From Rebecca billardiae RCC1528 (Eukaryota > Protista > Haptophyta): 64,000 bases of DNA. Numbering within the stretch: the first letter of the stretch is position 1; the number at the start of each line of letters is the position of its first letter. The notes under the pieces were generated by a model that was not told where the DNA came from, searched no databases, and saw only the letters and a list, made by a program, of their open reading frames with translations. This document shows, one piece after another, positions 1 through 64,000 of this stretch. Made by a program: the position numbers and the translations under genes. The stretch covers positions 3,782,001-3,846,000 of the forward strand of contig OZ251225.1 in the NCBI GenBank assembly GCA_965240325.2, written 5' to 3'.

Positions 1-199
1 CACAATCACGTCTGAGTCGAGCGCCTCCGCCAGAATATGGCCCCGCCATACTGCCCGCACCATCCTCCTGACAATGGTACGAGAGCCACCACGTCGCGGC
101 AAGTCAGCACCGTCCACGTCCGGAGTGGTTGTCGGCCATCGGCGGATCGCCCCGGGCCGCTCACTGGCAGTTGTTCACTGCGACTCAGGAGGGCCGGCG

Positions 200-1894
200 A
201 TGGCGGCGTCCACGTGGACGGTGATGGGTTTGCTGGGTTTGCTCACGGCTGGCGTGGTGCGCTCGCACTGTGCGGTGCGCTACGCTCCGGCCACGGCCGC
301 GCTCCGCGCTCGGAGCGCGCGCGTGCGCGCGTGCGCGCCGGGCGCGGCGGCCAGCACGGCCGCGCCCCGCGCGCTCGTCGGGCAGACAGTCGATCTGGAG
401 ATCGAGTCGCTCACCTCGCTGGGCGAGGGCGTGGCGCGGCTGGAGGGCGGGCTAGTGGTGCTCGTGCCGTTCGTGATTCCGGGCGAGCGAGTGCGCGCGC
501 GGATCCACCGGCAGACCTCCTCGTACGCCGCGGCCGATCTAGTCTCTGTGGAGGCGGCTGCGGCCGAGCGGCTGCAGCCGCGGTGCGAGCTTTTCGGGCA
601 GTGCGGCGGCTGCCAGTACCAGCACATGCCGCTGCGGCTGCAGCGCGAATGGAAGCGGCAGCACGTGATCGACGCGTTTGCGCGCATCGGCGGCTACCCA
701 CAGCACGGCGACGAGCCCACGGCCGACGGCGTGACGGCCGCGCACTCCGCCCCCGCCCCACCCGCGCCTGCCCCGCTGGAGTCGCTGGTGGCGCCGACGA
801 TGGGCGCGGGGGAGGAGCACGCGTACGGCTATCGCTCGAAGCTCACGCCGCACCACGACGGGCCGCGCCGCCGCCGTCGGGATCCGCGCCGCGCCGGCGC
901 TGACGACGTGGCCGCCCACGGCGCCGCCCCGGCGGAGGCGGAGGCGGAGGCGGCGGCGGAGGCGGAGGTGGAGGACATTGGCCCGATCGGCTTCCGCATG
1001 GCGGGGAGGCGCCGGCTGGTCGACGTGCCGCGCTGCCCGATCGCCAGCGAGCCGATCAACGCCGCGCTGCCCGCCGTGCGCGCCGCGGCGCGCGCCGCCG
1101 CCGCGGAGAAGGCGGCGGCCGTGCGCGCGGCGCGCGCCGCTGGCGAGCGTCGCAAGCCGCCCAAGGGCGCAACGCTGCTGCTGCGCGACGCAGACGGCGG
1201 CGTGGAGACGGACCCGCGCGTGCGCGTGCGCGCCACGGTCGAGGGCATCCAGTTCGAGTTCCTCGCGGGCGAGTTCTTCCAGAACAACCCGAGCGCGCTG
1301 CCGCCGCTCGTGAGGCACGTGGTGGCGCGCGCGCGCGCGGGCGGCGCCGCGCGCTCTCTGATCGACGCGTACTGCGGCGGCGGCTTTTTTGCGCTGTGCG
1401 CGGCGGGGCACTTTGAGACGGTGGCGGGCGTGGAGGTGAGCGCGGACAACGTCGAGGCCGCGCGCGCCAACGCGGCGCGCAACGGCATCGCCAACGCGCG
1501 CTTCGAGGCGGGGCCCGTCGAGGACCTCTTCTCGCCGCTCGCGCGCGGAGCGGACGGCGCGTACGCTGGCGCGCACACGGCGGTCGTGCTCGACCCGCCG
1601 CGCAAGGGGTGCTCGGAGGAGTTCCTCGAGCAGCTCTTCGCGCTGCGCCCGCTGCGCGTCGTGTACGTCTCGTGTGACCCGGCGACGCAGGCGCGCGACG
1701 CGCGCCTCTTCGCCGCCGCCGGGTACGTGCTGCGCGAGGCGGTGCCGTTCGACCTGTTCCCGCAGACGCGGCACATCGAGTGCGTCGCCACCTTTGACGC
1801 GTGGCCGCCGCCTGCCGACCCGGACGGGGAGGGCGTGGCGGCCGAGGAGGCTTCGCTCGCGCTGTGCCCACTCGATCCGCCCGCATCGGGGTGA
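200..1894 (+). CDS. RlmD/TrmA-family RNA (uracil-C5)-methyltransferase with TRAM domain, probably organelle-targeted
   Basis: TRAM-like VDLEIESLTSLGEGVARL..VPFVIPGERVRA; Fe-S motif CELFGQCGGCQYQH plus later RCPI; FFQNN, DAYCGGG, LDPPRKG, YVSCDP, DLFPQTRHIE. ATG 200 (MAASTWTVMGLLGLL..) chosen over ATG 74 because it gives a signal-like N-terminus. Confidence 0.9.
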   Translation: MAASTWTVMGLLGLLTAGVVRSHCAVRYAPATAALRARSARVRACAPGAAASTAAPRALVGQTVDLEIESLTSLGEGVARLEGGLVVLVPFVIPGERVRARIHRQTSSYAAADLVSVEAAAAERLQPRCELFGQCGGCQYQHMPLRLQREWKRQHVIDAFARIGGYPQHGDEPTADGVTAAHSAPAPPAPAPLESLVAPTMGAGEEHAYGYRSKLTPHHDGPRRRRRDPRRAGADDVAAHGAAPAEAEAEAAAEAEVEDIGPIGFRMAGRRRLVDVPRCPIASEPINAALPAVRAAARAAAAEKAAAVRAARAAGERRKPPKGATLLLRDADGGVETDPRVRVRATVEGIQFEFLAGEFFQNNPSALPPLVRHVVARARAGGAARSLIDAYCGGGFFALCAAGHFETVAGVEVSADNVEAARANAARNGIANARFEAGPVEDLFSPLARGADGAYAGAHTAVVLDPPRKGCSEEFLEQLFALRPLRVVYVSCDPATQARDARLFAAAGYVLREAVPFDLFPQTRHIECVATFDAWPPPADPDGEGVAAEEASLALCPLDPPASG

Positions 1895-2496
1895 GCGCGG
1901 ACTGCGCAGGCTCCCTTGGTACTGCCGCCGATTGGCTATCATCGATGCTCCATCCATTCCTTCAAGTTCGGGGTCCCGTGCCCGCGGTGCCCGGCACAGG
2001 TCAGCATCAGCTCAGCTGTGAGCTGACACTGCATGGCAGCAGGAGCAGTGCTCACTGGATGATGGCTCGTCAGCATCGATCTGCATGCTACTTTCGTCTG
2101 ACAACTCGACGACACGACCGGGCACGACCGGCCGACTCACCGCGTCGGAGTGAGCGGAGACGTTGCCAGCACCCGTCGCGCCGCCGTAGTGCCCGGGGGC
2201 GGCCCCGCCGCAGCCCGGTGCCGGAAGTCTCGACCTGCCACTGCTGTGTCGTCAGCAACTAACAGTCAGTGGCGCACGACTATTTCAACCGCGCTATTTG
2301 AAATAACACGCGCACGACGACTGAATAACGGCAGGCGGGACTGGGAGTGAGGGACTTGCTGACGACGAAGTGGCTATAAGTCGTCGTCGTCATCGTCGGC
2401 GATTAGTTGATGAGGTCGCGCGGCGGATCGATTGCTAGCACTTGGCAGCCTGGCGCGTGCGCGGGCCGTGATGCGACGTCGGGCAGTCGCGTGCGC

Positions 2497-4335
2497 TCAC
2501 CACCAGGGCGCCCAGTCCTGACCCGTGTGCTGCTTCATCACCCTGCGCAGCTCGCTGACGCTCTTCTGGTACACGCGCTGCAGCCGCTCGCGCTCGGCCG
2601 CGGTGAGGTTCAGCCGCGCGGTCGGCTTGCTCGCGGTGCCGTTCAGCGTGGCGTTGCTCCCCACCTGCAGCGCCGCGCGCTCCTCGCACGGGCCGAGGTT
2701 GGCCGGCTTGCCCTTCTGCGGCGCCACGCCAAAGTCGAGAGGGCACAGCTTCTTCACCTTCTTGCGCTTGCCCGCTTCGGCCGGGCTGCTGCGCGGCGGC
2801 AGGCCGAAGAAGGCGTCGACGCGGTCGATCACGCCCGCCGTGTCCGCCTCCATGTCCTCCGTGCGCAGGATCAGCGTGCGGTTGCGCCCGACGGTGCTCA
2901 TCCACAGCTGCACGCCGCGCCAGTAGTTCTGCCCGAGCTCGATCATGTCTCGGTTCATCGTGTTGCCGATGCACGCCTTGAGCAGCCCGGTGTGCGACGC
3001 CCAGCGGAGGCCGAGCTTGGGGAGCGGCGGGTCGGTGCCCGTGTAGTTGGCCCCGCACTTGGGCAGGGGCCTGCCCCCCTTGCCCTTGCCCGTGCCGCTC
3101 ACCGTGCAGTCCGGCACCTTCTCGAGGACGGAGTCGCGCCACAGCCGCAGCGACTCGCCCGCCGACTGCGAGATCACGTTGAGCGCCGCCTCGAGCTCGG
3201 AGGGGGTGGCGGTGCCGCCGCCGTGGAGGGGCGAGCTGGGCGGCGCGGTGAGCACCTCGCGGAAGCACTCGATCTCGGCGTCCGAGAACACCGTCCGCAG
3301 CAAGCGCCCCTTGTGCGCCAGCTGCGCGTCCTCCGCGTGCACGGGCGCGGTGCCGTTGGCCCTGCCGGCCGCCAGCTCGTCCATGTACAGTTCAAACCCG
3401 CGCATGGCGGCGCGCGACATGGCGCGCGAGCGGTCGAGGATGAGGTGGCCGGTGAGGGACGAGCGCGCGTCGTCGAGCTGCACCTCGCAGCCCAGCATCG
3501 CCCTGCGCGCGACCTGCTCGTCCACGTAGTGCGAGAAGGGATGGCGCGTGAGCAGCACGCGCATCGCCTCGCGCGACTTGACGCACAGCTTGTTCTGCTT
3601 GCCGCCCGTCTCCGAGAGCTGGAAGGCGAAGCGGTACTGCGAGAGCGCGCGCTCGACGGGGATGCGGAGCAGCGCGACGCCGCGCGCGCTCGGGAGCAGC
3701 TCCTTGATGAAGCGCGCCGCCGTCCTCTGCAGCAGGTAGTTGGGCGACGCGTCGAACGTGAGCTGGCGCGAGCCCTCGGCGAGCTGCGGGAACTGCGCCG
3801 CCCACGCGCAGATCGGCATGTCCTTGTAGTAGTTGCTGAGGAAGTACGGCTCCTTCTCCTTGGGCGGCACGACGAGCGGGTGCTCCGCCACGTACTGCGA
3901 GAGCGCGGTCGTGCCGGCCTTCATCAGCCCGATGACGAAGAGGGTGGGCAGGCAGCGCACCACGCCCCCCAGCTCGTAGCACGGGCTGGTCGTGTTCATC
4001 CGCCGCCCGCAGAAGCGGCGCACCCAGAAGATCTCGTCGTCTTCGTCGAAGGACGAGCCCCCGCCCTTGCCCTCCTTGCCCTTCTCGTAGTCGCACCCGA
4101 CGGGCGAGTTGTGCAGCGAGATGCACGGGCCGTGCGGGTCGATGTCGATGCTCGGGTGCCGAGGGTGGCGCAGGGTGACCGGGGGGCCCCTGGAGAGCCT
4201 GCGCGCCGGTACCGGCCCCGCTCTGCCGCGTGGGTACTCACGCGAGAGGATGTTGTTCCCCGTGAAGAGCACCAGTATGCACACGCCGAGCGTGAGCGCC
4301 ACGGCGCGCCTCCAGAGCCGACCAGAGAACGCCAT
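2497..4335 (-). CDS. Type II membrane PAPS-dependent sulfotransferase (heparan-sulfate O-/N-sulfotransferase-like)
   Basis: N-terminal TM anchor (AVALTLGVCILVLF); 5'-PSB loop LPTLFVIGLMKAGTTAL; KEPYF; DASPNY; 3'-PB motif LLRIPVERALSQY. Confidence 0.85.
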   Translation of the reverse strand: MAFSGRLWRRAVALTLGVCILVLFTGNNILSREYPRGRAGPVPARRLSRGPPVTLRHPRHPSIDIDPHGPCISLHNSPVGCDYEKGKEGKGGGSSFDEDDEIFWVRRFCGRRMNTTSPCYELGGVVRCLPTLFVIGLMKAGTTALSQYVAEHPLVVPPKEKEPYFLSNYYKDMPICAWAAQFPQLAEGSRQLTFDASPNYLLQRTAARFIKELLPSARGVALLRIPVERALSQYRFAFQLSETGGKQNKLCVKSREAMRVLLTRHPFSHYVDEQVARRAMLGCEVQLDDARSSLTGHLILDRSRAMSRAAMRGFELYMDELAAGRANGTAPVHAEDAQLAHKGRLLRTVFSDAEIECFREVLTAPPSSPLHGGGTATPSELEAALNVISQSAGESLRLWRDSVLEKVPDCTVSGTGKGKGGRPLPKCGANYTGTDPPLPKLGLRWASHTGLLKACIGNTMNRDMIELGQNYWRGVQLWMSTVGRNRTLILRTEDMEADTAGVIDRVDAFFGLPPRSSPAEAGKRKKVKKLCPLDFGVAPQKGKPANLGPCEERAALQVGSNATLNGTASKPTARLNLTAAERERLQRVYQKSVSELRRVMKQHTGQDWAPWW

Positions 4336-4620
4336 GGTCCCGAGCGTTCACGCGGGCGCACGTGCGGCGCGGCGCTCGAGATTCCGTCGCGTCGTCACTG
4401 CTCTTGCTGATGCAATAAAACGGAATGCAGAACCAGTGTCCAGTGCGACGACCGCCGCAGTATTCGTTTACCCGCCCGCTATTTACCGCAGGTACGCACC
4501 TGCTACTTAAATACTTTATCTACTAGTGCATGGGTGTAACTGTTACTAGTTCTACGATGGTCGTCGGACAGCGCTTGATAGCGCGGCAGTCGGGCTGTGA
4601 CGGCGACTGGGCGCTACTCA

Positions 4621-6549
4621 CTATGGCCTGCGCACGCGTGGCGCGCCCTTCGGCTGCCCGGTCCTCGCCGTGAGCACTTGGGCGCGCGCGCGCGCGAGCT
4701 GCGCCTCGGAGGCGTTGGACGCCTTGAGCATGCGCATCCGCCGGATGACCGCCTGCAGGTACAGCGCCGTGCCCGGCGGGCCGCGCGAGAGCTCGAGGCC
4801 ATCGTACCAGTCCGGCCGCGGGAACGGCCGCGGGACGTTCGGCTTGGCCCACATCTGCGGCAGCTCCCTCAGCACGCGCGGCGCGGTGTACGTCGGCGAG
4901 GTGACAAACACGCGCGCGCGCGAGTGCAGGAAGGCGTGCTTGGTCGCCACCGCGGCCGACTCGGGCGAGAACACGCCGAACCACGTGTACGGGCGCGGCT
5001 CGTAGTCCGAGAGGTTGAAGGGCTGGCAGCTGGAGTACAGCCGGAAGAACTTGGTCCCCAGCTCGGCCGTGCCGCTGATCTCGTCCACGGGCGAGTCCGC
5101 GCGCCGCATCTGGCACATGGGCGCGCCGAGCGCGGCCGCGCGCGCCGTGAGCGTCGCCATCAGCGGCCGGCCGTCGCCCAGCCTCACCTCGTGCCACGCG
5201 GGCATGCCCGGCTCGAAGAGGCCGAGCTGCTGCGCGGAGACGCCGATGAAGATCATCACCTGCCAAGCGCAGCGGGGCGAGCGAGCGCCACGCAGCGCAT
5301 CGCGGCGAGAGCGCGGCGGGCGCGGTCTGAGCCGCGCGCGGCGCGCGTGGCGGGGCGTGCGCGGCGCGGCGCGCGGGCGGCGCAGCGCCGCGCGCGCGCG
5401 GCGGCGCCGTACGTGCTCGGTCCACTGCAGGTGGCTGTGCCACCAGCCCCACACCGCGCGCCCGCCAAGCGGCGGCAGCGTGCCCTGCTCCCACGCGTAG
5501 CTCGGCCGGTCGCCCGGGATGATCAGCGTGCCGAGGTACCCCTTGACCTCGTTGCGCGCGCCGCCGTTGCCGTACCCGAGCGAGAGCATGGTGAGCGAGC
5601 GCGGCGGCACGGCCGGCCTGGTGCGGAGGAAGCGCATGCCGAGGGTGACCCAGTGCTTGAGCGGCTCGGAGTGCGCGAGGCGCACGTCGTTCAGCTCGCC
5701 CCACGCCGTGAGCGGCGTCTTCATGCGCTGCACGAACCCCGGCGGGAACAGCCGGATGTGGCAGGCCGCGGCGCCGCCCTCGCTCTGCTTGCACGCGCTG
5801 TCGCCGTGCGCGATGACTTCGTGCTGCAGCACGTTCGAGCCGTTCTGCACGAGGTGGAAGTGGTGCTGGTGCAGCGGCGGGTAGTCGAGCAGAGCGCCCG
5901 CGGGCGTGCTCGAGCCGAGGAAGGTGCCGGTCAGCCGCACCTCCGGCCCGAGCGCGGGGTGGGTCACACGGAAAGTCTGCACGCCAGGCGGAGCACGCCA
6001 GGCGGACGCGCGCGGCGGCGCGCGGCGCGATGCGCGAGGAGCGCTGAGGCGGGCGGGCGCGTGCGCGCACTCGGCGCGCGCCGGGGCGCGCCGCGCCGAG
6101 CGCACCGATTCGATCCAGCCGTTCCCCCCAGTCGTCGAGAGCGGGCCGACGCGCACGAAGAACCAGTCCCCCGCCGCCCCGCCCGACGTGACGTTCTCGT
6201 CGTCGATGTGCGTCAAGCACCACTCCTCCGACACCGACCCGCGCACGAAGCGGTAGCTGCCGGGCAGCGTCGCCATGGGGCCCGGCGAGACGCGGACTGC
6301 GGGCGGCGTCCCGCCATACCGGTGGAACTCGCACGACGAGAGGGCCTTCTCCAGAGCCGCGCGCTGGCGCTCGCGCGCCGGCACGCCGGGGAAGATGGAC
6401 TTGCAGAACGTGCGGTACAGCTCGTCCGTGTGGCGGTCGCACGTCTCGGCCGAGTCGACCCACGGCGGCGAGGTGCTCTCGGCACGGGCGCGGCCGAGGA
6501 GCGGCGTGAGCACTCCGATCACGATCACGACCCTCACCAGCGCCCACAT
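4621..6549 (-). CDS. Secreted protein of unknown function with clustered His motifs (possibly copper-monooxygenase-like); 2 predicted introns
   Basis: Signal peptide MWALVRVVIVIGVLTPLLGRARA; frame-preserving GT-AG introns 5977-6105 and 5260-5412 remove Arg/Ala junk; motifs YPPLHQHHFHL, AHGDSAC, WWHSH. Confidence 0.65.
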   Translation of the reverse strand: MWALVRVVIVIGVLTPLLGRARAESTSPPWVDSAETCDRHTDELYRTFCKSIFPGVPARERQRAALEKALSSCEFHRYGGTPPAVRVSPGPMATLPGSYRFVRGSVSEEWCLTHIDDENVTSGGAAGDWFFVRVGPLSTTGGNGWIESVRSARRAPARAECAHAPARLSAPRASRRAPPRASAWRAPPGVQTFRVTHPALGPEVRLTGTFLGSSTPAGALLDYPPLHQHHFHLVQNGSNVLQHEVIAHGDSACKQSEGGAAACHIRLFPPGFVQRMKTPLTAWGELNDVRLAHSEPLKHWVTLGMRFLRTRPAVPPRSLTMLSLGYGNGGARNEVKGYLGTLIIPGDRPSYAWEQGTLPPLGGRAVWGWWHSHLQWTEHVRRRRARAALRRPRAAPRTPRHARRARLRPRPPRSRRDALRGARSPRCAWQVMIFIGVSAQQLGLFEPGMPAWHEVRLGDGRPLMATLTARAAALGAPMCQMRRADSPVDEISGTAELGTKFFRLYSSCQPFNLSDYEPRPYTWFGVFSPESAAVATKHAFLHSRARVFVTSPTYTAPRVLRELPQMWAKPNVPRPFPRPDWYDGLELSRGPPGTALYLQAVIRRMRMLKASNASEAQLARARAQVLTARTGQPKGAPRVRRP

Positions 6550-6720
6550 CTGCGCGATGCAGGCCGCGCGCCCCACGAGCACACCAAGGGGGTCACCACG
6601 CGTATCAACGCGGCCCCGGTTGGGGGCTCCGGAGGCACCACCCGACCGGACCGCCACCGGGTGGTCCGCCACGCGTGCTCTCAAGTTCCGCCCGCCGCCG
6701 GCTCCGTCGTGGGGGCGACC

Positions 6721-7036
6721 ATGGATGATGATAACAACGCGATCCTCTTCCCAGACTGGTGGGCCCTCGTGGTGGGCTGGGCCGTGCCAACCACGCTCGT
6801 GCTCGTCCTAAGCCCCCACGCCGCCACGCGGCTCTCGATGCAGATCCCCGAGCACGTGGACGTGGCGCAGATCAACGGGCGCGCACTCAGTCTTTGTCAA
6901 CCTCGGCATCGTGCTGGCGCTGCTGCTCAGCCTGCCGATGAGCATGGTGCAACTCGGCTGCTTCGGAGCGGACGACTGCAAGTCGCAGCTCGACCTGGCG
7001 TACATCCTGTGCCGCGTGAGCTCGACGATCTCCTGA
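6721..7036 (+). pseudogene. Frameshifted fragment of a small membrane-protein gene
   Basis: ATG 6721 gives MDDDNNAILFPDWWALVVGWAVPTTLVLVLS..INGRAL; skipping one base near 6889 continues VFVNLGIVLALLLSLPMSMVQLGCFG..ISstop, with coding-like codons in both parts. Confidence 0.45.
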
Positions 7037-7142
7037 CTCCTGCGTGGCGGCTGTGCCGCCACGCCAGGAGAACCGAGCACCGCGGACGCGACGCTATTAC
7101 GTAGTACGATGCTGACGACTGCTGATGCTCACACAGTTCCTA

Positions 7143-9836
7143 CTACTCGTACTTGAGCAGCGGTGCGTCGCTCCCTGGCGGGCGCAGGGCGAAAAGAGCG
7201 CGCGCGTACGCCGCCTCGTCGCTCGGCGTCGTGCCATTCTCGACGGCTTGCAACACCGCGAGCACGTGCGCTTTCTTGAACGTGGACTGAGCAGGGAAGC
7301 GCCCGCCGTCCCGGAAGTGGCGCGCGTGGTCGGCCAGCGCCACCTCGACGGTGAGCAGGAGCGCGCCGAGTGGCGGCGCCGTCATGCCCCGCGCACCCAG
7401 CACAGCGCTCAGCGCGCCGTGGTACTCGCTGACCCATGTGTGCATGGCGGCGGCGTCGCGCCCCAGCCACGCAAACAAGGAGGCCACGTCCTTCGCTGGT
7501 GGGCCTCGGCCGGCGTTTTCAAAATCGATCAGCTGCACCGACGGCTGCGCGCGCGCCGACGACAGCGCGCGCCCGGCGGCGCGGCCCGCTGCGCGCAGCC
7601 TGTGGAGCGGGGCACGCGCCGAGGAGGGCCCGGGGGAGCCGAGCCGCCGGCCGCTGGCGCCCGGCTCGGGCGCGCGCGAAAACAGCAGGTTCCTCGGGTG
7701 CAGGTCGCCGTGGATGAGGCACAGCCACGGGCTCGCGTTCAGCCACGCCTCGAGCGCGCGCGCGGCGAGCGCGAGCCGGGCCCACGGCGGCTCCGCCTGT
7801 GCGCGCAGCCTGCGCAGGTCGTGGCGTGCGAGCCAGTTGCCGAGGTTGAACCAGCCGCCGCGCGCGCTGAGGCCGCCCAGCTGCTCGGGCGTGATGCCCC
7901 ACGTCGAGCCGTGCAGCCGCGCGAGCGCACGCAGCGCCACGCGCACGTGCGCGTCCGCCCACGCCTGCGCGCGCAGGGCCGCGCCGTGCACCAGCTCCGT
8001 GCACAGCAGCAGGCCCTCCGCCGCCGTGTCGAGCACGAGCAGCGGGCGCGGCATCGGCACCGACGCGGGCGGCGCGGCAAGCCTCGCCGCGTGCCGCCGG
8101 TGGAAGACCGCCTCGTTGCGCAGGCTGCTGAAGTGCGCGCGCGCGGCCCTCGAGGCGGTGCCGTTGGCGGCCGCGCGCGGCCGGAAGCTCTGCTTGAGGA
8201 GGACGCGCCCGCCGAGGGCGTACACGTAGCCCACGCTCACGCCGTCAAATCGCAGCTGCTTAAGCAGCTCGACGCGCGCGCCCGCACCGCCGGCGCGCGG
8301 CGCGAGGTCGGGCCCGTGCGCGCGCTCGATCGTGGCGAGCAGCTCCGCCGCGCGCAGGCTGCTGATGACCTGCGGCGCGCCGGGCGCGGGCGGCACAGAG
8401 CCGTGCCTGCGCGCCGGGCTGCTCGAAGCGTCAGCTCCGCAGTAGCCGCGCGCGCCCCCGGCGGCGTCGCGCTTCTCAGCCGGGAGCGTGGGCGGCGGGG
8501 GCAGCGCCCACCCGCTCTGCTCGTACTCCCGCTCCGACGCCGCGTCCATCCGGCCGGCGAGCAGCTCCGCTCGCGCGACGAACTCATCCGGCCGCACGCC
8601 GATGCGGCCGAGCAGCTCGGCGACGACGTCCGCACCCGCCACAAAGCGCAGCGCGCGGCCGCGCTGGCGGTACGCGGCCTCGAGCCCGCGCACAGCGCAC
8701 GCGGGGTCCGCCGCGGCGGGAGCCTCGGCGGCGGGCGCCGGGGGTGCTGCATCGGGCAGGCGGCTCGGGTACGCCACTTCGCTCACGAGCAGCTCGGGCG
8801 GCTGGCCGTCCGAGCGCGCGCCGAGCACGAGCACGCGCAGCCCGAACCAGTCCGCGCCGTACGCGTCGCCCAGCGTGCGCGCGAGCGCGTGCAGCCGAGG
8901 CCGCAGCCGCTCGAGCGCTGGGCGGATGGCCGCGCACGCCTCCGCCTGCCACCATCCACCGCGCGAGGACGGCACGTGCTCACAGCGCACCGCCGCGCGC
9001 TCGCAGAAGGAGACGAAGACGGAGCCCCTCGGCCTCCTCCGCCTCCCCCTACTGCTGCCGCTGCTATTGCCGCCGCCGCTGCCGCCGCTGCTGCCGCCGC
9101 TGCCGCTGCGCTCCGGCGCGGACTCGGCCGAGGTGGCCACGCCCGAGCCGAGGATGCGCTGGCCCGCGCCGTCGAGCGAGACGTGCACGCTCAGCTCAAA
9201 CGGCCGCCCGCCCTCCGACCGCGCCGCAGCGCGCGCCCCCGCCGCGGCCGTGCGCGGCGGCGGTGCTGGGCGCACCCGGCCTCCGAGCAGCGGCCGCACC
9301 AGAATCCCTCGGTGTTCAAACGGCAGCCCGCGCGCGCTCCACAGGCGGCAGTGGCGCGGGCAGATGGACTTGGCGATGCGCTTGAGCTCGGCCACCGACA
9401 TGCCGAGCGGCTCCCGCACCACGTGCGCGCCCGCGCCGCCGCCGTCCGTGAGCGGCTGGATCACGAGCGCGCCGATGGGATGCGCGCGCGCAAACGCTTG
9501 CACGGCCAGGTGCAAGGCCGTGGGCGAGTACTGGGGCCAGGGCCCGAGCGGATGCGTGCAGAATGCCCCGTAGACGACGGGCACGTGCGGCAGGCCGAGG
9601 GCGCGAAGGAGAGCGCCCCCCAGCAGCTTGTTCTGCAGCAGGCCAAACGTCTGCCCTCGGCGCGAGCGCCGCAGCTGCCAGCGCACGTGCTGCGTGGAGT
9701 TGGCAGGCGCGATCGAGAAGCCCGCCGCCTCGATCTCGGGTAGCAGGGAGAAGTCCGAGCTCACACGCGCTCGCTCGGGCGTGGCGTGCGGCGCCAGCGC
9801 CGCGCACGACAGCAGGACGGCCACGCGCGCTCTCAT
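7143..9836 (-). CDS. Signal-peptide protein: degenerate ATP-grasp-like N-domain fused to APH/choline-kinase-like phosphotransferase
   Basis: Brenner motif LCLIHGDLHPRNLLF and LIDFENAG..KDVASL; upstream NEAVF and LLLCTELVHG. N-half motifs QNKLL, LVIQP..GGGAG, RGILV, PFELSVHV, ADWFGLRV, VSEVAYPS follow ATP-grasp motif order. Confidence 0.7.
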   Translation of the reverse strand: MRARVAVLLSCAALAPHATPERARVSSDFSLLPEIEAAGFSIAPANSTQHVRWQLRRSRRGQTFGLLQNKLLGGALLRALGLPHVPVVYGAFCTHPLGPWPQYSPTALHLAVQAFARAHPIGALVIQPLTDGGGAGAHVVREPLGMSVAELKRIAKSICPRHCRLWSARGLPFEHRGILVRPLLGGRVRPAPPPRTAAAGARAAARSEGGRPFELSVHVSLDGAGQRILGSGVATSAESAPERSGSGGSSGGSGGGNSSGSSRGRRRRPRGSVFVSFCERAAVRCEHVPSSRGGWWQAEACAAIRPALERLRPRLHALARTLGDAYGADWFGLRVLVLGARSDGQPPELLVSEVAYPSRLPDAAPPAPAAEAPAAADPACAVRGLEAAYRQRGRALRFVAGADVVAELLGRIGVRPDEFVARAELLAGRMDAASEREYEQSGWALPPPPTLPAEKRDAAGGARGYCGADASSSPARRHGSVPPAPGAPQVISSLRAAELLATIERAHGPDLAPRAGGAGARVELLKQLRFDGVSVGYVYALGGRVLLKQSFRPRAAANGTASRAARAHFSSLRNEAVFHRRHAARLAAPPASVPMPRPLLVLDTAAEGLLLCTELVHGAALRAQAWADAHVRVALRALARLHGSTWGITPEQLGGLSARGGWFNLGNWLARHDLRRLRAQAEPPWARLALAARALEAWLNASPWLCLIHGDLHPRNLLFSRAPEPGASGRRLGSPGPSSARAPLHRLRAAGRAAGRALSSARAQPSVQLIDFENAGRGPPAKDVASLFAWLGRDAAAMHTWVSEYHGALSAVLGARGMTAPPLGALLLTVEVALADHARHFRDGGRFPAQSTFKKAHVLAVLQAVENGTTPSDEAAYARALFALRPPGSDAPLLKYE

Positions 9837-9950
9837 GTACTACGCGGCTGCATCGCGCAGGGCGGTTCCCGCATCCCGGGTCCTGCCCTGCAGCTTGAAG
9901 CTGGTACCATCGGCGACGGCTTCATGGGCGGTGACAGTTGGCGGGCGTCA

Positions 9951-9998
9951 ATCTCGCCTGCCTGAGCTGTGTGCGTCTCTTATTCTTAGTAAACTGTA
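9951..9998. repeat. 48-bp dispersed repeat, copy 1 (identical to 59516-59563)
   Basis: atctcgcctgcctgagctgtgtgcgtctcttattcttagtaaactgta present twice in the same orientation. Confidence 0.9.
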
Positions 9999-10196
9999 GG
10001 TACTGACATCCCGACCAAGGGCCCTTGAATCTTGATATACAATACGACGTACTGTACAGTATCGTACTGTACTGTACAGGCTCCGTTGAAGATGACAATG
10101 AGCACGACAAGTACAGTACGTACCGATGACTGAACACTGTACCGTCGAGCAATAGCATGAGGCCAGCGGAGCGGAAGCTACTGATGTTCGTTCCGC

Positions 10197-13100
10197 CTAG
10201 GAGCGCCAGCCCGGGCCGATATCGTTCTGCTCGGCCATCGAGCCGGTGCGGCTGCGCGGCGCCGACGCTCGGCGGGCGGCGGCGGCCGCGCTCGTCGCGC
10301 ACCGGCCGGGCCGCGGGCCGCGCTGCACCGGCGCGGCGGTCGCGGCGCGCAGCCGGCCCGCCGCCGCGGGCGTGGGGCGCGCGCGGTGCGGCGTCGTGCC
10401 GGTGGAGCGAGCGCCGCTGCCGCCATTCGGCGCGGCCGACGAGGCGGCGGGCGAGTGCGCGCGGCTCTTTGAGCGCTTCGAGGCTCCGCTCGTACCGCTG
10501 AACGAGTTGGTGCGGCGCAGCGGCGCGGGCGGCGGCGTCTGGTGGCGCGGCGGCGCGTGCGCGGCGGCGGCGCGCGCGCTGCCGGCGCTGCGCACCGCGC
10601 CGCCGAACTCCGCCCTGGGCGGCGCGGCGCGCGCGCGCGGCAGCCGTGACATCTGCGGCGCCTCCGCTCCGTGGCCGGGCGGCGCGCGGACCGGCGGCGG
10701 CCGCCCGTCGGCGAGCGCGCTCGGCGGCGCTGCGGACGCGGCCGGGCTGAGGGGGCGCACGCGCGGCAGGTGCGCCATGCCGCCGCCGAGCGTCGCGCCG
10801 TCGTGCGCGGGCGCGCGCGCGGCCGGGTGGCGGCCGCCCACGTCGGGCGAGGGCGGCGCGCGCTCCGAGTCGCTCGACGGCTGCTGCTGCCAGCGGCGCG
10901 GCGCCGCGCCGGACGCGGGCGGCGAGAGACCGTCGTCTTCGGTGGGAAAGTCGCGCACGTCGAGCAGCTCCTTGGAGCGGCCGGCGCTGAGCGGGCGCGG
11001 CGGGCCGGGCGGCGCGCTCGCCCCGTTCGAGAGCCGAGCCGGCGGCGCGCGCCCGCACCCTTCGGCCGCGGCGGCGGCGGCGCCGTGCGCGCACGCGCCG
11101 CCGTGCGCCGCGGCTGGCGGCGGCGGGCCGGCGGCGCGGCGCGGCGGGCTGCGCGGCCCGCCGCCGCCCAGCTCGGCGCTCACGCTGAGCGGGGGCAGCG
11201 GGCCGCCCCGCGCCGGCCCGGCCGCCTCCGCCGCGCCGCCCTCGCGCAGGAAGGTGGCGGCCGCGCGCGCCGCGCCCAGCCGCCGCCGCCGCCCGAGCAG
11301 GTGCCACCCTTCCACCGAGGCGCGCGCAAGCAGCAGCTGCAGCAGCGGCCGCGCGCGCACGCCGGCAAGGTGGCCGAGTGCGCCGGGCGCGGGCGCGGCG
11401 GGCGGGAGCGGCGGCGCGAGCTCGCGCAGCAGCGGCAGCGCCGCCGTGGAGGCGGGCCCGCCTCTGCGCCCGCTCGCGCCGCCGCCGCCCGGCGACGCGC
11501 TCGGCGCGCCATGCGGGCCATGCGGGTGCGCGCCGCCCGCGCCGCCCGCGCCGATGCCGAGCGGCGGCGGCAGCCTGCACACGATGGCGAGCAGGTGCTC
11601 CTCGCCGAGCGCGCCGCCCGGCTTCAGACCCGCGCGCACGCGCGCGATCACCTCCTGCTCGGCGCGCGGCGGCGGCGGGCGTGCCGCGGGCGCGCGCCGC
11701 CGCGTGAGCGCCGCTGGGCGCGGCGCGGCGCGGCGCGGCGCGGTCGCGCGCGCGCGCAGTGCGTGTGCGTGTGCGTGTGCGCGTGTGCGCGTGTGTCGCG
11801 CGTGTGCGCGTGTGCGCGTGTGTCGCGCGTGTGCGCGTGTGCGCGTGCGCGCTCAGGAGGGCGGCGTGCGGCGCACCTCGTACAGGTCCAGGTCGGCGTT
11901 GCTCACCACGCTGCCCGGCCGCGCGGGCGGCGCGACGAACGCCGAGACGGCGGCGGCGACGAGCACGGCGCGCAGCGCGCACCCCAGCAGCAGCGCGCCC
12001 ACACACAGCCACGGGCGCGCCACCCAGCGCGCGCACCCGCCCGGCGCGCGGAGGTCGCAGCGCGCCGAGCCGGCGGCGGCGGCGACGCTCGCGTCGGCGA
12101 GCTCGACCCAGCCGTCCAGGCCTGCGGCGCGGCGGGAGGGGCGCGGCGGCGCGCGTGCGCGGCGCGTGAGCGCGTGCGGCGCGGCGCGAGGGCGCGCGGC
12201 GGCGGCGCGGCGCGCGGCGGCGGCGGCGCGGCGGCGCGCGTCCGCGCGTCCGCGCGTCCGCGCGCGCACTCGCGACAGCCTGGGCGGCGCCGAGCGCGCC
12301 GCCGAACGAGCGCCAGTTGGACGCGGCGGTGAGCGCGTCGCCGTCGTCCAGCGCGGCGTCCTGGCCCAGCAGCTGCACCGCGAGCAGCGCCCACACCGCC
12401 GTCGCCACGCCGAGCAGCGCCGCCGAGTTGGCGAGCGGCAGCGCGGCCGCGCGCGCGCCGCTCAGCAGCGCGCGCGCGCGCGCCGAGAAGGATGGAAGGC
12501 GCAGCGCGCGCACGGGGCGCAGCGCGGCGAGCGCGGCGGCGAGGCCGCGCGGCGCGGCGGGCGCGGCGCGCGAGTACAGCGTGAGCGCGTCCACGCCCAC
12601 GTCCGCCAGCGCCAGCGCCAGCACGAGCAGCTCGAGCGAGCGCCACGGCGCGGCCGCAAACGCGCGCGCTCCGGCCGGCTCGGCCGCCCAGCGCGCCGCC
12701 GCCTCCGCGCAGAAGAGGGCAGAGAGCGCGTGGTGGCAGAGGTGCAGCGCGGAGGAGGCGCGCGCGGGGAGCGCGGCGCGGCGCGCGGCGAGGCACGCCA
12801 CGTTCGCCACGAGCGCGAGCGCCACGAGCGCGTCGAAGCCGCGGCTGCGCACGAGCGCGGCCGCGGCCGCGCGGCCGCGCGACGCGGGCGGCGGCGCGCG
12901 CGCGCGCGACGCCGCGGCCGCCGCCTCGCGCACGCGGCGCGCGGCGGCCCACTCGGCCTGCGCGCGCGTGACGAGCGCGTGGCGGCGGTGGAGCTCGTGC
13001 TGCGCCGCGCCGCCGCCGCGCGGGCGCCACTGGCACACGAGCGCGCCCACCGCCAGCCCGGGCGCGAGCGCGCGGCAGAGCAGCAGCCATGCGGCCGCGA

Positions 13101-14023
13101 GCGCCGCGCCCGCGCCGCGCGCGAGCGGCGCCGCCGCGCCGCCGCCGTCCGCGCGCGCCGCGCGCGCGACGGCGCCGAGCGCGGCGGGCCAGCGGTCGAG
13201 CGTGCCCAGCTCGACGAGGCGCGCGAGCGCGTGCCCCGTCGAGCCCCACGCCCGCTCCGCCTCCGCGCCGCCGAGCAGCTGCGCGCACAGCGCCGCAGCG
13301 CCCAGCCAGCACAGGCCAAGGCACAAGCCAACCGCGAGGCCGCGGCGCGCGCCGCCGAGCGCCGCGGCCGCGCGCCGCAGCGGCGGCACGCGCGCGACGA
13401 GGCGGAGCGGGCGGAGGGCGCGCGCGGGGCGGAGGCACGCGAGCGCGCCGAGCACGCCGCCGCACGCGCTCAGCTCCGCCAGCGCGCACGCCAGCACGAT
13501 CGCGCCGTCCGCCACGTCGAGCGCCGAGCGCGGCGGCCGCGGCGGCGGCGGCGCCGCCGCCGCCTCGCGCGCGCGCGCGCCGGCCGCGCGCGCGCCGCTC
13601 GCGCCGAGCGCGCGCGCGCCGAGCTCGGCGGCGAAGAGCGCGGCGAGGGCGCGGTCGGTCCACGCGAGCGCGGCGACGAGGCGCGCGCGGCCCGGCCCGA
13701 GCCCCGAGCGCGCCTCGCGCAGCAGCGGCTCGTCCAGCGCGCACGACGCGCACGCCACCGCCACCAGCGCTAGGGCACACGACTCAAAGCCGCGCGCCGA
13801 GACGGCCGCGGCCGCGGCGGCGCGCGCGCGCGCGGCGGCGGGGCGGAGGCGGCGCGCGGCGGCGGCGGCGTGCGCGGCGCACGCGGCGCGCGCGCGGCCG
13901 AGCGCGGGCGCGCGCGTCGACGAGCCGAGCAGCGGCGCGTCGTCCGCCTCCGCGCGCAGCTGCGCGCCCCGCTCGGCCGAGCCCGCGCCCGCGCCCGCGC
14001 TTGCGGCCGCGGCCGCGGGCCGC

Positions 14024-14074
<51 letters not shown>

Positions 14075-15532
14075 TAGCCGACGAGCGCGCCGCCGCTGTC
14101 GGCGCCGCGCTCGGGCGGCGCGTCGTCGTCGGCGAGGACCGCGTCGCGCACGATCGCGCCGCTCACCAGCGCCCAGCCCAGCGCGCCCACGCACGCCACC
14201 GCCGCGCCGAACGCGGCGTCCGCGCCCGCGCCGGCCGCGCCCGCGCCCACGCCGTCCGCGCCGCCGCCTGCCAGCAGTGCGAGTGCGCTGCCGAGCGCGC
14301 CGCCCGCTGAGTCCCAGCGCCACGCGGCGGGGTCGGCGTCGGCGGCGTGCGCGAGCGCGCGCGCGTGCGCCCCCGCCGCCCCCGCCCGCGGCCCGAGCGC
14401 GTGCGTGCCCCACCCCGCCGCGCACGCGCCGAGCAGCAGCAGCAGTGCCGCGGTGGGCGCGGCCGAGCGCGCGGCCGCGCCGCAGTGGCGGAGCGCGCGC
14501 GCGAGCGAGGCTGAGGCGCGCGCGAAGCGGAGGAGGCGCAGCACGTGCAGCGCGTGGAGCACGGCGGCGGCGAGCGCGAGCGCGAGCCCGCCGCGCGCGC
14601 CCGCCTCCGCGCCGCCCGCCCGCCCCACCAACGCCGGCGGCCAGCCCCCCGCGCGCGCCGCGCCGACGCCGAGCTCGGCGGCGGCGAGCGCGGCCAGGGC
14701 GCCGTCAAGCGCGCCGTGTGCAGAGTGCGTGAGGTGGCGCGCGCCGTGGGCGGCGAGGAGGAGGCCGAGCTCGAGGGGGAGCGCGAGCGCGAGCGCGAGC
14801 TCGAGCCGCGCGCGCGCCGCGCCCCACGCGCCGCCCGCCCCCTCCAGCGCGAGCGCGGCCGCGGCGGCGCAGCTGAGGCCGAGGCGGAGGCGGGCGGCGG
14901 CGCGCGTGCGCGCGGCGACGGCCGCGGCGGCCGCGGCGCGGCGCGCGTCCGCCGGCGCGCGCGCGAGGATCAGGAGCAGCGCGGCGAGGACGGGCAGGAG
15001 CACGAGCGCCGCGAGCACCTCCGCCGTCGGCCGCCTCGCCGCCTCGGGCAGCCGCAGCCCCGCGCACACCGCCTCCGCCCACGCGCCCACGTCCGGCGCC
15101 CAGCCCGCACGCACGAGCGCCGAGGGCCGCCCTGCGCCGAGCGCAAAGGCGGCCAGCAGCCATGAGCACACGAGGGCGAGGGCGCCGAGCGCGCCGAGCG
15201 CGCGCCGCGCCACGCGCGCCGTGCGCTGCGCGCGCTCGCTCGCGCCGCGCGTGTGCGGCGCGGCCGCGCCCAGCAGCATCGGCCGGCTGCCGCTGCGGCC
15301 GCGCTCGGCGCCGCCGCGTGCTGCCCACAGCGCGCGCCACGCGCGCGCCAGCCGCGGCGCGCGCTGCGCTGGCGCGGGCGGCACGCCGAGGAAGGCGGCG
15401 AGGAGCTCAGCGTCGACGGCGAGCATCCCCTGCGCCTGCGCCATCGCCGCCTCGGGCCCGAGCTCCGCCGTGCGCGCGCGCGCCGCCACCGCGCCCAGCA
15501 GCCACCGAGGCTTGGGCGACGACACACCGCCA

Positions 15533-15578
<46 letters not shown>

Positions 15579-17140
15579 TCGCGGCATCGGCGGCGCCGCC
15601 GCCGCCGTTGGACGCCGCGCCGTTGCGCGCAGCGCCGGCGGGCTTGGGCGGCTCGGGCGGCGAGTCTGCCCAGTCCGCGCGGCTCGGCTCGCGCGAGGCG
15701 AGGCGCACGAACACCGCCGCCCACGCGCGCTCGAGCGCCGCCGGCTCGCTGAGCGGGTCGGCGGCGCTGAGCGCGGCCTGCAGCGCGGCGCGCGACGGCC
15801 GCGCGCGCTCGCGCTCCGGAAGCGTGGCGACGAAGGCCTCCCAGCGCGCGCGCGAGAGCGAGGCGGAGCCGTCGGCGAGCCACGCCTCCGCCGCCGCCGC
15901 GCGCCCGCCCTCGCTCCCCGCGCGCTCGAGCAGCGCCTCCGCCAGCGCGCCGAGGCCGAGCGCGCCGCCGCCAAGCGCAAGCAGCAGCCATGCAGCCCAG
16001 TGCCAGAGCGCGGCGGCGCCGCCGGCCGCGCTCGCCGCGGCGCGCGCGGAGGCGGTGCAGCCGTCGAGCAGCGCGCACTCGAGCGCGGCCCACAGCGCCC
16101 AGCCCGCGTGCTCGAAGGACACGCCCGCCTCCAGCCCCGCGGCCCCCGCCTCCGCCGCGCCGCCGCCCGGCAGCACACAGCGCTCTGAGAGTGCGCACTG
16201 GTGCGAGCCGGCCGCGCCGCGCGCCGAGCACGGCGGCGCGCCGCCCAGCCAGCCGCGCTGCGCGGGCCACGAGGCGGCGGCGTCGGCCGCGGCGGCGGCG
16301 GGGACGCAGCGCGCCCACAGCTCGCCGCGGAAGAGCTCGACGCCCGCCAGCGCCAGCACGAGCGCGCCGGTGCCGCCGAGCAGCGCAAGCGCCGGGCCCT
16401 GCGCCCACGCGGCGCGTGCTCCGTGCATCGCCGCGCGCCGCAGCGGGCGCACGCGGCTGATCGCGCGGAGCGGGCGCGCGGCGAGGAGCAGCCGCGTGGC
16501 CAGGGCGGCGCCGACGGCCGGGATCGCGAAGGCGAGCCTGGCGCGCGCGGTCGGGGCCGGTCGGGGCGGGGGGTGGCGGCGCGGCGCGCGCGCGCGCGTG
16601 TGCTGAGGCGCCGGGCAGAGCGTGCGGCCGCGGCGCGCGAGGCGGCCGCCGGGGCGGAGATGCGCGCGGCGCGGCGCGCGCGCACCAGCCCAGCACGACG
16701 ATGAGCAGGTCGAGCCAGTGCCAGACCGCGCCCGGCCCTCGCGTGTACGAGTGCGCGCCCCAGCCCACGCCCATCGCGCACGCCTTGAGCAAAATCTCGG
16801 CGCTGAAGAAGGCGAGGAGCGGCAGCTCGCTCGCGTGCGCGGCGTGGTGCAGGGCGGGCGGCGCGGGCACGAGCCCGTCGCGCACGCCCGCGCACGCGCA
16901 CGAGTACACGATCGCGCCGAGGACGAGCGCGTCAAACGCGGCGCGCTCGGTGAGCCAGATCAGCGAGTGCCGAGTCGGGCCGCCGGGGTAGAGCGCGCAG
17001 AGCACGCGGCCCGTGTAGATGCGCCCTCGGGCGGAGACGACGACGCCGTACCCCTGCGCGCGCAGCCTCGCCGCCTCCGCCTCGCGCCAGTCCGCGAGCT
17101 CGAGCGCGCGGACGAGCGCGTCGTAGACGTGCTGCACCAT
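10197..17140 (-). CDS. Highly divergent four-domain voltage-gated cation channel alpha subunit (Cav/Nav-like); at least 3 introns
   Basis: S2/S3 FFSAEILLKACAMG..WHWLDLLIVV; four S4-like arrays (RLLLAARPLRAISRVRPLR, VLRLLRFAR, LRPARALRPLRLVAR, LRPVRALRL); GVELFRGELWARC; pore segments ECALLDG, GTLDRW, ASLDGW; C-terminal CRLPPPLGIG like Cav IQPPLGFG. Introns 16538-16685, 12122-12269, 11655-11876 restore the frame. Confidence 0.8.
11759..11850. repeat. Intronic alternating purine-pyrimidine (GTGTGC/GCGT-type) tandem repeat
   Basis: gcgtgtgcgtgtgcgtgtgcgcgtgtgcgcgtgtgtcgc... inside predicted intron 11655-11876. Confidence 0.8.
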
Positions 17141-17507
17141 CTCCCGTGCGTGGGGCTGCAGGGCGGTGCGGAGCACCTTTGAGCGGTCGTCGCTTCGTGC
17201 GCTCGATCAGGTTTGAGGTTTGGCTCACTGGAGCTACTTTTAGGCCAGCCCAATTTTTGGGCGCGTACCCCCATATGTATCGGGAATCGGATATGAACGT
17301 CCGGCTCGGCTTGACGTCCGATCTCCGTCGATGCCGTCCGCCCACCGCCCTCCCGGCCTCCCGCCGTGCACTCGGCTCCGAAGCCTGTCACAGCCGTCGG
17401 ACGGTGGGACCGGCCCACCCGCCCGCGTGCAGCCCCGGGGCTAAGTGGTCCATGATGGTGGTGTACACGCGGCCAGTGCATGCATGATGCACGTGGCCGA
17501 CAGCTAG

Positions 17508-20098
17508 TTACACACGCGACTTGGCGCCCGCGGCGCCATCCGCTGCCGCGGCCGCGGCCGACGCAGACGCAGACGCGTTCGCATCGGCCGTGCCGCCGCC
17601 GCCCGCACCCCCGCTCGCCGCCGCGCCGGCCGGTGCCGCCGCCGCCCCGTCGGCGTCGTCGCCGAGGGGCTTGGTCGTGAGCAGCCCGTCGAGAGGCACC
17701 CGCTCTGTCCTCGCGCCCTCCCCCGGCGCGCCGCCCCCCTCCTTCTCCGCCTCCTCCAGCAGGAGCTGCTCGACGCGGTCGCCCATCAGCTCGAGCTGCT
17801 CCTTCATCGACTTGCGCACGTAGTCCGGGGGGATCGCCCACCAGTCCGGGTCGTCGGCGGTGATGAGCTCGCACGAGGGGAAGGCGAGCGTGAGGTGCAC
17901 CGACATGGCGACGGGGATGCGCATCTTGACGGGGAAGAGGCCGGCGGGCACCTTCTCCTCGAGGAAGGAGCGGGCCTGCGCAGAGCGGCGCGCGCGCGGG
18001 CAAAGTGTCGGGCGAAGGGGCGCGCGCGGCGCGGAGCGCGCCGGGGGCGGAGGCCAGGCGGCGGGTGGGCACGCGCGCGCCTGGGCGCGCGCCGCCCCGC
18101 ACGAGCCTCGGCGCGTGTGCGCGCACCCCGGCGGCCGTGCGCCCGCCCGCGCGCGCGGCGCACCTTTGCGATCTCCCTGTTGAGCGGCGCCACCATCTCC
18201 AGCAGCGCCACGAGCTCGTCGGTTGAGATCGGGAAGCCGGAGACCATGTTGGCACGGCCCTGGGGCGTGGCCGAGGGCCGAGGGCGCGCGGAGGCGGTGG
18301 GGCCCGCGGGGGGCGGGTGAGAGGCTCGGCGGCGGTGCGGTGCGGCGCGGTGCGCTGCGCCGGCAGCCGAGATCAGCCGGGGCGGGCGGCCCCGGCCGCG
18401 GTGCGCGCGCGCCCCCGCTGGGCGCTGGCCCTTGGGCGCTGGGCGCTGGGCGCTGGGCGCTGGGCGCTGGGCGCTGGCCCTCACCGTGGCCTTCTTCTTG
18501 ATCGTCTGCACCTCCTCCTCGTCAGCATGGCCGCCCTGCCGCTTGGAGCGGCCGAACACGCCGCCCTTCTTCGGCGCGGCCGGGCCTGGCGCGCCCTGCG
18601 CGAGGTACTCGGCGAAGCTGTCGGGCAGCGCCTTCACCACGCCCGTCTTGGCCTTGCGCTCGATCTGCAGGTCGGACGCGGCCGCAAACACGGTCGTCTC
18701 CCACGCGCCGATGCGCTCGCTCTTGTAGCCGTCGCGCAGCCGCAGCCGGACGGGCTCGAACGACGTGTTGGCCGTCTGCACGTTGACCTGCACGATCTCG
18801 GAGGAGGTGAGGAAGTCGATCTCCGCGTCGAGCGAGTCGCCGTCCTTGTGCGCGGAGAGCATGCCCGCGTCCTTGACAAAGAGCTTCCGCTCGTCGTGGT
18901 TGAGGATGCACAGCTCCTCGGACGTCCGCTCGCCGTTGAAGCGCATCGAGACGTTGCCCCGCTTCCACTTCATCCCCTCGAAGCCGACGATGGACGCGTC
19001 CACGCGCAGCTTGGTGCCCACCTTCCAGATGGTGTACTCGTCGTACGGCGCGAGCTGCTTCACGATCGCGGAGAACACGGGCGAGCCAAACTCCCACGAC
19101 ATGGTCATCTTGAAGTCAGGCATGCGGCGCATCGCCTCGAGCACCACGGGCTTCTTCTGCGCCCACAGACGCATGTTGGCCTCGTGCGACGCGGCGAGCA
19201 GCTCGCGCAGGATGCCGATGTGCCCCTGCACCACCGCGTCCTCGATCACGGTCCACCCCGCCGAGTTCTTCACGTTCACGTCGTAGCCCGCCTCGAGCAG
19301 CAGCCGCACGACCGGCAGGTTGTGCCGCAGCACCGCGATGTGCCCGGGCTGCGCGCGCGGCGCGGCGAAGGGCGCGCGCGCGCGCGCATGCGTGAGCGCG
19401 TGCGCGCGGGGGTCGGTCGCGCGCGTTTCGCGCGCTCGCGCGCTCGCGCCCGAGCCGCCCGGCCGCACGCCCCGCCCGGCGCGCGCGCGCGCGCGCGCGC
19501 GCACCGTGTTGCCCCTCGGGTCGAGCATGTGCATCTCAGAGGGGAACTGCGTGCAGTACCGCCGCAGGCTGTCGAGGTCGCCCACGTACGCGAGCTCGTG
19601 CGCGCGGTACGCCTGGCCGTCGTTCTCGGCGTCCTTGAAGACGTCGGCGGTGCCCGCGCCCTCGTCGCCCTCCTCGCCCGTGTCGCCCTCCGCGCCGGCC
19701 GACGCGTCCTCCGCGCCCGCGTCGGACCTCGCACCCACGCTGGGCGGCACGGCCTCGTCCGCGTCGAAGAGCGAGCTGGCGACGCTCACCGCGCTGAGGA
19801 GCGGCTGGAACTTGGTGAACAGCCGCGCCATTGCCTCGCCGTCGCCCTCCCCCGCCACCGCGCGCGCGTACAGCTGCTGCGTCTCCTCGTCGGCCGCGAG
19901 GAAGAGCGGCGCAAACTGCTGCAGCACCTGCTGGAAGCTGCGCGCGCCGTGGGTGGTGAGGATGCGCTGGACGGTGTCCTGGATCGACGCGTCGCGCACG
20001 CCCGAGAGGATCACCAGCGTCTGATACAGCTGGGCCGCGTCGAGCGGCTGCTGCTCATCCGCTGCGGGCGCATCGCCCGCCTGATCATCCGCCATCAT
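17508..20098 (-). CDS. ANKRD13: Ankyrin repeat domain 13-like protein (ankyrin + GPCR-chaperone domain); 3 introns
   Basis: Ankyrin DPRGNT|PGHIAV..LLLEAG..KNSAGWTVIEDAV; MPDFKMTMSWEF..APYDEYTIWKVGTKLRVDASIVGF..WKRGNVS; FPVKMRIPV; IPPDY. Introns 19349-19504, 18260-18484 (contains a tgggcgc 7-mer repeat), 17976-18163. Confidence 0.85.
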
Positions 20099-20337
20099 TC
20101 ACGTGCCAAGATCAGTACCGTGGTGATGCGCCGTTGGGCGTGGGCGTCACCAATTCCAATAATTCTAATTTATGGATTTACGTCGACGACGAAATAGTTT
20201 TTTCGGCGCGATTCTCCTTCTGATGATCGAATTAACTCCCGACGTGCCGGCTCTCCCGACGTGCCGGCTCTGATGAGGACGCGCGAGCGGGCGCGAGCCG
20301 CGGCGTGGCTCGGCCCGTCGCGCCGCCGCCCTGCCGC

Positions 20338-21780
20338 TCACCTCCCCGCGCGCTCGAGCAGCAGGTCCTCCTTCATGTTGACGAACTCGAGCATGAACCG
20401 ATTCGAGCCCGGCTCGAGCACGCTCGGCGGCTGCTCTCCGCTCTCGTCTACCTCGCCGTCCTCGCCGGGCATCGCGGCGCCCTGGCCGCACTGCGCGGCC
20501 ATCCACTCGAGCTCCTCCTCCTCCTCGCTCACCAGCCTCCACACCTCGAGCGTCGCGATGCGGAAGCTCGGCTCGGTCGAGAGCAGCGGCGCGCGGAACC
20601 CGGGGCACGGCAGCGCGCTGCCCGTCTGCAGGTCGGCGCTCAGCCGCAGCCCGAACGAGTCGAGCGTGCCGCCGAAGGCGATGTACTCGGCGCCGGTGCA
20701 GTAGAAGTTGTCGAGCGGGAGGCTGCCCAGCTCGCGCCGGCAGAACACGCGCGCGCCCTCGCTCGCGCTGCTCGGCGCGGCCGCCGCCGCCGCAGCGGGC
20801 GCCTCTGCCGGCGCGGCCGCGGCCGCGGCCGCGCGCTCGGCGGCCGCCGCGAGCGCGCCGGCCGCGCGCACCTGCCGGCTGGGCAGGCTGAAGAGGAAGG
20901 CGCCGCGGCCCTCGTCCGAGCGGTACTGCGGCTCGGTGCGCCGGCGCAGCGGCACGGGCACGAACACGCCGAACCTCGTCTGCTCGCCCGTGCCGCGCGC
21001 CGGCAGCTGCCTGACGAGAAGAAACGCCGGCGTGTGCGCGCGCAGGCACTGCATCAGCAGCGTGAGGCTGTGCCCGTCGCGCTTGGAGGAGAAGGCGAGG
21101 CGGAGCGGGCGCGCGAGCAGCGGCGCGAGCTGCGCCCGCCCCGCGCCCTCCACCGCCATCCGCAGCAGCTCGCGCAGCTCCGCGCGCACCGCCCGCCTGC
21201 GCAGCGCGTCCACGTGCCACTCGTGCGCGCGCCGGCGCGTGGCGAGCTCGCGCAGCGCGGCGGCGGGCATGCGCGTGGCGCACGAGGCGCACAGGCCGGG
21301 CGAGTGCTCGAAGTACGTCATCTCCGTCGCCTCGCTCACGTGGCACCGCGCGCACGTCGACAGGTGCACCTCGCGGTACTGCAGCCGACTGAAGCAGCCC
21401 GGGTGCAGCTTCGCCCACAGGCCGGCGCACGACTCGATCTCGTCGCGCAGCTGGCGGCAGGTGGCCGCGGCGGCGAGCACGCCCGCGACGCCGAGCTTGG
21501 GCAGCACGTGCATCAGCAGCAGGTCGACGGGCATCGCGAGCAGCACGCCGCCCTCCACGCCCCGGCCGAATCCGGCCGCGCGCGGCGGGGTGCGCTCGGC
21601 CGCATCCGCGTCGTGCGCCGGGGCGGCAGCGGTGGCAGCCGACGGCGCGTGGGGGGTCGGCCTCCGCCCTGGATCCACGGGCCACCCAAGCGCCGCCACG
21701 AGCTGCCTCGCCAGCCGCTCCACGTGCGCGCACGCGTCGGCGACGGCGGAGTTCTCGTCGCGCGTGACCGGCATCCCCAT
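20338..21780 (-). CDS. F-box + TLDc domain protein
   Basis: F-box LLAMPVDLLLMHVLPKL..LAAAATCRQLR; TLDc LAFSSKRDGHSL, FGVFV, AFLFSL, YIAFGG, FGLRLSADLQTGS..CPGF, FRIATLEVW. Confidence 0.8.
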   Translation of the reverse strand: MGMPVTRDENSAVADACAHVERLARQLVAALGWPVDPGRRPTPHAPSAATAAAPAHDADAAERTPPRAAGFGRGVEGGVLLAMPVDLLLMHVLPKLGVAGVLAAAATCRQLRDEIESCAGLWAKLHPGCFSRLQYREVHLSTCARCHVSEATEMTYFEHSPGLCASCATRMPAAALRELATRRRAHEWHVDALRRRAVRAELRELLRMAVEGAGRAQLAPLLARPLRLAFSSKRDGHSLTLLMQCLRAHTPAFLLVRQLPARGTGEQTRFGVFVPVPLRRRTEPQYRSDEGRGAFLFSLPSRQVRAAGALAAAAERAAAAAAAPAEAPAAAAAAAPSSASEGARVFCRRELGSLPLDNFYCTGAEYIAFGGTLDSFGLRLSADLQTGSALPCPGFRAPLLSTEPSFRIATLEVWRLVSEEEEELEWMAAQCGQGAAMPGEDGEVDESGEQPPSVLEPGSNRFMLEFVNMKEDLLLERAGR

Positions 21781-21861
21781 TCGAGATTTCGCGCGACTCG
21801 TTCAGTCGCGACGGATCGGAAGCTCTTCACCGGACGTGAGAATCAGCCGCACGACGGCACG

Positions 21862-22548
21862 ATGCGCACGCCCGTCTCCGCCGTGCTCACGCGCTTGCTG
21901 CTCGTGCGCCACGGGGAGGTGATTCCCCCGGCTGCCGACTGCCTCTATGGCGGGATGGACGTGCCGCTCTCCGACCTCGGCCGCCAACAAGCCGTCGCCG
22001 CCGGCCGCGAGGCGGCCGCGCACCCCATCGAGCGCGTGTACACATCCCCGCTCTCGCGCGCTGTCTACGGCGCAGAGCAGCTCATGGCCGCGCAGCGCTC
22101 GCCGCCGCAGCTCTTCACCGAGCCAAACCTGCGGGAGATCGACCGCGGCTCCTGGGGCGGCCGCCCGCGCGCCGAGATCGAGGCGGAGTGCCCGGGCGGG
22201 CTGGATCGGCTGAAGGTAGACGAGCACTTTGCACCGCCAGACGGCGAGAGCCCGCAAGCGCTGCGCGAGCGGGTGCGCGAGGTGTACAGGCGGGTGATCG
22301 ACGCCACCCCGCCCGGCGGGACGGCGGCCATCGTCTCGCACATGCACGTCACGCGCTGCGTCGTGGCGGACGTGCTCGGCCTGCCGTTCAGCCGGTTTGG
22401 CGAGCTGGACATCCCGCTGGCCTCCAGCTCGATGGTCGAGGTCGACAAGGCGAGCGGAGAGATGTCCATGGCGTGGATCGGCCGCCCGCCGGACATGAGC
22501 GAGGCGGATGCGAACACGGACCTCGCTGGCAACACCTGGGGTGGCTAG
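21862..22548 (+). CDS. Histidine phosphatase superfamily protein (PGM/CobC-like)
   Basis: LLLVRHGE, PLSDLGRQQA, VYTSPLSRA, LREIDRGSW, PDGES, IVSH. Confidence 0.9.
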   Translation: MRTPVSAVLTRLLLVRHGEVIPPAADCLYGGMDVPLSDLGRQQAVAAGREAAAHPIERVYTSPLSRAVYGAEQLMAAQRSPPQLFTEPNLREIDRGSWGGRPRAEIEAECPGGLDRLKVDEHFAPPDGESPQALRERVREVYRRVIDATPPGGTAAIVSHMHVTRCVVADVLGLPFSRFGELDIPLASSSMVEVDKASGEMSMAWIGRPPDMSEADANTDLAGNTWGG

Positions 22549-22919
22549 ACTATACCGACAGGCGACGACAGCGCGCCTTTGTGACAGCTACGACTGATGA
22601 TGTCTTATTAGATGACGTCTGACGATGCTGCGTCATCTGTCATTACGACACGTACAGTAGGCTCTGTCAGTAGCTAGTACGTACACTGTCACTTGGACAC
22701 CGTGACGTCCGCCGACACACTCGTAACGCAGGCTTAGGCGCACCGTGCTGGCAGGCGAGATTACATATAATAATATCAGCAGTTATTTGTCATACTCTTA
22801 ATAATAATTCATCGCGCGCGCTGCTAGCAGCACTGCTCAGCAGCACAGCTCAGGCGCAGGCGAAATTGTAGCGTGACGAGTAGTACTGATGTCGTAGTAG
22901 TAGCAGCAGGCAAATTTCT

Positions 22920-23753
22920 TTATTCAAACCACTGCTTTATATTCTGCTTCGCATTGAACTTGGAATGCTTGGCCGCCGTCTCCTCGAGCACAGCGCGCAG
23001 CTACGCGTTGAAGGCGTCGGCGCCGCCAAAGCCTGCCTCGAGGATCGCAAGCAGCAGGTCCTTGTCGCGCTCCGACGTGCAGTCCGCGAGGCGCAGGTCA
23101 ATCTCCGACGGCTCAAACTCGGCCTCTGGCTGCGTGACCAGGAGCATGCTCTCCGCCTTGCCGCCCATCTCCCAGAAGGTGAACACCTCGATCAGGCACC
23201 ACAGCCGGCGGTAGTAGCTTGGCCCGACCAGGCACACCAGGTCGTGGCACGCGGCGAGCCACACGGGCAAGCACTGGAGGGACACGGCGATGTCGGTCTG
23301 GTCGATGCAAAACTTGCTGCTCGGCGCACGCGCGGCGTCGACAGAGAGTGGAGAGGGGGGGGGGGGGGGCAGTGCGCCAGCGTGCCCGCAGCGGTGAGCG
23401 TGCCGCCGCTGAGCGGATCAGCGCGCGCGGCGCAGGCGCTACCAACGAGCAGCCGGAAGGCGGCGCCCACCCATCGCACGCGCGGAGCGGTGCGGCGGTG
23501 GGGTTGGTGCGCGGCGCGCACTCGATCCAGACGGTCGGCTCGCGCTGGTGCGAGGCGACAAACGCCGAGCGCCAGCGCTGCAGCTGCTCCCACTTGGCGT
23601 CGGCGTCGTCTTGCCCTGGCAGACGGCGCGGCACGCGCGCGCGTGTGCACCGGGGGCGTGCCGGTGAGCTGTGGAGGCACTGCACGGGCGAGCCGGCCCG
23701 CGCGTGGTGGAGCTGAGCTGAGACGCGCGCGGCTGCTTACACGGCGCGCGCAC

Positions 23754-23789
<36 letters not shown>

Positions 23790-24887
23790 CGTGGGCGCGC
23801 GCGCGGGCGGGGTGGCGCGCTGCGCTTGACGCACAGCATGAACGCGTCGACCTCGCAGAGCCGCGCGCTCTGCGTGAGCTGTAAGAGCGCGGGGTTGGGC
23901 TTGGAGTCCGCCATGGGCGCGCGCGTCACCCTGCCGATTGGCACGCAGCGGAAGAGCCGGACCGCCTGGCGCTGGATCTCCTCGGGGTCGCCGTCGCCGA
24001 TCATCAAAGAGATGCCCGCCGCGGTCGTGATGGCCTCGGGAGCGTGCGGCGAGGCTCGCCTGCAGCCACACGCGGATGGAGGGCGTGAGCATCACCACGC
24101 TCACCGGCATCATCGCGCAGAGCATCACGATCTCGGCGCTCCGGTAGAAGGCGCGGAAGCACGCGCCGCCCCGCGCCGCGTCCATGGCGATCGGCAGCAC
24201 GCACGAGAGGCCGAGCACGCCAAAGGTGACGCCCATGTTGCGCCAGAGCAGGTCGAGGCGGCGGCGCGCCGTGAGCGGGCTGAAGGACATCGCCACGCCC
24301 ATGGCGCCCTTGAAGCCGCCGAGGCACATCAGCAGCACCAGCTTCGCCTGCCAGCTCGCCTCGCACGCGCACGGAGTCGGTGCGCTCGTGAACGCGTTGG
24401 CGCACTCGCCCGGGGGCCGGCCGCGCTGGGCGGCACGGGAGCGCAGGAAGAGCAGGCAGAACACCGAGACGAAGCCGAAGCCCATCACGATGAAGCTGAA
24501 GGACACGAGCCACGCCAGGCGCGTGTACCGCGGCAGGATGCCCGTCATCGTCGCGAGCGACGCGATCGGCACGACGGAGCCGAAGTAGATGACAAAGGCG
24601 TTGCAGTCGGATTTATGGGCGTGCATGCACTGGGCCATGCCCACGCCGGCGCCGATCGCCGCGGCGGCGGTGGCGATCGCCGCGACGGCGAACGAGGGCA
24701 CAACCACCGACCAGTAGAAGTCGCTGCCCTTCTCGTGCACGCGCTCCAGGTGCGCGCGGATCTCGGCCGGCTCGCCCGCGCCCGACGGGCGTCAGTGCCC
24801 GCCAGTGACGTGCACCGCGACGTGCGAGCGATCAGCGCCCGCTTCGAGCAGGGGTGGCGGGTCCGGGGATGAGCACCGCGCACCCAT
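22920..24887 (-). pseudogene. Disrupted multi-TM protein with C-terminal TIR/HET-like domain
   Basis: ATG 24887; in-frame TGA 24792-24794; TM helices; +1 frameshift near 24038 (restores RSEAITTAAGISLMIG); intron 23317-23521 gives VWID|KFCIDQ; LPVWLAAC..GPSYYRRLWCLIEVFTF; TAG 23001-23003 with the frame continuing LRAVLEE.. to TAA 22920-22922. Confidence 0.7.
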
Positions 24888-25070
24888 CGTGCCCGCCGCG
24901 CGCGTTCCGCAACGGCGGCGCTGTCGTTTGCGTTCTTCGATCACGCGCAGACGAACAGGCGGGCGGTGTAGGCAACGGCGGGCCGATTCCGCTCCACATC
25001 ACGACCCGCAAAAGGCTCGATGAGGAATTGATGACGGTTTCCTGGTATCTAGATAGTCATACACAAGTGA

Positions 25071-25206
25071 TTTTTAAATTCCCCTTTATAACGGGCTCCG
25101 GGTGATCAGACTGGCGGCCGAAGCCTCCAGCCCTACCCTGGCCAGCCCCCAACCAACCACCACCCTCACCCAACCTCAAACCACTGACCGATACACCGAG
25201 TGCCTT
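25071..25206 (-). repeat. 136-bp dispersed repeat, copy 1 (SINE/retroposon-like; identical to 45371-45506)
   Basis: tttttaaattcccctttataacggg...gatacaccgagtgcctt identical in both copies; the minus strand ends in an A-run. Confidence 0.9.
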
Positions 25207-25355
25207 GACACCACTCCGCTACTGTATATTTACATGAGTAATTGAGTACATCGATACTCACAGCAGTACTTCATCTCTCAGAGTCTCAAGTTCTACCGGG
25301 TACTATCTAATCAACAATATGATAGGCAAGCGGGCTCGCGTCCGAACATACCCTA

Positions 25356-26851
25356 CAGGTCGCTGCTTCGTTTTTCGGACTGCTTCGTTTTTCGGACCCG
25401 GGCGATGGCGACAGTGGCTCGCTCATCGGCGGGTGCGTGGCGGGCGCGCCGCGGCAGGGCCGAGCAGCCTGTCGGCGCGTGGGGTGACGTGCCCGTCACT
25501 ATACGTCACCAGTCGGGTCGCGGTGCCTGCTGGTATCGTCCTCGGCCGCTCGCAGCTCAGGCGCTGCGCTGATCGGTACGCCCGCGCTTACGCTGTGCGC
25601 GCCGGCCGGGCCCAGCGCAAGCGCCTCGATGAAGGCGGCTAAGGGCGTCAAGCCGTACTCGGTTGAGGCGAACGCGGAGACCTACAAGATATAGCGAGCG
25701 GTAGTTGCCCAGAAGGCGGCTGCCATGCGGTGGTGTTGGGGCGCGCGGCTGCGTGCTCGGCCGACAACGAGCCCTCTGGCGTGCTCGCATCATCGAAGTT
25801 GAGTGTGTTCACAGCCACGCCGGCGGGGATGCGCTGGAAGATTGCTCCAGCCTTCCGCGCCAACGTTGAGCTTGCCAAGCAGTAGTCGGCACGCCAGGCC
25901 GCCAAGCTCGCGCGCCTGCGTGAGCAGCACGAGGCCGAACTTGTTGACGTGCGCTAGGCTGAGGCGGTGAGGTTCGACGCGGCTGAGCTCGCCGACCAGC
26001 TCGGTATCCTTCCTGTACCCGCCGTAGAGGTCGCCGCGCCGAAGCCGGACAACATGCGGCTCAATGATGGCCAGAATGACTCGTGGTCGTTGCGGGAAAT
26101 CAACCAGAAGAAGTCCGCGCGAACTGCGCAGAAGGAGGCGGAGGCAGCGCGTGCGCGTGCTGGCCCGCGGTCCGAATGTTCACCCGGTCGACGTCGACGG
26201 CGAACGCCGGACGGTGCCCGCGGCGCAGGGTCTGGAGTCGCTGACATCGACAGTCGCCTGGTGAGCATGCTTACCTGCCCCTGGGATTGGCTGCTACACG
26301 CACGTGATGTCTGGAATGTATGATGCCGTCAGCCCGACTCGAATGGCCTACCAGGCCGCAGCTGCTAGCAGACTCCGCGTGCGTGCTGAGAGCATGCGGT
26401 CCGAAAGTGGTCGACGGTGCCCGCGGCGGCGCAGCCGCAGCTGCCGCCTGGGGCTGGCGCGGAAGCTGAGTGAGCAGGTTCGTCCGTTCCTGAGGTGGTC
26501 TACTGCATGTATGTAATGTCTAGAATGCATGATGCCGTTACGGCCCGACTGGCACGTGTACGGCTCACCAGGCAGCGGCTCTGACTCGGCGCGCGCGCTG
26601 AGAGCCCGCGGGTCCGAATAAAGTTGAAGCATGCCGTCGGCGGCCCCGTCGTGGACCTCGTGGCGTCCGTGGGGCACATGGTAGTGGAACAAAGTCGTCT
26701 AAATGGTACATAGCCGCTGGGTTGTACCTCAGGCACACCCTGGGGGTGCCGCCAGACGCGATCTCGAGCCCGCAGACCCCCGGGGGCGCCGCCGCCATGG
26801 TGCACAAAAAGTGAACAGCAATCGGGTCCGAAAGTTGAAGCAGCTGACCTG
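25356..26851 (+). mobile_element. Decayed TIR DNA transposon (~1.5 kb)
   Basis: Left end CAGGTC-GCTGCTTCGTTTTTCGGAC versus reverse complement of right end CAGGTCAGCTGCTTCAACTTTCGGAC; flanked on both sides by TACCCTA (25349-25355, 26852-26858); GGTCCGAA at 26169, 26398, 26611, 26825; internal stop-interrupted reading frame. Confidence 0.8.
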
Positions 26852-26869
26852 TACCCTAAATGAACGGAC

Positions 26870-29800
26870 TTACTCAACCTCAGCCACGCCCGTGCCACCC
26901 GGCGCGTTCGCGCGCTCCAACGCCTCGCGGTACGCTGCCTTGAGCGCGTCCGCGCGCGCAGCGTTGCCCGCCTTCGCGTGCGCGCCGATCAGCCTGCGCA
27001 GCAGCTGGTGCTGCTGCCGCGTCGCCGCCGGCAGCAGCTGCGCGCACTCGTCGTCCTCTGCGCCATCCGCCGAGCTGTCGCGCACGAGGGCGAGCGCGAT
27101 CTCGACCGCCTCGAGCCCCGCCTCCCACCGTCGGAGCTGCGCGCCGCGCGCCGGCTCGGCCGCGCCGCCCGCCTCGTGCAGCGCGCCGAGCTCGAGCTGC
27201 GCCGCCGCGGCGAGCCGGCGCGCGCGCGCGCGCACGGGCGCGCCGCTCGCGCCGCCCGGCGCGCGCGAGGCGGCCGCGCCCGCGCTCTCCGCCGCGCGGT
27301 GCAGGCTGCGCGCCGCGAGCGTGGCGCGCGCGCGCGCGCTCTCGCCGTTGGGCTCGGCCGCCGCGGCCCACGCGTGCAGCGCGCCCGCCTGCAGCGTCGC
27401 GCCCGTGCCGACGAGCGCCGCGCCCGCGTCGGCCTCGCCGATCTCCTCCGCGACGCGCGCGGCCGCGTCGAAGAAGTCGAGCGCCGCGCGCACGGACGCG
27501 CCGCCGTGCGCCGCCGGCGCGTGCTGCTGCGGCTGCGCCGCGCGCGGCTGCGCGCGCGCGCGGCCCGCGTGCACGCCGCCGAGCTCGGCGAGCGCGGCTG
27601 CCATCTCGCGCCGGACAGCCGGCCACAGCCGGTGCGCGGGCGCGGCGTGCGCCCTCGGCGCGCCCTGCAGCAGCTCGGTGGCGCGCTGGTAGCACCGCAG
27701 CGCCTCGTCCAGGTAGGAGCACGCCAGCGCGCGCGCCTCGTCAGAGCAGACGGCGAGGGCGAGCGCGGGCGCGCGCGCGCCCGCGCCCGCCGCGCAGTGC
27801 AGCACGGGCGCGCCCGCCTCGAGCGCGCGCGCGCGCGCGCGCCAGAGCGCGCCCAGGTTGAGGCAAACGAGCGCGTGGTTGGGCGCGTCGCCCACCGCGC
27901 CGAAGAGGCGCGTCGCGCCGCGCAGCCACGCGTGCGCGCCGCCGAGCGCGCGCGCCGCCATCAGCGCCTTGCCGCGCTCGTTGCACGCATCGGCGAGCGC
28001 GCGCGCGCGCGGCCGCACCTCCTGTGCTAGCTCCTCGCGCGCGGGGACGGCGCGGCCGCGCGCGCCGTCCGTCGCGGCGCGCGCGCGCGCGTCGAGCGCG
28101 CGCGCGAGCGCGGCCGCCGCCGCGTCGGCGCACGCCGCCGCGAGCACTCGCAGCGGGGGCGCGGGCTCGCCCGCCGCGCGCGCGACCAGCTCGCAGCCCT
28201 CCGCCTCCGCCCCCGCCTCCGCCTCCGCCTCCGCTGGCGCGGGCGCAGGCGCGGGCGCTGAGGGCTCGGCTGGCGGCGGCGGTGCTGCCGCGCCGTGCTC
28301 GGCGGCGCCATCGGCGGCGCCCTCCGCCGCCGCCGCCGCCGCACCGGGCCCCGCCCACTCCGCGCGCGGCGGCAGCAGCGGCTGCAGCCAGCTGCAAGCC
28401 ACCGCCTCGGCCGCGGCCGCGCGCGCGTCCGCCTGCGCCGCGGCCGCCGCGGCCGCGCGCCCCTTCAGAGCGTGCAGCCGCTCCCACGCCGCCTTGAGCA
28501 CGAGCCAGGTGTCGCCGAGGCACTCGGCCGCGCGCGCGAACGCGCGCACGCTCTCCCAGTTGCACGGCGGCGGCGCAGTGCCCGCCCCGCCCGCGGACGC
28601 CGCGCCCGCGCGCGCGCGCCCGCCCGCGTCGCCGCGCGCCGCGCCGCCGCCCTCCGCCGCCGCCGCCTCGGCCGCCTGCTGAGCCGCGCGCGCGAGCTCG
28701 GGCACGATGGCGTCGAGCTCGGCGCGCAGCTGGGCGGCGCGCACGCGCGCGGGGGCGGCGCCGTCGCCGCCCGCGCCGCCGCCCGCGCCGCGCTCCGTGC
28801 GCCCCACGGCGCCGCCCTCGCCGCCGCCCTCGGCGCGCGCGGCCGCGGGCGCGCCGGCCGGCGCCGCGCCCGCGCCCGCGCCCTGCGGTGGCGGGCCGAG
28901 CTGGGGTGCGCCGAAGCGGCGGAGCGGCGGGTGCGGAAGGAGCGGGTCACAGCCGGTGAGCACGTCGAGGGAGATCGCCAGCAGCGTGCCCGCCGCCTGC
29001 AGCGCGCACGCCAGCTCGAGCACCGCCTCGGCCGCCTCCGGCGGCGCGGCGCCGGCGGCGCGCGCGCCCGCGCCGTCCGCGGCGGCGCGCACCGCCGCCG
29101 CGAGCGCCGCGCTCGCATCGCACAAGTCTGCGCAGAGGAAGGAGACGTGGAGGTCGATGAGCGCGGGCGGGGGCAGCGGCAGCGGGTCGGGCTCGGCGTG
29201 CCGGGCGGCCACCGCCGACGCGCACGCCGTCGCCACGTCGCGCACGAGCTCCAACGCCTCGCGCACGCGCGCCGCCGCCTCGGCGCGCGCGCGCGCGGCC
29301 GCGCCGCCGCCGCGCTCGGCGCCGCCGCTGTCGACGCCCGCGCCGCTGCCGCCGCCGTCGGGCTCGGCCTCGGCGTCGGCGCGCGCGGATGTGCGCGCGC
29401 AGGGCGCGCACAGCACGCGCAGCAGCTGCGCGCCCGCGCCCGCCCAGCCGGCGTCGCGCGCCTCCACGTCGGCGCGCGGCGGCAGCAGCGGGCTCGCCAG
29501 CTCGGCGGCGGCGGCGCTGGTCGGCGCGTCCGCCGCGGCCGGTCTGCACGGCCGCTCCGCCGCCGGGCCGCGCGCGGCGGCGGGCGCGGCGCTCGGCGGC
29601 GCGCCGTCCGCGCCCGGCGCGACGGCGGCGCCCTCGCCCCACAGCATGAGGCGCTGGGAGCGCGCGCGCGCGAGCTCGGACGCGGCGATCGAGTGCATCA
29701 GCGGGTGCACGCCCGAGAGCAGCCGCGTCGCGAGCGCCAGCAGCCGCTGCGACTCGGCCTGCGGCAGCGGCGCGCCGCGCGCCGCGCCGCCGAGCGCGCC

Positions 29801-31621
29801 GCCGAGCGCGCCGGCCGCGCCGCCGGCGCCGCCGTCCGTGCCGATGTTCGTCGCGAGGCGGTACGCGAGCATGCCCACGGCGAACGCGGAGCCCGCCTCG
29901 GGCCCGCCGCCCGGCGGCCGCTCCGCGTCGAGCGCGCGCGTCTCATCGAGCGCGCGCGTCTCGAAGAGGTGCGCCTCGTCCGAGCCGTGCTCGCGCAGCA
30001 GGTGGTAGGTCGAGCCCTCGCGCGTGCAGTGCGCCTGCAGGAAGGAGAGGACGCGCGCGGCGGTGGCGGTGACCTCGTCCACGTCGAAGGCGGGGGCGAA
30101 GCCGTACGCGCACGGCCAGTACGGCAGGTCGTCCGTGTGCATCACCTTCCACCCGCGCACAATGCCGCGCACGTGACCGCAGATGGCCACCTCGGGCGCG
30201 CCCGCCATCAGGTTGTCCAGCCAGTAGTCCAGCACCGCGCCGGGCGTGATCTCGCGCTCGAGGTCGCACAGCTGCAGCGTGATCGCGGCGTGCTCGCTGT
30301 TGGCGAAGACGAGGGTGTCCGAGCCGAGCAGCAGCTGCCAGCCGCGCAGCTCCCACCGCAGCAGCTGGCGGAACCGCGAGTGCGGCTGCGGCACAAACTC
30401 GTCCGGCTGCGGACGCGACGCGGCGCCGCGCAGCTCGGCGGCCGCGCCCGCGCGCGCCGCGTCCACCGCCTGCGCGCGCGCCGCGCCGCCGCCGCCGCCG
30501 CCGTCGAGCGCGGCGGCGGCCGCCGCGCTCGCCTCGGCGGCGCGCGCGGGCGGCGCGAGCATCGGCACGCGCGCTGGCATCACCAGCGTCGGCCGCGACG
30601 ACGGGCTGCCCTCCGCCGGCACGGCGCCGCTCCCGCCGCTCACGGCAAACGACGCCATCGCCGCGCGCGCCGCCGGCCGCCACGGCTCGAGCGTGCGCGC
30701 GCCCCGCGCGCCCTCCCGCCCAGCCGCGCCCGGCTCGGCGCCGCCGCTCGGCGGGTCGCCGCGCTCCGCCCCCGCGGGGCCCGCCCCGCCACGCCGCGCA
30801 CCCGGCGGCTCGCCCTCGGCGCCGCTGCCGAGCGAGCGCCAGAGCGCGAGCTGCGACGGCGGGCGGCCCTCCAGCTCCGCTGAGGGCGGCGCGCCGTCGG
30901 CGGGCGCGGCGGTGCCGGGCGCGCGCGCGGGCGACGTGGCGGGTGCCGCCGCGCCGGGCGCCGCGGCGACGGGCGTGCCCGGGGGCTCCCAGAACGTCCA
31001 GCGCGTGTCGCCCTCGCCGCCGCCCGCCGGCTCGCCGCCGCTCGGCGCGGGCGGTGGTGCGTGCGGCGGGGGCGAGGGCGCGCCCGCGCTCGAGCTGGCG
31101 CTCGTCTCCGTCGGGCTGGGCTGGCCTGGCAGCGCGGCGAGCGAGTGTTGCACGAGCTTGGAGTACAGCAGCCCGTCCGGCCCGCGCGGCCGCGCGCCGC
31201 GCCCGCCGCCCTCCGCCGTGAGCATCGGCGCGGACTCGGGCGGCGGCGTGGCGTGCGCGTGCTCGTGCGCCTCGCCGTCGATCACGAGCGCGCGGCCGAT
31301 GCGGTGGATCGGCAGGGAGACCTGCGCGCGCGAGAAGGGCAGCTTGATCAGCTGCTTGAACGTGTCCGCAGAGCCGAAGAAGTGCGCGCTCCGCGCGTCC
31401 CCGTGCGTCATCAGGCTGCTCGACGCGAGCTCTCGAGGCGCGCTCGGCTCGGCCGGCTGGGAGGCGCGCCTCGTCATCGCGGCCTCGGCCGCCGCGCCCG
31501 GCCAGTTGGGCGGTAGTGTGTTGAGGTCCGTGTCCGCTGGCGGCTTGCACAGCTCGAGCACCGGCGCCGGCGCCATCGGAACAAGCGAGCCGTCTGGCGG
31601 CGCGCTGCCATCCGCCGCCAT
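26870..31621 (-). CDS. EDRF1: Erythroid differentiation-related factor 1-like protein with C-terminal TPR-like helices
   Basis: FKQLIKLPFSRAQVSLPIHRIGRALVIDG; LLLGSDTLVF; LDYWLDNLMAGAPEVAICGHVRGIVRG..TDDLP; VLSFLQAHCTREGSTY; ADACNERG, NHALVCLNLG. Confidence 0.8.
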   Translation of the reverse strand: MAADGSAPPDGSLVPMAPAPVLELCKPPADTDLNTLPPNWPGAAAEAAMTRRASQPAEPSAPRELASSSLMTHGDARSAHFFGSADTFKQLIKLPFSRAQVSLPIHRIGRALVIDGEAHEHAHATPPPESAPMLTAEGGGRGARPRGPDGLLYSKLVQHSLAALPGQPSPTETSASSSAGAPSPPPHAPPPAPSGGEPAGGGEGDTRWTFWEPPGTPVAAAPGAAAPATSPARAPGTAAPADGAPPSAELEGRPPSQLALWRSLGSGAEGEPPGARRGGAGPAGAERGDPPSGGAEPGAAGREGARGARTLEPWRPAARAAMASFAVSGGSGAVPAEGSPSSRPTLVMPARVPMLAPPARAAEASAAAAAALDGGGGGGAARAQAVDAARAGAAAELRGAASRPQPDEFVPQPHSRFRQLLRWELRGWQLLLGSDTLVFANSEHAAITLQLCDLEREITPGAVLDYWLDNLMAGAPEVAICGHVRGIVRGWKVMHTDDLPYWPCAYGFAPAFDVDEVTATAARVLSFLQAHCTREGSTYHLLREHGSDEAHLFETRALDETRALDAERPPGGGPEAGSAFAVGMLAYRLATNIGTDGGAGGAAGALGGALGGAARGAPLPQAESQRLLALATRLLSGVHPLMHSIAASELARARSQRLMLWGEGAAVAPGADGAPPSAAPAAARGPAAERPCRPAAADAPTSAAAAELASPLLPPRADVEARDAGWAGAGAQLLRVLCAPCARTSARADAEAEPDGGGSGAGVDSGGAERGGGAAARARAEAAARVREALELVRDVATACASAVAARHAEPDPLPLPPPALIDLHVSFLCADLCDASAALAAAVRAAADGAGARAAGAAPPEAAEAVLELACALQAAGTLLAISLDVLTGCDPLLPHPPLRRFGAPQLGPPPQGAGAGAAPAGAPAAARAEGGGEGGAVGRTERGAGGGAGGDGAAPARVRAAQLRAELDAIVPELARAAQQAAEAAAAEGGGAARGDAGGRARAGAASAGGAGTAPPPCNWESVRAFARAAECLGDTWLVLKAAWERLHALKGRAAAAAAAQADARAAAAEAVACSWLQPLLPPRAEWAGPGAAAAAAEGAADGAAEHGAAAPPPPAEPSAPAPAPAPAEAEAEAGAEAEGCELVARAAGEPAPPLRVLAAACADAAAAALARALDARARAATDGARGRAVPAREELAQEVRPRARALADACNERGKALMAARALGGAHAWLRGATRLFGAVGDAPNHALVCLNLGALWRARARALEAGAPVLHCAAGAGARAPALALAVCSDEARALACSYLDEALRCYQRATELLQGAPRAHAAPAHRLWPAVRREMAAALAELGGVHAGRARAQPRAAQPQQHAPAAHGGASVRAALDFFDAAARVAEEIGEADAGAALVGTGATLQAGALHAWAAAAEPNGESARARATLAARSLHRAAESAGAAASRAPGGASGAPVRARARRLAAAAQLELGALHEAGGAAEPARGAQLRRWEAGLEAVEIALALVRDSSADGAEDDECAQLLPAATRQQHQLLRRLIGAHAKAGNAARADALKAAYREALERANAPGGTGVAEVE

Positions 31622-32251
31622 CCTGATGATTTAATTCGCGCCGCGCCAAACGGCCGCCAAAATTAATACCGAAATATGCGCGCGGCCGCGCGCGCAATCG
31701 ACGACGGTGGTCAGCAGCGTCTCACCCGCCACTGTCCGGTGTGGCAGCGCACAGCACTGAGTGTCACAGCACAGCTGCTGCAGTTATTGCTACTAGTGTG
31801 CCGCTGGACTGCCAAGTCATATCGATCACACGCTATGGTCCTACTATGATATACTGCCAACTACTGCTTTGTCGTACTGAACTACTACTACGATTCCGAT
31901 ATCGTCTCGACTCCGCCCGCGCGGAACGTGCGTGTGACGGTGCGCGGATCGCGCCGCCACGCTCCCCCGCCGGCCCGCACGAGTCCCGCGGCCGCACCGG
32001 GCAACAATAACTCGAGGCTGTGCCGATGCCAGTGCGGGTCACTCCGAAGACTCACCCACCCCGCGCACCCGCCGTGCCAAGCAAGATGAAGAATGATGCT
32101 GAAGGAAGTGATGAGGAGATCCGCCCGCCGTCGGACAGCTCACGGCTTGCTGACGCTTGACGCTGTGACGCTGTGCCCGCCGAGGCCGGTGAGCTGCGCG
32201 TGGCGCGCTGCTCGTCCATGCCGCGCCGCAGGCACGCCCGCGCCGCACGCC

Positions 32252-34780
32252 TCAGTTCTTGAGGGCAAACGAGCGGATCGCGCGGTTGACGCTTTCCATG
32301 CCGGCCGAGTCCTTGTCGACGCACATGTTGAGCCCGGACGACTCGAACTCGGCTCGGTCGGGCGAGCCGGTCGGGTCGCCCGTCATGCCGATGATGGTGC
32401 CCTCGTACCCGCGCGAGCGCAGCTCGCGCACCGCGCGGATGCCATTCATGCGCGGCATCTGGTTGTCCATGATGATGAGCTGGAAGGGCGGCAGCCCCTC
32501 GGCCATGCGCTGCACGACCAGGTCGAGCGCGTGCTGCCCGTCCTTCGCCGTCTGCCACGGCGCCTCGAGCGCCTCGAACGTCACCTGCGGCAGCGTCATC
32601 TGCAGGAAGACGTCGTCCTGCGCCCAAGCAGCGCCAAGCAGCGCGCCAGCCGGCGCCACGCGCGCGCGCGGAGGGCGCGTGAGCGGGCGGCGTCGCAGAG
32701 CCAGCAGGCGCCGGGTGGGCATCGCGTGGCGCGCTCGCGCACCTCGACGTGGAGGCAGCAGAAATCGTCCGGGAAGACGAGGCGCCCCGGCGGCTGCGCC
32801 AGGCTGAAGGATGCGTCGAGGGAAGGCGTGCCGTCGTCGCGCGCGTGCTCGGAGCCGGCCTTGGAGTCTGCGCGAGACGCGCGCGGACTTGTGCACTGGC
32901 TGCCGGTCGCGCCGTGCTGCGTGTCCTGCGTAGTGGGCTTGAGGAAGAGCGCCATCTCGAACGTCGAGCCCGTGCCCTCGCCCATCGACGAGAGCACCAG
33001 CTTCGAGTCGTTGTGCAGCTTGAGGATGGAGTGCGTGATCGAGACGCCGAGGCCCGTCCCGCCTGCCGAGCGCGCGCGCACGACGCCGCGCGCGCGAGAA
33101 GGCGCGGCGAGGCACACCGTCAGGCGCGGCGAGCAGGCGCGCGCGGCGGCCGCGCGCGCGCGGGCGCGCACCTCGTCCCTGCAGCTGGCCGGCGCCGACC
33201 TGCGTGAAGCTCTCGCCCGCGTTGAGCTTGTCCACCTCCTCGGGCGTGAGGCCCATGCCGCCGTCGACCACAGCAATGTGCACGCTCTCGAGCCCCTCGT
33301 CCGCGCGCGGGTTGCGCTGGCTGAGCCACGCCTTGAGGTAGATCGAGCCGCCGGGGTCAGTGAACTTGATCGCGTTCGAGACGCCGTTGTTCAGGCACTG
33401 CTGCAGCCGCCACCGATCGCCGAGCCACGTGGCGTTGCGCAGCTCGTCGTCGATCGCCGCGGCGACGAGCGTGACGCCCTTCTCGCGCCCGAGCGCCTCA
33501 AAGGTGGTGTGCGCGTCAGAGAGGAGCTTGCCGACGGTGAAGGGCTGGAAGACGAGGACGAGGCGGCCGCTGTCGATGCGCTCAAAGTCGAGCATGTCGG
33601 ACACGATGTTCTCCATCAGCGCGGCGCACGCGCCGAGCGCGTCGAGCGCCTTGAGCACGCGCTCCTCGCCGAGCTTGACGTGCGCGCCCAGCCCGTGCAG
33701 CAGCTTGGTCACGTTGAGCACCGAGAGCAGCGGGCTGCGCATGTCGTGCATCACGACGCGGATGAGCCGGCTGCGCGCGCACTGCGCCTCCTCGGCGAGC
33801 GCCTCCTTCTCCTTCTCCTGCGTGCGCAGCACCTTGAGCCGCGAGGCGCGCGCGCGCTCGAACTGGCGGTGCGTGCGCTTGCGCTCGCGCTGCGCGAGGA
33901 GCACCGTGCGCCGGAACGCCCACTCGCCGCGCGCGACGGAGGCGAGGCGGCAGCGGCAGACGGTGGTCGAGAGCCCGAGCAGCACGAGGGAGCCGAAGTT
34001 GTACGGGCACGCGATCGCCGAGCCCGTGCCGTCCGACGCGCCCGACAGCTGGTCGAGCGCGCCGCCCAGCCCGACGCAGATGGTGAGCACGAGCACGTAG
34101 TAGGAGAGCGTCAGCGGCACGTACGCGCTCGTGAGCGAGAGGAAAGCGCCCAGCCGGAGCATGAGCGTGACGTGCGGCGAGCACGCGTCGTTCGGGATGA
34201 GCAGCTGGTGGTACCGCAGCAGCAGCGCCATCGCGGCCAGCACCGCCACGCTGGTCGCCTCCATGAGCCACATCGGCATGTTGCAGAAGTGCACGGTGCG
34301 GAAGACAAACGCCAGCTGCAGCACGAAGACGAGCACCAGCGTGTTGGCGCTCCAGCCGTGCCGCTCCACGCTCAGCTCGTCACCCAGCCCGTGCGCCACG
34401 AGCGAGACGTACGAGAGCGAGTTGAAAGCGGCGAACCACAGGAGGACGTGCGACATGCACTTGCCGAGGCTCGGGTAGAACACCTCCTTCCGATAGAGCG
34501 TCTCCACGTCCGGATCGGCGAACGCGCCGGTCCATAGGCGCTTCAGCTCGGGGAGGTCCTCGATCCCCACGTCGAAGTCGTGCGGCATGCTCGCGTCGCG
34601 CGGGTCGGGCACGCCGCGCGCGCTGGCGTATGTATCGCCATTCTCGTCCGCAGCGCCGCCCTCGTGCGAGGCGGACGGATCTTCCTCGGAGGAGCTCTTC
34701 GTCGCGGTGGTCAAGGTGGCCTCGTAGTCGTCCCTCAGCGCGTGCGCCACCAGCGTCGCCATGTCGTCCTTCGCCGGCAT
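32252..34780 (-). CDS. Membrane-bound hybrid sensor histidine kinase (TM - HisKA - HATPase - REC); 2 introns
   Basis: H-box MHDMRSPL; DMLDFERIDSG; N-box RLQQCLNNGVSNAIKFT; G1 VVDGGMGL; G2 GGTGLGVSI; receiver HVE|DD..IIMDNQMPRMNG..IIGMTG. Introns 33063-33171 and 32618-32742. Confidence 0.9.
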   Translation of the reverse strand: MPAKDDMATLVAHALRDDYEATLTTATKSSSEEDPSASHEGGAADENGDTYASARGVPDPRDASMPHDFDVGIEDLPELKRLWTGAFADPDVETLYRKEVFYPSLGKCMSHVLLWFAAFNSLSYVSLVAHGLGDELSVERHGWSANTLVLVFVLQLAFVFRTVHFCNMPMWLMEATSVAVLAAMALLLRYHQLLIPNDACSPHVTLMLRLGAFLSLTSAYVPLTLSYYVLVLTICVGLGGALDQLSGASDGTGSAIACPYNFGSLVLLGLSTTVCRCRLASVARGEWAFRRTVLLAQRERKRTHRQFERARASRLKVLRTQEKEKEALAEEAQCARSRLIRVVMHDMRSPLLSVLNVTKLLHGLGAHVKLGEERVLKALDALGACAALMENIVSDMLDFERIDSGRLVLVFQPFTVGKLLSDAHTTFEALGREKGVTLVAAAIDDELRNATWLGDRWRLQQCLNNGVSNAIKFTDPGGSIYLKAWLSQRNPRADEGLESVHIAVVDGGMGLTPEEVDKLNAGESFTQVGAGQLQGRGARPRARGRRARLLAAPDGVPRRAFSRARRRARALGRRDGPRRLDHALHPQAAQRLEAGALVDGRGHGLDVRDGALPQAHYAGHAARRDRQPVHKSARVSRRLQGRLRARARRRHAFPRRILQPGAAAGAPRLPGRFLLPPRRGARARHAMPTRRLLALRRRPLTRPPRARVAPAGALLGAAWAQDDVFLQMTLPQVTFEALEAPWQTAKDGQHALDLVVQRMAEGLPPFQLIIMDNQMPRMNGIRAVRELRSRGYEGTIIGMTGDPTGSPDRAEFESSGLNMCVDKDSAGMESVNRAIRSFALKN

Positions 34781-35328
34781 GATGCAAGCAAGCTTCTCAA
34801 GATATCAAGGCGGGCGGCGCCGACACCCGCGTGGTTGAGCCGACGACGGTGCTGATCGAAGCGTCAAGATTTGGGCAACCGCGTGTTCCGACTTCCGAGC
34901 CGCCCGAGCGACCCGAACTGGGTGTTCATGAGCCGTCATGAGTAGCGGTGTACAGGGGAGGGGTAGTACTCGTACAAGAGGTCCGGGGTGTCAAGGGTTC
35001 TATGATACAGAGATCGTGATCTCCTCCTTATCTGGAGTTCAGATCGTTATTTTGGCATAAGCGTGTTGGATAGACAGTATAACGTGTATCGTCGCATTTC
35101 ATCAATAATAGGACTACGAGAGAAGTAGAGAATTATGATTATTCTCATCATCGTCATGCCCCGGCCCATACCGCATCTTTTGTTTGTATTTATGATAGGA
35201 CTTGCTGCTGAGCAACCAGCGTGGAGTTTGACGAATCAAAACTTCGCTTGGAACCAGGAGAAGCCCGGCCGAAGTTCATTTTTCCTCACAAGCGCGCAAT
35301 ATAATAAAAAAAAAAACACGCCGAGCCG

Positions 35329-37128
35329 ATGCCGATGAAGTCGCTTCGCGTCATCTCCGTCCTCCCCAGCGCGACGGAGATGCTGTGCGCGATCGGCGGG
35401 CGCTCGCTCCTCGTGGGGCGCTCGCACGAAGACAACTACCCGCCCGATGTCGAGCCCGTGCCGGTCGTCACCGGGCAGAAGACGTCGTTCACGACGTGCG
35501 CGGACGTGAACACGCAGGTGACGGAGGCGCTCGGCGCCGGCCTCTCGCTCTACAGCCTCGACGAGGCGCGCATCCGCGAGCTGCGCCCGGACGTGATCCT
35601 GACGCAGGACATTTGCTCGGTCTGCGCCATCGACCTCGTCACCGTCGAGCGCCTCGCCGCGTCGATGGATCCGCGCCCGCGCATCGTGTCCCTCAACCCG
35701 CTCTCGCTCGGCGACGTGCTGGCCAACCTGAAGCAGGTGGGCGAGGCGGTCGGGCTGGAGGCGGAGGCGCGCGCGTACGTCGAGCGCCTCGAGGCGCGCA
35801 TCGGCGCCGCGCGCGCGGAGGCGGCCGCGGCGCTCACGCGCGGCGCGCAGGTGCCGCGCGTCGCGTTTGTCGAGTGGCCAGAGCCGCTGTACGTGGGCGG
35901 CCACTGGACGCCGCAGCTGCTGCGCCTCGCCGGCGCGGAGCACCCGCTCAACCCGTGCCCCGACGACGACGCGGGCGCGCCAAAGTCGTTCGCCGTGCCC
36001 GCCGAAGCGCTCGTGCGCTCCGCGCCGCACGCGATCATCGTCGCGCCGTGCGGCATCGGGCTCGAGGGCACGCGCCGAGAGCTGCGCAGGACACTGTGCG
36101 CGGTGCCGTGGTGGGAAGAGCTGCCCGCCGTCAGCGCGGGGCGGGTCGCCCTCGTCGACGGCGACGCGATGTTCAACCGGCCGGGCCCGCGCCTCGTCGA
36201 CGCGCTCGAGTGGCTCGTGAGCTACCTGCACGGCACGCCCCCGCGCACAGCCGAGGCGCGCGCGTTCCCGTGGGCGCCGCTCGGCGCCGCTGCCGACGCC
36301 GCGGGCGAGGCGCCGTCGTCAGCGGCCGCCTCACTCGTCGAGATCGGCGAGATCGAGGAGGCGCACGCGAGCGCCGTGCGCGCCGGGCAGCAGAGCTACG
36401 CCGACCCCGCGACGGGGTACAGCGTCTTCACCGAGCTGGCCAGCTTCGCGCGCGGCTACTGCTGCGGCTCCGGCTGCCGGCACTGCCCGTACGCGCACCT
36501 CAACGCGCCGGCCGAGCGGCAGCGCAACGCCCTCACGCGCTCGGTGCTCGTGCGCGTCACGCGGCCGCCGGCGCGCATGCGGCCGCTCTTGCAGGCGGGT
36601 GAGGGTGGCGAGCTCGAGCTGGTCGCCTTCGACGGCTCGGGCGAGGCCGTGGAGGCGGCGCGCGCCGTCGCGCGCGCGGCGCGCGCGCGCGGCGCCGCGC
36701 ACGCGCCGCTGCTCGCCGTGTTCGTCCGCGGAGCAGCAGGCGACGCCGCGGCCGCCGAGCGCTGCGCGATCGGCGAGCGCGGATCGCGCGTGCGCGCCGC
36801 GCTCGAGGCGGCGAAGGAGCTGGACATGGACGTGCTAGCTGTCGCCGTGCCGGAGAGCGCGCGCGCGACGCCGACGACGGACTCGGCCGAGGCGACGGCG
36901 GCGGCCACGCCAACCGAGCCTCGAGCGGCGCTCGGCGCACTGCGCGACGCCGTGGAGGGATGCGTCGTCCGCGGCGGCGTGCCGATCACGCTCTGGCTCG
37001 CAGGGGCAGCACAGGCGCAGCTGCGTCACGGCGGCGGGGGTTCTGAGAGCGAGGGCGCAGAGGCAGACGCTGCCCCGAAGGCCGGCGGCACCATCCGCCT
37101 GGTGGCCGCCAGCAGTCTCGTCGGATGA
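35329..37128 (+). CDS. BtuF-like (Fe/B12 periplasmic-binding fold) protein fused to DUF5522-type Cys motif and a degenerate alpha/beta tail
   Basis: RVISVLPSATEMLCAIG..LVGRSHEDNYP, LRPDVILTQDICSVCA, EWPEPLYVGGHWTP, FNRPGPRLVDALE; then YADPATGYSVFTE..RGYCCGSGCRHCPY. Confidence 0.8.
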   Translation: MPMKSLRVISVLPSATEMLCAIGGRSLLVGRSHEDNYPPDVEPVPVVTGQKTSFTTCADVNTQVTEALGAGLSLYSLDEARIRELRPDVILTQDICSVCAIDLVTVERLAASMDPRPRIVSLNPLSLGDVLANLKQVGEAVGLEAEARAYVERLEARIGAARAEAAAALTRGAQVPRVAFVEWPEPLYVGGHWTPQLLRLAGAEHPLNPCPDDDAGAPKSFAVPAEALVRSAPHAIIVAPCGIGLEGTRRELRRTLCAVPWWEELPAVSAGRVALVDGDAMFNRPGPRLVDALEWLVSYLHGTPPRTAEARAFPWAPLGAAADAAGEAPSSAAASLVEIGEIEEAHASAVRAGQQSYADPATGYSVFTELASFARGYCCGSGCRHCPYAHLNAPAERQRNALTRSVLVRVTRPPARMRPLLQAGEGGELELVAFDGSGEAVEAARAVARAARARGAAHAPLLAVFVRGAAGDAAAAERCAIGERGSRVRAALEAAKELDMDVLAVAVPESARATPTTDSAEATAAATPTEPRAALGALRDAVEGCVVRGGVPITLWLAGAAQAQLRHGGGGSESEGAEADAAPKAGGTIRLVAASSLVG

Positions 37129-37273
37129 GTCGGTCCATCCTTCCACGCAGGCTCCCGAATCGATATGATTGCTCAGCCTTCATATCAATCATCATATTCC
37201 GGACGAAATCGAGACTTCGAGCAGCTTGTTTTTTCAGCGCGGCTGCTGACGTCAGTGGGCATCGCGGCGCAGG

Positions 37274-39058
37274 ATGCGGACGTCACCCGTCCGCGCCGCG
37301 CTCGTCGCGCTGTGCGTAGCTCCAGCTTCGAGCCTGCAATCGATGCAGCTGCGCGGGGTCGTCAATGGCCTGAGTAGCGCTGCGCTCTCGTTGTCATTGC
37401 TGCTGGGTCAGCCGCAGCCGCTCGCCACGCCGCCTGCACAGCCGCCGCTGATCGCAGCCGCTGTGGACGCGCTCGGGCAAGCGCGCGCTGCTGCCACAGC
37501 TCCGGTGGGCGCGGCCCTGGACGGAGGTGCTAGCGGCACGCTCGTACGCGCGCTCCCCTTTGAGCTGGACCCGTGGCCGCCCGCCGCGCCGCAGGAGGAG
37601 CCGCAGCTCGTGGCGATCGCCGCCGAGGCGCTCGAGCAGATGCGCGCCGCCAGCACGGCTGCGGCGGGCGCGGCCGTTGACGGAGGCGCCAGCGCCACGG
37701 CTGCATCATCGACGTCCTCCGTCGCGCCGAGCGCGCCCTCATCCGCGAGATCCGCGCCGTCCGCCTCCCCGTCGCCCGCCTCGCCACCCGCCGCTGCCGG
37801 GCCGAGCACAAGCCCCACCGCTTCCAAGAAGCCGGTCGAGGCGATCCGCGCGCGCCGCTCCCTGTACGGCGGGCTGGTCGAGGTGGTAGTCGACCCCGAG
37901 GACGGCTCGGAGTACGCCAAGGTGTCGGAGGAGGTCCTCGAGCGCTCGCCCCCGGCCGTGCGCGAGCGCCTCCTGCAGATGCGCCAGCGCGTGCGCGCGA
38001 TCTCCGACGTGGAGCTGTTCGCGGCGGGCACGCTCGCGGGCGGCATCGCCGAGGTGGCCAAGGTCGTGCTGCTGCACCCGCTCGACACGCTCAAGACGCG
38101 GATGCTGTGGGAGAGCGGCCGGCGGCGCGCGCGGCTCGAGCCGGAGAGCATGGAGGCCGAGCTCGACACCATGCGCCAGCTCGTGAGCACGCACCCGTGG
38201 GACGGGCTGGGCGCGGCCATGCTGACCGCGGTGCCGCAGGGCGCCGCCTTCTACGGCGTGTTCGAGGTGGTGCGCGCAAAACTAGGGCACTCGGTGGCGG
38301 ACGTGCACGCGCCACAGGCGTCGCTGCCGATCACGCTGCTCGCCGTCGCCGCCGCGCAGACCGCGTACTGGGCGGTGCGCTCCGAGTCCGAGTCGCTCAA
38401 GCTGCTGCGGCAGGCGCGCGACGTGATCGCGATCGAGGAGCGCTCATCGCCCGCGTGGCTGCGCCGGCTGCAGCGGCTCGCGGGCGTGCGTCGCCGCACG
38501 CCGTCCGAGCGGGCGGCCGAGGCGCTCCGGCTGCGCACGCTCCCGATCGCGCTGATCTCGGACGTGCCCGTCGTGGTCGCGCGCGTGTGCCTGTACCGCG
38601 TGTGGCGCGAGGCGCAGCCCGAGCTCGCCAGCACGGGCGGGCTCTCCCTCGCGCCAGACATCCTCGCCAGCGTCGCGTTTGCCAGCCTGATCGCGCTCGT
38701 CGCGGCGCCGCTCGAGGCGGCGCGCACGCGCACGATGCAGCGGCTGCTGGAGGAGGCGTGCCTCCCGGCGGCGGACGAGGCCGGGGCGGCGCCCGACGAC
38801 CCGCTGCCGGAGGGCGTGTCGGAGCAGCTGTGCTCCACGCGCTCCGCCCTCGACACGTTCGGTGACGTGCTCAAAGAGAGCTTCGTGCAGCAGCGCGGGG
38901 CCGGGCTCTTCCGCGACGCGCTCTCCAGCGCGTTCTGGATCGGCATCGGCTGGGGGCTGACCGTGCCCGTGCGGCTGGTCGAGTACGGCCTCATCCGCGA
39001 CGAGATCATCCTCGAGCTCTTCGACAACGCGCCGTTTGGCAGCTCGCACCTGCGCTGA
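37274..39058 (+). CDS. Divergent mitochondrial-carrier (SLC25)-family protein with long N-terminal presequence
   Basis: AGTLAGGIA..LHPLDTLKTRM (PxDxxKxR signature), GLGAAMLTAVPQGAAFYGVFE, APLEAARTR, GLFR; signal-like MRTSPVRAALVALCVAPASS. Confidence 0.7.
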   Translation: MRTSPVRAALVALCVAPASSLQSMQLRGVVNGLSSAALSLSLLLGQPQPLATPPAQPPLIAAAVDALGQARAAATAPVGAALDGGASGTLVRALPFELDPWPPAAPQEEPQLVAIAAEALEQMRAASTAAAGAAVDGGASATAASSTSSVAPSAPSSARSAPSASPSPASPPAAAGPSTSPTASKKPVEAIRARRSLYGGLVEVVVDPEDGSEYAKVSEEVLERSPPAVRERLLQMRQRVRAISDVELFAAGTLAGGIAEVAKVVLLHPLDTLKTRMLWESGRRRARLEPESMEAELDTMRQLVSTHPWDGLGAAMLTAVPQGAAFYGVFEVVRAKLGHSVADVHAPQASLPITLLAVAAAQTAYWAVRSESESLKLLRQARDVIAIEERSSPAWLRRLQRLAGVRRRTPSERAAEALRLRTLPIALISDVPVVVARVCLYRVWREAQPELASTGGLSLAPDILASVAFASLIALVAAPLEAARTRTMQRLLEEACLPAADEAGAAPDDPLPEGVSEQLCSTRSALDTFGDVLKESFVQQRGAGLFRDALSSAFWIGIGWGLTVPVRLVEYGLIRDEIILELFDNAPFGSSHLR

Positions 39059-39169
39059 CGGCCGCGAGCGCACTCGCGGCGGAGCGTCACGCCGCGCGCG
39101 CGCGGCCGGAGCTCATGACGCGCACAGCATGCTGCTGGCGAGACGCGGCATGAGGGCGGACGGCAACGC

Positions 39170-39600
39170 ACATCGTCGCCACCACCACCATCATCTCAGC
39201 GCAACGGCGGCTTCTTCGTCGATCATCATCTGCATCATCATCATCACCATCAGTCGTCGCAGCAGAATCGCGCGCGTTATTCGTCATGCATATATAATAT
39301 ATATATCTAATATCGTCACGACTTTGGTATATATATATATACGACTGAGACTATATACATCATATATATATAACGACGATTGCGGATGATGATGCATAGC
39401 GAATAAGTAGTCGCGCGCGTATTATATTGGGCGGCGGCGCATTCGTCGTCATCGTGCTGATTCGGCGCGCAGCCGGCGCGGTCTGCTGCCAGGCAGAGTT
39501 GAGCAGAGTGCCGCGAAGTGCTCGGCGTCATCATGCAGATCATCATCTGCCTCTTATGCTGCTACTATACTATATCGTCATTGCGCCTGATGTACTAATT
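39170..39600. repeat. Low-complexity spacer ((ATC)n, (TA)n) between convergent genes
   Basis: catcatcatcacc and tatatatatata tracts; locally AT-rich. Confidence 0.7.
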
Positions 39601-39785
39601 AACGAGCTCGTCACTCGTCATCCGATCTGACCAGTCGTACTACGGCTACGATCGACATACGTACGCCGTATTGCATGCTGACGGATGGCGCCGTGCCATA
39701 TATGCCGTTCGCGTCATCGGCGGACTTACAGACTCAGAGCGCGGCCGGTGGCAGAGCCGCAGAGACGACACGTTGACTCTGGCTT

Positions 39786-42700
39786 TCAGTATCTCGGCGC
39801 GGGCGTGATCTCCGCTGGCGTGGACGTGGACGGGCTCGGCTCGCCCGAGTGCGGCCACGGCGCGGCAGCTGCGCCGGCATCCGACCCGACCGGCGAGGCC
39901 GGGCCGGGCACCGCGCCGCTTGCCAGCTGGTACTCTGCGCGCACAGGCGCGTCGACGGGCGCGAGCGTCTCCGCGCGGCCGGATGGCGGCGCGCTGTCAT
40001 CCGCCGCGCTCGCGCCGTCCGCCACGCCGTCAGCGTCGAGCGCTGGCGCGGGCGCTGGGCGCGGGGCGCGGGCCCGAGGCCGGCGCTCGTCTGCGTCACC
40101 ACTGCGCACGTCGCCCACGCTGGGCGAGTCGCCCGCGCCCGCGGCTGCGCACGCCGCGCCCACGCCGACGGCTTGCGCGTCCGCGCGCTCGGCGGCGGGC
40201 ACAGCGTCCGCTGCGGGCAGCTCGGCGGGTGCGCCGGAGGCGGGGGGCGCCTTGCGCGGCGAGCGGCGCTTGGGCGAGCGGCGCGCGGTGCCGTCGGCGC
40301 GCGCGCCCTTCTTCGGCCGGCGCCGCGCGTGGCCGTTGGACTGCGCGCGCCCGCCCGCGCCCTCGGCGCGCGGCTGGCGCGCGCCCTCTGCGCCCGGCGT
40401 CCGCGGGTTTGGCGCGACGCGCATGGGCGTCGTCTGCGCGACCGAGGGCGCGCCGCGGTTGCCCCAGCGGCCGCCCTCGGCGGAGGAGCGCAGCGGCGGC
40501 GCGTTCGCCGAGCGGTGGCCGCGCACCCTGCCCCGCGCCTCCGCGCCGCGCGCCCGCTGCTGCTCCTCCAGCCCGGGGGGCGGCAGCGCGTTGGCGATCG
40601 AGCCCTGCTGCCACTCGAACGCGTTGGCGCGCCCCCACGACACGTACACGATGGCGCCCACCAGCACCATCCACAGCACGAGCGTGATGAAGCGCAGCGA
40701 GACGAGGCCGAGGACGCGCGAGTCGAGCATCTCGTCGCGGTGCCCGTAGATCCCGAGCACCACCGTCACGATCCCCGCGAGGTTGACCAGCGACAGCTCG
40801 ACGTACGTGAGCGCAAAGATGGCGCGGAACACTACCAGCACCTTGCACGCAAACGGCTCGGCCATCGGCTGGTACCGGAACGTGAACGAGATGAGGATGA
40901 AGGCGGTGGCGAGCCACAGCACGATCGAGATGATGCGCAGGTGGTTGATCGGCTTGTCGTCGTCCACCGAGATCACCAGGTCCGCCATCCAGTTCACCAG
41001 GATCGACAGCCGGCCGGTGAGCCCAAACTTCCAGCCGTGCGTCGGGTGGCGCGTCCAGTGGCCAGCGCGCTTCACGACCGTCGAGCCCCAGTACGTCATC
41101 AGCTGGCGCAGCTTCTTGGAGGAGGTGGGCAGCGCGTCCTCCACCTCGGAGAGGTAGGTGACGTCGTTGTACGACGCGGACATCCGGCTGGCGACGACGA
41201 TGTACATCGGGAACACCACCGCGCTCGTGAAGAGGAAGATGCGGTGCTGCCCCTCGAAGCACACGATCTGCGGGTTCATCTCCCACCGGCCGCCCGCGCA
41301 CGAGATCACGCGCAGCAGGTAGCGCGAGATCATGAAGAAGCCCGCGCCGCCGAGGATGATGATGAAGTAGACAAGGAAGCGCTCGACGTAGTACAGCGCC
41401 TGCCCGCCCTTCGTCTTGTACTCCACCTTCGTCGCGCCCTTGTTCCGGAAGTCGGTGACGAACGAGGTGGGCACGGTGCGCAGCGCGTACACGCACCGCT
41501 CGTGCGCGCGGCTCACAAATAGCGCGATGGAGAGGACGGCGAAGAAGACCATCACCCAGTACACGACGTTGTACAGCAGGAACGAGTCGACGCTGCCGCC
41601 GATCAGGTTGTCGATCCCGAACATGAACGCGTCCGCCGCCACGCGCAGCTCGCGCAGCCCGGACGCGTCCCACGTCTGGTGCGACAGCGCGTAGAAGACG
41701 GCGGAGAAGGTCACCATCGGGCCGTCGAGCGTCGCGGTGAGCACGCTCGAGATCGGGATGTGCGTGAACTTGACGGCGGAGGAGCGCGGCATCGTCTTGG
41801 CGAGCACCTCGCTCTGCGGCGCCGGGCGCGGCGACGAGCCGCTCCCCTCTGCCGGCAGCCGCTGCAGCGCGCCGGCCGACCTCGCGCCGCGCGCGGACGC
41901 GCCGAGGAAAGAGCCGCTCTGGTGCGGCCGCGCGCCGCTGCCGTGCGCGCTCAGCTCGAGCGCGGGCAGCCCGAGCGGCTCGGGCTCGACGCCGCGCTCG
42001 ATCACGAGCGAGGTCTCCCACATCATCACCTGCGCGCGCGCGCGCGGCGCGGGGGGCGGGCGCGCGGCCGAGTTGGCGGGCGGTGAGCCACGCGCGTCGC
42101 GGCGATGAGCGTCGCGCGCGCGGCCACAGCGCGGCCGGCGCGTGCGCTCGATCGAGCGGCCGGAAGCGCACCAGCGTGTCATAGTGGCCGGAGAAGATGC
42201 GCGCGCGGTACTCGTACCCCTCCGCGCTGCGGTTGACGAGCAAGTCGTCCTGCGGCGGCCGGGCGCGGCGCGGCGCGGCGCGCGTGAGCGTGCGCGCAAC
42301 GCGCGGCACAGCCGCGCCCGCCCACGAGCGCGCGCGCGCGCGCTCGGTCGGTCGAGCGCGGTGCGGCGCGCGCGCGGTGCGCCGTGCGGCTGCGCCGCAC
42401 CTTTGAGAGCGTGATGAAGGTGACGGCGGTGCGGCACTCGATCTTGACGAGCACGCACGCGCGCGCGATCGACCACTGCATGATGAAGCCGTCGTTGCTC
42501 CCGGAGAAGACGAAGGTGGGCCGCTCGCCGCGCGGCAGCGTGACACACGACAGCTTGTTGGTGTGCCCCAGGTACACCTGCTCCTGCGCGCCCGAGTGCG
42601 CGTTCCACCGCCGCAGCGTGCGGTCGTTGCCCGCCGAGAAGAGCTCGGCGCCGGACTCGGAGAGCGCGATCGCGCGGATCCACTCGTTGCGCAGCTCGTC

Positions 42701-43334
42701 CTGCACCTTGAGCTCGGGCAGCCGCTCCGGCCGGATCACCAGGTCCGGCTGGATCACGGCCGCGTCGCGCGAGACGGAGGTTGAGGTCGGGAAGACACGC
42801 CACTTGCAGACGGTGCCGTCGTTGGAGCACGAGAAGAACCAGCGGCCGTCCGACGAGGCGACCATCGAGCGCACCCACTTGGAGTGGCCGCGGTAGCGCG
42901 CGACGATGATGGAGAACTTGAGGTTCCACTGGAAGATCTCGTTCCCGTCCACGTCGGGCTCGGTCTGCTCGAGCCCGCCCGCGGAGAGCAGCCCCTGGTC
43001 GCGGTCGACGAGCAGCAGCGCGGACACCTGCGCGGGGTGCTGGTGGTGCTCGTCGCGCAGCAGCAGCATCGGCGCGTCCTTGTCGTCGCCCACGTTCCAC
43101 ACCTGCACCGCGCCCGTGTCCAGCCCGTAGTAGAACGTCTTCGTGTCCGCGAGCGGGTGCGACGGCGACTTGGCCATGCTCGCGATCGGCGTGCGCCCGA
43201 CGGGCTTGGGCTTGCTCGGCTTGGCCGGGCGGCGCCACAGCGACGAGCCCAGTCCCGCGGCGGCGGGCGCGGTCGCGGCCGAGCCGGCGCGCTGCTGCGC
43301 CGCGCCGCCGCCCGCCGCGCCGCCGCCGCCCGCC

Positions 43335-43369
<35 letters not shown>

Positions 43370-45286
43370 CGCCGCCGCGCCGCCGCCGCTCGGCGCGGCG
43401 CAGCAGCGCGCCTTGGGCTCGGGCGAGCCGGCCGGCACGGGCGCGGCGCCGCCGCTCGGCACGCGCATCGGCTCCGACTCGACGACGCGGAGGCAGCCGC
43501 CGGTCCAGACGTACCACAGGCGGACGGTGCCGTCGAAGGAGCCCGAGGCGATGCACTCGCGCCGGTCGAGGATGCACGGCACGCCGCACATCACCCACCC
43601 GTCGTGCCCCTGCCGGATGAGCTTGTCGACCGACACGCCCGCGGACGCGGCCTGTCGCGACTGCTGCAGCCGCGCGCGCGCCGACCACTTCCCGAGCGCG
43701 ATCACAAACTGGTACGTGTGGTTGAGGTGCTCGATCACCTTGGTGGCGGGCGCGAGGTGGCGCGGCTGCAGGAAGAAGTGGTGCAGCGCGCCGTTCAGCT
43801 CGAGCCGCGCGCTCTCGAACGGGAACAGGTCCTGCACGCCGTCCTTGGCGTCGTGCAGCGCCAGCAGCAGCGTGAGCACGTCGTACGACTTGACGGTGCC
43901 GTCGAGCCGGCGGCCGATGGGGAAGTTCTCGCCGAGCGCGTCGCCGTGCAGCTGCTCGAACTCGGCGGGCGACGAGCCGCAGAACGTGAGGAAGAACCAG
44001 CGCTTGTCCCGGTTCGGCACCTCCCCGCGGCAGATCCGCTCCCACAGCCCGACCAGCCCGAGCTCGGACGCGTTCTTCAGGTAGCGCATCACCGGGTCTT
44101 GCGGGTGCTTGGCGGCGAGCCCGCGCACGAGGCGCATGGGCACGTTGGGCACGGCGACGCGCGAGACGACGCGCAGCGGCACGCGGTGCCGCACGCACCA
44201 CGAGTACACCTGCGCCGCGGCGGGCTCGTCGAACATGTTGTTCGCCGCCTGGTCGGGCCGCAGCCACGTCGGGTGCTCGTGCACCACCACGCCGCCGTCG
44301 CTCTCGAGCTCGACGCCGCCCATCACGCAGACGCTCTCGATCTTGGCGACGGCGAGGGCGGAGCGCGCGCCGACGAGCTGCGCCAGGTCCGACAGCGCCG
44401 AGATCACCACGAACGTCAGCGACTTGTTCAGCACGAGCTCGAGCGTCTCCGCCAGCAGCCGCTGGCCGTCGTGCAGCCGGCCCTCGTCCACCTTCGGGTA
44501 CCCCGGGAACGCGTACTCGTGCGCGAGCGGCTTGTGCTGCTTCGAGGTCTGGTGGCCGATGCCGACGGGCACGTCGTCCAGGTTGAAGTAGTCCAGGATC
44601 GCGCGCGCGAGCGCCGCGCGGTTCCTCGCCTCCTTGAGCCCCGAGGTCGGGTGGACGCCGCCGCCGTTGCACACGACCGCCGCGAGCACGATCCGCTCCT
44701 GCAGGTGGAGGCTGGCGGCCATGAGCAGCGCGATCACGTCGTCCGGGTCGGGGCCCGGGTCGGTGACGAGCACGATCGTCCGCGCGCGCAGGTGCTGGAA
44801 CGCCGGCGTCGCCGCCGCGATCCGCGCCTGGCCGCGCGTCATGCCGATGCTGATCTCACGGCGCAGCCGCTTGAAGCACATGCGCGAGCCCTTCACGGGG
44901 CGCTTGGAGAGCTCGCGCCGGTTGTGCTGCACGTTCTGCAGGTCGGCCTGCTGCGACGCCGTCGGCCCGCGCCCCGCCGCGCGCGACCGATCCGACGGGT
45001 CGGCCGCCGCGCCGCCGCGCCCGCCGCGCGGCGCGTTCTGCCAGCCGCCGAGCGGCGCGTGCTGGTGCGGCCGCCGGCCGCGCGAGGAGGACGAGGACGC
45101 GGCGGCGGCGTTGGGGGCGACGCCGGTGAAGCCTCGGCCCGGCCCACGACCGCTGCCCCGCCCGCCGCCCGCCCAGCCACCCCTTCCCCCTTGGCTGTTC
45201 ATCCCGGGGGCGGGCACCGACTCCACGCCCGCCTTGCTGGTGGGCTTGGCCTGCAGCTGCGCCGCCGCGAGGATGCGCTTGCTCAT
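39786..45286 (-). CDS. Large fusion protein: nucleoside-hydrolase-like domain + WD40 repeats + multi-pass TM region + low-complexity tail; 2 introns
   Basis: IVLVTDPGPDPDDVIALL, VISALSDLA, VCVMGG, AANNMFDEPAA, YDVLTLL; WD40 GHDGWV..ASGSFDGTVRLW, GHSKWVRS..SCSNDGTVCKW, SAGNDRTLRRW, GHTNKL..SGSNDGFIMQW; introns 42250-42400 and 42030-42171 join this to a TM-rich exon. Confidence 0.8.
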
Positions 45287-45370
45287 AGGCCGAAAAGGGG
45301 CTCGCGCTCGTACTTACTTTAATATTCGATCGAGCAGCGGTCGTAATGGCTATGATAAAAGGCGTTACTT

Positions 45371-45506
45371 TTTTTAAATTCCCCTTTATAACGGGCTCCG
45401 GGTGATCAGACTGGCGGCCGAAGCCTCCAGCCCTACCCTGGCCAGCCCCCAACCAACCACCACCCTCACCCAACCTCAAACCACTGACCGATACACCGAG
45501 TGCCTT
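45371..45506 (-). repeat. 136-bp dispersed repeat, copy 2, inside a divergent intergenic region
   Basis: Identical to 25071-25206; T-run two bases longer. Confidence 0.9.
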
Positions 45507-45636
45507 TCAATGAAACCAGCGCTGCTGATGAAACGACGCGCGCGCCGCGCGCGGCCGAAATCCTGCTCCGCCGTCCCGCGGGCGGCCCGGCGCAAAAATC
45601 CGGAGCAGGACCAGCGCCGAGAGGAGACCTAAAAGA

Positions 45637-46770
45637 ATGGCGGCGTTCGCGCGCGCGCTCGCGGTTCTGGGCTTGCCCGATGATGGCTCCGTGACGGAGG
45701 CGGCGGCGAAGAGCGCCTTCAAGCGCCTTGCGCTGCGCCACCACCCCGACAAGAACCACGGCTCCGCCGAGGCGCACGACGCGTTCAAGCGCGTCAGCGA
45801 GGCGTACCGCACCGTGTGCCTCGCGCTGCGCGAGCGCGAGGGCGCGGACGAGCTGCTCGCCGACCCGCTCGCCGAGCTCTTCGGGGAGGGCTGGGCGCGC
45901 AAGTTCGCAGAGGGCTCTGTCGACCCATCCGCCGTGCTCGACGACGCGCGCGCCCGCGCGGCAGCCGAGCTGGGCCTCCCGGCGGACGAGGGCAGCGCCG
46001 GCCCCGACCTCCTGCTGGCGGAGGGCGGCGCCAACCCGTTCGCCGAATTCTTCGACGCTCTGCCGCCGGAGGAGCGCGGGCCGATGATGGCGCTGTTCGA
46101 GCAGACGTTCCCCGCGTTCCTCGCCGCCGAGCTCGAGGAGCAGCAGCTCAGCGCCGAGAACGCGTCCTTCGCGGCGGAGGCGTTGGGGGCGGGCGGCGCG
46201 CCGCCCCCGCCGGCCGAGCGCGCGCCCGAGGAGGCGCGAGCGCGCGCGCAGGCGAGGAACGACCAGGCGGTGGAGGCGTTCGCGAGCGGCCGTCTGGATG
46301 CGGCGATCGAGCACCTGGGCGCGGCCATCGCCATCGACGCGCGCAACCCGTCCTTCTACGGCAACCGCTCCCTCGCGCACGAGCGGCGCGGCGACCTCGA
46401 CGCCGCGCTCGCGGACGCGCAGAGCTGCGTCGCACTCGACCCGTCGTACGCGCTCGGCCACGCGCGGCTCGGCGCGGCACTCGGCGCGCTCGGGCAGTTC
46501 GCGCGCGCGCAGGCGGCGTATGAGCGCGGGCTGCTCGTCGACCCCGAGTGCGAGCCTTGCGTCGACGGCGCCCGCGAGGCCGCGCGGCGCGCAGCCGAGC
46601 ACAAGCTGCGCATCATCCGCGCGGGGCAGCAGCGCGTGCCCTCGCTCGGACCTTCGCGCGCCGGGCCCGGCGGCGCCGACGAGCACCGCGACGCGGAAGA
46701 GGCGCTTCCGCGCCTGCTCGCAGCGCAAGCGACGCTGTCGCCGTCAGTCGCCACCGACGGCCGCGGCTGA
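45637..46770 (+). CDS. J-domain (DnaJ) + TPR co-chaperone
   Basis: KSAFKRLALRHHPDKN..FKRVSEAY; TPR AIAIDARNPSFYGNRSLA..ALADAQSCVALDPSY..RLGAAL..AYERGL. Confidence 0.9.
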   Translation: MAAFARALAVLGLPDDGSVTEAAAKSAFKRLALRHHPDKNHGSAEAHDAFKRVSEAYRTVCLALREREGADELLADPLAELFGEGWARKFAEGSVDPSAVLDDARARAAAELGLPADEGSAGPDLLLAEGGANPFAEFFDALPPEERGPMMALFEQTFPAFLAAELEEQQLSAENASFAAEALGAGGAPPPPAERAPEEARARAQARNDQAVEAFASGRLDAAIEHLGAAIAIDARNPSFYGNRSLAHERRGDLDAALADAQSCVALDPSYALGHARLGAALGALGQFARAQAAYERGLLVDPECEPCVDGAREAARRAAEHKLRIIRAGQQRVPSLGPSRAGPGGADEHRDAEEALPRLLAAQATLSPSVATDGRG

Positions 46771-47130
46771 TGTTCCCGGACTTCTTCGTGAGTTGTCTTC
46801 TGTGAGTTGTCTGACTCCGCCTCGGAGGACAGATCGGGCCGAGGGGCCTGCAGGGCCAGCGAGCCGCGCCGACGGCCGAAGCACTCTGCCACTCAAGCAG
46901 CCACGCGCCGCTCACTACTATTGTCAGTACGTTGACTCACTCCGGCACGACCATGCGCGTAACTAGTATGTGGCAGTAAGTTGTCATCCGAGGTATCTGC
47001 CGCCTCGCAGCCTGGGCGCGTCCAGCAGTGGCCGAACGGCGCGGCGACCGTTATTATTATTTCCGATACGCGGGTCCCCCGGGCCCGGGAGCCCCGGGGC
47101 CGCCGGCCATCCGCGTATATATCGGCGGGC

Positions 47131-50100
47131 TCAGGACGATGCGGAGGACGCGGCCGAGGACCCAGCGACCGTCGTCGGCGTCGCGCCGCCGGCGTGATGC
47201 GCGCGCGCGGCGGCGGCGGCGGCGGTGCGATGCTTGAGCGGCGGCGCGCGCTGGTCGGCGTCGCTGGGGGCGAGGGGCCGCGCCTCGTGCGGCCCGGTGT
47301 AGCGCTGCGCGGGCGAGCCCGCCCACGTCTCGCCTGGCCCGACGGTCTCGCCCTTGAGCACGGTCGCGAGCTCGAGCAGCGTGCCCTCCGCCTCGACGCG
47401 CGCGCCGGGCAGCGCGCCCGCCTGCGTGCGCACGCTCGCGCGATCGCCCACGTGCACCTTGCGTATGCGCAGCACGAGGTGCTCGACCGTGTGCGCGCCC
47501 AAGTCTGAGAAGGTGACGGCGGCGCGCTCGCCCACCTCGAGCATGTCCCAGTCCGCGCTCCACAGCTCGAAGAGGCACGCGTCCCGCCCCACGCGCGCGC
47601 CGAGCGCGCGGTACAGCACGTTGCAGTACGCGCTGCCGGAGAACATGTGCAGCGCCTCCACCATGTTGCGGTTGAGCAGCAGCATCAGCACCCAGCGCGC
47701 GTGGAAGGCGCTGTAGAACGGGAAGTCGCCCTCCGCCATCCGGCCGATGATCGCCCACTTGAGGCCGATGTGCAGCGCGATGTGCGCGCACAGCGTACCG
47801 GCGAGCGCGAGCGGCGTGCTCGCGATCACGACGGGCAGCGGCGCGCCCGCGCCCGCGAGCGCCAGCTCGAGGCCGACCGCGCCCGCGCCGACCGCCTCGG
47901 TGAGCGGCGCGACAAGCAGCACCGCGCTCAGCCCCCACGCCTGGAAGGCGTGCCAGCGCCATGAGGTGTGCCCGGCCCACGCAGCGCGCGCCGCCTTGGT
48001 CGCGGGGTCGCTGGGCGGGAGCGCCTCGAGCGGGCGCGACTTGGTGAGGTACACCGACTTGCCGCCCGCGTTGCCGATCCGCGTCTCGCGCGGCGCGATG
48101 GCCCCGTCGACGATGGTGGTGGTGCCGACCACGGCGCCCTCGCCCACGTCCGCGCCGCCGAGCAGCGCGCAGTTGTCTAGCACGGCGGCGCGGCGGCGCA
48201 CGGTGACGCGGCGCAGCGTGCCCGCCGCGTCCATCGGCTCGACGTGCACGTACGCGCCGAACGTGACGCTGTCCTCCACGGTGAGCAGGTCGTGCTGGTA
48301 CAGCTGCAGGTTGTCGATCTGCACGCGCCGGCCGATGGTGGCGCCCAGCAGCCGCAGCTTGCACGACAGCAGCTCGAGCGAGCCCCACGGCTCGAGCGCG
48401 TCCTGCGTGAAGCGCGAGAAGACGAGCAGCTCCATCAGCCAGTGGCGGAAGAGCTCCCACTCGCTCTGCGCCGCGGGCCCCTCGCGGAACCGCCCGACCA
48501 CGCCCCACTTCACCGCCACCACCAGCGCAAACAGCGCCTCGGAGTAGACGAACGTGAGTACCCACGTGACGGCGCCACCAAAGAGCAGCAGCCGCGCGGC
48601 CGGGGGGAGCGCGGGCGCGGCGCCGTCGAGCGCGGCCCACACGGCCTCGAGCGCGTACACGCACGGCACGAACGCCACGCCGAGGACGAGCAGCTGCAGC
48701 GGCAGCCCGAGCGCGACGCGCAGCAGCGCCTGCGGCGCGCACTGCGAGCGGAGTCGGCGCGGCGCGCCCGCCGGCCGCGGCCGCAGCACGTTGGCGCCGC
48801 CGCCCGAGGTGGACACCGCGCCCATCTCGGTGTCGGGCGGCACGCTGGTGCCGGCGGGCACGCTCGCGCCCACGCCGATCACGCTGCGCGCGCCCACCTC
48901 CACGCCGCGCAGCACGAGCAGCCCGTCCTGCACGTAGAAGCCCCCCAGCGAGACCGCGCGCCCCACGACCGCGTCCGCGCCCACGCGCAGCATGTCAGGC
49001 TCGCGCACAGACACCGCGGCGTGCAGCTCGACGCGCGGGCCGATGGTGGCGCCGAGTGCGCGGTACCACGCGGGGAGGAGCGGCGTGCCCATCAGCAGCG
49101 GCTTGAGCGACTCCGTCGCCGCCTCCTCGAACCGCCGCGCCGCCCACCAGCGCAGGTAGTACGCCCCCCACAGCGGGTACTGCCCCGGCCGCACTGCGCC
49201 CACCAGCGCCCACTTGAGCAGCAGCGCGAGCAGGGCGCCCAGGAGCACGGTCGCGAGGATGGCGGCGGGCAGCGCGGCGAAGGCGGCCGCGCGGCCGTAC
49301 CGCGCGTACACCTCGTACGCGCCGTAGTACGCCGGGTAGTACGCCACGTCCTCGAAGCACACCGACGCGAGCACCGTCGCACCCTGCACGAGCAGCGCGG
49401 CGGGCGCGCTGCTGGAGTGGCCGTGGTAGGGGCGCGGGGGAGGGCGCGGCGGCGCGCCGTGGTGCGCGGCGCGGGCTGCGGCGGCCTCGGGGTCGGCGGA
49501 CCCGCCGCCGCGCGCGCCCGCGCCCGCGCCCGCGCTCCCCCCGAGCCCCTCCTCGGGCAGCGTGCGCGCGTGCGCCGCGAGCGCCTCGATGGTCTCGTGG
49601 TTGTACACCGCCACGGTCTGCAGCTGCGCGTGCACGCGCGCGCGGAGGAGGGTGGCGACGCGGCCGGCGAGGAGCGAGTTGCCGCCGAGCGCGACGAACT
49701 CGGCGCGCACCGAGATCTCCTCCGCCGTCTCCAGCGCCTCCTGCCACACGCCGTGGATCGCGAGCTCGAGCTCGTCGCGCGGCGGCACGTGCGGCGGCGC
49801 GGCGTGCGCGGCCGCGGCCGCGCCGCCCGCGAGCGCGCCGAGCGAGAGCGTGCGCGCGCGCGGCGGCGCGGCGAGCGCGGCGCCGGGCGGCGGCGGCGGC
49901 GGCAGCGCCTTCCGATCGAGCTTGCCGTTGTGCGTGAGCGGCATCGCGCGCAGCACCACCACCGCCGACGGCACCATGTACGCGGGCAGCGCGCGCGCCG
50001 CGGCCTGCCGCACGTCGTCCGCGCGCACCGCGCGGCCGCCGCCGCCGGCCGTCACGTAAGCCACCAGGCGGTGCGAGGCGGTGGAGGCGCCGACGAGGAG

Positions 50101-52539
50101 GACGGCGACCTGCGAGACGCCCGGCGCGCGCGCGCACGCCGCCTCCACCTCGCCCAGCTCGATCCGGAAGCCGCGCAGCTTCACCTGCGAGTCGCGCCGC
50201 CCGGCGAACTCGAGCTGACCGCTTGGCAGCCAGCGCGCGAGGTCGCCCGTGCGGTACAGCCGGCCGCGGCCAAACGGGTTGGGGAGGAAGGCGGCGGCGC
50301 TGAGCTCGGGGCGGCCGACGTACCCGCGCGCGACGCCCTCGCCGCAGAAGCAGATCTCGCCGAGCTCGCCCAGCGCCACGTGGCTCGGCGCGCCGCCCGG
50401 CGCCGCCCCCCAGCGCAGCAGCCGCACGGTGGTGCACTCGATCGGCCGGCCGATCAGCACGCGCAGCGGCGGAGCAGCCGCGTCGAGCGCGCGCGCGCCG
50501 AGGTCGGGGCACGCCCAGTGGGTCATGTCCGCCTCGGTCGGGCCGTACAGGTTGTGCAGCCGCGGCGCGCTCGGGAAGACGCCCGCCGCGCAGTACCGCG
50601 CCACCAGCTCGCCCGGCACGCCCTCGCCCGCCAGCAGCACCGCGCGCACGGCGCGCAGCCCGCGCTCGCGCGCCGCGCCGCGCTCGCTCGCCGCGTCGAG
50701 CAGCGCCGAGAGGTGCGACGGGACGAAGAAGGCGACGGTGATGCCCGCGGCGCGCATCAGCGCGAGCAGCTCGTCCGCGCGCCTGTGCACCTCCGGCGGC
50801 GCCACCTGCAGCACCGCGCCGTGCGTGGGCGCCCAGAACAGCTCCCACTCGCTCACGCCAAACACGTACGGCGTCTTGTGCAGCACGCGGTCGGAGGCGC
50901 GCAGGGCGAAGGCGCGCTGCAGCCAGCGCGTGCGGCCGACGAGGCCGCGGTGCTCGACCTGCGTGCCCTTGGGGCGGCCGGTCGTGCCCGACGTGAAGAA
51001 GACGTACACCAGGTCGGACGCGCGCGCCGGCCCGCGCTCGCCCGCGCGCAGCGGCGGCGCGGCGCGCGCGGCGGCGGCCGCGGCCGCGGCCGCGGCCTCC
51101 GCCTCGGCCGCGGCGCGCGCCGCCGCGCCGCGGCCGCCCGGCCACGCGGGCGCACGCCGCGGCTTCGCGCCGCGCTGCGGCACCTCGCCCTCCGCGCCGC
51201 CGCCGCCGCCGCCCTCCGCGCGCGCGCCTCCGCCGGGCGGCAGCAGCTCCTCCAGCGTGAGCACCACGCCGCCCCAGCCGGGCGGCACCAGCTGCGCCGT
51301 GCTGGCCTGCGCGAGCAGCGTGCGCGCGCGCGTGTCGTCGAGGATCATGCGCATGCGCTCGGCGGGGTACTCCGCGTCGATGGGCACGTACGCGCCGCCC
51401 GCGCGCAGCACGCCGTAGATCGCCGCGACCGTCTCCGCCGAGCGGCGCAGCAGCAGCGCGACGAGCCCGCCGCGGCCGACGCCCGCCGCGGCCAGCGCGC
51501 CGCCCACGCGCGCGCTCGCGGCGTCCAGCTGAGCGTACGTGTACGCGCGCGTCTCCGAGCGCACGGCGAGCGCCGCCGGCGTGCGCGCCGCCTGGCGCAG
51601 CATCATCCCGTGGATGGTCGCCCCCGCCTCCGACTCGGCCTCCGCCTCCGCCCCCGCCTCCGCCCCCGCCGCCTCGGAGGCTGCAGGGCGCTCGGCGGCG
51701 GCCGGCTCGGCAGCGCCCGCGCCGCGCCCTCCGCCGCCGGCGCCGAGCAGGCCGGTCGCGCCGAGCAGGCCGCGCACACCCGGCAGCCACGAGCGCGCCT
51801 CCCCGCTCGGCCACGCGCGCGCCACCAGCTCGAGCTCCGCCTCGGACGACAGCCGCACCTCGCGCGCGCGCGCGCGCGCGTCGCTCGCGCACGCGAGCAG
51901 CAGCGCGCGCGCGTGCGCGAGCACGATGGCGGCCGAGCGCTCGTCGTGGTGCTCGCGGCTGAAGACGAGCGTGATGCGCGCACCCGACGGAAATGCCTCG
52001 CGGTACTCGCTCAGCGCGAGCGCGAGCTCGAGGCACGAGTGCGGCCGCTCGGCGGAGGGCGCGGGGCCGAGCCGGTGCGCGCACTCCGCGTCGAGCGCGC
52101 GACCCGAGAGCGTCGCCGCGCCGCGCTGCGCAGCGCGCGCGCCGAGGCAGGCGAGCTGGACCGCGTGCACGCCCACGCTCGCGCCGCTCGGGTGGCCCGC
52201 GCTCGACGCGGCGAGGAGGCCGCCGAGGGTCGTGTCGTCGTCGACGGCCAGCGCCACACGCTGCACCGTCGTGACGTCGGGCGCGCTCGCACGGCCGACA
52301 AAGACCTCGTCCTCGCCCGCGTACCGCGCGCCAAGCGCGCCGAGCGATGCGACGAGTGCGTCGAGCGGGGGAGCGTTCTGGGCAGCGCACGCGCCGAGGA
52401 GCGCCGCGTGCTGCACCGCGTCGAGGTCGACGCCCACCGCGCCGAACGCGCGCGCCGTGGGCTTGCGCGAGCGGACGTGGGCCGCGACGTGCGGCAGGTC
52501 GATGAGCGCGGTCTCCTCGTCGGCAGCGCCACTCGTCAT
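47131..52539 (-). CDS. Pls/PosA-type membrane-bound NRPS-like synthetase (partial C - A - PCP - three TM/hexapeptide-repeat domains), intronless
   Basis: A cores TYAQL, LRAGGAYVPID, YVFFTSGTTGRPKG, NLYGPTE, GEICFCGEGVARGY, YRTGDL, GRRDSQVKLRGFRIELGEVE, LPAYMVP, NGKLDR; PCP FVALGGNSLL; three repeats KW..G..(P/E)G..W / LGA.(I/V)G followed by hexapeptide runs; terminal WAGSPA. Confidence 0.92.
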   Translation of the reverse strand: MTSGAADEETALIDLPHVAAHVRSRKPTARAFGAVGVDLDAVQHAALLGACAAQNAPPLDALVASLGALGARYAGEDEVFVGRASAPDVTTVQRVALAVDDDTTLGGLLAASSAGHPSGASVGVHAVQLACLGARAAQRGAATLSGRALDAECAHRLGPAPSAERPHSCLELALALSEYREAFPSGARITLVFSREHHDERSAAIVLAHARALLLACASDARARAREVRLSSEAELELVARAWPSGEARSWLPGVRGLLGATGLLGAGGGGRGAGAAEPAAAERPAASEAAGAEAGAEAEAESEAGATIHGMMLRQAARTPAALAVRSETRAYTYAQLDAASARVGGALAAAGVGRGGLVALLLRRSAETVAAIYGVLRAGGAYVPIDAEYPAERMRMILDDTRARTLLAQASTAQLVPPGWGGVVLTLEELLPPGGGARAEGGGGGGAEGEVPQRGAKPRRAPAWPGGRGAAARAAAEAEAAAAAAAAAARAAPPLRAGERGPARASDLVYVFFTSGTTGRPKGTQVEHRGLVGRTRWLQRAFALRASDRVLHKTPYVFGVSEWELFWAPTHGAVLQVAPPEVHRRADELLALMRAAGITVAFFVPSHLSALLDAASERGAARERGLRAVRAVLLAGEGVPGELVARYCAAGVFPSAPRLHNLYGPTEADMTHWACPDLGARALDAAAPPLRVLIGRPIECTTVRLLRWGAAPGGAPSHVALGELGEICFCGEGVARGYVGRPELSAAAFLPNPFGRGRLYRTGDLARWLPSGQLEFAGRRDSQVKLRGFRIELGEVEAACARAPGVSQVAVLLVGASTASHRLVAYVTAGGGGRAVRADDVRQAAARALPAYMVPSAVVVLRAMPLTHNGKLDRKALPPPPPPGAALAAPPRARTLSLGALAGGAAAAAHAAPPHVPPRDELELAIHGVWQEALETAEEISVRAEFVALGGNSLLAGRVATLLRARVHAQLQTVAVYNHETIEALAAHARTLPEEGLGGSAGAGAGARGGGSADPEAAAARAAHHGAPPRPPPRPYHGHSSSAPAALLVQGATVLASVCFEDVAYYPAYYGAYEVYARYGRAAAFAALPAAILATVLLGALLALLLKWALVGAVRPGQYPLWGAYYLRWWAARRFEEAATESLKPLLMGTPLLPAWYRALGATIGPRVELHAAVSVREPDMLRVGADAVVGRAVSLGGFYVQDGLLVLRGVEVGARSVIGVGASVPAGTSVPPDTEMGAVSTSGGGANVLRPRPAGAPRRLRSQCAPQALLRVALGLPLQLLVLGVAFVPCVYALEAVWAALDGAAPALPPAARLLLFGGAVTWVLTFVYSEALFALVVAVKWGVVGRFREGPAAQSEWELFRHWLMELLVFSRFTQDALEPWGSLELLSCKLRLLGATIGRRVQIDNLQLYQHDLLTVEDSVTFGAYVHVEPMDAAGTLRRVTVRRRAAVLDNCALLGGADVGEGAVVGTTTIVDGAIAPRETRIGNAGGKSVYLTKSRPLEALPPSDPATKAARAAWAGHTSWRWHAFQAWGLSAVLLVAPLTEAVGAGAVGLELALAGAGAPLPVVIASTPLALAGTLCAHIALHIGLKWAIIGRMAEGDFPFYSAFHARWVLMLLLNRNMVEALHMFSGSAYCNVLYRALGARVGRDACLFELWSADWDMLEVGERAAVTFSDLGAHTVEHLVLRIRKVHVGDRASVRTQAGALPGARVEAEGTLLELATVLKGETVGPGETWAGSPAQRYTGPHEARPLAPSDADQRAPPLKHRTAAAAAARAHHAGGATPTTVAGSSAASSASS

Positions 52540-53521
52540 GCCCGCGCCACTCCTTTCGTCACTCCTTTCTCGGCGTTCGCGAGCCGGTGGCTCGGTGGCG
52601 ACGCAGGCGGGCGGTCGCCGTGGAAGCGAAGCGAGCGCGCGGTCGGTAAACTGGGAGGGGGCTTGTGCTCACGACCACGACGCGAAAGCGGACGGATTAT
52701 CATATAAAAGATGAGTGCCAATAATCATGATGATGAGCGGATGATGAGCCCGAACCGGCAGATTAATCAATCAGATACTACTACGACTACTATGGATAAG
52801 TAGATAATCTGCTCGCGGTTTCCCCCCAATAGTAGTATTAATTAGACCGCGATAGATAGCCCTAAAAATGAGCCTGTCATCACGTCGTTGGTCGTTGCTC
52901 GGCCGACCCTGAACATGGAACCCAACCGGCTGTCATTAGCGGTGGGGAACAACGCCACTCCAGCAGTCCAGCGCCGTCTCGCAAGCCTTTCCGCTCGGCC
53001 GGCCATCACTCGCGATTCGCACACGTCGCGCCGTGACAATGTGTGCAAGTCGAGAGCAATTCTGCCAGCTTGTGCCAAGACTGACAGACAAAACGCCGCC
53101 GCACGAATTGCGCACAGCTGCGGCACAGCACTGCCCGAAGGACAACGTTGTCCGTTGTCATCACATTGTCAACGAATCCGTAGTGCTGTAGTTGTTAATG
53201 TAAGTGAATTTTGACTGCATTATAATAAAACTGTTGAGGCCGTGCCGCCCGGCGGCCGCAGCACTGTGCCCGCGTGGGCACCGCGGCCGACGGGACTGGC
53301 CGCCCGCGCAGGACGGCCCTCGGCGCGGGCCGGACCACGCGGCCTGAGTAAGGCGGGCGGATGTACATATCGCGGTAACTCTCTCGGTCGTCACGGCACT
53401 AACTACCGGCCACGGGACACCGTGGACTGTCACGGTCACGACGTCAGTGTGCCTGTGTCATCATCATGCATGGCACTCGTACTAGCTCGTCCGAGCAAGG
53501 CCTTCCGGCCGTGGCGACTCG

Positions 53522-54607
53522 TCAGCCAGAAGCATCGTCCTCGTTGCTGTCATCCGTATCTCCGTACGCGCCGAGAGCTGCCAAGCCCGGCGCCGCCGCG
53601 ACTGGCTTGGAAGTCCCCGCGCCGTCCGCGACGGCCGCGCCCCCTTCGGACTGTGGCGCTGCGCGCGCGTCAGTCGCCGCGCCGGCAGCCGGCACTGCGG
53701 CGGCAACGAGTCCGGCGCTCGCCGCTCCCGGCGCGGCCTTTGGCTTGGGCTGCACGGCGAACGCTGGCTTGAGCGTCGCGCCCGCGCGCGGCAGCGGCTT
53801 GGCGTTCGGCGCGCCGCCGAGCGCCGCCGACGAGCCGCCGCCGCCGCCGTCTCGGCGCGGTGGCTCGGGCGGCTCGAGCCTCGGCGCGCCGGGCAGCCGC
53901 AGTGAGCCGAGCACGTCGTCGTCGTCGTCGTCGTCGCTGGGCGCGCGCGCGCGCTTGGCGCGGGCAAAGGCCTTGCGCACGGCCTCCTCGTCCTCGTCGT
54001 CGAGCGGGGCCGCCCCGCTCTGCTCCGCCGCCTCGGCCGCCTGCCGCGCCTTCTCGCGCTCCGCCGCCTCGTCCGCGCGCTTCTTGGCGATCAGCGCGTC
54101 AAGGTTGGCGCTGTTGTTGCGCGCGTTCATCGTGCGCAGCTCGTCGAGCGTGTCGAGGATGTCCATCTCGAGCTTCGAGTCCTTGGTGCGGTTCTCGAGC
54201 CGCTTCATCGCGTCCGACCCGTCCTCCTCCGCGCGCTGCGCGTGCGCCGCCTCCACCTCCGCCTCGCGGTCTCGCCACGGCTCATAGTTGCGGTGCGCGC
54301 CCGCCTCGACCACATAGTCCTCGTTCTGAGGGTCGGTCTTGATGCAGAACTCGGCGCGGCAGTTGGTGCAGTTCATGTAGAAGCGGATGATCCGGATGCC
54401 CAGGTAGTCCTCGCCCTCCACGTTCTCGCGCCGCGAGTTGAACTTGCGCCCCTTGTACATGTACTCGCCGCACGCCTTGCAGCGCACCGACATGGGCAGC
54501 ATCATGCGCACGACATACTGGTCGTTCTTCGCGCGCTTCTTGCGCGGGATCTTCTCCGGGTCGTAGTCCGGCCCGAAGTACTTGTTCAGCACCTTGCGCT
54601 CGCCCAT
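53522..54607 (-). CDS. YJU2: Splicing factor YJU2 (CCDC94/Cwc16)
   Basis: MGERKVLNKY..DYDP..VRMMLPMSVRCKACGEYMYKGRKFN..YLGIRIIRFYMNCTNC..KTDPQNEDYVVEAGAHRN; LENRTKDSKLEMDILDTLDELR. Confidence 0.95.
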   Translation of the reverse strand: MGERKVLNKYFGPDYDPEKIPRKKRAKNDQYVVRMMLPMSVRCKACGEYMYKGRKFNSRRENVEGEDYLGIRIIRFYMNCTNCRAEFCIKTDPQNEDYVVEAGAHRNYEPWRDREAEVEAAHAQRAEEDGSDAMKRLENRTKDSKLEMDILDTLDELRTMNARNNSANLDALIAKKRADEAAEREKARQAAEAAEQSGAAPLDDEDEEAVRKAFARAKRARAPSDDDDDDDVLGSLRLPGAPRLEPPEPPRRDGGGGGSSAALGGAPNAKPLPRAGATLKPAFAVQPKPKAAPGAASAGLVAAAVPAAGAATDARAAPQSEGGAAVADGAGTSKPVAAAPGLAALGAYGDTDDSNEDDASG

Positions 54608-54814
54608 GGCGCCCGGGCGCTCGGCGGCGCGCGCGCCACGCGAGCAGGCGGACGCGAGCTCGCGCGCCTTCCACCCCTTCCCGCCTTGGCCGAGGACGCC
54701 GGGGACAGGTCAACGATGGCTGCCCGAGATTGAGATCTCGGCCTTCATTAGTCCCGCGCGCATCCCGGCCAAAGAGGCCGTCGCCGTCGTCGACGACGCG
54801 TTCATCACCCAAGG

Positions 54815-56734
54815 ATGCTGTGGCTGCCGCTCCTCATCGCGTCGGCGTCACGTGTGGCGCGCGTGCCGTCGGTGCCGGCCGCACGCGTCGCCTCCCCTCG
54901 GGCGATGGCGGCGCACATGTCCTCCGCCGCGCCGCCCACGCACGAGGCGGACGTGATGGTCGTGGGCGCCGGGCCGGCGGGCACCATCCTGGTGCGCGCT
55001 CGCCCCGCGCGCGAGGACACGCTGCTAGCCCACCCGCGCGCGCGCTGATAGCAGCACTCCCGCCCTACGCGCCGCACCATCCCCCTTGCCTCGCCGCGCC
55101 CTCCCGCCCGGCTGCAGGCGTGGCAGCTCGCTGAGAAGCACAAGCTGAGCGTTGTCCTCGCGGACGCGGGCGTGGACAAGCCGTGGCCCAACAACTACGG
55201 CGTGTGGATCCACGAGTGGGAGGGTGCGCGCGCGCGCCGGCGCTCTCCCCTACCACCGCGCGCCTCGCCCCGCCCGACTCACGCCCGCGCCACCCGCGCC
55301 GCGCGCGTGCGCAGCCCTGGAGCACACGCTGAGCCTGGGGCTGGGCGAGTGCCTCGACTACACGTGGACGTACACCGACGCGTTCCTCGGCGGCGAGGGG
55401 AGCAGCGGCGTGCCCGAGGACTACAAGCTGCGCATCAACAAGGTGCGCGCGCGCGCGCGCGCGCGTGCCGCCGCTGGCGCCGCGCCGCCCATCCCACCGC
55501 GCCGCGCCGAGCCGAGCCGCGCGCCCGCGCGCGCCGCTCGCCCGCGCGCCTGCCGCGCCCGCAGCCGTACGCGCGCGTGAACCGCAAGAAGCTCAAGGAG
55601 CGCGCGATGGCCGGCTGCGAGCGCGGCGGCGTGACGTTCGTGCGCTCAAACGTCGGCAGCGGCGCCCCGGGCTCGCCGCCCATCGCGCACCAGCCCGACG
55701 CCTCCGTCGTGACGTGCGCGGACGGCAGCGTGGTGCGCGCGCGGCTCGTGGTCGACGCGACCGGCTCGGCGTCCACGCTGACGAAGCGCGTGGGCGAGGA
55801 CAACCCGGGGGTGCAGATCGCGTACGGCGTGATGGTCGACGTGGACGACCACCCGTTCGACGAGGACGCGATGCTCTTCATGGACTTCCGCACCAACTGG
55901 CTCGGCGCCGACTCGGTGCGCACGGCCGGCCAGTTTGGGTCCGCGGCCGGGCGCGCGGTCACGCGTGAGAGCGTCGAGGGCGCGCCCACCTTCCTGTACA
56001 CGATGCCGATGGGGGAGGGGGAGGGCGGGAGCCGGCGCGTGTTCTTCGAGGAGACCTCCCTCGTCGCGCGCCCGCCGATGGACTTCGACGAGTGCAGGGC
56101 GCGCCTCGAGCTGCGCCTCGCCCACCTGGGCGTGGGCGTGCGCGCGGTGCTGGAGGAGGAGCTGTGCTACATCCCGATGGGCGGCGCACTGCCGAGCGCG
56201 TACCAGCGCGTGCTCGCGATCGGGGGGGCGGCGGGCACGGTGCACGCCGCGACGGGGTACATGCTGTGCCGCATGCTCGCCTCGTCCGCCTTCGTCGCCG
56301 ACGAGATCAGCCGCTCGCTCGGCCAGGCCGCGGCGGCCGGCGGCGCGTTCGACGCGGACGGCGCGGCCGCGCGCGTGTACGGCGCGCTCTGGCCCAAGGA
56401 GAACCGGCTGCAGCGCGACTTCTGCGTGTTCGGCGGCGAGTACCTGATGCGGCAGAGGGTGCAGGGCCTGCGCGGCTTCTTCGGCGGCTTCTTCGACCTG
56501 CCCGAGGCGCAGTGGACCGGCTTCCTCGCCGGCTGGCCCGGGCTGCCCGGCAACGAGCAGCACGACGTGTGGCACAAGCGGCTGCTGTTTGGCATCGGGC
56601 TGTGGCTGCGCGTGCCGAGCCAGGTGAAGCTCAACCTCGTGCTGGGCGCCGTGCAGCTCGGGGGGCTGCCCTTCTTCCGCTGCGTGCTCCCCGTGCTGCA
56701 GGACACGACGCTCGAGGAGCCCGCCGCGCAGTAG
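54815..56734 (+). CDS. LCYB: Lycopene cyclase (CrtL type, probably beta), plastid-targeted; 3 introns
   Basis: DVMVVGAGPAG, WPNNYGVW, YARVNRKKLK, VVDATG, QIAYG, MDFR, PTFLYTMP, FFEETSLVARP, EEELCYIPMGG, GGAAGTVHAATGY. Introns 54992-55117, 55224-55314, 55443-55564 restore one frame. Confidence 0.92.
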
Positions 56735-57142
56735 CGAGCGCGCGGTGGGCCTGGGGCGGTGGGCCTGGGCGGTGGGCCTGGGGCGCCGCTCGCTGGTTGG
56801 CGCTCGCGCGAACATCTCATTGCATTAGGAAGCACGCAAGCCTGGTCTGGAGAGGTCGGGATCGAGACGACGCACGGGGGTCGACGTCCTCTCCGAGGAT
56901 GTCTGCGTGGCGGGCGACCCCCCTTCACTATCTGCTTGCATGTGCAGCACCCTACGTTGGGCCGCGTGCACGCGGGATTGCACTCCGGGTCCCGGGACGC
57001 GTGCCATCGCTTGCAGTCGGCAAGCAGCGACAAGGAGCCTGGGGTTGCGGGCCACCAAGCTGTCCTAAGGCTCTGAGCAAGTGAGCATACCTGCAGGCGA
57101 CCTGCGAGGCCAACTGCGCCGCCAAAACCGCACCGCCAGCGC

Positions 57143-58561
57143 GTGGATTCCCGGCCTACGGCTCGCTTGAACACGCCGCCGCCTGCCACGCAGCCATCTT
57201 TGGTGGCCGGAGCGGGTGGGCTTTTTAGCGAGCGACCCCCAGCTACCCTTGCCCAGCTGGTCCAAGCTCGCGCCCTTCGGCTTGGTCTGTCGCAGCCGCC
57301 GCCATCGCCACACCCAGCGCTGCGCGCCAGCCGGTGCGCTATGCACAAGCTGGCCAGCATGGTTGATGTGACGAGCCGCATGTGCGATCACACCGGCTGC
57401 ACCACGCGGCCTCACTTCGGCATGCCGAGCGACAAGCGCGCCAGCCGGTGCGCTACGCACAAGCTGGCCGGCATGATCGACCTGAATAGCCGCAAGTGTG
57501 ATCACGCTGGCTGCACCGCGCGGCCTTCGTTCGGCATGCCGGGCGACGCGCGCGCCAGCCGGTGCACTGCGCATAAGCTGGCCGGCATGGTGGACGTGTA
57601 TAGCCGCAAATGTGATCACGCCGGCTGCACCTTGCAGCCTTCGTTCGGCATGCCGGGCGCGCGCGCCACCCGGTGCGCTACGCACAAGCTGGCCGGCATG
57701 GTTGACGTGAAGACCCACAAGTGTGATCACACCGGCTGCACCTCGCGGCCTTCCTTCAGCATGCCGGGCGCGCGCGCCACCCGGTGCGCTACGCACAAGC
57801 TGGCCGGCATGGTCAACGTGGTGAACCGCAAGTGCGATCACACCGGCTGCACCTCGCGGCCTTCCTTCAGCATGCCGGGCGCGCGCGCCACCCGGTGCGC
57901 TACGCACAAGCTGGCCGGCATGGTCAACGTGGTGAACCGCAAGTGCGATCACACCGGCTGCACCACGCGGCCTGCGTTCGGCATGCCGGGCGACGCGCAC
58001 GCTAGCCGGTGCGCTGTGCACAAGCTGGCCGGCATGGTCGACGTGATGAACCGCAAGTGCGATCACACCGGCTGCACCACGCGGCCTTCGTTCGGCATGC
58101 CGGGCGACGCGCGCGCCAGCCGGTGCGCTACGCACAAGCTCGCTGGCATGGTCGACCTGAAGAGCCGCCAGTGTGATCACGCCGGCTGCACCAAGCAGCC
58201 TGCGTTCGGCATGCCGAGCGACGCGCGTCCCAGCCGGTGCGCTGCGCACAAGCTGGCCGGCATGAAGCACCATCGGAGTGGTGCGCACAAGCGCGGGCTG
58301 GAGCAAGACATGGCGAGCACCAAAGAAGTGAGCGCCGCCAAGCGACAGCGGAAGCGCACCAGCAGCACAGCCACTGCCTCGGACGTTGTAGCAGCGCGGC
58401 GGCCGCGATCGCAGCTGCCGCCACTGGTCACAGCCAGCGTCGTAACGACGCCGTCGCATGTACGACCCGTGGTGATGGCCAGGCGGGTACGGCCCGTACG
58501 GGCACGGCCGGTGAGTACGGGCCCGAGCAGCACCGTTCATGGCGATGAGCAAGGACGGTGA
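57143..58561 (+). CDS. EsV-1-7-type cysteine-rich repeat protein (start uncertain)
   Basis: Eight full 37-38-aa repeats plus a partial, pattern RCxxHKLAGMVDVxxRKCDHxGCxxRPSFGMPG; basic AKRQRKR after the array; ORF starts at GTG and the first ATG (57341) is inside repeat 1. Confidence 0.75.
   Translation: MDSRPTARLNTPPPATQPSLVAGAGGLFSERPPATLAQLVQARALRLGLSQPPPSPHPALRASRCAMHKLASMVDVTSRMCDHTGCTTRPHFGMPSDKRASRCATHKLAGMIDLNSRKCDHAGCTARPSFGMPGDARASRCTAHKLAGMVDVYSRKCDHAGCTLQPSFGMPGARATRCATHKLAGMVDVKTHKCDHTGCTSRPSFSMPGARATRCATHKLAGMVNVVNRKCDHTGCTSRPSFSMPGARATRCATHKLAGMVNVVNRKCDHTGCTTRPAFGMPGDAHASRCAVHKLAGMVDVMNRKCDHTGCTTRPSFGMPGDARASRCATHKLAGMVDLKSRQCDHAGCTKQPAFGMPSDARPSRCAAHKLAGMKHHRSGAHKRGLEQDMASTKEVSAAKRQRKRTSSTATASDVVAARRPRSQLPPLVTASVVTTPSHVRPVVMARRVRPVRARPVSTGPSSTVHGDEQGR
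57323..58263 (+). repeat. Coding tandem array of 111/114-bp units
   Basis: ccggtgc..cacaagctggccggcatg..gatcac recurs at 111-114-bp spacing; the central units are nearly identical. Confidence 0.9.
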
Positions 58562-59515
58562 GCGGCCGTTATCAACTCTCACAGACGCAGTGAGCCTGAC
58601 GATGTGAGAATGACACGCGGGACTCGAGCCTGAGTACCGATGCTGGGCCCCGCTCGCTCGCTGTGCGGCCTGGCGCTCCCGGACTGACCCGGGGCCGCCG
58701 GCAGTCTAAGACTGCCGACTCCTAGACTACTAAGCAGCAAGTAGCCGGCAATAACTGCCGCCAACTGCTGGCCGACTCGGCCGGACTTCCCTGTGACACT
58801 CGCGATATATCGCGCAGGCGGGCCGCGCGGGCGCCGCATAGTACTTATTGCGGCAGCTGCGCAGCCTGCACTACCAATATGATGCAGCCATTAACACCGT
58901 AGTGATGACGAGTCAATGAGTCTGAGTCTCAGTCGCCAAGCTGGTCAGCGTGCTGACCGGTATTACTTAACTAGTTTAGTCCCGCCGGCCGCGCTATGCT
59001 GTAATTAACTACTGTCCGATTATAATAATAAGCAGGCAGTAGCGCCGCGGCCGTGAATCCTGGGGCCGAGGGGCAGTGTGGGCCGCGTGCTGCGCTCGGT
59101 CCGACGCACGGCGGCACGGCCACGGTCATTGGTCGTCAAGCGTCCGGACCTCGGCCTCGGGGCGGTCGGGGCCTCCCGGAGTCGCGGAGTCGGCGACCGA
59201 TCTGTCCCGGTCCGACCGGGACCGGCCGGCCGGCGGGCCGGACCGCGCAGTCTTAGACTTAAGTAGTCTCACTGTCTGAAGCTCCGTAGTTAAATATATA
59301 GTAGCTAGTAGCTAGCTACTGACTGGCGGCAGTTGCCCGAGTCGGCCAGTCGCACCGGGCGATTGACGATTAATATATATATATACATATAATTTGATGG
59401 ACGGATTATATTAGGCGGCATCAATATCATTCGTCGCCCCGGATCGTTGATTGAGGAAGGAGTCGATCGGACGCCGATCGACCGACTAGCGGACTGTCCG
59501 ACTACTGCTAGTACT

Positions 59516-59563
59516 ATCTCGCCTGCCTGAGCTGTGTGCGTCTCTTATTCTTAGTAAACTGTA
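59516..59563. repeat. 48-bp dispersed repeat, copy 2
   Basis: Identical to 9951-9998. Confidence 0.9.
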
Positions 59564-59783
59564 AATAACAGTAACCGTACGCGTGGCTCCGGCGGCTTCG
59601 GTAAATCGGTCTCGACCCCCGCCCCTGCCGCCCCAGTCCGCCACTGGCCAGCGTTACACTTCTTCGGACACGCCACACGGCCAAATCGGCGGGATCGCGC
59701 CGCCTCTGCTGGTGATTTACAATACAGTAGCTCCTAGATCACCCAGGTGGTCCCTTGGACGATATTATCGCCAGACTTCATCA

Positions 59784-59993
59784 GGCATCAGCCACTACCT
59801 CCAATAGGTGACTCAGACTCTATATTTTCTATAACTAAATACCCAGCAGTCCGAGAGCCATTTTCGTATATATGTACACAGGTCAATCACCGGAACTCTC
59901 CCGGACTGTGCTGAAATATGAGTAGGGGATGGGTAATTAAACATAGTACAAACAGAGTCTGAGTCACCTATTGGGCGGAGGTGGTCTGATGCC
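59784..59993. mobile_element. MITE-like element (210 bp) with long inverted termini
   Basis: Perfect 21-bp inverted repeat ccaataggtgactcagactct (59801-59821) / agagtctgagtcacctattgg (59954-59974), extended imperfectly to ggcatcag/ctgatgcc; AT-rich non-coding interior; no TSD seen. Confidence 0.6.
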
Positions 59994-60423
59994 GCTAACA
60001 TTTCTACTCGTTGTTAAAGTCATCATGATCATCAATGATCGGGATTCGGGGCAGTCGGAAGTAACGGAAGGCGGACTCTCACTCATCACTCTGCTGCATC
60101 AGCATGATCCGCTTGGTTGACTTCGGCTCGGGGCCAAGACGTAACGGAGCTGGCGGGGGTGGACCGGAGCCGGAGCCACGTAGTACTAATAGTACTGACA
60201 AGGCCCTTGGTACTGAGCAAGTACTGAGTCTGGTCACTGTCAGCCAGGCCCAGGGCAGCCTATGAAGTCTGCCGTCTGGCGAGAGATGAAACGTTTCAGG
60301 CCCGGACTTGCGTCGTCGGAGTTCGCGTCCGGCCGCGCAACGCCCAAGTCAGCCAGGCCCGCGCCCGCGCCCGCGACAGCTAACGCCGCGCGGTGGGCGG
60401 CTGGGCCGAGGCGCCGAGGCGAG

Positions 60424-61989
60424 ATGGCGCAGTCGGTGTACTTCTCGGGATGGGGCGCGGTGTTCTTCGCCACCGTCTTCGCCGCGGCGGCGCTCACATG
60501 GCGGCAGTGCACCAAGTCGAACGACCTCGCACCCGGGCAGGCGGGCGCCAACTCTGACTTCAAGGCGTTCCAGCGCGCGTACCTGATCGTGTACTACCTG
60601 GCGATGCTGGCGGACTGGCTGCAGGGGCCGTACGTGTACGCGCTGTACGAGTCGTACGGCTTCTCCTCGCACGACATCGCCGTGCTCTTCGTCGGCGGCT
60701 TCGGCTCGTCCATGCTGTTTGGCACGTTTGCGGGCGCGGCCGCCGACCGCGTCGGCCGCAAGGCGTGCGGCATGCTGTACGTCGTGCTGTACGTCGCGTC
60801 GTGCATGACGAAGCACTTCAAGGACTACTCGTGGCTCATGCTCGGGCGCGTCCTCGGCGGCATCGCCACCTCGCTCCTCTTCTCCACCTTCGAGTCGTGG
60901 CTGGTGTGCGAGCACAACGCGCGCGGGTACGACGCGTCCTGGATCTCGCGCACCTTCTCGCTCGCCTACTTCGGCAACTCGGTCGCGGCGATCGTGGCGG
61001 GGATCATGGCGGAGGCGGCGGCGGAGCTCAAGCCGCTCACCCCCCTCGCGCCCTCCGCCGGCCCGCCCTCCCTCCTCCACTACGGCGGCTTCACCGCGCC
61101 GTTTGACCTCTCGATGGGCGTGCTGCTCGTGCTGGGCGTGGCGCTCGGCTGCCTGTGGAACGAGAACTACGGCTCGACGTCGAGCAGCGCGGCGTCGGCG
61201 TCGGACGAGCTGTGGAAGGCGCTGCGCGCGCTCTCGCGCGACAAGGCGATCCTCCTCCTCGGCACCGCCATCTCCCTCTTCGAGGGCTCGATGTACGTGT
61301 TTGTGTTCAAGTGGACGCCCACGCTCACGCCCGGCTCCGACAAGCCGCCGTACGGTCTCATCTTCTCCACCTTCATGGTGTGCGCGATGTGCGGCTCGTC
61401 GCTGTTCGGCATCCTCGCGAGCAGCAGCGTGCGGCCGGAGAAGATCCTGCAGGTCGTCTTCGTCGCCGCCGCGGTCGCGCTCGCGCTGCCCGCCGTCTCT
61501 TCCTCGGTGGGGCTCAACTTGTGCTGCTTCCTCGTCTTCGAGGCGTGCGTCGGTGAGGCGCGCGCGCGAGAGCGAGCGAGCGAGAGGGAGAGAGAGGCGC
61601 GCGCGCGCGCGGCGAGTGCTCACGCGCGCCTCCCTTCCCTCCGCCGCGCCCGTCCCCGCGCCGCTCTTCCCCCGCCCGCTTCCCGCCCTTCCCCCGCAGG
61701 GATCTACTTCCCGGCGATGGGCATGCTCAAGTCGCAGCTGGTGCCGGAGGAGGTGCGCGCGACCGTGTACAACATCTTCCGCGTGCCGCTCAACCTGATC
61801 GTGCTCGGCGTGCTGCTCAACTCGCTCTCGCAGTTCCAGGCGTTCGCGGCGTGCGGCACGATGCTCGCGCTCGCCGCAGTGTGCCTGCTGCAGCTGAGCA
61901 AGATGCACACGCACGGGTACACCGTCCGCTCGGGTGAGCGCGTGTTGCTGGCGAGCGCGGAGGACAAAGCGGAGACCTGCCAGCTATAG
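60424..61989 (+). CDS. MFSD5: Molybdate-anion transporter MOT2/MFSD5 family; 1 intron
   Basis: FQRAYLIVYYLAMLADWLQGPYVYALY, GRVLGGIATSLLFSTFESW, WNENYG, FEGSMYVFVFKWTP, FE.CVG|IYFP, RATVYNIFRVPLN; in-frame intron 61553-61699. Confidence 0.92.
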   Translation: MAQSVYFSGWGAVFFATVFAAAALTWRQCTKSNDLAPGQAGANSDFKAFQRAYLIVYYLAMLADWLQGPYVYALYESYGFSSHDIAVLFVGGFGSSMLFGTFAGAAADRVGRKACGMLYVVLYVASCMTKHFKDYSWLMLGRVLGGIATSLLFSTFESWLVCEHNARGYDASWISRTFSLAYFGNSVAAIVAGIMAEAAAELKPLTPLAPSAGPPSLLHYGGFTAPFDLSMGVLLVLGVALGCLWNENYGSTSSSAASASDELWKALRALSRDKAILLLGTAISLFEGSMYVFVFKWTPTLTPGSDKPPYGLIFSTFMVCAMCGSSLFGILASSSVRPEKILQVVFVAAAVALALPAVSSSVGLNLCCFLVFEACVGEARARERASEREREARARAASAHARLPSLRRARPRAALPPPASRPSPAGIYFPAMGMLKSQLVPEEVRATVYNIFRVPLNLIVLGVLLNSLSQFQAFAACGTMLALAAVCLLQLSKMHTHGYTVRSGERVLLASAEDKAETCQL

Positions 61990-62984
61990 AGAGAGGCAGC
62001 GCCGGGGCCGGCGCTCTCGCGCTCGCTCACGCTCGGGCGCGCACGGCGTGCACGGCTGCGCGCCGCCGTCTGAGACACGCGGGTCGCCCCGCGCGCTCCT
62101 GCGCGCGCGTGGCACCGCAGGCAGCGCTGACCATGAGCCACCCATGGGCGCGCACTCCGGCCGCCGCTTCGAGCCGACGCAGATGCTCGACGCGACCGAG
62201 GAGGGCTAGCCGCCGACGCCGTGAGACGACCCACAGGCCATGGGCCACGCCCGGCCGGAGCGCGCGGCCGGCCGTCGGCCACCACACGGCGGCACTCTAG
62301 TCCGTCTTCGACGGACGGTGTGGCGAGAGCGCGCGTCGTCATCAGCGCGCGTCGTGCCGCGCGCGCGCGAGCCAGCCGGTTGATGGGCCAGGCTGGAAGT
62401 GGAACACCCCGCCAGCGAGCCAGCGCAGCGCACTGTACTTGTAGCCAGTCAGCGCGAGGCTGCGTGTGAGGCACCCTGCGGGCCACAGTACGCGGCCCGA
62501 CTCACTACTCACGGGAAGACTCCGAAGAGTGCTCAGTCGTACGGCCCGCGCTGTTAATATGATTATTATAGCGCAGAGAATAGAGTAGTCAGTAACGGTC
62601 CGCGCGGGTCCGGTGGCCGGTCCGCCGGTCCGGCCTCCGGGTCTATATATAGTAGATAGTATATATCCCACGCGAGTAGTACGTGTAGTCAATAACGGCG
62701 CGAGCGGTGACCATCATCAATAATCGATGACGACATCATGGCCAGTAGTATAGCGAGCTGATCAGGAGTCAGGACTAGTAGTAGTAGAACCTTGTCCGGG
62801 ACCACGCCACGCGATTTGGCGACCTCGCGCAGTCGCGCGGCAATGGTGCCAGCTGGCTGGCGGTGCCAAAACGCCGGTCGTGATAATCAAGTAACGGCAT
62901 TCGCCTGGAGCAGCAGCAGCGTGAAGGCCGTGAGGGCGGTGGCGCCGCGCGTGGGCCCACAGGCCGCAGCGCGCTGCAGCGCGC

Positions 62985-64000
62985 TCAGCGTCGGAGCTCG
63001 TCCACCGCGCTGTCTGGGACGATGGTGACGGGCACAATCTTGGGGAGCGAGCCGGTGGGGTGCTCGAGGTGGTCGAGGGAGATCTCGGTCGCGCCCTGCG
63101 GCCCGTAGTGCACGACCATGTCGCGCGTGTGCCCGTGGTACTGCTCGGAGAAGATCTGCATCTGGATCAGCACGCGCCCGTACACCACCTCGTCCGCCGC
63201 GTGGCCCTGGCGTCCCGCGGGCGCGCGCGGCGCGCAGCGGGCGGGGTCAGCGCGCGCGCGGCCGCCTCGGCGAACGCGCGCGCGGCCGCGCTCGGCGGTG
63301 CGCTCGGCGCGCGCGCACCGGCGGCAGGTCGACGGTGAAGATGATCGCGTCGTCGTTGTACAGGAACTGAATGTTGGTCGCCTGCGCCCAGATCTCGTGC
63401 AGGATGTCTGTCTGCGCGCGCTCGCCCGTGCGCACGCCGCGCGTGACCACGGCGCGCGGCGAGAGGAAGGGCTCGCCCTCGGGCGTGTAGCCGCGGATCT
63501 GAGCGTACAGCAGCACGTCCTCGGTGTGCGCCTTGCCCACCACGGTGATGAGCGCGCGCGCGCCCGGCCAGTGGATCTGCTGCGTGGGCACGATGAGCGT
63601 GCTGCTCGCGGCGCCCTCGCCGAACTCGAGCCTCGACCTGTCGTCCATCGGCATCACGCGCACCATCTCGTCCTCGAAGACGAGGATGAGGAACCAGCGG
63701 CCGAGCTTGGCCGAGCCGTTGCCGCTGAACTCGAAGCGCACGTGGTTGTACTGCTCCCAGCTGAAGCCCCTCAGCTGCTCGCGCAGCACGACGCCCTCCT
63801 TCGTGCCGCGCGGGATACCGTCGGGGTACACGGCGAGGCGCTCGGCCGGGTGCCCGTCGTGCGTGATCGTGCGCAGCGCCACGCTCGTCGTCGTGCCGCC
63901 CGACGGCCCCGTCGGCGCGATCACGTACGTGTACGCGAACTCGAGGACGCCAGAGCCAAAGTTGGGCGGCAGCGGCGGCGCGGGCGGCGTGGGCGGCGGG
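62985..64000 (-). CDS. 3' part of a hypothetical protein gene running off the window edge; 1 intron
   Basis: Coding-like complex sequence (FEFSGNGSAKLGRWFLILVFED..); GT-AG intron 63207-63318 joins VDLPP to GHAADEVVYGRVLIQ..ELRRstop. No family recognised. Confidence 0.6.

What the first reader, a model, noticed from the sequence alone, without database searches (positions are those of the whole stretch)
47131..52539. Intronless Pls-type (poly-amino-acid/polyester synthetase-like) membrane NRPS in an algal genome
Seen: one uninterrupted 1802-aa ORF with complete A-domain cores, a PCP with GGNS (Ser codon 49675-49677) and three TM + hexapeptide-repeat units ending in WAGSPA; no TE or reductase domain. 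Established: this A-T-(TM/C-like)x3 layout defines epsilon-poly-L-lysine synthetase and relatives, which iteratively polymerise one monomer at the membrane and are characterised mainly in bacteria and some fungi. Inference: this alga makes an uncharacterised homopolymer (defence, surface or storage). The gene may be horizontally acquired, being bacterial-like and lacking introns over 5.4 kb while many neighbours have them. No PPTase or precursor gene is visible in the window, so these would act in trans.
Basis: partly seen in the sequence, partly recalled or inferred. Interest (0 to 1): 0.92.

Follow-up and report, generated by a model that had tools for sequence, protein, structure and literature searches.

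The report
Algal Pls-type membrane synthetase, new clade
A haptophyte alga carries an intact gene for a membrane-bound, one-module enzyme built like the bacterial poly-lysine and poly-ornithine synthetases. It belongs to an undescribed protist branch whose substrate pocket is not made for an ordinary amino acid, so its product is unknown and probably new.

Summary
Window 47131-52539 (minus strand) is one uninterrupted 1802-codon gene. It encodes an adenylation (A) domain with all core motifs and a carrier domain (Ser955, codon 49675-49677). A C-terminal domain of about 720 aa follows, made of three homologous units (helical hairpin plus left-handed beta-helix). There is no TE or reductase domain. 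The C-terminal model (pLDDT 92) superposes on characterised PosA at TM 0.81.

The architecture is Pls/PosA-type, but the gene is not a recent bacterial import.
- The host is a Pavlovales haptophyte with about 73% GC, and nearly every neighbour is also a single ORF.
- The gene shares the host's GC3 (0.96).
- In the C-terminal-domain tree it sits in a protist-only clade (pelagophytes, dinoflagellates, Cymbomonas, Diplonema), split from bacteria at 100% support.

Three things are new here.
- This clade scores 171-239 bits on TIGR02353, below the 423-bit cutoff.
- Its A domain derives from serine-type canonical NRPS modules, not from bacterial Pls A domains, and a remnant half condensation domain sits in front of it.
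- It has lost Asp235 and Glu239, which bacterial members use for diamino acids.

A cationic poly(amino acid) is therefore unlikely. The monomer is probably a small acid without an alpha-amino group. Expression and product could not be tested. Sequence and word look-ups of earlier scan notes returned nothing on other DNA.

The parts
47131..52539 (-). Complete single-exon coding sequence, 1802 aa plus stop
   Evidence: ORF list and translation. In-frame GC3 is 0.84-1.00 throughout and drops outside the ORF.
51805..52539 (-). Residues 1-245: decayed remnant of the C-terminal half of an NRPS condensation domain. It starts after the position of the HHxxxDG motif, which is absent.
   Evidence: A custom HMM of canonical C-domain ends scores 25.2 bits, against a maximum of 6.5 in 500 shuffles. 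Alignment A2. Pfam Condensation positions 196-454 of 456 match the Diplonema homologue P0122, and 193-438 match P0127.
51628..51804 (-). Residues 246-304: Gly/Ala/Glu-rich low-complexity linker
   Evidence: Translation. GC3 is 0.90 in frame. No counterpart in relatives.
49921..51627 (-). Residues 305-873: adenylation domain. The A4 motif reads F-G-V-S-E-W-E (Gly561 at the Asp235 position, codon 50857-50859). A3 starts at 516, A5 at 663, A7 at 762, A8 at 780, and the A10 lysine is residue 873.
   Evidence: Pfam and TIGR01733. Motif positions. Pocket columns.
51025..51258 (-). Residues 428-505: lineage-specific Ala/Gly/Arg-rich insertion between motifs A2 and A3
   Evidence: Absent from Cymbomonas and all other relatives. 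In-frame GC3 is 0.98, so it is coding and not a read-through intron.
49570..49758 (-). Residues 928-990: carrier (PCP/T) domain. The phosphopantetheine attachment site is Ser955 (49675-49677).
   Evidence: Pfam PP-binding E 3e-08. Codon position.
48745..49410 (-). Residues 1044-1265: unit 1, a helical hairpin (TM1 and TM2) plus left-handed beta-helix (C1), with the K-W-x3-G motif at 1109
   Evidence: Hydropathy, AF2 model, repeat homology, conserved residues.
47980..48744 (-). Residues 1266-1520: unit 2 (TM3, TM4, C2), with the K-W motif at 1344
47305..47979 (-). Residues 1521-1745: unit 3 (TM5, TM6, C3), with the K-W motif at 1594, family-conserved His1683 (47491-47493) and Glu1686, and the WAGSPA end motif at 1739
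47134..47304 (-). Residues 1746-1802: Ala/Ser/Pro-rich tail with no detectable domain
   Evidence: Translation, no Pfam hit, pLDDT below 55 at the end of the model.

Best explanation
This is an intact nuclear gene of a Pavlovales haptophyte. It encodes a membrane-embedded, single-module NRPS-like enzyme with the Pls/PosA architecture.

It belongs to a protist-only clade that I found described nowhere in the searched literature. In this clade a fragment of a serine-type NRPS module (half C domain, A, T) is joined to the Pls-type terminal domain.

Shown here: the architecture, the fold, the clade membership, and a pocket lacking Asp235 and Glu239.

Inferred working:
1. The A domain adenylates a small carboxylic acid that has no alpha-amino group. 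Candidates are a hydroxy acid, a keto acid or an omega-amino acid.
2. The acid is loaded on the phosphopantetheine arm at Ser955.
3. The C-terminal domain takes the acyl group from the carrier thioester and passes it to a hydroxyl or amino nucleophile at the membrane. This domain is a pseudo-trimer of three beta-helices sitting on six bent helices, with conserved His1683 and Glu1686.

By analogy with Pls and PosA, the acceptor is most probably a free monomer or a growing, non-covalently held chain. That would give an oligomer or polymer released at or through the membrane. Of the confidence given, the architecture and clade part is near certain. The iterative polymerisation part is about even odds.
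For: Architecture and integrity:
- Pfam and NCBIfam domain matches.
- Coding GC3 signature over all 1802 codons.
- 44 of 49 family-conserved C-terminal residues are kept, and the other 5 are conservative changes.
- Three homologous units.
- AF2 model with pLDDT 92 and pTM 0.92, showing three repeats of two long helices plus a beta-helix.
- The model superposes on the AlphaFold model of characterised PosA, residues 626-1332, at TM 0.81 and E 4e-34.
- Foldseek against PDB finds beta-helix acyltransferases (GlmU, serine acetyltransferase, maltose and galactoside acetyltransferases, QdtC), including the acyl-ACP-dependent LpxD.

Clade:
- The exhaustive search gives eukaryotes as best hits: Cymbomonas at 37% identity and E 3e-125, then Diplonema, Zooxanthella, Chrysophaeum, Gymnodinium, Aureococcus, Aureoumbra and Prorocentrum.
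- In the ML tree, 19 named eukaryotes and 14 named bacteria lie on opposite sides of a branch with 100% SH-aLRT. The query sits in a 25-row protist clade, also at 100%.

Pocket:
- All clade members have F-[G/A]-[VIL]-S-E-W-E in the A4 motif.
- 169 of 176 other family members have Asp235, mostly with a D-x-E-x-x-G-T-V-x-K code.
- Gly or an aliphatic residue at position 235 is reported for keto-acid and anthranilate activation (PMC5238615; PMC10949194).

Origin of the A domain:
- Its per-domain score is 265 bits (median) against canonical NRPS A domains and 166 bits against bacterial Pls A domains.
- The A-domain tree groups the clade with canonical NRPS at 99%.
- 83 of the 120 nearest A domains carry DVWH.SL[IV]DK, the L-Ser code (PMC10634486).
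- A half C-domain remnant lies in front of the A domain.

The Pls mechanism used for the analogy is taken from PMC9205021 and PMC10522769.
Against: - No expression data. No RNA run was listed, and the three runs that could be laid held only two short exact contigs.
- No product or substrate data exist for any member of this clade.
- TIGR02353 scores below its curated cutoff, so family membership by NCBI's rule is not met.
- The pocket has no feature that demonstrates a second nucleophile on the monomer, which a polymerase would need.
- The sister eukaryotic clade couples the same terminal domain to acyl-CoA-synthetase-like adenylation domains. That fits plain acyl transfer as well as it fits polymerisation.
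- Position 278 and the loop at 328-331 of the code are uncertain, because the clade has a two-residue deletion there.
Confidence: 0.6

Rival explanations
1. Single-turnover acyltransferase. The A-T part loads an acid, and the beta-helix/TM domain transfers it once to a different acceptor at the membrane, such as a lipid head group, a glycan or a secreted metabolite. This is how LpxA and LpxD use acyl-ACP. No polymer is made.
For: The C-terminal fold matches sugar and lipid acyltransferases, including the acyl-ACP-dependent LpxD. The pocket is hydrophobic, lacks Asp235 and has no evident site for a second nucleophile. The sister eukaryotic clade uses acyl-CoA-synthetase-like adenylation domains. 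One clade member, P0127, carries an added carboxylesterase domain.
Against: Every characterised enzyme with this terminal domain is an iterative polymerase (Pls, PosA and the poly-DAP synthetase; PMC9205021, PMC10522769, PMC4668381). The whole-domain fold matches PosA at TM 0.81. An acidic residue (Glu238 position, and Asp/Glu after GPTE in most members) is conserved and could hold a distal amine.
Confidence: 0.3
2. Classical cationic homopoly(amino acid) synthetase, making a polymer like epsilon-poly-lysine, delta-poly-ornithine or poly-DAP. This is the simplest reading of the Pls label.
For: Same domain order and terminal-domain fold as Pls and PosA.
Against: The pocket has Gly at position 235 and Trp at 239, where 169 of 176 other family members have Asp235, mostly with the D-x-E-x-x-G-T-V-x-K code. 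The A domain is not of the Pls lineage. The eukaryotic homologues listed in PMC10522769 have DAESIG(S/T)VVK codes, unlike this clade.
Confidence: 0.05
3. Recent horizontal acquisition from a bacterium.
For: The gene has no introns. The word-index search listed mostly bacterial Pls/PosA proteins. A-domain identity to actinobacterial NRPS is 45-50%.
Against: GC3 of 0.96 equals that of the neighbours. The neighbours are single-exon too, as are 45% of D. lutheri genes. The best exhaustive hits are all eukaryotic. The eukaryote/bacteria split has 100% support. No hit exceeds 37% identity, so no close donor exists in 1.84 billion representatives.
Confidence: 0.03
4. A decaying or silent gene without function.
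For: Long terminal branch of 1.07. Large low-complexity insertions. Decayed N-terminal half C domain. No detectable orthologue at more than 37% identity, not even from the related Diacronema. No expression data.
Against: 5.4 kb without a stop. Strict coding GC3 throughout. All A-domain core motifs and the carrier serine are present. 44 of 49 conserved terminal-domain residues are kept. The fold prediction is confident.
Confidence: 0.05

Closest known systems
PosA, delta-poly-L-ornithine synthetase of Acinetobacter baumannii (PMC10522769), and Pls, epsilon-poly-L-lysine synthetase of Streptomyces albulus
   Same: Single A-T module followed by a terminal domain of about 720 aa. That domain has six membrane helices in three pairs and three beta-helix subdomains. 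No TE domain is present. The whole terminal-domain model superposes on PosA at TM 0.81. The K-W-x3-G motifs and a His/Glu pair in the third unit are conserved.
   Different: Only about 20-30% identity. TIGR02353 scores 234 bits against more than 820 for bacterial members. The A domain has a different lineage (serine-type canonical NRPS) and lacks Asp235 and Glu239. There is an extra N-terminal half C-domain remnant. The host is a eukaryote, and the gene sits in a separate eukaryotic clade.
Uncharacterised protist homologues: Cymbomonas tetramitiformis KAK3270755, Chrysophaeum taylorii KAJ8600341/KAJ8600340, Aureococcus KAH8090038, and Diplonema, dinoflagellate and MMETSP transcripts
   Same: Same clade (100% support). 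Same F-G-x-S-E-W-E pocket motif and the same two-residue deletion after GPTE. 38-39% identity over about 1300 residues to Cymbomonas. Several are also single uninterrupted ORFs.
   Different: The query has a long branch, large Ala/Gly-rich insertions, and a more decayed half C domain than Diplonema. None of these proteins has a known product.
Fungal and streptophyte A-T-Pls-type proteins (Hortaea, Halteromyces, Gongronella, Polychytrium, Mesostigma)
   Same: Sister eukaryotic clade of the terminal domain. Same A-T-terminal domain order.
   Different: Their adenylation domain is like an acyl-CoA synthetase and aligns only weakly with the query's A domain (21% identity).
Left-handed beta-helix acyltransferases (LpxD, LpxA, GlmU, serine, maltose and galactoside acetyltransferases)
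   Same: Each of the three soluble subdomains has this fold. LpxD also takes its acyl group from a phosphopantetheine thioester on a carrier protein.
   Different: Those enzymes are soluble homotrimers. Here, three non-identical copies lie in one chain, anchored by helical hairpins and fused to their own loading module.

Membership tests
Pls/PosA-family homopoly(amino acid) synthetases | Single A-T module with no functional condensation domain and no TE or reductase domain | tested here: met
   Pfam finds only AMP-binding, AMP-binding_C and PP-binding. The N-terminal half C remnant lacks the HHxxxDG region.
Pls/PosA-family homopoly(amino acid) synthetases | Terminal domain of about 730 aa with six membrane helices in three pairs and three tandem soluble (C1-C3) beta-helix subdomains | tested here: met
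   Hydropathy, repeat homology, AF2 model at pLDDT 92, TM 0.81 to PosA residues 626-1332.
Pls/PosA-family homopoly(amino acid) synthetases | TIGR02353 score at or above the curated cutoff (423.1 bits) | tested here: not met
   233.9 bits for the whole protein and 237.7 bits for the domain alone, at E 3e-69 to 3e-70. Six other eukaryotic members tested score 171-239 bits, and two bacterial members 825-839 bits.
Pls/PosA-family homopoly(amino acid) synthetases | A-domain code for a diamino acid: Asp235 plus Glu239 (D-x-E-x-x-G-T-V-x-K) | tested here: not met
   The query code reads G-V-W-F-L-A-L-(M-T)-K. The column mapping was validated because it reproduces DGESISVVNK, published in PMC10522769.
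Pls/PosA-family homopoly(amino acid) synthetases | Makes a homopolymer by iterative transfer to a free acceptor chain | not testable with these tools
   Needs enzyme assay and mass spectrometry.
Serine-activating canonical NRPS A domains (code DVWHLSLIDK) | Asp235, His278, Ser301 and Asp331 in the pocket | tested here: not met
   The nearest A domains have this code (83 of 120). The query has Gly235, Phe278, Ala301 and a shortened 328-331 loop. It is therefore a descendant of this group, not a member.
Left-handed beta-helix (hexapeptide) acyltransferase superfamily | Beta-helix fold of the soluble subdomains | tested here: met
   Foldseek hits to GlmU, serine acetyltransferase, maltose and galactoside acetyltransferases, LpxD and WcaF, with TM by hit up to 0.64. 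Weak NCBIfam hits to gamma carbonic anhydrase and NeuD-family acetyltransferase models for the query, and to WcaF and HpsU models for relatives.

The most novel reading that the evidence does not exclude
Marine protists (haptophytes, pelagophytes, dinoflagellates, prasinophytes, diplonemids) share a dedicated membrane polymerase. It strings together a small acid without an alpha-amino group into a biopolymer not yet known from nature. Examples would be a polyester from a hydroxy acid, or a nylon-like poly(omega-amino acid). The polymer would be made and exported in one step by this enzyme.
Probability: 0.25. Interest if true: 0.85.

Novelty: new variant of a known kind. Interest (0 to 1): 0.6.

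Why it matters
Pls-type enzymes are the only known machines that build and release a homopolymer from a single NRPS module. All characterised ones make cationic poly(diamino acid)s.

This gene exposes a protist-wide branch that keeps the polymerisation domain but has replaced the loading module with one whose pocket excludes ordinary amino acids. The branch includes bloom-forming pelagophytes and dinoflagellates.

That gives a concrete, cloneable entry point to a possibly new class of algal surface or defence polymer, or a new membrane acylation. It is also a clear natural case of module-fragment swapping (half C domain, A, T) onto a non-NRPS catalytic domain.

Finally, the work corrects two easy misreadings: that the gene was recently transferred from bacteria, and that its product is poly-lysine-like.

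Tried and rejected
- RNA evidence. No RNA run was listed. Three runs of one sample held only two short exact contigs and gave no joints. Expression is therefore untested.
- N terminus. Direct phmmer of residues 1-305 against the first 275 collected proteins found nothing. Pfam at E 10 also found nothing. Only a purpose-built profile of canonical C-domain ends detected the remnant.
- Remembered keto-acid codes. Those I recalled were in no paper and were dropped. Published codes were taken from PMC5238615 instead.
- Position 330/331. My first reading (M-T) is offset by a two-residue deletion in this clade. After correcting for it, the neighbouring NRPS domains read I/V-D, and for the query the position is ambiguous.
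- Solved structures. A sequence search of the PDB matched the adenylation/carrier region only. Foldseek against PDB found only generic beta-helix enzymes for the terminal domain.
- Synteny with Chrysophaeum and Aureococcus loci: none with this window.
- Earlier scan notes by sequence and by words: blank. Per the operators, a blank by sequence means nothing.
- Biosynthetic cluster. Eighteen neighbouring ORFs gave only unrelated functions or no Pfam match.
Full report
**1. Observation**

The minus strand of 47131-52539 is one open frame of 1802 codons starting with ATG. In DNA of 74-80% GC, long open frames occur in several frames, so I tested coding by codon position. In-frame GC3 is 0.84-1.00 in all 36 blocks of 50 codons. 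It falls to 0.36-0.72 directly upstream and 0.62-0.66 downstream. The whole ORF is therefore coding in this frame. That includes the N-terminal 300 residues and an Ala/Gly-rich insertion at 428-505, and no intron is read through.

Pfam finds AMP-binding (315-740), AMP-binding_C (797-873) and PP-binding (928-990), and nothing else.

**2. The C-terminal domain**

NCBIfam TIGR02353 (Pls/PosA terminal domain) matches at E 3.4e-69 in three stretches. The score is 233.9 bits, below the curated cutoff of 423.1.

- Six hydrophobic segments lie in three pairs.
- The three units are homologous to each other (E 6e-12 to 1e-16).
- An AlphaFold2 model built on a 68-sequence alignment has pLDDT 92 and pTM 0.92. 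It shows three repeats of two long helices followed by beta-strand coils.
- Foldseek against PDB returns left-handed beta-helix acyltransferases: GlmU, serine acetyltransferase, maltose and galactoside acetyltransferases, QdtC, and LpxD in complex with acyl carrier protein. It returns no solved Pls-type domain.
- Against AlphaFold Swiss-Prot models, the top hit is the characterised delta-poly-L-ornithine synthetase PosA, residues 626-1332. TM is 0.81 over query residues 11-711, at E 4e-34.
- This agrees with the model described for PosA in PMC10522769.
- Of 49 invariant or near-invariant columns in the family alignment, the query keeps 44, and the other 5 are conservative changes. Kept residues include K-W-x3-G after the second helix of each unit, and His1683 and Glu1686 in unit 3.

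The terminal domain is therefore a real and apparently functional Pls-type domain.

**3. Host and gene structure**

The window is eukaryotic. Its genes include a Yju2 splicing factor, a mitochondrial carrier, DnaJ-TPR, lycopene cyclase, ANKRD13, EDRF1 and an ion channel. The Yju2 neighbour is closest to Diacronema lutheri (77%) and Pavlovales sp. CCMP2436 (74%). The host is therefore a Pavlovales haptophyte.

D. lutheri has 73.25% GC and 45% single-exon genes (PMC8379373). In this window nearly every gene is one long ORF with GC3 of 0.88-0.97, and this gene has 0.96. Lack of introns and composition therefore give no sign of foreign origin. No PPTase or pathway gene is in the window.

**4. Relatives and phylogeny**

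The word-index search listed mostly bacterial Pls/PosA proteins at 24-31% identity. The exhaustive search of 1.84 billion representatives told a different story. The best hits are longer proteins that the sources name as eukaryotic:

- Cymbomonas tetramitiformis (37%, E 3e-125)
- Diplonema ambulator
- Zooxanthella
- Chrysophaeum taylorii (two tandem genes)
- Gymnodinium
- an Effrenium-containing cluster
- Aureococcus
- an Aureoumbra-containing cluster
- Prorocentrum/Polarella
- MMETSP transcripts

An ML tree of 94 terminal domains puts all 19 named eukaryotes and all 14 named bacteria on opposite sides of a branch with 100% SH-aLRT. The query lies in a 25-row clade (100%) in which every named row is a protist. 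Its sister group (95%) contains Chrysophaeum and an MMETSP transcript.

The neighbouring 29-row clade holds fungi (Hortaea, Halteromyces, Gongronella, Polychytrium), Mesostigma and a diplonemid. Unnamed members that I checked lie on eukaryotic contigs and are single ORFs too. Several hits are transcriptome assemblies, so relatives are transcribed.

Pelagophyte sequences occur at three places in the clade. The family therefore has old paralogy or has moved between eukaryotes, and the tree is unrooted. The closest sequenced relative of the host gave no hit above 37% identity in a library that does hold D. lutheri proteins. Loss or eukaryote-to-eukaryote transfer therefore remains open. A recent bacterial origin is not supported.

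**5. The loading module is of a different kind**

I read the ten pocket positions from the core motifs and an alignment of 196 A domains. The mapping reproduces a code printed in PMC10522769 (DGESISVVNK), which validates the columns.

- 169 of 176 other family members have Asp235, mostly with a D-x-E-x-x-G-T-V-x-K code.
- Every member of the protist clade has F-[G/A]-[VIL]-S-E-W-E. That means no Asp235, and Trp instead of Glu239.
- The clade also has a two-residue deletion after GPTE.
- The query's A core scores a median 265 bits per domain against canonical multimodular NRPS, and 166 bits against bacterial Pls/PosA A domains.
- In an A-domain tree, the protist clade (97%) groups with canonical NRPS (99%), while bacterial Pls A domains form their own side (100%).
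- 83 of the 120 nearest A domains carry DVWH.SL[IV]DK, the L-serine code (PMC10634486).

Residues 1-245 are a decayed remnant of the C-terminal half of a condensation domain. A profile of canonical C-domain ends scores 25.2 bits, against at most 6.5 for 500 shuffles. The alignment starts just after the HHxxxDG motif. In two clade members (Diplonema P0122 and P0127), Pfam Condensation matches positions 193-454 of 456 above threshold.

The simplest reading is that a fragment of a serine-type C-A-T module was joined to a Pls-type terminal domain in an ancestor of this clade. The pocket then changed.

**6. What it does**

The following steps are inference.

Asp235 binds the alpha-amino group. Its replacement by Gly or an aliphatic residue is reported for keto-acid and anthranilate activation (PMC5238615; PMC10949194). 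The clade keeps Glu at position 238, and most members keep Asp or Glu after GPTE. Either residue could hold a more distal amine or hydroxyl.

I therefore expect a small carboxylic acid without an alpha-amino group. It would be loaded on Ser955 and transferred by the beta-helix/helical-bundle domain. In Pls, the acceptor is free lysine or the growing, non-covalently held chain (PMC9205021). By analogy, an oligomer or polymer is the leading possibility here.

A single transfer to another acceptor is a serious rival. The fold also fits LpxD-type enzymes. The sister clade uses acyl-CoA-synthetase-like loaders. One relative has a fused carboxylesterase.

A cationic poly(diamino acid) is unlikely. 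The eukaryotic homologues tabulated in PMC10522769 (Planoprotostelium, Nematostella, Vitrella) carry bacterial-type DAESIG(S/T)VVK codes. They are therefore not this clade. Searches for algal Pls-like enzymes found no paper.

**7. Verdict**

- The Pls-type reading is right for architecture and fold.
- Two defining features of the Pls/PosA family are not met: the curated score and the diamino-acid pocket.
- The HGT idea is not supported.
- The product is unknown, and expression could not be tested.

I class it as a new variant of a known kind: a protist-specific subfamily with a swapped loading module that does not fit alpha-amino acids.

Noticed in passing
L005:8001-14531 (protein P0127, ENA contig of 662 kb): A clade member on a eukaryotic contig has the same half C domain, A, T and Pls-type layout, plus a C-terminal carboxylesterase (COesterase, E 3e-80). 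It is one uninterrupted ORF. The fusion hints at ester chemistry or product trimming.
   Followed up: partly
L001:10001-13990 and 19130-23134 (Chrysophaeum taylorii): Two tandem paralogues of the gene (1329 and 1334 aa). The looked-up copy (10001-13990) translates directly from the contig, so it is intronless. A related unnamed contig (L006) shares the SMN_G2-BD neighbour, so the locus is syntenic among pelagophytes.
   Followed up: partly
L003 and L004 (Logan contigs of 5.0 kb, runs ERR14847151 and ERR14847148): Independent contigs carry an identical Yju2 protein and the same gene order: lycopene cyclase, Yju2, then a called gene where the synthetase begins. Both contigs end about 229 codons into that gene, close to the start of the Gly/Ala-rich linker at residue 246.
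   Followed up: no
window:35329-37128 (+): An ORF combines a bacterial-type periplasmic binding protein domain (Peripla_BP_2) with DUF5522 in a eukaryotic genome.
   Followed up: no
window:32252-34780 (-): Hybrid histidine kinase (HisKA, HATPase_c, receiver domain) as one 842-aa ORF.
   Followed up: no
window:12001-16000: GC reaches 85% inside the 2337-aa ion-channel ORF (9922-16935, minus strand), and GC3 no longer separates the frames there. Amino-acid composition is driven to extreme Ala/Gly/Arg.
   Followed up: no
window:48244-52707 (+) and other antisense ORFs: Long ORFs antisense to the gene (up to 1487 aa) show mirrored GC3. They are by-products of the near-absence of stop codons, not genes.
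   Followed up: yes
window:39786-45286 (-): Two overlapping long frames (39786-44672 and 42179-45286) suggest an intron or frame change in the WD40 gene upstream. It is one of the few genes in the window that is not a single ORF.
   Followed up: no

Follow-up and report, generated by a model that had tools for sequence, protein, structure and literature searches.

Gene organization and domain order

The 64,000-nt window, the whole stretch of DNA that was analysed, carries on its minus strand a single uninterrupted ORF encoding a protein of 1802 aa. The order of its parts is a half condensation (C) domain, an adenylation (A) domain, a carrier (T) domain and a Pls-type membrane tail, as follows.

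47131–52539, minus strand: the whole gene, from half-C domain to membrane tail
51832–52506, minus strand: N-terminal remnant (residues 12–236), the C-terminal lobe of a C domain; the HHxxxDG half is absent
49900–51627, minus strand: A domain (residues 305–880), core motifs all intact
51025–51282, minus strand: low-complexity insert between A2 and A3, rich in Ala/Gly/Arg in the translation (about residues 420–505)
49921–49923, minus strand: Lys873, equivalent to GrsA Lys517, in motif A10 (NGKLDR)
49570–49758, minus strand: T domain (residues 928–990), Pfam PP-binding at 34 bits
49675–49677, minus strand: carrier attachment Ser955 in GGNSL, located by motif search
47290–49422, minus strand: Pls/PosA-type tail (about residues 1040–1750), assigned by TIGR02353, hydropathy and motifs
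47491–47493, minus strand: His1683 in motif HTVE, invariant in all three tail families

The N-terminal remnant is matched collinearly by a custom C-domain HMM, with residues 12–83 falling on profile positions 296–364 and residues 170–236 on positions 471–533. The half domain is seen only by this custom profile and via the relatives, of which the diplonemid proteins match Pfam Condensation over profile positions 190–454 only; the N-terminal 310 aa of the query gave no match in Pfam or PDB. A position upstream of the start codon was considered for the missing half and rejected: the stretch 52540–53700 contains stops in all frames, and a C-domain signal was not found there.

The A domain matches Pfam AMP-binding (229 bits) together with AMP-binding_C, and passes the amino-acid adenylation domain profile TIGR01733 at 352 bits (cutoff 317). 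Motifs A3, A5, A7, A8 and A10 are located by motif search, HMMER alignments to solved A domains pass over the Ala/Gly/Arg-rich insert, and the AF2 model of residues 506–890 has a mean pLDDT of 91.4. All catalytic motifs are thus intact, as are the attachment serine of the carrier and the His of the tail. The gene neighbors in the window (DnaJ/TPR, Saf4/Yju2 and lycopene cyclase) are unrelated housekeeping genes, as are those of the Aureococcus and Cymbomonas relatives, and no cluster is seen at any of these loci.

A serine-type pocket remodelled across marine protists

The translation of 47131–52539 contains LHKTPYVFGVSEWELFWAPT and RLHNLYGPTEADMTHWACP, and the residues lining the substrate pocket are placed as follows, in GrsA numbering.

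50833–50877, minus strand: motif A4, KTPYVFGVSEWELFW
50857–50859, minus strand: Gly561 (GGC), position 235
50848–50850, minus strand: Glu564, position 238
within motif A4, minus strand: Val562, position 236, and Trp565, position 239
50728–50730, minus strand: Phe604, code position 278, which is His in serine-type relatives
50629–50637, minus strand: Leu635 to Ala637, code positions 299 and 301
about 50515–50556, minus strand: motif A5 and the shortened β13–β14 loop, NLYGPTEADMTHW
within the A5/loop stretch, minus strand: Leu664, position 322
50527–50529, minus strand: Asp671, corresponding to the Asp at position 331 of the Ser code once the 2-aa deletion is taken into account

In HMMER alignments to LgrA, Gly561 falls on the Asp of FDIS/FDGS, which corresponds to GrsA Asp235. 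The alignment columns give the ten-residue code G-V-W-F-L-A-L-(deleted)-D-K for the query and the canonical Ser code DVWH.SL[IV]DK for its nearest homologues, so the alignment register is sound; the loop after GPTE is two residues shorter than in those relatives. Translation and alignment thereby confirm what an earlier note on this DNA had proposed, namely a Gly at the Asp235 site of A4, an A5 loop two residues short and a hand-aligned pocket G-V-W-F-L-A-L-?-D-K, whose eighth position is deleted.

The signature of Gly235, Glu238 and the short loop is present in every relative found. Its carriers are Aureococcus (a pelagophyte), Cymbomonas (a green alga) and four diplonemid genera, together with two MAG-labelled proteins and 35 metagenome contigs, and it occurs in 14/14 aligned full-length or near-full-length members, which come from haptophyte, pelagophyte, prasinophyte and diplonemids. 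The 35 metagenome loci fall into two loop subtypes, ADMT and GSMT, both of which keep G235 and E238. Most members retain an Asp or Glu in the shortened loop; the loop Asp is replaced by Ser in the GSMT subtype and is therefore not essential. Both family motifs gave 0 matches in 185,579 prokaryote species genomes, which leaves no bacterial operon context. The two MAG-labelled members lie on contigs of <5 kb and may represent eukaryotic DNA assigned to the wrong bin. This distribution points to a family of single-module NRPS-like membrane synthetases that has not been described before and is mainly eukaryotic (marine protist), to which the gene would belong.

Conservation of the signature also bears on whether Gly561 could be a sequencing error or the lineage-private decay of a dying gene. 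Such a reading could draw on the extreme GC content across the ORF (0.74–0.80) with its drift to Ala/Gly/Arg, on the query tail having the longest branch of its family in the tail tree, and on a read contig that spans 50211–50383 only, outside the codon at 50857–50859. Against it, the same Gly and its companion changes recur in every relative, in at least four lineages of eukaryotes, while 1802 codons are open and every catalytic motif is intact. Orthologues with Asp, which the earlier note had named as a sign of error or decay, were looked for, and every relative has Gly. Given this conservation, a sequencing error is implausible, and error or decay as a whole is considered extremely improbable.

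The altered positions are rare in a wider background of 982 A domains, mostly from giant multi-module NRPSs (phmmer with the A core, ranked by summed score). Position 235 is Asp in 959 of these and Gly in 8, with 4 of the 8 drawn from the protist family, and Glu at 238, which had earlier been called unusual, is confined to the protist family and one misaligned row. In the same background, the GPTE-to-Trp stretch, where the Trp is present, has 7 residues (n=101) or 6 (n=76), and a 5-residue stretch is found only in the protist family and one other domain. A recent survey places Asp at 235 in ~92% of 5,366 A domains.

At 49–55% identity, the A domains nearest to the query have, without exception, the canonical serine code DVWHxSL[IV]DK. 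In the A-domain tree, the protist family is monophyletic (100% support) and nested in a larger clade with 98% support, whose 57 rows comprise 37 Ser-code, 14 family and 6 near-Ser rows. Relative to the serine code, the protist family shows D235G, V238E, H278F/T/C, S301C/A and a 2-aa loop deletion at 329–330; position 301, which is Ser in serine-type relatives, is Cys or Ala in its members. These sequence comparisons show the predicted A domain to descend from a serine-activating NRPS module, carrying half its condensation domain along, and so bear out the remodelled Ser-like scaffold of the earlier note. They likewise show a putative pocket that has been rebuilt: Gly stands in place of the alpha-amino anchor Asp235, the serine-hydroxyl ligands His278 and Ser301 are gone, a new Glu238 sits one helical turn below the lost Asp, and the β13–β14 loop, two residues shorter, has moved the old Asp331 towards the adenylate site.

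Positions 235, 236, 239 and 242 are described as lying on the pocket-facing side of their helix. In the AF2 model, this pocket helix begins at position 236, and a helical wheel places position 238 at the edge of the pocket-facing arc. Glu238 could therefore be structural, offsetting the loop deletion.

Candidate substrate, membrane tail and product

In PosA, Asp217 and Glu221 (code positions 1 and 3) bind both amines of the diamino acid, and both are essential. Asp occupies code position 1 in 115/115 other Pls/PosA family matches, and Pls/PosA carry Asp/Glu at positions 1/3, whereas the query has Gly561 and Trp565. Because Gly and Trp replace these essential residues, the predicted pocket rules out lysine or ornithine held in the manner of the known polylysine-type enzymes, in line with the earlier suggestion that the product could be something other than polylysine.

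A small aliphatic residue at 235 marks domains for acids without an alpha-amine, a feature which that class requires but which does not by itself define it, and Gly235 alone suits hydroxy acids equally well. A position-by-position comparison of all 14 members with the Ser clade found no shared gain of Lys, Arg or His able to pair with Glu238; an Arg two residues before Lys517 is present in 12/14 members, the query having Asn871 instead. The new Glu238, the mostly kept loop Asp/Glu and the lack of a universal basic gain lean towards a substrate with a distal positive or hydrogen-bond-donating group. A small acid with a beta- or omega-amino group would thus be favored over a hydroxy acid, whether plain or, like malate, anionic.

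Glu238 is also the only new acid near the lost Asp, and either it or backbone carbonyls alone could instead hold the amine of an alpha-amino acid, which might be a D-, N-methylated or unusual small one. The serine-domain descent of the scaffold is consistent with this, and two domains without Asp235, McyG, which has Val there, and ClbH-A2, which activates SAM, still accept amino acids. Most characterized domains without Asp/Glu at 235, however, activate non-amino acids; moreover, all three polar serine ligands have changed together here (D235G, H278F/T/C and S301C/A), and the loop that gives a carbonyl to the alpha-amine is cut by two residues. Retention of an alpha-amino acid is accordingly regarded as distinctly unlikely.

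Positions 239, 278 and 299 are Trp, Phe and Phe in many members, an arrangement that could, with Glu238, bind an onium acid that has no nucleophilic group itself (DMSP, glycine betaine or beta-alanine betaine). The tail would then conjugate the acid to a lipid, glycan or small alcohol, and the protein would be a conjugating enzyme rather than a polymerase. A precedent is the fungal betaine reductase ATRR, in which Asp235 is missing and an aromatic cage acts together with one Glu. Some A-domain relatives are fused to GT2 glycosyltransferases without carrier or tail, so the acid may serve to decorate another polymer. The hosts are marine protists, in which such osmolytes are abundant. The cage is not universal, though, being Thr278/Ile299 in diplonemids and Cys278 in Cymbomonas, with Leu299 in the query; no acceptor is known, and the tail retains a polymerase repeat architecture. 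An onium substrate is therefore held to be highly doubtful.

This tail consists of six hydrophobic helices in three pairs, with three soluble beta-helix segments between them. Hydropathy resolves the paired segments at about residues 1044–1118, 1268–1349 and 1534–1589, and a KW..[VI]G motif follows each helix pair, at residues 1109, 1344 and 1594. The query scores 233.9 bits against TIGR02353, below the cutoff of 423.1. Alongside His1683, many Gly/Pro/Arg/Trp positions of the Pls/PosA enzymes are kept, and several residues that do not vary in the cationic-synthetase tail (E, A-D, G-N, D-R and R/E/R) give way to Q, G-S, L-D, N-M and others. In the tail tree, the protist tails form their own clade (98% support) apart from the cationic polymer synthetases, and the tails of a fungal/algal A-T-tail family form a separate, 100%-supported clade.

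With a small hydroxy-acid monomer (glycolate, lactate, glycerate, 3-hydroxypropionate or 3-hydroxybutyrate), the option that the earlier note named first, the tail would make esters and hence a polyester. Several tail columns (G-S, x-D) are shared by the query and fungal/algal families, where the cationic synthetases have A-D and G-N. Fungal polymalate is made by an enzyme described as an A-like domain, a T domain and a membrane C-like domain, which is a precedent for ester formation by such a tail; no protein compared here is confirmed as the published polymalate synthetase. A sister relationship of the protist tails to the fungal/algal family of presumed polyester makers was considered and set aside, as an unrooted tree of three monophyletic groups cannot show it. 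One protein, P0410, equals the published polymalate synthetase in length (1682 aa) and is likened to it by length only. Within the pocket, the precedents are the Gly at 235 of the enniatin D-hydroxyisovalerate domain and the Ala of an engineered phenyllactate domain, while a fixed, unpaired Glu238 with a retained Asp/Glu would be unexpected for neutral substrates and disfavored for anionic ones such as malate. A cholinesterase-like domain in the diplonemid members might also suggest ester chemistry. That sign was rejected: the nucleophile motif is degenerate (GQGSG in place of the expected GESAG), only the first ~340 residues of the fold are covered, and the domain looks non-catalytic. On balance, a hydroxy-acid monomer is an unlikely reading of this enzyme.

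The reading we prefer, to which we give about an even chance, is a protist membrane synthetase with a serine-derived loader for a non-alpha-amino acid, probably a beta- or omega-amino acid, and a homopolymer made by the tail. The A domain would adenylate a small carboxylic acid without an alpha-amino group, most likely one bearing an amino, or another cationic or hydrogen-bond-donating, group 1–2 carbons further out (beta-alanine/GABA type). The acid would be loaded onto the carrier, and at the membrane the Pls-type tail may then couple the thioester to a nucleophile. If it works like the polylysine, polyornithine and polymalate synthetases, this nucleophile would be the distal group carried by a further monomer or by the chain being extended, giving a homopolymer. 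Known enzymes bearing a Pls-type tail are polymerases, and from the tail alone we infer, by analogy, that the query enzyme would polymerize as well.

More broadly, we can suggest only tentatively, as an outcome we think improbable, that marine protists extrude through the membrane a homopolymer of a non-alpha-amino monomer, either poly(beta-alanine)/poly(GABA) or a small-hydroxy-acid polyester. If so, the makers would be ecologically dominant haptophytes, pelagophytes including the brown-tide alga, prasinophytes and diplonemids. Poly(beta-alanine) and poly(GABA) are the nylon-3 and nylon-4 backbones, and we are aware of no such biopolymer having been reported from these protists. To our knowledge, polylysine-type synthetases are known only for cationic diamino-acid polymers, plus fungal polymalate. 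The protist family joins a polymerase-like membrane tail to a loader without the alpha-amino anchor residue, and its product could be a natural polymer or a surface modification not described before. Because the signature spans several major marine protist groups, that product probably occurs widely in the ocean. In addition, the family is a natural case of a serine-specific A domain converted to another substrate class by five defined changes; with a soluble-type A-T part and so few pocket changes, the substrate question is experimentally tractable.

Comparison with known synthetases and A domains

The closest likeness in overall plan is to Pls (epsilon-poly-L-lysine) and PosA (delta-poly-L-ornithine). 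These likewise combine a single A-T module with a ~730-aa tail that has six TM helices in three pairs, three beta-helix segments, a His in segment 3 and no thioesterase; the Pls/PosA family is described as having three soluble segments of ~180 aa between three TM helix pairs. The query family differs in bearing a half condensation domain at its N-terminus, and the A domains of Pls/PosA themselves lie far in the tree from the Ser-type NRPS clade that holds the query A domain. The Aureobasidium polymalate synthetase and the fungal/algal family share the character of a eukaryotic membrane enzyme with a non-amino-acid loader. The loader of the fungal/algal family, however, is of the peroxisomal-CoA-synthetase/acyl-CoA-synthetase type (SYGMTE), whereas that of the query is an NRPS A domain.

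With the Ser A domains of EntF-type modules, the query shares the A4 frame KTP..F.VS.WE.FW and residues Val236, Trp239, Leu322, Asp331 and Lys517. It departs from them in lacking the code DVWH[LIFMV]SL[IV]DK and in standing alone as one module with a membrane tail, outside any assembly line.

At the level of single pocket features, two further systems are comparable, neither of them closely related in sequence to the query. The enniatin synthetase D-Hiv domain has Gly at 235 (G680), as the earlier note had stated. VinN-type beta-amino-acid domains share a shortened β13–β14 loop, although it has lost one residue where the query has lost two, and known beta-amino-acid domains retain Asp235, unlike the query. 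Glu at 238 is reported for neither the enniatin D-Hiv nor the VinN-type domains.

Synthetase gene and its altered adenylation pocket

The synthetase is encoded by a single uninterrupted ORF on the minus strand, flanked by three recognisable genes.

Synthetase gene, its Pfam domains and neighbouring genes
47131–52539, minus strand: synthetase ORF, uninterrupted, 1802 aa
Residues 305–740, with C-terminal subdomain 797–873: AMP-binding domain (Pfam)
Residues 928–990: carrier domain (Pfam)
53522–54607, minus strand: Saf4/Yju2 splicing factor, upstream of the synthetase on the same strand
45637–46770, plus strand: DnaJ-TPR protein, neighbouring ORF
55172–56734, plus strand: lycopene cyclase, neighbouring ORF

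Among NCBIfam models, the protein matches the amino-acid adenylation domain TIGR01733 at 352 bits (cutoff 317) and the Pls/PosA terminal domain TIGR02353 at 234 bits, which does not reach the cutoff of 423. Core motifs A3, A5, A7, A8 and A10 of the adenylation (A) domain and the carrier GGNS motif are all intact. GC content along the gene is 0.74–0.80. An Ala/Gly/Arg low-complexity insert of ~85 aa lies between A2 and A3 (51025–51282, minus strand), and a similar drift at both termini fits the extreme GC of the gene. The Saf4/Yju2, DnaJ/TPR and lycopene cyclase neighbours are ordinary nuclear genes with no connection to the synthetase, so the locus is nuclear and eukaryotic and contains no biosynthetic cluster.

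The A4 and A5 stretches translate as LHKTPYVFGVSEWELFW and RLHNLYGPTEADMTHW. Position 235 (GrsA numbering) is occupied by Gly561 (codon GGC, 50857–50859), which HMMER aligns with the Asp of FDIS/FDGS in LgrA. The specificity code reads G-V-W-F-L-A-L-(deleted)-D-K, Lys873 being the A10 lysine. The register of its columns is validated, since they return the canonical serine code when applied to the closest homologues. In the AlphaFold model of residues 506–890, which is confident (pLDDT 91.4), Gly561 directly precedes a helix beginning at Val562.

Distribution and rarity of the G235/E238 family

A first, tail-based search recovers FGVSEWE together with GPTEAD[MIV]T.W in Aureococcus anophagefferens and one metagenome protein, the remaining 115 Pls/PosA-type matches all carrying Asp at 235. 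A profile search adds thirteen further members, every one with KTP[YF][VT]FG[IV]SEWE.FW and GPTEA[DE]MT.WEC; these include Cymbomonas tetramitiformis, the diplonemids Namystynia, Diplonema, Rhynchopus and Flectonema, three long eukaryotic contigs, two short MAG-labelled contigs and two JGI proteins. A scan with the back-translated family motifs finds 35 matches in metagenome contigs, including one from TARA, and none in 185,579 species genomes of Bacteria and Archaea. The metagenome contigs reveal another subtype of the loop, GPTEGSMT, so that Gly235 and Glu238 are universal in the family and the loop Asp is not. Proteins P0274 (Verrucomicrobiota MAG) and P0275 (Rhodospirillales MAG), from contigs of 4.0 and 4.8 kb, may represent eukaryotic DNA mis-binned as bacterial, since neither motif occurs in the prokaryote genomes. 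The family is conserved across several ecologically important protist groups, and no published account of it was found in the literature.

Against a background of 982 A domains gathered in this analysis, the pocket is rare: 959 carry Asp at 235, four outside the family share its Gly, and Glu at 238 is found in no correctly aligned domain beyond the family. In a recent survey of 5,366 A domains, about 92% have Asp at this position. The spacing from the GPTE Glu to the conserved Trp is 7 (n=101) or 6 (n=76) residues in the background and 5 in the family, a length also seen in one unrelated background domain. The earlier note had reported Gly in place of the alpha-amino-binding Asp235 and proposed checking whether FGVSEWE is conserved in homologues. 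The observation is correct and robust, with Gly235 and Glu238 kept in all family members found.

Origin of the loader and candidate substrates

The A domains nearest to the query (49–55% identity) all carry the code DVWH[LIFMV]SL[IV]DK and the loop EAAVDVT.W. A tree of 89 A domains recovers the family as monophyletic (100% support), enclosed in a clade of 37 Ser-code domains, 14 family members and six near-Ser codes (98% support), with the A domains of cationic polymer synthetases placed far from it. A condensation-domain profile aligns collinearly with the query across the C-terminal lobe alone (51832–52506, minus strand), with no further condensation-domain sequence upstream of the start codon, and diplonemid members match Pfam Condensation only at profile positions 190–454. 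This shared truncation makes a half condensation domain without HHxxxDG a family trait, and it looks like a kept structural piece rather than random decay. Together, the Ser-clade placement and the half domain indicate that the family originated when a C-A(Ser)-T module was fused to a Pls-type tail. The prior reading of a remodelled serine scaffold, not a polylysine enzyme, is supported by Ser-code neighbours, Ser-clade nesting and the missing diamino-binding residues of PosA.

Column-by-column comparison with the Ser clade identifies D235G, V238E, S301C/A and a few outer positions as signature changes, together with an altered loop that includes a two-residue deletion; H278F/T/C is seen in code comparisons. 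Across the 14 members compared, no basic residue is gained universally. An Arg two residues before A10 Lys517 (RGK for NGK) is present in 12 of the 14, the query (Asn871) and Cymbomonas keeping Asn, and in those lineages it could pair with Glu238 or provide another contact to the substrate.

Gly and Trp at code positions 1 and 3, where PosA requires Asp and Glu, exclude lysine, ornithine and any further diamino acid held in the manner of known enzymes. Serine is unlikely, because all three of its polar ligands are replaced. What discriminates between the options is Glu238, fixed in every member: it shares a helix with positions 235, 236, 239 and 242 and sits a turn beneath the lost Asp. No basic residue gained throughout the family could pair with it, and the shortened loop retains Asp or Glu in most members. 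In the proposed arrangement, the anion would have moved further into a pocket that is small and otherwise hydrophobic, where it would hold a positive or donor group no longer on C-alpha. Alternatively, Glu564 (Glu238 of the query) may compensate structurally for the loop deletion and not reach the ligand.

Judged from these residues, the chances are about even that the substrate is a small acid that lacks an alpha-amino group, whether a beta/omega-amino, hydroxy or onium acid. Within this broader claim a small beta/omega-amino acid is tentatively favoured; A domains for beta-amino acids have a beta13–beta14 loop one residue shorter. A small hydroxy acid would be a rather unlikely substrate. 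In its favour, the enniatin D-Hiv domain has Gly at 235, where small aliphatic residues distinguish the A domains that take hydroxy, keto or aryl acids. An extra carboxylate (malate, Asp, Glu) is a poor fit, the pocket having gained acids and no base. An unusual alpha-amino acid held by a relocated anchor, for which Glu238 would be the candidate residue, is less probable again. An onium acid handed to another acceptor is improbable; in the fungal betaine reductase, aromatic residues and one Glu bind such a substrate. The remaining probability belongs to something outside these classes.

Tail-bearing relatives and alternative architectures

Several diplonemid members end in a cholinesterase/carboxylesterase-like domain after the tail (P0276:1706–2024, P0279:1698–2029), which is absent from the query. 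This domain is discounted as support for ester chemistry: its nucleophile elbow reads GQGSG instead of GESAG, only the first ~340 residues of the fold are matched, and it is probably non-catalytic.

Three ORFs of 1770–2570 aa from marine metagenome contigs carry the same loader in other settings.

Metagenome ORFs with a G235/E238 A domain and loop GPTEGSMT
L002:1930–7818, minus strand: fused to GT2 glycosyltransferase domains
L005:128–7837, plus strand: fused to GT2 glycosyltransferase domains
L013:912–6227, minus strand: AMP-binding alone (Pfam)

None of the three contains a carrier motif or Pls-type tail. The GT2-fused or tail-less form is a second, undescribed architecture for the loader, and the GT2 fusions suggest that the acid may also serve glycan modification. 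They are one reason why polymerisation by the query enzyme is proposed by analogy rather than as a result.

Hydropathy of the query tail reveals three pairs of hydrophobic helices with KW..[VI]G after each, like the three helix-pair architecture described for Pls and PosA. Throughout an alignment of 16 family tails, 45 tails of cationic polymer synthetases and one fungal relative, one His never varies (query 1683, motif H[TL][VF]E). Several positions that are fixed in the cationic polymer synthetases (E, A-D, G-N, D-R, R/E/R) carry other residues across the whole family. The fungal sequence comes from a fungal and algal family that combines a peroxisomal-CoA-synthetase-like loader with a carrier and a Pls-type tail (P0021, P0391–P0432; wide in fungi, with the algae Pelagophyceae sp. 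CCMP2097, P0400, and Coccomyxa, P0404). The published layout of Aureobasidium polymalate synthetase likewise comprises a CoA-synthetase-like loader, a carrier and a Pls-type tail; P0410 has its published length of 1682 aa, a likeness by length alone. The tail tree resolves cationic polymer synthetases (100%), the CoA-synthetase-like family (100%) and the G235/E238 family (98%) as three clades, whose sister relation is unreadable because the tree is unrooted. Collectively, the G235/E238 synthetases represent a known kind of enzyme in altered form, shared by several protist groups of ecological importance.
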